The translations under genes and the position numbers were made by a program. A stretch of DNA of 63,909 nt, filler included, from Reclinomonas americana ATCC 50394 (Eukaryota): assembly GCA_048213135.1 (NCBI GenBank). It is 11 parts of 11 records of this genome, joined end to end, with 100 filler letters (N's around TTAATTAATTAA, not from the genome) between each part and the next. Parts side by side here need not be neighbours in the genome. Positions count along the whole stretch, not along the records: positions 1 to 8,221 come from AFZH01022086.1; 10 more parts are not named here. One strand, written 5' to 3'. Below the pieces are notes generated by a model that did no database searches, had not been told where the DNA came from, and saw only the letters and a list, made by a program, of their open reading frames with translations. Below, piece after piece: positions 1-63,909 of this stretch. The stretch's first letter is position 1, and the number at the start of each line of letters is the position of its first letter.

Positions 1-195
1 GCAAGCTGCTTGCGGCGCACAGTTGTGTGTGGTTGTTCTTGGAGCTTCGAACAAACTGAGCCTGCATTGCAGCTCCGCCTGCCCTCCCCCCTTTCCCGCC
101 CTCCCCCGTTCCTGCAGCATATTACGTTGCTTTTGTATTTGTAACTCATTTTTCCCCTTACTCTCCCTCCCTCCTCTCTCTCTCTCCCTCTCAGC

Positions 196-3100
196 TCACG
201 CGTGCTCGTCAGAACGCGGTGACTGCGCAAACCCAACACTTCGCCGACGGCTCGTGCCGCCAGCACTGTGATTCGATCCGGAGGATGGCATCGGCGCGAC
301 TCCGCCGTCCACATTCCCGTATCCCGACTGCTGCCGGTGGTAGGTGCCAATGTCGGGGATGGAGTGACGCGCGCCGACCACCTCCTCGATCTCTGAGTCG
401 ACGTGCTCGTCGTCGACGTGGCCGCCACCGCCACCGCGAGGCATCACACCCACTCGTCGTTCGCCAACGCTGCTGCTGGTGTCCTCGTGCTGCCGGTGCG
501 CATCTGGCTGGTGTGGCAGCCGAGCGAATTCCGCCACCGAGCCGGTAGCGTTGCGCATTACATGCATCGGTGCATTCTCGCTGATCACGTACTCGTCGCC
601 GCGTCGACGTTGCTCCTTTGGCTGCATGTAAAACTGGGGCTTTCCGCCATTGGTGCCCGGTATGCATACCACCTCGAAGTGGGAGAATCGACGGCCGCTG
701 TTGCGCGCGCTCTTGGTGAGGTCCTCCAACTCGGTCGTGTCGCGCGCCATGCGAGCGATTGCCGAGTCCTCCTCAAACTTCACCACGTCGCCACTCTGCC
801 GTCGAGATCGAAGGCTTCGTTGTGAGCCGGCGCTAGCCGGACTCATGAGGCCACCAGCGTGGCTTCCGCCAGCACCCAGTTCTGGGTCTCGTGGGGACTG
901 TGCGAACAGTCAGCGAACCCAAGGCAAGACAATTCCTCTCTTCTCTATTCATCGACACACACCTCGCCAGGTCGACTGCGTCGACTCTGCGCGGACGCCG
1001 ATCCCGGGCGTCCACTTCGGTTGGAACGAGCCGCGGCGACAATGAGCGCGCCGCTCTTTGCCGACTTTCCTGACTCCGACGGACTGAATTCTGCAGCAGC
1101 GTTGACGTCGGGAGTGGCATCGTCTTGCGTCGGTGGATCCTCCTCGGCCATCTTGGCTTCGTCGCTGATGAGATTGGTGTCCGGCACAAACTGGCTCAGA
1201 TCCTCCGGCACCGAGGAGATGTTGTTCCATCCGCCCGTGCCACGCTCGCGGAGGGCGTAGGGCAGGATTTGATACACTGCGCGAATGCGATGAAGGTGAG
1301 ACACAACGACGACAGTTTTTTTGACAAGCAGTGTGCCGCCTCACCATGAATGGCGTCGTCCAGGCCCTTCAGCATGAGTGGTCCAATGTAATTGGTGCAT
1401 GTGCCGAGGCACAGGTCTAGCGTACCGTCAGCGTTGCGAGGGATCTGGCTGAGCAATTCTTCGCTCACGTGGATCATGCCGCCAGCGGCTGTGCCAGCCA
1501 CACGCGCACCACGATTCACCATCGGCCCGTAGTAGTCGGGGCGATTGTTGGTCTGGGTGTGAGCGCACAGTAGTTAGGATCACCGAAATAAACACAGATG
1601 GTGCAAGTGTATGAATTCACTCACCTCGTCGACCTACGATTGTACCAAGAGAATCAAATTGGGGGGGGGGGGGGGGGGAAGCAGTGAGTGAGACCGATGC
1701 CGACATCGCCACACGTGCTCTCCCTCTGTCCCTCCTCACCTTGTCTTGCACCTGGCCAAAATGCAGACCCATGCGCACGCGCAGACCAGAGTAAATTGGC
1801 CCATCAGTTCCCTGCTTCACATCGCCGTGCTTGAAAGTGTACAGCACTCGGGGCCAGCGCGCCTATTCACCGCCAAGAGATGTTGGTGAGCACAAAGAAA
1901 GCAAGTGAGTGCGAGTAAACGATCATGAGCAGCGCACCTTCAACAGAGCCATTTGTGCCTCAAGCGCCCAGTTCAGCGCTGTCCGAGGCTCCTTGAAGGC
2001 AATCATGAAAGCGTCACCTGCGTGCGTGTGGCGACAAGAGCAGTCACGATCGGTGTTACTGTACTTGCTGGCACGCACACTCTCAAAGAATACTCACCCT
2101 CTGTCTTCACCTCGTAGCCGCCGTGCTCACGAATAATATTACGCATGATCTTGTGGTGGATGGTGATGCTACGGCTCATTACCGCCGGATCGGCTTCCCA
2201 CAGCGCGGTGGAACCTGCGAACGGACACAAACACACAGTCAGCCCGTATGTAGAAGCAACATTCGAGCAATCACAAGAAACCTTCCACATCGGTAAAGGC
2301 GATGACGACGCGGCCGCGCGGGGCCGAGGCCAGAGTGGCAACGTACAGGTCCTCGACATCGGCGCCGAACAGATTGGCGTCGTTGTGGGCGTCTCGCAAC
2401 GACTTGTCCGAGTACACGAAGCGCCAGAAGAACAACAAAACGTAGCTGCTCACGGCACACCAAGCGAAAATGCACAGTGCAATTGCCAGTTGGCACCCGA
2501 TCGCCTTGCCACGATCCATCTTTTCACCCGTGCCAACACCGTAAACTGAGCGTGTCAATGCGTTGCGTTGTCGCAGTGAGAGACAGTCACAATAGTATGC
2601 CACTCTTGCACGACACCACTCACTCTTGTCAACATACTCGGTGTCGTAGAAAAAGGCAGTGCACATGAGGCCAGTGAAGCCGCCAAAGAGATGCACACCG
2701 CACGCTTCGACCTGCACGAGAGGTGGAGTGTCAGTGACGAAGGCACTCCTTCGATCAAGTTGCCTCGGTGTTGTACTCACCGGATCGTCGATCTTGAGAA
2801 TGTTGGTGAGCCAAGCACCGGCCAAGTACGCCATGGCCCCAATGATGCCGGTGACGAACGCCGCCCAGGGAGCCATCATGGAGCACCCTGTTCAACGGCA
2901 AGCCAGCGGTTACATAATGCAGTGACAAGTTCGAATGAAAAACAGGCGTCTCCACCAACCTGCAGTAATGGCCACGAGGCCGGCCAGTGAACCGTTGAGG
3001 ACGGCGGTGAGGTTGATGCGCCCGACTTGCAGATAGCCGAGACCAAGAGCAGTGATGGTTGCCGACGAACCAGCAATCACAGTGTTCAGGCCGGCACGAC

Positions 3101-4863
3101 CTGTGCGGCGAAGGGTGGGTACACAAGACGTGCAGCGCGACAGCTACAATGAAGACCACTTACCAGCCACCTTCCAGATCTCGGAGCCAACAATGTAGCC
3201 AGTACTGCCGACGTTGAAGCCGAGCCAGCCGAACCAGAGCAAGAACACACCGAGTGCGGAGAGAATGATCTGGGTCTGCGGGTAGGCGATTGTGAGTACT
3301 GCGAATGGTGGGTTCGCTGATGGAGAACAGTGCGGCACACACACCTTGACCTGCGCACATTGAGAAAGATGGAGTGAGAACAAAGGAACACCAAGTGTTT
3401 CACACGGCCACGATGATGCACACGAACCCACTGGTTGCGAATGAGCTCCAACAACGTGTCTGTCACTGGCCCTTCGTCTTCATCCGTCGCGCGACTTCCC
3501 TGTGTGGTGGAGTCAGCGCACGAACCGAGTCGCGTTGTTGCAGTCTGAAGTGGCATACTCACCGACGACAGAGAGGAGGCAGCACTGCTGAGCACGTCGT
3601 CCTCGTCCATCACACTTTTCTTAAAGGTGACGCCTTCGCGTGGACCCACCATCCACGCTCCGACGAAAGCGCAAGTGCCACCGACCATGTGCACAGCACC
3701 GTCACCTGCATCACCGAGAATCGTGAGCACATGAAACATCAGAAGTGAGATGCACGGGCTCTCACACACGCACCCGCAAAGTCAAGCAAGAAGTACGGCC
3801 CAAACACTCGCTTCTCCTCCACAGTGAAGCCACTGAACATGCCGTTCGCCGACCATTCCCAGTGCACCACCACCGGGTAGAGCACGAGACAAATAACGGC
3901 GTGGAAGAACATGTAGGTCGTAAACTTGGTGCGCTCAGCCATGGCTCCCGACACAATCGTTCCTGCGCGAGACTCGCAGCGTGAGGAAAGCACACCACAA
4001 ACACAAGACGTGGCAAGTGATGCACACACGCACCAGCAGTGGTGGCAAACATGAGCCCAAACATCCACGGAAACTGCTTCTCCTCGGGGAAAGCCAGAAT
4101 CTCCTTGGTGGAGAAGCCGATAAAGGTGGAAGGCCCTTCACTGCCGGCAAACGTGGCCCCCAGAAGCCACCACATGAGGGAGCCCTGTATGCGAGAGGAA
4201 GAAGGAGAAGGAGGAGGAGGAGGAGAAGATGCGCAAAACAAGGGAAAGAGATTCAGCTTCGAAGAAACTGCCGCTTGCGGTGAAAAGGAGAGTCTCGAAC
4301 CGACATGAAATCCGTCGTCTGCGACAAACACAGGAGCATCGCTGACAGTGAGCACATGCACGTGGTGTGTGTGTGTGTGTGTATTATGTGAGACAGAGAG
4401 AGAGCAAAGTGACGCACATTTTTCAGCACAATGGACAACACACTGCCTTTGACACTGGCCGCCTACTCAACGGTCACATCAATGCAATCACATGACAAGT
4501 GAGAGGGTCAGTCGTCTTCAACAAACACAGGCACGCACACACGTGCTCACACACCTCGACGAGCAAGAAGCCTGCTTGCATGATAAACACCTGTGTGAGA
4601 GTGTGCGCGCAAAATGAGCAGCTGAGCGGTTTCACATTAGTGTCGACACTCTAGAAGAGAAACGCACCAGCGCCGAGCAAAGCAAGAGCCACTGTGACGC
4701 ACACGTGTGAGTGAGCGAGCGAGTGAGTGAGTGAGTGAGTGAGTGTGAATGACGCAACAGCCGAGTTCACCGCGATCTCGACAATCGCTGTTCTGTCAGT
4801 AAGACTCCCCAGTGCCATCTGCAGCTCGTCGGTCACCGACGGTACCATTGCTGCGTCGTCCAT
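196..4863 (-). CDS. Ammonium transporter (Amt/Mep family) fused to a class III adenylate cyclase, with a long disordered C-terminal tail; multi-exon
   Basis: The spliced reading gives MDDAAM...AVNSA|WLLLCSAL|VFIMQAGFLLVE|AASVKGSVLSIVLKN|TTDFMS|GSLMWW...FGLMFATTA|GTIVSGAMAER...HWEWS...LDFA|GDGAVHMVGG...LLWFGWLGFNVGS...LNGSLAGLVAITAG...KIDDP|VEACGVHLFGG, which are Amt signature motifs. The reading continues without a stop into APRGRVVIAFTDVE|GSTALWE...YEVKTE|GDAFMIAF...GLRVRMGLHFG...DYYGPMVNRGARV...LKG. All joins examined use GT-AG sites. The C-terminus might extend past 196 through a possible donor there. Confidence 0.92.
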
Positions 4864-6029
4864 GATGGCCAGCAACACGTGTCAACACTCTTTCGAAACG
4901 CGCACTTGTGATTATTGACTCTCCTTCTCTCCTCACTCCCAGTGAAAAATATTGCGCGCGAAAAACCAACGGCCGGGAAACTCTTTTGTGGTGACCACAA
5001 CAACGCACAAAAACGCAACGGGAGAAGTTTTCGAGGGCACTAACGCTTGTTGACTCTCTCCCTCTCTTGCGCGTCCGCACAGTCGCTCGAAAAAGTGAGT
5101 GGCGACCCGAACAAAATAATCATACGAGGTAAAGGGAGAGTCGATGTGGTGATGAGTGGTTTTGGAAAAACGGCAAGTTGAAGAAGAGGAGCAAAGCAGG
5201 TGAGAGTGGAGTCGTTGTTTGTGATGAAGAGATCTAGACAACGGCTCACCGTGCCTTCATCACAGCATGCGCATTCTCGACTGTTCGGTGGCGACACGCT
5301 GGTGCTGCGCATGCGCTGGTGGACAAGGTTGACTACAGTTGGCAAGCAAGCCGTGCTTGTGCATCGGCGACAGCATCCCTTCTTCACACACTCCATGCGG
5401 ATCTGCAGCTCAAGATCATGCGTGGTCTGCGCAGTGAGCGGCCTGTACCATGTCTGCTGCTGCCGCGGCCGCCAACATCGACCGCGACAGCATCTGTCTC
5501 TGCCTTGGCCTCACGATCGAGTGCTCTCGAGCGCGCGCGGTCGCTGCGCTGTGGAGCTCGAGGTGGAGAGCGGCCTCTGTGCTGTCGCCAAAATCGACAG
5601 CAGGATATCGATCCACGACAGCATGCGCATCGATATCCGTCTCTGCCTCGACACCGACTCAGGCACCACGTGCACCTTCCTCTACACTCCACTGTCGAGA
5701 GGTGCTCTCGGCCTGTTCTCGGTGGTGGAGCAAGCGGCCGCGGCCTCTGCTGATCTTGACTCCACTGCTCGGTGAAGGTGGCTGGTGTTCGTGTTGACGA
5801 CTTCTCGTCGTTGCCGACTGCTGGTTTGTTGGCCAGCGAGCAGTTGCCACTCGCCACAGCGGTTCTCTGTGTTGTTGTCTCCTGTTGTCCCACCTGCTCG
5901 TGCTGCTGTGGTTGCTGATCCAAACACGCTCCTCGTCGCGTGCACAGCTGTCCGCTCTAATGTGCACGCACGTGATGGGCTGCTCTCGGACACTCTCAGA
6001 AGTTGGGTGTCAGTGTGGTGGTGCGTGTC

Positions 6030-6064
<35 letters not shown>

Positions 6065-7207
6065 GTCAGGCTCCGTTGGCGGTCGGACGGTGGTGTTGTG
6101 TTTCCCGTTGACTCTCGCTTGTTGCCTGCTGCGATTACTCGATGTCACACTTCCACGTGTGTGCGTCTCAGTGCGGACTGGAAGGCCTTGCGGCAGTGTG
6201 CGTTTGTCGACTCTCTGCAGAAGGCTGCTGCTGGATGCCACGACGTGGTGTCCGCGCAGGGCAACGGCATGAACGAGAAGGATCGATATCCGGAGCAGCG
6301 GTACCTGTACAAGATGTGGACCTCCGCCATTCCCAACCAAGGCGGCATGGTCTTCAACGGCAACCCTGGCTACCTTGCCTCGCTTTGCTGGGACACTTGC
6401 TCGACAGCAGCGAAAGCAAAGGGTGTGGAGAGAGAGCGAGAGAGTGAAGGAGAGAGATCGCAATTGTACTGTATGTGAAAGAGAGAGAGAGAGAGAGCGA
6501 CTGTGCATGTGGAGCCTGGCGATGAAGGTGTCTCCTTATCTCACCACATGCAGGCGCGTATTACTGCGCAGGAGACAAACACACTCTCTCTGCTGAATGA
6601 ATATCGACTTATTGCGCGATCAGTTTTCAAAAAGCGAATTCGAACAAATCGTTTCAACAACTCTCCTCGTCACATACATAGCGTCATGTGCAACGTGGAC
6701 ACGTGCAATTGTGTTGGTGCGAGCCGACTGCAAGCAAACCCTTGACCTCTCGAGCACGTGCGATGCGAGATTCGTTGGCATCCGGATATAGTGCGAAGGC
6801 GCCGATATCGAACGTCGCTGCGATGTGCAGCATAGACCTGCTGCGATGAGGTGCACGACAGCGTACAGCGCTCGATATTTGCGCATGCAGCAGAGCGGCA
6901 CAGCCGAACCCCTCCCTGCGCGTGCGCACATCTATATGCACGCGGCGTTTTAATCGTTTTGCACAAAAGACCAATACTTTCCATACGCATTGTTCATTCT
7001 CTTTTTCTCATCCGCGCGTGAGCAAAGACAACGACCTCAATCTCTCGAGTCGAGCACCCTCCTCCTCGAGTTTCCCTCCGACACCGACAATCGAGTGGCC
7101 GTGATTGGTGTGATTGGTCATACTACTGCGCAGTGAGTGCGCCTTTTTCCTTTCGTGAATGTCGATCTCACACAAGCACGCAGCGTGTCTTTGGCGAACA
7201 GGAAAGC

Positions 7208-8321
7208 ATGGCACTGGAGCAAACATGTCGCACTCTACAAGGCCTTTACCAACGCCGTCCGCCCTTCTCCAGCGTTGCGCAGTCACCCCTTCCACACACA
7301 CACACACGCACTTGTCATCGTCCGTTTTTTGCAGTCTGTTTTTTTAACCCCGCGGTTCTATTTTGCGTAGCGGCCGTTACAAGACGCGGTGATGTTCGTC
7401 GCCATGCACATCAGCTTGGTGGCCACAGTCTTCTCGCCTCCAGCTCTGTCCTCCTCCACCTCCTCCTCCACCAGCAACGACATACTGCTCACGGCAGCCA
7501 CATTGTTGCCTCCTGTGGTTTGTTCGAACAACTCCGTCGTTTCTCATTCGGACGTCTTTTCACTCACAAAAACTCTCGGAAAACACAGCTGCCCCTCACT
7601 CGACTGCATGTGGCCTGGCTGTACGCGTTTGCCAGCACACTCGTCCTCTTCGCGCTTCTCTTTCGCCAGCACAAGCAGCAGCAACGACAACTTGAAAAGA
7701 CCTCGACATCGGGTGCCGGATTGCTCGAGGACTCACTTCTCGCTGTCTTCACTCGCGTTCTGGTGCGCGCTCTCTTTCTCCCCTACCTCGCAGTGTGTGC
7801 ATCTCTCTCTCTCTCTCTCTCACTGTCTCTCCGCACAGTTGTCGGTGGTGTGCGGTCCGCTGCTGTCGGCCCTCGTCCTGCTTCTCCTGCGTCCGCTCCA
7901 CTGCGATTTCTCCTCACTGACGCACCTCAGTGTCACCGATGTGACGAGTGCCTCTGCTGAGTGGAGTTGCGTGTGCACTTGACACGCACATGCACTCACT
8001 CTCTGTCTCACTCTCTCACGCACACATGCAGGATGTGATGACTCGATGAATGTGCTGTTCGGCATTGTCGGCGTTCTTCTCACCCTCGCGCTGACTGTGT
8101 TGGCCATTCTGATGCCGATGCTGTTGCGTCACATGCATGTGCACGCACTGTTGCCTCTCCCTCTCTCTCTCTCTGTCACTCTTGCATGCAATCACTCTTT
8201 CTCCTCATTTTCTTTCTCTTTNNNNNNNNNNNNNNNNNNNNNNNNNNNNNNNNNNNNNNNNNNNNTTAATTAATTAANNNNNNNNNNNNNNNNNNNNNNN
8301 NNNNNNNNNNNNNNNNNNNNN

Positions 8322-8364
<43 letters not shown>

Positions 8365-11300
8365 TCTTCTTCTCCTCCTCCTCCTCCTCCTCCTCCTCCT
8401 CCTCCTCCTCCTCCTCCTCCTCGTCCTCCTCCTCCTCCCTCCCTCCCTGCCCCTTCTCCCTCTCTTCTCCCTTCACCCTTCCACCCTTCACCCTTCCACC
8501 CTCTCTCTCTCCCCTTACCTTTCTCCCCAGCTCCACCGAGTTCCGCCCCACCTCCCGCCTGTGGAGTGCCGGACTCCTCAGTGGACGCTACCTGGCCGCC
8601 CTCAACGCGCTGCGCATCCTCCTGGCCTTGTCGCACACGTTTGTGGCACACGCACTGCCACTGGCGCACGCCATTGTGGCCATTGCCGGTGCCGGATTGC
8701 TGCTGGTGGGCTTGCTGCGGTACTTGCCGCTCTTTTCATTCGCTGGTGGGGTGGTGGCGAGCACCGCCGCAGTGGCGAGTGTCGTGGCTGGTGTCGTGGA
8801 GTGCGTGCTGGTGGCCGTCGGCGGTGGCTTGCACTGGAGTGCTCCGTTGCTGGCAGCGGTGGTGGGTGCCGGCAGTGTGGTCATTGGCGCGCTCGTGGCA
8901 GTGGTGGCGCTGCTTGCGCGGCAGGTGGCCGTTACGCGCGGGGTGGAGGCGTTTGTGAATCGACACGTGACGTCGACTCGGTCGGCAACATCGGGGTCAG
9001 TGGCCAGCTTGGTGGCCAGTATCGCGAGTCCCACGGCGCGCTACTTGGTGCGTTCGCTGCTGAAGTGTGCGTGACGACTGTGGTGACTCACGCACGATCG
9101 CACCTGCAGAGAGGCGGCGGCAGCGCAAACTCAGACGACACCGGGGTAGACAAGGAAATGCGTGCGCTGTTTCCGTACGTGTGGGCGGTGGAGCAGTGCG
9201 CTCGGTTGCCGGCGCGGAGCGTGATGAATGCGTGGGAGCGGGCGATGGATTTGTTTGAGCTTGGTGGGTCACGTGTGTGTGTGTGTGTGCATCTTTGCAT
9301 GTCCGCCCTCTCACTTTTGTGTGTGTCGGCAGGTCGGATGCACTTTGAGGGACAGGCGGCCGATCTGGTGTCTCTGCAGCACGCCGTGTACATGGCGAGT
9401 TTCAACAGCAATGTCGATGTGGCACAGGGAATTGTGGCGACGCTCGCTGCGCGGCAAGAAGTCGAGGTGTCGCTGGCGTTTGACATGCGTCGCATTGTCG
9501 TCGAGCTGACGGCGGCGTTTGAGCGCACCGCCAACTTCAAGGAGCTGTCGTATCGTCAGCGGCTGGCCGCCGTGCACCAGGAGTGGTGCCGCTGCTACGT
9601 GCAGCTTATTTCACTGTGGCGCAGGCTTGAACGAGTGGGAGTCGGTTCGTGTATGCAGAAGGGGAGGGCGGGAGGGAGAGAGAGAGAGAGAGAGGAAACT
9701 GAAAGGGAGCGAGCAAGTGCATGGATACGAAGGGAGGAAGTGGGAGTGAGGAAGGGAGACAGGACGAGAGAGCGAGTGTAAGAAGAGTGAGTGAGTGAGT
9801 GAGTGAGTGAGTCACAGTGTTGGGCGAGTGGGCGAGGAAGGCAAATCGAGAGAAAGTGATTAAGCCAGAGAGTCAATGTGTGAGTTCCTTCGTATTGACA
9901 CAAGGCTTGTATACGATGCAGATGACACGGTGCGCAACCTTCTGCTGGCGGTACAAGAGCAGGAGGCGGTTTGCGATCGCCTCTTCAAGGCTCTGCTGAT
10001 GGATAATCCCGATAGCGTCGAATTGGTTCTGTGGTACGCGCAGGTTGGTCTATGTAGAACGAGACACATCAACCTCCATGCACTTCCACTCACCCACCTT
10101 TGTGCTTGTAGTATGTGACTGAGATCAAGAACGACGAATTGCTTGGTCAGCGCATGGACATGGTGGCGGAGCAGTTGTCGACTGGAGACGGCATTTCAAT
10201 GCAGAATGCCGTCAAGGAGCGCGAATTCGGCCTGCTGGAGAGTATGGAGGTTGATACGTCTAGCCAATATGTGTGTTGTACGTGTCTGCTATTGCTGACA
10301 TGTCGTGTCCCCGCAGCACTTGCGACAGCTGCTCTTTGGCGGCAAGGACGGCGCGATTGACGACGACGACTACTTGTCATCAGCTATTGGCGCGCAGCAG
10401 AGCGATCGCTGGGCTCCTTCATCGTCGTCCGCGTCTGCGCCCACTGCCGACTCCGGCAATCGCATTCAAGCATTTACCACGCCCTTCGACACCACTGTGC
10501 AGGACGTTGTCGACAATGGTGATGGTGAGTGCATGTTCGCTTGCGTGTGTTTGTGTGTCAACGCAACTGAATGGCGCCTGCAGGAAGCGAAATTGTGTTG
10601 CCCGTCAGCACGGCGGCGGTTATCTCTCCCGATAAGCAGAAATGTTGCGTTGACGAGGGGACAGCATATGAAGCGTGTCGTATGCCACTTACCCTTGCCT
10701 GCAGCGGTCAGAATCGCCGCTGACAGCGTCAGAAATTCTCCGCCGTCTCAGCACCCACAGAAAGGCACGGCCTCGTCGATGAAGAAAAACACACAATGCG
10801 ACGAGAAGCCGGTGAAGAACACCAAGGCGGCCAAGAAACTGCTGAGTTGCGTGTGGGGTTTCCTTTGGCTTTTGAGGAACCCTGTCTGGCAAACTGAACG
10901 AGGGCGAGGGTTTGACAGGCTTCAACGATGCTCCTGCTAGCGACTGTGCCAGTCAGTCCGATCGCGGGTCGGTGGGATCGAGCAGGTACGCATGGCCAGT
11001 GTTTTACTGTCGTGCCAATACTTTCCATTTCCTGAACTCGCGTTGCACACAATCACAGCCATGCGCGCTCCACTGGCAGCTCGGCGTACACGGGTGTCAC
11101 AGCTGACAGCACCGCATCGGCCTCACTTCGACGTACGATTGTCGTGGAAAAGGTGCGAACTGTGGATTCATGTATTGAGTGGGCGGCTGTCTGATTCCAG
11201 CTCACATGCTCCTGCCGCAGAATCCCACGACCGTGCGTTCCTACTGGGTCCTGCTGATATTGACTGCGGCGTGCATCGCCACCATGGTGTACGTGTTTGC

Positions 11301-14300
11301 ACGATCCACGACTCAAGTCCATGAGTTCGCCTCTCAGCGAGAGCTGTCACTGGATTTGGCCTCTGCAAGGTCTTCATGATGTTGGCTGTGGTTCTTCCCT
11401 CTCTTCATGACGAAGGCTCATTCTCCACGCAGTGCCTACGCATCGCGAGCTTCGCTGTCGGCGATACAGCTGTGGGGCGACGTCGTGGAATCATCCGCGG
11501 TGACAGACGCGGAGGCCGCTGTGAACGCCTTACGTATCGACCTCGTCACGAATGGAACATTTGTTCGACGAGTGGTGGACGCCGCCGCCAGTCTGTGCGT
11601 ATTCTCCCCCCTCCCCTTGCACGCACAATACTAATGTCACGCTCCGCACAGCGATGATACCACTGCATCTGCGCGATTGGTGAGTATTCGCGAGGTGGAG
11701 GGCACCACTGCCACGGAGGGAGTGGTGGTTGTCTCGCAGTTGCCTGCGTTGGATGTGATTAGCAAGTTTGCGGAGTCCGTCATGGTACGTGCGAATCGAC
11801 TCGACCCGTCTTTGAGGGGTCGTATTTGCTTACACAAGTCGTGCTGCAGGATGTGGCAAACATGCCGGTGCGAGATTTGCGTGGCTCTATAAGCGTCGAT
11901 CGCGAGTCTGTGGTTTTTGCTGCCGCCAACGGCTTGGTGGTCAGCGACATTATTTTGACGATTGCCGACCAAGTGAACGTGGCGACCGAGCGCGACGCGG
12001 CATCGTTCAACGAGGAAGTGTGGACGGATTTCGCGATCAGCGTAGGGTGCGTGCTTGTCGATGTCCTTTTCGTCGTGCTTGCTCATGTGCTGACGGGAGG
12101 TGCAGACTGTGTCTGGGAATCCTGCTGGTAATCTTCCTGCCAGTGGCGTTGAGCTTGAGGCAGCGACTGCGTGAGTCGTTGCAGGCGTTCACCCTCGTTC
12201 CGAAAAAGGACATGCAATCGGTGTGCCACAAGATTCGCGACCGGTACTTGCAGTATCTGGAGATGACGCACACTGTGCGCGATGTTGCGTGCTGATTGGT
12301 GCATCGTGGCGGTGGTATGGCACAGCGCCTGACACTTCTCTGTCGTGCAGGGAATACATCCCTCCACCATTGTGACGCCCAAGTATGTGGTGACGCAATG
12401 CACCACCGTCGACTTCCAATTTCTGCGCAATCTGGTGGTGCGCGCCGCGGCGCTGGTTCTGATCGCGCTCTCGGTGACGTTGATCTTGACGTTGCGTACG
12501 CTAGTGATCAACTATCCACCCCAATCTTCCCGATAGCTTGACATCTCCGTTCTCTGTCATCCTCGCATTGCAGCCTGTGCGCATCGTCAGTGGCCACCGC
12601 CACCTCACGCAGCATGGAGATTTTCAATGATATTGAGACGCGCAATGCCATGCTGCCCGCGGTGGCCATGGCCGCCATGGAACTCACGCACCCTGTCGGA
12701 CTTGTGATGCTGGAGGAGTCCAAGGTGGTGATGAAGCGCGTTGTGTCCAAGGTTAGTTTCTGTTGTCGGGGTGTTTTTCTTTGTCCAAGATCCTCACGAC
12801 TTGTGTGAACTGCATGCCAGTTTCTCGAGCAGCAAGAGGTAATTGCCGATCTGGTGACCAACAGTGGGTGGGACGACCAGACGCAAGCGGACTTGCTGTA
12901 CACTGCTCGATGCAGCGAGGCGGAGTTATTCGTGGATACCAATCCACAGTGGGCAAAGATCGTCCGCTGTCTGCCGATTAGCGCACTGGTTAGCGATGCA
13001 TCGGCAGCAATTATGTGTGGTCCCCGTTCTGTTTGCTCACCAGCAACGCTCGTCGCCAGATGAACTCGATGATGACAGCTGCTTCGGGGCTCGCCGAACA
13101 CGTGACGAATCCGCCGAGTGCCGCCGACCTGAACGATCTGAATTTCATTCTCGCAGCGCACGAGACCCTTGTGCGCTACTTTGATGCTAGTTTGGTGGTG
13201 CGTTGTTGCTGCTGCTGCGCGTGTGCAAGGAGCTTTGATGTGTCTCGCTCACTTGCGCGCACACACACAGTCTCTGCGTCTCGGCCTGGAACGGACAATT
13301 GGACGCGCCGAATTCACCTCAATGGCGATTGTGGCGGTGGGTGTGCTCGGCACGCTGCTCTTCTCGGTGCTGTGCGTCGCCCCACTTCTCCGCGAAGTCG
13401 ATCAGCAACTGCGATTCTTCAAACGCTCGCTCCTTCAAGTGCCGACAGCCGTGGTCAACGCGGTTCCTGAGCTGCAGATGCAGCTGCTGCCTCGTTGCGT
13501 GAGTGGTGCAACTGTGGAGTTTGCACTGTGCTGACCGATGATGGTGCAGATGCGCTGCTGGCCTCGATGAAACTGAACAACCAGATGAACGAGAGCGAAT
13601 TCTATCTGCGCGAGATTCTGTCGAGTTGCGCTTCACAAGGGTTCCGCATGTGGAGCGACATGGCGACTGACTCCTCTGTTCACAGGTTGCGCTCTGGTCT
13701 TGACAAGCGAAGCGGTACGTAGCGAGGAGTGGACGATTTATTCCGTATGTGAAGCTCATTGCATGTGCAACCACAGGGCACCATCGAATTCATCAACCGG
13801 CGCTTCACGCGCTGTCTGGGTTACTCGAGTGAGAGCATTGTCGGCCTGAATATCAAGGTTAGGTGGCGCATTCGTGAGTTATGGCTGGTGGCGGCGATCT
13901 TTTCTCAGTTCAATATCGTGGCGCACACAGACGATTATTCCACCTCGGTTGCATGCCGCTCACGACGGCCACCTGGCGCGCTACATGGCGCAGCCGGTGG
14001 CCAGCCGCCGCCCACTAGCCATCACGCGTGATGCCGAGGTCAGCGTGTTCTCACATGTGAACCCCTTTTCCAAGGTTTTCTCACTCGTGCTGGCGGCGTT
14101 CAGGCATGCCACCGTGACGGCAGCATGGTCCCCGTCGCGCTGATGGTGGTCGAGTGCCATGTTGGCGAGCGACGTCTCTTTGCGGTGCAGCTTCGCGACA
14201 TTAGCGAAAAGGTGGCTGCTGTGGCCCGCGAGAAAGACCGACTGAATAAGGTGCGGATGTGGTCGTCCTTCAACTTGGCATGCGCTTGTCTCCTGACTCG

Positions 14301-17300
14301 AGTGCATGTCTTTTGTCAGTTGGCACTTGCCACCCGCACGTCACCCGAGGCGGTGGTGGTGGCGCGGGAGGATGGAGTGATGGAGCAAGTAAATGCCACG
14401 GCGGTGCGCATGTTTGGCTATGGCAGTGCCGACGAACTGCTCGGGAGGCACATTCGCGTGCTGATGCCGTCGCCGCATGCCGAGAGACATGATTCGTTGC
14501 GTTGCGAAAGGAGAGGGAGAAGAGAGGGGAGAAGAGGAGGAAGTGAGGGGGAGGGGAGAGGGAAAGGAGGGGAGAGGGAGAGAAGGGAAAGCGCATGAAG
14601 TGTCTTCCTTTTCGCTCTCTACTGTCTTTTCTTTTCGGGCTTTCTCCCACACTGCTGTCTTTGCGCGAGGCAAGGAAAGACAGCAGAGCGAGAGAAGGAA
14701 GAAGAGAGAGAGAGAGAATTCTTCTCATGCGCAAAGAGTGTAGTGTGGGAGATACACTGGAAGGAGAATGATAGCAGAGAGCGAACAAGGAAGGCATTGA
14801 GGGGGCTCTTACGGTCTATCGTTGCAATGTATTCTTGCGCACGGAAAGAAGTGCCTTCTTCCGCTCTTCTGTCATTTTCCTTCCTGTTTGATTCGCACAT
14901 TGCACGGAGAGAAGTTCCTGGTTTACCTTCCTTCTTTGGCCCTGTGCAGTCGTTTTCTATCCGGTTTATCTTCTGCACTGTTATCTTTGTGCGAGGCAAG
15001 GAAACTGATAGCAGAGCGAAATAAGGCAATGGGAAGGTTTTTTCCATGCGCAAAGAATGCAGTGTGGGGGACAGCAGAGAGCGAGAGAAGTAAGGTATGG
15101 AGGGGTTCTGCCGGTCTGCACTCTTTGCTTACGGGAAGAACTTCCTCTGTGCCTTCCCTCTCTCCCTCTGCAGTCATTTTCCTGCCTGTTTGACTCGCAT
15201 ACTGCACGGAGAGAAGTTCCTGGATTGCCTCTCTTCTTTTGCTCTCTGTCCAATCAATTTCCCGCTGCATTGTTGCACGGAAAGAACTGCCTCGGTGCCA
15301 TTCTCTTGCGCTCTCTGCTGTCTTTTCCTTCCGGTCTGCATTCTTGAATTCTCTTTCCAGCAACGGAAAGGAATTGCTTGTCAATGAGTGTCAGTGATTG
15401 TCGCTGGTGTGCTCACTGGTGATGTGCTGCAGGTATGTCGCGCGGTTTCTCTCTCAGTTGGACTCTTCAGCCGACGCTGTCAAGCCCGCGTGTTCTAAGT
15501 GCGTACCACGCGAAAACTACAATCCACAGTCTGCAGGAGCTCACCACTCCCGTGCAGAACAACAAGCTTGGAAGTGCAGGCCTTGCAGAAGAATGGCAAC
15601 CTCCTTGCTACGCGCCTGGAAGTGATGGTCGTCACCATGCGTGGACAGCGCTATTTGTGCGCAATCATGCGCTCCATTGTCGACGAAGTCAAGGTGCGCG
15701 CCGTCTACGAGGAGAAGGTTGACGAGATGAGCAACATGCTGTGTAGCTCGTCGGATGCAGTTGCGTGCAACGAGTGAGGAACCTTTTTGACTTCCATCTC
15801 TTCTCTCTGTCTGACAAGCTCGTGTGCAGATTCTGTGGACCGACGAGAATGGCGAGATTCAGTGGTGCAACACGACAGTGACACGCATGACTGGCTACTG
15901 CACCGAGGACCTGACCTCGCAGTCGCATCACGTGAATATTCTGTCGCTGTTGGAGGGCATGGTGATGCAGGAGGTGTTGAATGCCGGCATGCGCTCGGAG
16001 GGTATCGAGGTCAACGTGCGGTGCAAGACCGGCAATGTGTTGCGTGAATTTATTCTTGGCCTCGCCTTCAGGGAGAAAGTGGGCGGGCTGACATGCTGTT
16101 TTGTGGTTCGTAGGGAGCGTCTCGTGCTGTGGGCCTGCCAGACTGCTGGCGACTCGATCAGACGAGTGATGGTGCGATTGTCGATGCCCAATGTGCAGCG
16201 AGTGTCGATTCAGCAGCAGCAGGCAAAGAATGCCAGATTGTGTCAGGTGGGGAGGGCGAAGGAGAGGGAGTTGGGGAGGGGAGGGAGAGGGGGAGGGGGA
16301 GAAGGAGAGGAAAAAGGAAGGAGTGCGGGGCAAGGGAGGGAGTTTGATATAGACTGCTGAGCTCCTGTGTGGGCGATATTTCATCGCGTTGAAGTAAGGG
16401 GTAATGGTGACTGGATAAGCGCGGATGTGAAGACACTTGCAGTATCACTCTCTCCTCGCATTCCTCGTGGGTTGTGGCACGAAAGCATTGGTTTCTCTTG
16501 CAAAAACGACAGCATCAGGCCTTTGTTCTCATCGTATTCTTGTGCACGTTATCTGCCTTTGTTGGCTTCCTTTCCGCTCGTCCCGCGTTCCTGGTGGAGT
16601 CTGGATTAGAAACAGTGGGTTCCTCTTGCAGACACGCCAGCAGCAGTCATACTCGGTTCTCCTGTCTGGGGCATCTCTGTTTCTGGTGCTCCGTTGTCCT
16701 TTCGATGTCGTAGCATTCGCCGTCATCTGATCCCTTTTGTGTTCTGGTGCAGTTGCTTAGCACCATCTTCCCTGCGGCCGCAGTCGACAAGATGCGTGCA
16801 ACCTCGACTGCGCGAGCACTGGAGATGCTTGATACGGTTTGTTCTACGCATTCTTCGCCCTTGTCTTCTTCACTCCAGAGCGCGGTGCTGACTGCCGTGC
16901 ACCTTCCATCAGTCCGACGTCGGTAGCGTTGGAGGCGATGCCAGGCCGACACTGTTTGAGCACCACGCCGATGTGACGTGTGTGTTTGTCAAGATCGCGT
17001 CGGTGACGAGGAGAGGTGAGGAAGGGGAGGGGAGGGAGAGGAAGGGACAAGGGGGAAGGAGAGAGGCTGGGTGCGGTCCTCAGCTGATTCTCGGGTTTCC
17101 TCTTTCTCTTCTATGTGATACCTGCTTAAACTGACGGAGTGAGATGGAGAAGAGGCCCTCGCTGTCAAGGCCAAGATTGGGCAGTGAGAGAGAAGCTATG
17201 TGTGTGTGTGAGAGTGACAATGAGAGAAAGAGACTGAAAGAGAGGGAGAATGAGAGAGAGAGAGTAAGGAGAGACAGAGAGACGACAGCTATAGAGCCAG

Positions 17301-18640
17301 AGTGAAAAAAGGGAGGCAATAAGAGAAACAGAATTAGAGAGCGAGAGAAACGCAAGAGATGCAGAGCAGTCTGATGAAGTGGCAAATCATTATCAAAGGA
17401 TTCTGATGGGCACATGGAGAGAGAGGGGGGGTGGGGGCAACGAGAGTGAGAGAAACGCGAGAGACGCAGCGACAGTCTGCTGAAAAGGCGAAGAAGTGAG
17501 AAGCAGGATATCAAGAGAGGAGGCGACGACATGTGTATAAGAGACAACCAAGACAGCTTCTCTCTCTGTCTCTCTTCTCTCTCCCTGACTGACCTTGTGG
17601 TGCCTCCCCATGCAGATGAACCGGTGTCTCTGACGGAGCGCATTGAGGTGGTGCACGAAGTCGTCTGTGCACTCGACCGGCTCGTCTCGAAACTCGGTAT
17701 CGAGCGGGTGAAGACGATTGGTGAGTGGAGGCACTGGTGAAATCGCTGTCACTTTTTCCCTCGTGCTCACCCGATTTTGGCGACAGGATCGGCGTACCTT
17801 GCGGTGGCCGGCATGTACCTGCCGCGCCACGATCATGCGGCTGCGGTGACGGAGTTTGCACTGGACGCAAGGGGCGTCATTCGCACCACTGCTGCACGAG
17901 TTGCGTGCCGATAAGAGAGGAAGCGAGAGGGAGAGGGAAGGGGAGAGCTGATCGTCATTGGTGTCGTGCAGCGCGGGCTGGACATCAAGTTCCGGGTGGG
18001 AATCAACACGGGTCCAGTGACGTCGGGGGTGGTTTCTGATCTGATTCCAACATTTGATCTGTATGGAGGTTGGTGGCAGGGGAGGGAGAGAGGGAGAGAG
18101 GAGAAGGGGAGAGAGAGAGAAGGAAAAGGGGAGAGAGGGAGAAAGGGGAGAGAGTGAGGAAATGAGAGAGGCGAGTTTCACACGCTGCTTGCGAGTACGA
18201 GAGCACGAGTTGACGCAGTGAGCACATGCGAAGCGATAATTATTCGTGGCCGATATGGTTCGTACGTCACCATTGTTGGTGTTGGATAGTTGCAAGAGAC
18301 TTGCTGGGGATCACGTGTATTGTGATTGTTTCACCTCTCGATTGGGTGCTGTCCTATCTGTCAATAACCCTGTTGTTCACCGTCGTCTGCACTGCTTCAA
18401 CAGATTCGGTCAACATGGCGTCGCGAATGGAAAGCTCGGCCGCCTACGGGAGTGTACAGATGAGCGAGGTACGCAGCACGACAATGGTCATGAATCTTCG
18501 TCCGCTCACAGTTGCGTTCTGCGTCGCAGTCGACCTATCGAAAGACGCGTGGTCTCTTCGAGGTCGAAATGGCGAGCGTGGAGGTCAAGGGCATTGGGTT
18601 TGCCACCACCTACGTGGTGCTGCAACGCACTTCGATGTAA
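7208..18640 (+). CDS. Large TmcB-like multi-pass membrane protein with three PAS domains and a C-terminal class III cyclase-homology domain; about 30 exons
   Basis: The first exons read MALEQTCRTLQGLYQRRPPFSS|RPLQDAVMF, followed by a hydrophobic TM block (8530-9047) and a helical region (LFKALLMDNPDSVELVLWYAQ|YVTEIKND). After further TM pairs come PAS1 (GTIEFINRRF...IIPPRLHAAHDGHLARY), PAS2 (DGVMEQVNATAVRMFGY...LMPSPHAERHD) and PAS3 (TDENGEIQWCN...MTGY). The cyclase reads LLSTIFP...VKTIG|S...FRVGINTGPV...FDLYG|DSVNMASRMES...VKGIG and ends at TAA 18638-18640. One intron contains an assembly gap, and the start codon is less certain. Confidence 0.85.
8222..8321. other. Scaffold gap with an artificial six-frame stop linker (also at 20066, 24016, 28110, 29575, 35072, 39344, 50155, 51935 and 60911)
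   Basis: All ten gaps are identical 100-nt N44-TTAATTAATTAA-N44 blocks. Confidence 0.98.
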
Positions 18641-19309
18641 TACAACACTTGTACATGCTTTGCGACGTCGCCCCTCAAATGTGAGTGCATGTGTGTGAGA
18701 GAGAGAGAGATAAGAAGAGTATCTCCTGTCCAGCGAGAGACGAGGAGTGCGTTGCATTTAGGTTTCGAAGTTTCCGTGATGTCACAGTTTCTGGTGCTCA
18801 CTCAAGATGGTGACTTCCAAGCAGCTGAGTTACCTGTTTGCTGCGGGTGGGAGATTGTTTGCTCGGTTCTGGTTATGAGCCAGGTTGCCACCAGCATAGC
18901 GGAAAGCGAATGTCGCAAGATCTCCACGCAGCATCTGTCCACCACTCGGCGCAGCTGCCCGCTCTCAATGCCCATCTTCTAAAGCTTCAACGACGTCGAC
19001 GCGGCCGCGGATCCCTTCACACATCACATTGCATCAATGGGAACGAGGTTTCCTGTTGTGTTAGCCTGTGCACTCGTAATACATCGTTTACCCAAGGCAG
19101 GACACGCAAAAAGCAAAGGGTCGAGGAAACAAAAGCCTTTACGCGACGTCGTACTTGCTGTTCCTCTCACGTCCCCCTTCCCTCTCTGTCACCAGTGCGC
19201 GTGCGCCAAGACTCCGTGACTCCACACGTGACTGACACACAGTGTGTGTGTCTGTGTCTGTCTCTCAGTGAGAGAGAGTGTGTGTGAGTGAGAGTGTGTG
19301 AGAGACAAA

Positions 19310-19425
19310 ATGTCATTCAGTCAGTCGTCATCGTCTTCGTCATCGTCGGCGACCTCCAGATGCGCATCTCCTCGTTATGAGGTCGATGGAACCATTCTTG
19401 GCTCGGGTTCCTTTGGTGTTGTGAG
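19310..19425 (+). CDS. First exon of a protein kinase (Gly-rich loop); remainder probably hidden in the gap at 20066-20165
   Basis: ATG at 19310 reads [38 protein letters not shown], followed by a strong donor AG|gtgag. The GxGxFG motif is preceded by the typical Y-E-x. Confidence 0.55.
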
Positions 19426-20165
19426 GTGAGAGAGAGAGAGAGACAGACAGACATACATAGACACAAAGAGAGAGACAGACAGAGACACAGAGAAGGAGAG
19501 AGAGAGAGAGAAAGACAGAGACACACACAGAGAAGGAGAGAGCGAGAGAGAGCGAGTGAGAGTTATGTCATGACTGTGGTGCGGGTCAAGTGTGTGTGCA
19601 AGTGAGACAGAAAAGATGTGGAGATGCGGTTTTTTATTCAGGCTCTCCCTCCTCTGTCACTCACAGTCACTCACATGTTGTGACATCGAACACATGCGCT
19701 TTTTTTGCGCGCACTTGATGCGCACTGTGAGGCAAGAGAAGAGAGAGAATGGGAGGGAGTGTTCAAGAGAGAGACTCGAGCAACTTGCCTCTTTGTTGTG
19801 CATCTTGAGCGGGAAACCGGGCTCATGTGTGTCCGTATCGAGTCTCTGTACAGTGAGATACAGCGCAGCATTCATAACTTACCCTCCCTGCTTTCCTCCT
19901 CTCTTCCTCCTGCTATTCCTCTCTTTCCCTTCCCTTCTTTCTCCCTTCTCTTCGCCCTTTCTCTCCCTCTTTCCCCCTCTCTTCCCCCTTCCCTTATTTC
20001 TCCCTTCCCTTCCCCCTTCGCTTCCCCCTTCTCTTCCCCCTTCTCTTCTTTCTCCCTTCCCCCCTNNNNNNNNNNNNNNNNNNNNNNNNNNNNNNNNNNN
20101 NNNNNNNNNTTAATTAATTAANNNNNNNNNNNNNNNNNNNNNNNNNNNNNNNNNNNNNNNNNNNN

Positions 20166-22738
20166 TGGCGCCGAGGCGATTGTGCGCTTCCTGGCCACTG
20201 AGTATTACGATCTGATTGGCATGGTCAATGCCGAGGGAAAGACGGCGGCGCACATGGCGCGTGATTGCTCTGCGGTGCAGGTGGCCGAGCTGTTGGAGCG
20301 GCTTGCCGCGCAGCCGCCGCCACCACGACGACGGCGACAGGGTGCGTGTGCCTTTTGTCTCTTTTGTGAGAAAACCCACTGTGTTGCTGACTGCTGGTAC
20401 AGCTGCACCGGTGCACGTCGAGCTCTTGTTATTACTTGTCTCGTTGATGCACTCACCAGCGTTTCCATGTGCATAGGTGGTCGACGAGGCAGCGGTGGCA
20501 CGACAGCTCGCCGACAAGGACACGCTCATTGCCCAGCTTCAGCACGATGTCGCCGCCGCGCAGCAGGAGCGCGCACAGCAGCAACGTGCGTTGGAGCGAC
20601 GAGTCGAGCAGCAGCGGCAGGAGCACGAGGACATTGTGGCGCAGCTGCAGCGTGCAGTCAACGATCTGCAGCGTGCCGTCGCCGAGGGGCAGCAGAGAAA
20701 TGGCGAGCTGCAGCGAACCAACACGGAATGGCAACGAGCGCACGCTGCGGTGGAGCAGCGCAGTGCCCAGCTGCAGCGCGATGTGGAGCAGTTGACGAGG
20801 ACAGTGGAGCAGCATGCAGCCGCGCGAGAGGCACTCGAGCAGGCCCTCGGAGCGGAGCAGCAACGAACTGCCGATCTCACCAGCGAACTGACCGCCCTCC
20901 GTGGTGAGATCGCCGTCCACCACTCTCTCCCCTCACGCGAAAGAATAGCTCACTTTCCAATTCTTACAATGCAGCCTCAAAGCTCTCTCGTCTGCGTGAG
21001 TACGCGTGGGAGGACGTGGTGATGGCCACCGAGTCGTTTTGTGCTCGGTTGAAGGCCGGCGGGGGCGGTCAGGGTGAGGTGTATCTGTGCGTTCTCATCG
21101 ACGAAGATGTGGCCATCAAGCGACTGGACAGCACCGCACCTTGGGTGGACAAGTCGTACAATGCGGAGGTGCGTGGGTCTGAAAAGAGAGCATTGGGGGA
21201 AGAGACGAACTCTTTGATATCTGTCAGTTGAACACCATTGGACAACTGCGTCACCGTCGGCTTGTTCCGTTGCTCGGGTACTCTTTGCAAGCGGACGGCG
21301 ATGCTGTGCGAGAGCGATGTTTGGTGTATCGAGCCATGCGGTTCGTGGATCGGGTGTGATGAGCGCGACATCTCCATGCTGACTGCGTTCCACAGTGGCC
21401 AGGATCTGGAAGTGCGTCTGCTGCAGCGCAAACCGGGTATGCTGCCGCTGACGATGGTGGAGCGTGTGCACATTGGTCTTGGTATCGCCGAGGGAGTGTG
21501 CTTCTTGCATCAGGTGCGTGGTTGATGGAGAGGAGAGGGTGTTCTCGATTCAGTCATGTTGTGTGCAACTTTGGTCTTCTTCTGGCCCCACTGCGTCAGG
21601 CAGATACTGAGTCGAAAGGGCGCGGCCTTGCTTCTCTCTCCGTTTCTCTCTCCCCCCTTTCCTTGTTTCTCTCACCCTTGTGTTATCTTCCTGTCCTCTT
21701 CATGTCCCTTTCTCCAACACTCTTTCAGTCTCTATCTATCTCTCTCGCCTGCTCTTTGTCTGTCTCCCTCTTGCTCTCCATCTTTATCTCAAGCCTTGTG
21801 TTACTTCATTGCGCATCCAATCCGCTTCCCTCTCACTTCGAGCTCCTTCGCTTTCTCTCTTCCTCTTCGTTATTTCTGCTTTCATTCTCCATGTCTCCCT
21901 GCACTGTCCATCTCACATCAGTCCTCTCTGTTTCTCTTGTTTCTCTCTCACACACACTCACACTCGCTCTTCGCTTTCTTGCTTTCATTATCTGTCCTCG
22001 TTATCTCTCTCCTCTTGCCATCTCCTCTCTCTCATTTTTCATTCTGCTGACCATCTCCATCCCTCTTCTTTTCTCCTCCTTCCGCTCCCTCAGAACGGCG
22101 TGATCCACCGCGACCTCAAGCCACCCAACATTCTCGACAATCACTGCGAGCCGCGACTCGGCGACTTTGGCATTGCGCGCATTTTCCACCCCGACGAGGT
22201 GACCCTTGACCGCTCGGCTTTTTGCACTCTTTGCCTCTTACCCCCTGTCCCTCTTGCTGCAGACTCATCGCCGCACCGTCAATCAAGAAGGCACGCCATT
22301 CTACACTGACCCTCTCTTTGTGCAAACATGCGAGATCCGCCCCGCCATGGACATGTACGCGTTCGGCGTGATTCTCTTGCAGCTGTTGACAGGCCGCGAT
22401 GCGCGCACCGTGATTGCGCAGGCGAGAGAGTGGGAGCGCTCGATCGCCACGGTCGACGCGGTGGCGCAGGCTGACCGAGACGCGGGCGAGTGGCCGGTGA
22501 GGGTGGCGCGTGGCTTGTTGCGACTCGGAGTGCAGTTGCGTGGGGTGGGGAGGGGAGAGATGACAGGGGGATGTGGAGCTTTGGACATTGTGCTTGTTCT
22601 GCGGAGACAGCTCACTTTATGTGTGCACCCAGGTGCATGTCATTGTCTGCGGAGAGGCCGTCGTCAGAGGATGCCATGATGGTGATGCAGGAATTGCGAG
22701 AGGGCTTGGGCGGCTTGCGACGTGGTGGTGAGAGATGA
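20166..22738 (+). CDS. Ankyrin repeat + coiled coil + IRAK/Pelle/RLK-like protein kinase (5'-partial)
   Basis: The ankyrin end reads AIVRFLA...NAEGKTAAHMA...VAELL, and a Q/E/A-rich heptad exon lies at 20478-20900. The kinase exons read YAWEDVVMATESF...GGGGQGEVY...VAIKRL...AE|LNTIGQLRHRRLVPLLGYS...CLVY...RVHIGLGIAEGVCFLHQ|NGVIHRDLKPPNIL...GDFGIAR...GTPFYTDP...DMYAFGVILLQLLTG...RP. Confidence 0.85.
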
Positions 22739-22938
22739 AAAAAGGGAATGAAAAACGCGTATTGAGATGATCGCTTGTGTGATAACGTATGTCATTAGCG
22801 ACTTTGGGATTGCAGCAAGGTACGTGTAGTGTTGCAACTCGGGCGTGACTTTCGACCTCACCGCCCCTCAAGCTAATCCTGATGGCCTGAAAGTCGATGT
22901 GAAGTTGTCCTCTGCAACGAGTCCCGCTTGCAACCAGC

Positions 22939-23314
22939 ATGGTGAGCTCCTTCCCCCCCTCCCCCCTCCCCCTCCCGTCTCCCCTCCCTCACCTCTCCTC
23001 TCCTCCTCACACAGTCCCGCACCCTCACCCTCGTCACCCGCTCCCACCCCTCCTGCTCCCTCTGCGACGCCGCCAAACTTGTCTTGCGCGGCACACTCAA
23101 CACACACAATCGCTTCGTCGACGCCTCGCGCCGCATCGAACTGCGCCAAGTTGACTTGGCCGCCTCCTCCACAGCCGCCGAGTGGACGGAAAAGTACGCC
23201 AACGACATTCCCGTGTTGCTGCTCGACGGACAGGAGATTTTCCGACATCGCATCGATGGAAAGGCGCTGTGGAATGTATTGCGCTCTGCCTCTGCTCGGA
23301 GGACGAGGACATGA
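22939..23314 (+). CDS. Glutaredoxin-like protein (DUF836 / C5orf63 / YDR286C type)
   Basis: The first coding exon is ATG only (22939-22941, donor gtgag). Exon 2 from 23015 reads SRTLTLVTRSHPSCSLCDAAK...RQVDL...EWTEKYANDIPVLLLDGQEIFRHRID, with the CxxC and DIPV motifs. Confidence 0.85.
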
Positions 23315-23319
23315 GTATT

Positions 23320-63217: not shown

Positions 63218-63811
63218 GTCGATTGCGCCTCTCAGTCTCTCTTGCCCGTTCGTTCCCCCTTGATCGCTTGTCTCTCTGTGTGAAATCGAAATTTCCACAA
63301 AAAATGAAGAGGAGCGCTTGTCACTGCAAACGAGGGGCATTCGCTTTGTGCTCGTACTGTTTCTGCGATGACTCAGCTGCGGTCTGGTGCTCACTCAAGA
63401 TGATGGAGATCGACCATGCAGCACGGACTGCTGGGTCACTCAATTGTCGAGCGTTTGATTGCCTCTGCCTCCTGAAAGGGAAGGTGACTGATGCAGAAGA
63501 GCAATTGTGTGTTCTTGTATATTGTTGGTGTGCCAAGGTCATTGTCGGCACGGGATTTGTGGACTTCTGTCGCACTATTGCAATGTGGTGATATCGATTG
63601 AATTCGAAGTGGTTTTGGGTACCGTGTTGCCGTTGTTGCAATTGCCTTTCGTCACCGTCGATTTCCTCTACATGACTTGCAATGCCAACACTCGGTTGGA
63701 TACTCCAGGCACTCGAAGGGCCGGCTCTTCGCACTTCACAAAACAAACATTGATTATTCCGCGCGTCCCACAGGACTCCTCACTCACTCACTCTCCATCA
63801 TTCACACAACA

Positions 63812-63909
63812 ATGCACGCACGCCGCCACCTCGTGCGCCTTCACGGTGGCGGCTGCGTCTTCTCCCGCTGCCGGTCCGCCTCCAACTCCGCAGCCGCCGC
63901 AGCAGGAAA
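63812..63909 (+). CDS. Possible start of the next gene (mitochondrial transit peptide-like)
   Basis: It reads MHARRHLVRLHGGGCVFSRCRSASNSAAAAAG, which is Arg/Ser/Ala-rich with no acidic residues and open to the window end. Confidence 0.3.
   Translation, partial: MHARRHLVRLHGGGCVFSRCRSASNSAAAAAG

What the first reader, a model, noticed from the sequence alone, without database searches (positions are those of the whole stretch)
1340..4863. Eukaryotic Amt-adenylate cyclase fusion: a candidate one-component ammonium receptor that makes cAMP
Seen: the last Amt helix and the start of the cyclase lie in the same exon (about 2283-2548: ...VLLFFWRFVYSDKSLRDAHNDANLFGADVEDLYVATLASAPRGRVVIAFTDVE), so the fusion does not depend on the gene model. 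The Amt keeps the AmtB-equivalent Phe gate (FGLMFA, GFN), the W148/S219 recruitment site (HWEW, NVGS), D160 (DFAG) and the twin His (VHMVGG, VHLFGG). The cyclase keeps both metal Asp (FTD, EGD), the ATP-selecting Lys/Asp (VKT, DYYG) and the catalytic N/R (VNRGAR); it is of the fungal Cyr1 / trypanosome type. Known: characterised Amt sensor fusions are bacterial (histidine kinase, diguanylate cyclase), while eukaryotic Mep2/AmtC signal through separate proteins. Inference: ammonium is coupled directly to cAMP. A trimeric Amt driving a dimeric cyclase poses a symmetry puzzle.
Basis: partly seen in the sequence, partly recalled or inferred. Interest (0 to 1): 0.92.

Follow-up and report, generated by a model that had tools for sequence, protein, structure and literature searches.

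The report
Ammonium transporter fused to adenylate cyclase
An intron-rich eukaryotic gene joins a complete ammonium-transporter membrane domain directly to an apparently active cAMP-making enzyme, so it may sense ammonium and answer with cAMP in one protein, which has only been shown for comparable bacterial sensors.

Summary
On the minus strand, 19 GT-AG exons (4863..196) give one open 983-codon frame.

One exon (2545..2282) holds both the last Amt helix and the first cyclase strand. The fusion therefore does not depend on the gene model. Three short environmental proteins from other organisms carry the same junction (E 1.7e-20 to 1.3e-8).

The Amt pore residues and all six cyclase catalytic residues are present, with Lys/Asp indicating ATP. 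The best solved matches of two Amt exons are the bacterial ammonium sensors Sd-Amt1 and Ks-Amt5. All seven residues of their ammonium-sensing N1/N2 site are present, but two spacers are one residue short.

Not shown: expression, enzyme activity, control by ammonium, or the organism. Seven literature searches found no description of this architecture. The trimer/dimer mismatch is already discussed for Sd-Amt1.

Verdict: a real gene and a new eukaryotic variant of sensor Amts. Its function is inferred.

The parts
4759..4863 (-). Exon 1: start codon at 4863, extracellular N-terminus and first half of TM1 (aa 1-35).
   Evidence: First ATG of the open frame. The donor GTTGCG is weak. An alternative in-phase donor at 4704 would add 18 residues encoded by a microsatellite. 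I preferred the short form because it keeps the usual distance from the conserved Asp to the MQ.GF motif.
4555..4590 (-). Exon 2: 12 codons with Q40 and E47, the Q-X6-E part of the N1/N2 signature.
   Evidence: Acceptor CAG, donor GTGTGT.
4418..4462 (-). Exon 3: 15 codons, the TM1-TM2 loop ending in the conserved KN (N62).
   Evidence: Found by reading intron-like sequence. It restores the conserved Amt loop aligned. There is no RNA evidence.
4301..4318 (-). Exon 4: 6-codon micro-exon carrying D65 and F66 (the N-X2-D-F part).
   Evidence: It is GT-AG, in phase, and restores the motif seen in other Amts. There is no RNA evidence.
4034..4184 (-). Exon 5: TM2, an extracellular loop and the start of TM3, with F110 and F114.
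3774..3962 (-). Exon 6: TM3-TM4 with T120 and S123, the HWEW motif (W153, W155) and D179.
   Evidence: Pfam Ammonium_transp 46.6 bits. The best solved match is Sd-Amt1 residues 104-142, E 2.4e-5.
3563..3705 (-). Exon 7: TM5 with the first pore His (H187) and the start of a long cytoplasmic loop.
   Evidence: Pfam 19.4 bits, below the cutoff of 23.2. Alignment.
3428..3499 (-). Possible optional 24-codon exon inside the 287-nt intron 7. Unresolved and left out of the model.
   Evidence: It is open, in phase and GT-AG, with a codon-usage score of 0.10 per codon. Without it the loop is already longer than in three full-length Amts.
3164..3275 (-). Exon 8: TM6 with W246, F249 and S253.
   Evidence: Pfam 30.7 bits. 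The best solved matches are Sd-Amt1 (E 2.6e-4), then Ks-Amt5, then Mep2 and Af-Amt1.
2960..3100 (-). Exon 9: TM7-TM8.
   Evidence: Pfam 36.0 bits, profile positions 222-268.
2781..2887 (-). Exon 10: TM9, up to the IDDP motif.
   Evidence: Pfam 44.9 bits on the read-through piece, profile positions 268-306. Alignment.
2624..2711 (-). Exon 11: TM10 with the second pore His (H356).
2282..2545 (-). Exon 12, the fusion exon (aa 379-466). It holds TM11, a linker of about 32 residues that resembles the Amt C-terminal region (LR at 428, FGAD at 438), and the first cyclase strand with metal Asp464.
   Evidence: Continuous coding sequence. The junction is conserved in P0001-P0003. TM11 is predicted as a helix with block pLDDT 83-91, but the linker is low-confidence.
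2098..2214 (-). Exon 13: cyclase helix 1 and strand 2, with the ATP-specifying Lys503.
   Evidence: The only solved matches are T. brucei GRESAG4.3 and 4.1, E 2.5e-5 and 4.3e-5. Pfam Guanylate_cyc 18.9 bits, below the cutoff of 21.9.
1938..2017 (-). Exon 14: second metal Asp (D507) and the following helix.
   Evidence: Colinear alignment to the P0024 domains.
1740..1862 (-). Exon 15: the insert typical of this cyclase type, and the RVRMG strand (560).
1625..1633 (-). Exon 16: 3-codon micro-exon.
   Evidence: GT-AG and in phase. It restores the exact spacing between the RVRMG strand and DYYG seen in P0024 domains 1, 2 and 4. There is no RNA evidence.
1345..1552 (-). Exon 17: ATP-specifying Asp582 and the transition-state Asn589 and Arg593.
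   Evidence: These align to Ma1120 D157, position 164 and R168 (alignment, at a non-significant E of 0.69; residue roles from PMC4215837). Pfam 16.6 bits, below the cutoff.
963..1276 (-). Exon 18: last strand of the cyclase domain (from aa 646) and the start of the low-complexity tail.
   Evidence: Alignment. The chosen frame has the best codon-usage score, 0.14 against -0.73 and -0.47.
196..897 (-). Exon 19: Ser/Gly/Ala/Arg-rich tail (aa 751-983) with three R-R-x-S sites at 782, 819 and 967. The stop codon is at 198..196.
   Evidence: The chosen frame is the only one without stops. It has the best codon score and a GC3 of 0.70, against 0.71 in the core. No Pfam family matched. If the 65-nt intron 18 is retained, the protein ends six codons after 963.

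Best explanation
This is a genuine eukaryotic gene for a one-polypeptide ammonium receptor-cyclase.

Shown: the order of domains is an 11-helix Amt module of the sensor/AMT1-like subgroup, then a short linker, then a homodimer-type class III adenylate cyclase domain. The cyclase carries all catalytic residues. A disordered tail follows.

Inferred from the family: the Amt modules form a trimer in the membrane, with the cyclase domains in the cytoplasm.

Inferred by analogy with the bacterial sensors Sd-Amt1 and Ks-Amt5: external NH4+ enters the pore and occupies the N1/N2 side pocket (Q40, E47, N62, D65, F66, T120, S123). This shifts the cytoplasmic end of TM11 and the linker that follows it. 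The linker resembles the conserved C-terminal regulatory region of Amts.

Because a class III cyclase forms its active sites only across a dimer interface, this movement would set whether two of the three cyclase domains (or domains of neighbouring trimers) can pair. That would set the rate of cAMP synthesis. The direction, activation or inhibition, cannot be told from sequence.
For: - Gene reality: 19 GT-AG exons give one 983-codon frame, and the tail frame is supported by codon usage.
- Fusion reality: TM11 and the first cyclase strand share exon 2545..2282.
- Conservation of the junction: of 23 proteins with E<=0.001 among 1.84 billion representatives, the top three (P0001 at 1.7e-20, P0002 at 1.3e-12, P0003 at 1.3e-8; 35-47% identity) span TM11, the linker and FTD. 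Eleven columns are invariant, including L49-R50, F59-G60 and F-T-D of the exon.
- P0001 and P0003 carry sub-threshold Ammonium_transp matches to profile positions 313-377 and 337-396 of 399. The linker region is therefore read as the end of the Amt family profile.
- Amt pore residues are all present.
- The best solved matches of exons 6 and 8 are Sd-Amt1 and then Ks-Amt5. Thr104 and Ser107 of Sd-Amt1 align to T120 and S123, and these are N1/N2 ligands (PMC11152129).
- Cyclase: Asp464, Lys503, Asp507, Asp582, Asn589 and Arg593 are all present. Their mapping to Ma1120 rests. Lys/Asp is the pair conserved in adenylate cyclases.
- Precedent for transducers pairing two-of-three under an Amt trimer.
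Against: - There is no evidence of transcription, protein or activity.
- No full-length relative was found. The three homologues are 79-159-residue singletons on contigs of 919-927 bp.
- The N1/N2 residues are also present in proven transporters such as plant AMT1, so they do not separate a sensor from a transporter.
- Two spacers of the published signature are one residue short: E-X14-N instead of X15, and X53 instead of X54-60. The first of these lies across small exons that have no RNA support.
- There is no HAMP or long coiled-coil linker as in Sd-Amt1.
- The linker folds with low confidence (pLDDT under 50 at exon residues 46-58) and has no solved relative.
- Both Pfam cyclase matches on single pieces are below the gathering score (18.9 and 16.6 against 21.9), because the domain is cut into seven exons.
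- In yeast, Mep2 signalling to PKA does not raise cAMP. An Amt-to-cyclase link is therefore not general.
Confidence: 0.55

Rival explanations
1. The fusion is real, but the Amt module is simply a working ammonium transporter. It would anchor, trimerise or localise a cyclase that is controlled by something else, such as local pH or bicarbonate changes caused by transport, phosphorylation of the tail, or partner proteins. Alternatively, local cAMP could feed back on transport.
For: - The pore is fully canonical, with the twin His, the Phe gate, the Trp/Ser site and the Asp.
- Relatives in the same subgroup, the plant AMT1 proteins, are transporters.
- The 330-residue tail has three R-R-x-S sites that could take regulatory input.
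- Channel-cyclase fusions exist in which the membrane part conducts ions.
Against: - The linker of about 32 residues with invariant positions across four divergent proteins points to mechanical coupling rather than a passive tether.
- Ks-Amt5 also keeps every pore motif yet does not complete transport.
- About 0.6 R-R-x-S sites are expected by chance in so Arg/Ser-rich a tail (my estimate from the composition), so three sites is weak evidence.
Confidence: 0.3
2. The fusion is a decaying or unexpressed gene, or a lineage-specific accident without function.
For: - No RNA holder was listed. The tool states that this is not evidence either way.
- No full-length homologue was found.
- Several small exons and one weak donor (GTTGCG) rest on my reading alone.
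Against: - The frame is open over 983 codons across 18 introns.
- All pore and catalytic residues are kept.
- The same junction is kept at 35-47% identity in three other sequences, which implies long purifying selection.
Confidence: 0.07
3. The fusion is an artefact of assembly or gene modelling, and two neighbouring genes were wrongly joined.
For: Nothing positive. It is considered only because the spliced model was made by hand, without RNA evidence.
Against: - Both domains meet inside one uninterrupted exon.
- Three independent contigs from other organisms encode the same junction.
Confidence: 0.02

Closest known systems
Sd-Amt1 of Shewanella denitrificans (Amt-HAMP-GGDEF ammonium receptor; PDB 8QJ3, 8QJ4, 8QPF; PMC11152129)
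   Same: - It is the best solved match of Amt exons 6 and 8.
- All N1/N2 ligand residues are present in the window protein.
- The transducer is fused at the C-terminus, makes a cyclic nucleotide and must dimerise under a trimeric sensor.
   Different: - Sd-Amt1 is bacterial and makes c-di-GMP with a GGDEF domain.
- Its Amt and transducer are joined by a linker of about 60 residues with a HAMP domain and a long helix.
- The window protein is eukaryotic, with 18 introns, a linker of about 32 residues without HAMP, a class III adenylate cyclase and a long disordered tail.
- Two signature spacers are one residue shorter here.
Ks-Amt5 of Kuenenia stuttgartiensis (Amt-histidine kinase; PDB 6EU6; PMC5764959)
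   Same: - It is the second-best solved match.
- It keeps all pore motifs yet acts as a receptor rather than a transporter.
   Different: - Its output is a histidine kinase of a two-component system.
- It is bacterial.
Fungal Mep2-type ammonium transceptors (PMC5890159)
   Same: - They are eukaryotic Amt family proteins that report ammonium to the PKA pathway.
- Mep2 appears among the solved matches of exon 8.
   Different: - They have no fused enzyme.
- Their signalling does not raise cAMP, and the mechanism is unknown.
- They belong to another N1/N2 cluster, one that lacks these ligands.
Ion channel-adenylate cyclase fusions of ciliates and Plasmodium, and Chlamydomonas CYA18 (PMC9561859, passages)
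   Same: Each is a eukaryotic membrane transport module fused N-terminally to a class III cyclase in one polypeptide.
   Different: - The membrane module is a K+ channel-like domain, not an Amt.
- No homology of the membrane parts was seen or expected.
Trypanosome receptor-type adenylate cyclases GRESAG4.1 and 4.3 (PDB 1FX2, 1FX4)
   Same: - They are the closest solved catalytic domains. They were the only two hits of exon 13, at E 2.5e-5 and 4.3e-5.
- I recall, and did not check here, that this type is grouped with fungal Cyr1 as class IIId.
   Different: From recall: those enzymes have a large extracellular domain and a single membrane helix instead of an Amt module.
P0024, an unnamed 1807-residue protein with four cyclase domains (ENA contig of about 1 Mb)
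   Same: It is the closest full cyclase relative found (E 6.5e-15 to the junction profile). Its domains align with the spliced cyclase colinearly, with only short loop gaps.
   Different: Pfam finds no Amt domain and no other family. I did not test it for membrane helices.

Membership tests
Amt/Mep/Rh ammonium transporter family (Pfam PF00909) | Significant match to the family profile along its length | tested here: met
   One search scanned six open-frame pieces covering the Amt part. Four score above the cutoff of 23.2 bits (46.6, 44.9, 36.0, 30.7), one scores below it (19.4), and one has no match. The matched profile positions run colinearly from 98 to 306 of 399. The whole spliced protein could not be scanned, because the tools take only contiguous references.
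Amt/Mep/Rh ammonium transporter family (Pfam PF00909) | Pore and recruitment residues: twin His, Phe gate, Trp/Ser site and the conserved Asp. The AmtB numbers F107, F215, W148, S219, D160, H168 and H318 are recalled, not checked here. | tested here: met
   F110/F114, W153/W155, D179, H187, W246, F249, S253 and H356 were located. They lie in the conserved blocks aligned with three full-length Amts. The mapping to AmtB numbers rests on recall of its motifs.
Amt/Mep/Rh ammonium transporter family (Pfam PF00909) | Eleven membrane helices, with the C-terminus in the cytoplasm | tested here: inconclusive
   A simple hydropathy scan flags most helices but not all of them. Homology to 11-helix Amts covers the whole length. 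The topology itself follows from the family and was not shown here.
Sensor Amts / ammonium receptors (AmR; N1/N2 cluster 2 of PMC11152129) | Signature Q-X6-E-X15-N-X2-D-[FT]-X54-60-T-X2-[ST] | tested here: inconclusive
   All seven residues are present: Q40, E47, N62, D65, F66, T120 and S123. T120 and S123 align to Thr104 and Ser107 of Sd-Amt1. However, the spacers are X14 and X53, each one residue short of the published pattern. The first spacer crosses small exons that have no RNA support.
Sensor Amts / ammonium receptors (AmR; N1/N2 cluster 2 of PMC11152129) | C-terminally fused transducer module | tested here: met
   The cyclase domain begins about 32 residues after TM11, in the same exon.
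Sensor Amts / ammonium receptors (AmR; N1/N2 cluster 2 of PMC11152129) | Binds NH4+ without completing transport, and changes the output activity | not testable with these tools
   This needs electrophysiology and enzyme assays.
Class III nucleotidyl cyclases (Pfam PF00211) | Significant match to the catalytic-domain profile | tested here: inconclusive
   Single pieces score 18.9 and 16.6 bits, below the cutoff of 21.9, because the domain is split over seven exons. In support, exon 13 matches GRESAG4.3 and 4.1 at E 2.5e-5 and 4.3e-5. The spliced domain also aligns end to end with domains of P0024, which scores 338 bits on PF00211.
Class III nucleotidyl cyclases (Pfam PF00211) | Two metal Asp, a substrate-specifying pair and a transition-state Asn-Arg, all in one chain (homodimer type) | tested here: met
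   D464, D507, K503, D582, N589 and R593 are present. D582, N589 and R593 align to Ma1120 D157, position 164 and R168 (a non-significant match at E 0.69; residue roles). Lys/Asp is the pair conserved in adenylate cyclases.
Class III nucleotidyl cyclases (Pfam PF00211) | Active as a dimer | not testable with these tools
   The spliced domain could not be given to the folding or complex tools, so no prediction was made.

The most novel reading that the evidence does not exclude
Amt-adenylate cyclase proteins are a conserved family of eukaryotic one-component ammonium receptors, present in several uncultured protist lineages. In them, the Amt C-terminal regulatory region itself acts as the switch that lets cyclase domains pair. 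Ammonium at the cell surface would then be turned directly into cAMP, for example for chemotaxis or for nutrient-state decisions. By the logic of domain fusion, this would also point to a direct Amt-cyclase contact as the long-sought route from Mep/Amt transceptors to cAMP-PKA signalling in other eukaryotes.
Probability: 0.35. Interest if true: 0.85.

Novelty: new variant of a known kind. Interest (0 to 1): 0.72.

Why it matters
How eukaryotic Amt/Mep proteins pass an ammonium signal into the cell is an old open question. For yeast Mep2 the route to PKA is still unknown (PMC5890159). An ammonium-specific chemotaxis receptor is postulated but not identified in Chlamydomonas (PMC11621555).

A natural fusion of an Amt to an adenylate cyclase would give a self-contained test system. 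Input (NH4+ or methylammonium) and output (cAMP) can both be measured on one protein.

It would also extend the bacterial ammonium-receptor principle, an Amt module with a fused transducer, to eukaryotes and to cAMP. Its linker is much shorter than in the bacterial sensors, which may make the coupling mechanism and the trimer/dimer symmetry break easier to study structurally.

If the Amt module turns out to be only an anchor, the gene is still a new member of the small set of transporter-cyclase fusions.

Tried and rejected
Searches for relatives
- Word-indexed protein searches for longer relatives found nothing with the 206-residue read-through piece or with cyclase exon 17.
- With the junction profile A1, the same search found only P0024, which has no Amt domain.
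- The ESM Atlas gave no usable hit for the fusion exon.
- First JGI metagenome scan, with the junction profile: 599 pattern matches, none confirmed.
- An alignment that included P0002 had no stretch conserved enough to scan with. I replaced it with alignment A3.
- Second metagenome scan, with cyclase exon 13 plus P0024 (A3): 147 pattern matches, 3 confirmed.
  - Only L002 matched the spliced model in tblastn. It is a GC-rich, intronless cyclase with a single membrane helix and no Amt.
  - L003 and L004 gave no match at E<=0.01.
- Prokaryote genome scan: 8 pattern matches and 1 'relative', L001 of Runella limosa. It lies in a TonB-type protein and is a false positive. Only one pattern was used in this scan, so the absence of bacterial fusions is weakly supported.

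Resources not available
- No RNA holder was listed for 150-4900.
- No whole genome is held for this window.

Other negative results
- No solved relative was found for the fusion exon. The best hit was an unrelated E1-like domain at E 0.046.
- The fold of the fusion exon is confident only for TM11.
- There is no paralogue of the gene elsewhere in the window.
- The window has no Rfam family and no tRNA.
- The organism could not be named.

Literature
- Seven searches found no paper describing an Amt-cyclase III fusion, judged from the listings and from the passages I read:
  - 28 papers
  - 8 papers
  - 0 papers
  - 2 papers
  - 62 papers holding at least 3 of 4 terms
  - 2 papers
  - 177 papers holding at least 2 of 3 terms, and none of the 12 listed holds 'ammonium transporter'
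- Tremblay and Hallenbeck 2009 is not held.
- Figure 7B and the PDF supplement of PMC11152129 list domain organisations of fused Amts by kingdom. I could not see them, and they may bear on the novelty claim. The one supplement held as text is a coordinate file.

Rejected reading
- I rejected the longer exon-1 donor at 4704, as explained under parts.

Full report
What is there

The finding lies on the minus strand of a window with 50-59% G+C. Stop-to-stop frames between 4881 and 196 carry pieces of an ammonium transporter and then of a nucleotide cyclase.

Reading the minus strand, I placed 19 exons bounded by GT and AG. Joined by coordinates, they give 2952 nt with one stop, at the end, which is 983 codons. 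Sixteen of the 18 introns are 63-116 nt long. The other two are 168 and 287 nt. The need for these introns is the evidence that the organism is a eukaryote. No genome is held for the window and I could not name the organism.

Checks of the gene model

Twelve open-frame pieces were scanned against Pfam:
- Five match Ammonium_transp at colinear profile positions (98-154, 151-178, 185-215, 222-268, 268-306). Four of these score above the curated cutoff.
- Two match Guanylate_cyc (positions 11-60 and 119-152). Both are just below the cutoff, because the domain is cut into seven exons.
- Five match nothing. These are the N-terminal piece, two short cyclase pieces and the two tail pieces.

The Amt part of the model aligns along its length with three full-length Amts from the protein library. 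That alignment shows that two small exons (4462..4418 and the 6-codon 4318..4301) are needed to restore the conserved loop after TM1.

The cyclase part aligns colinearly, with only short loop gaps, to four cyclase domains of P0024. No gap falls at an exon junction, including the 3-codon exon 1633..1625.

The last two exons have no family match. Their chosen frame is the only one without stops over exon 19, has the best codon-usage score and has a GC3 of 0.70, against 0.71 in the domain core.

Three points remain open:
- Whether the weak exon-1 donor is the one used.
- Whether there is an optional 24-codon exon in intron 7.
- Whether intron 18 is always removed.

None of these touches the fusion.

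The fusion

Exon 12 (2545..2282, aa 379-466) is one continuous coding stretch. It holds TM11, a linker and the first cyclase strand with the metal-binding Asp464.

I searched 1.84 billion representative proteins with the 206-residue read-through frame 2891..2274. Of the 23 hits at E<=0.001, the top three cover TM11, the linker and the FTD motif. They are P0001 (159 aa, E 1.7e-20), P0002 (79 aa, 1.3e-12) and P0003 (111 aa, 1.3e-8). The other 20 match only the Amt part.

All three are single-member clusters on contigs of 919-927 bp. They are 34-46% identical to the exon, with 11 invariant columns.

P0001 and P0003 give sub-threshold Amt matches reaching profile positions 377 and 396 of 399. So the fusion recurs in at least three other, divergent sources and has been kept by selection. 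No full-length relative was found.

The Amt module

The best solved matches of exon 6 and exon 8 are Sd-Amt1 (8QJ3/8QJ4/8QPF) and then Ks-Amt5 (6EU6). For exon 8 these rank ahead of Mep2 and Af-Amt1. For exon 6 they are the only matches at E<=0.01. I confirmed that 8QJ3, 8QJ4 and 8QPF are Sd-Amt1 from the paper itself.

These two are the characterised bacterial ammonium receptors. In them NH4+ binds two sites, N1 and N2, beside the pore. The paper proposes the signature Q-X6-E-X15-N-X2-D-[FT]-X54-60-T-X2-[ST].

The window protein has Q40, E47, N62, D65, F66, T120 and S123, so every residue is present. Its spacers are X14 and X53, each one residue short.

The same paper states that this residue set is also found in proven transporters such as plant AMT1, and that Ks-Amt5 keeps all pore motifs yet does not complete transport. 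Sequence alone therefore cannot decide between sensor, transporter or both.

The linker

About 32 residues separate the end of TM11 (near W419) from the point where homology to the P0024 cyclase domains begins (A453). There is no HAMP domain.

The stretch with L428-R429 and F438-G439-A440-D441 resembles the conserved motif that follows TM11 in ordinary Amts. This is visible, although MAFFT places it one to two columns out of register. The Pfam match of P0003 also supports it. Its L-R and F-G are invariant in the four fusion sequences.

I infer that the linker is the Amt C-terminal regulatory region. From recall of work on plant AMT1 and on Mep2, this region docks on the cytoplasmic face and controls activity.

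The fold of the exon is confident for TM11 only, and no solved relative of the linker was found.

The cyclase

Exon 13 matches only the T. brucei receptor cyclases GRESAG4.3 and 4.1 in the PDB (E 2.5e-5 and 4.3e-5).

Exon 17 aligns weakly (E 0.69) to Ma1120. That alignment places D582 on D157, N589 on position 164 and R593 on R168. The Ma1120 paper names these as the second ATP-specifying residue and the transition-state pair.

With D464, K503 and D507, all six catalytic residues sit in one chain, as in homodimeric cyclases. Lys/Asp is the pair conserved in adenylate cyclases.

How it most likely works

- Shown: the domain order, the intact residues and the short conserved linker.
- Inferred from the family: a trimeric Amt in the membrane with the cyclases in the cytoplasm.
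- Inferred by analogy with Sd-Amt1: NH4+ binding moves the C-terminal end of the Amt module, and this decides whether two transducer domains can pair. Here pairing would build the two active sites of a class III cyclase.
- Not known: the direction of control.

The main rival is that the Amt module transports ammonium and merely anchors a cyclase that is regulated otherwise. I give the receptor model 0.55, the anchor model 0.30, an unexpressed or decaying gene 0.07, and an artefact 0.02.

Comparison with what is known

Fused sensor Amts are described in bacteria with histidine kinase or diguanylate cyclase outputs. Eukaryotic Amt/Mep sensors act through separate, mostly unknown partners, and for yeast Mep2 without a cAMP rise. 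Eukaryotic transporter-cyclase fusions are known with K+ channel modules.

Seven full-text searches and the passages I read turned up no Amt-class III cyclase fusion. I could not query domain-architecture databases. I also could not see Fig. 7B or the PDF supplement of PMC11152129, which list fused-domain organisations by kingdom.

I therefore rate it a new variant of a known kind rather than categorically new.

Verdict

The gene is real and apparently intact, and its Amt-cyclase junction recurs in three other sources. It is a strong candidate for a eukaryotic one-component ammonium-to-cAMP receptor. Its function is not demonstrated. Interest 0.72.

Noticed in passing
window 41753..53538 (+): Eight consecutive long open frames (344-426 aa each) are all strong WD40 beta-propellers (PF00400, E 8e-61 to 1e-78). 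This is either one giant multi-propeller protein or a tandem array of WD40 genes.
   Followed up: no
window 1662..1684 (inside intron 15 of the gene): A run of more than 20 G on the plus strand (C on the coding strand) sits in the 106-nt intron. Homopolymers of this length are prone to sequencing-length errors. Here it lies outside the coding sequence.
   Followed up: no
window 4700..4745 (intron 1), 4370..4385 (intron 3), 6030..6060: Microsatellites are present: (GAGT)n and (GT)n inside introns of the gene, and a (CTG)n run upstream of it. The (GAGT)n run is in frame with exon 1 and would be translated if the alternative donor at 4704 were used.
   Followed up: partly
window 2271..2282: If intron 12 were retained, the frame would stop two codons after the exon. 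The product would be an Amt-only protein that keeps the linker but has no cyclase. Alternative splicing could therefore give a plain transporter isoform. This is untested.
   Followed up: no
model aa 782, 819, 967 (window exon 897..196): The Ser/Arg-rich tail holds three R-R-x-S sites, the usual PKA consensus. I estimate about 0.6 expected by chance from the tail composition. They are possible feedback sites, but the evidence is weak.
   Followed up: partly
window 5798..40600 and 53998..61951: None of the 23 long open frames tested here has a Pfam match at E<=1e-4. The window has no tRNA and no Rfam family. Genes in this stretch, if any, are probably split by introns as the studied gene is.
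   Followed up: no
window 62396..63217 (+): One open frame gives a sub-threshold match to a cysteine-rich conotoxin-type family (24.1 bits against a cutoff of 27). This most likely only reflects a Cys-rich stretch.
   Followed up: no
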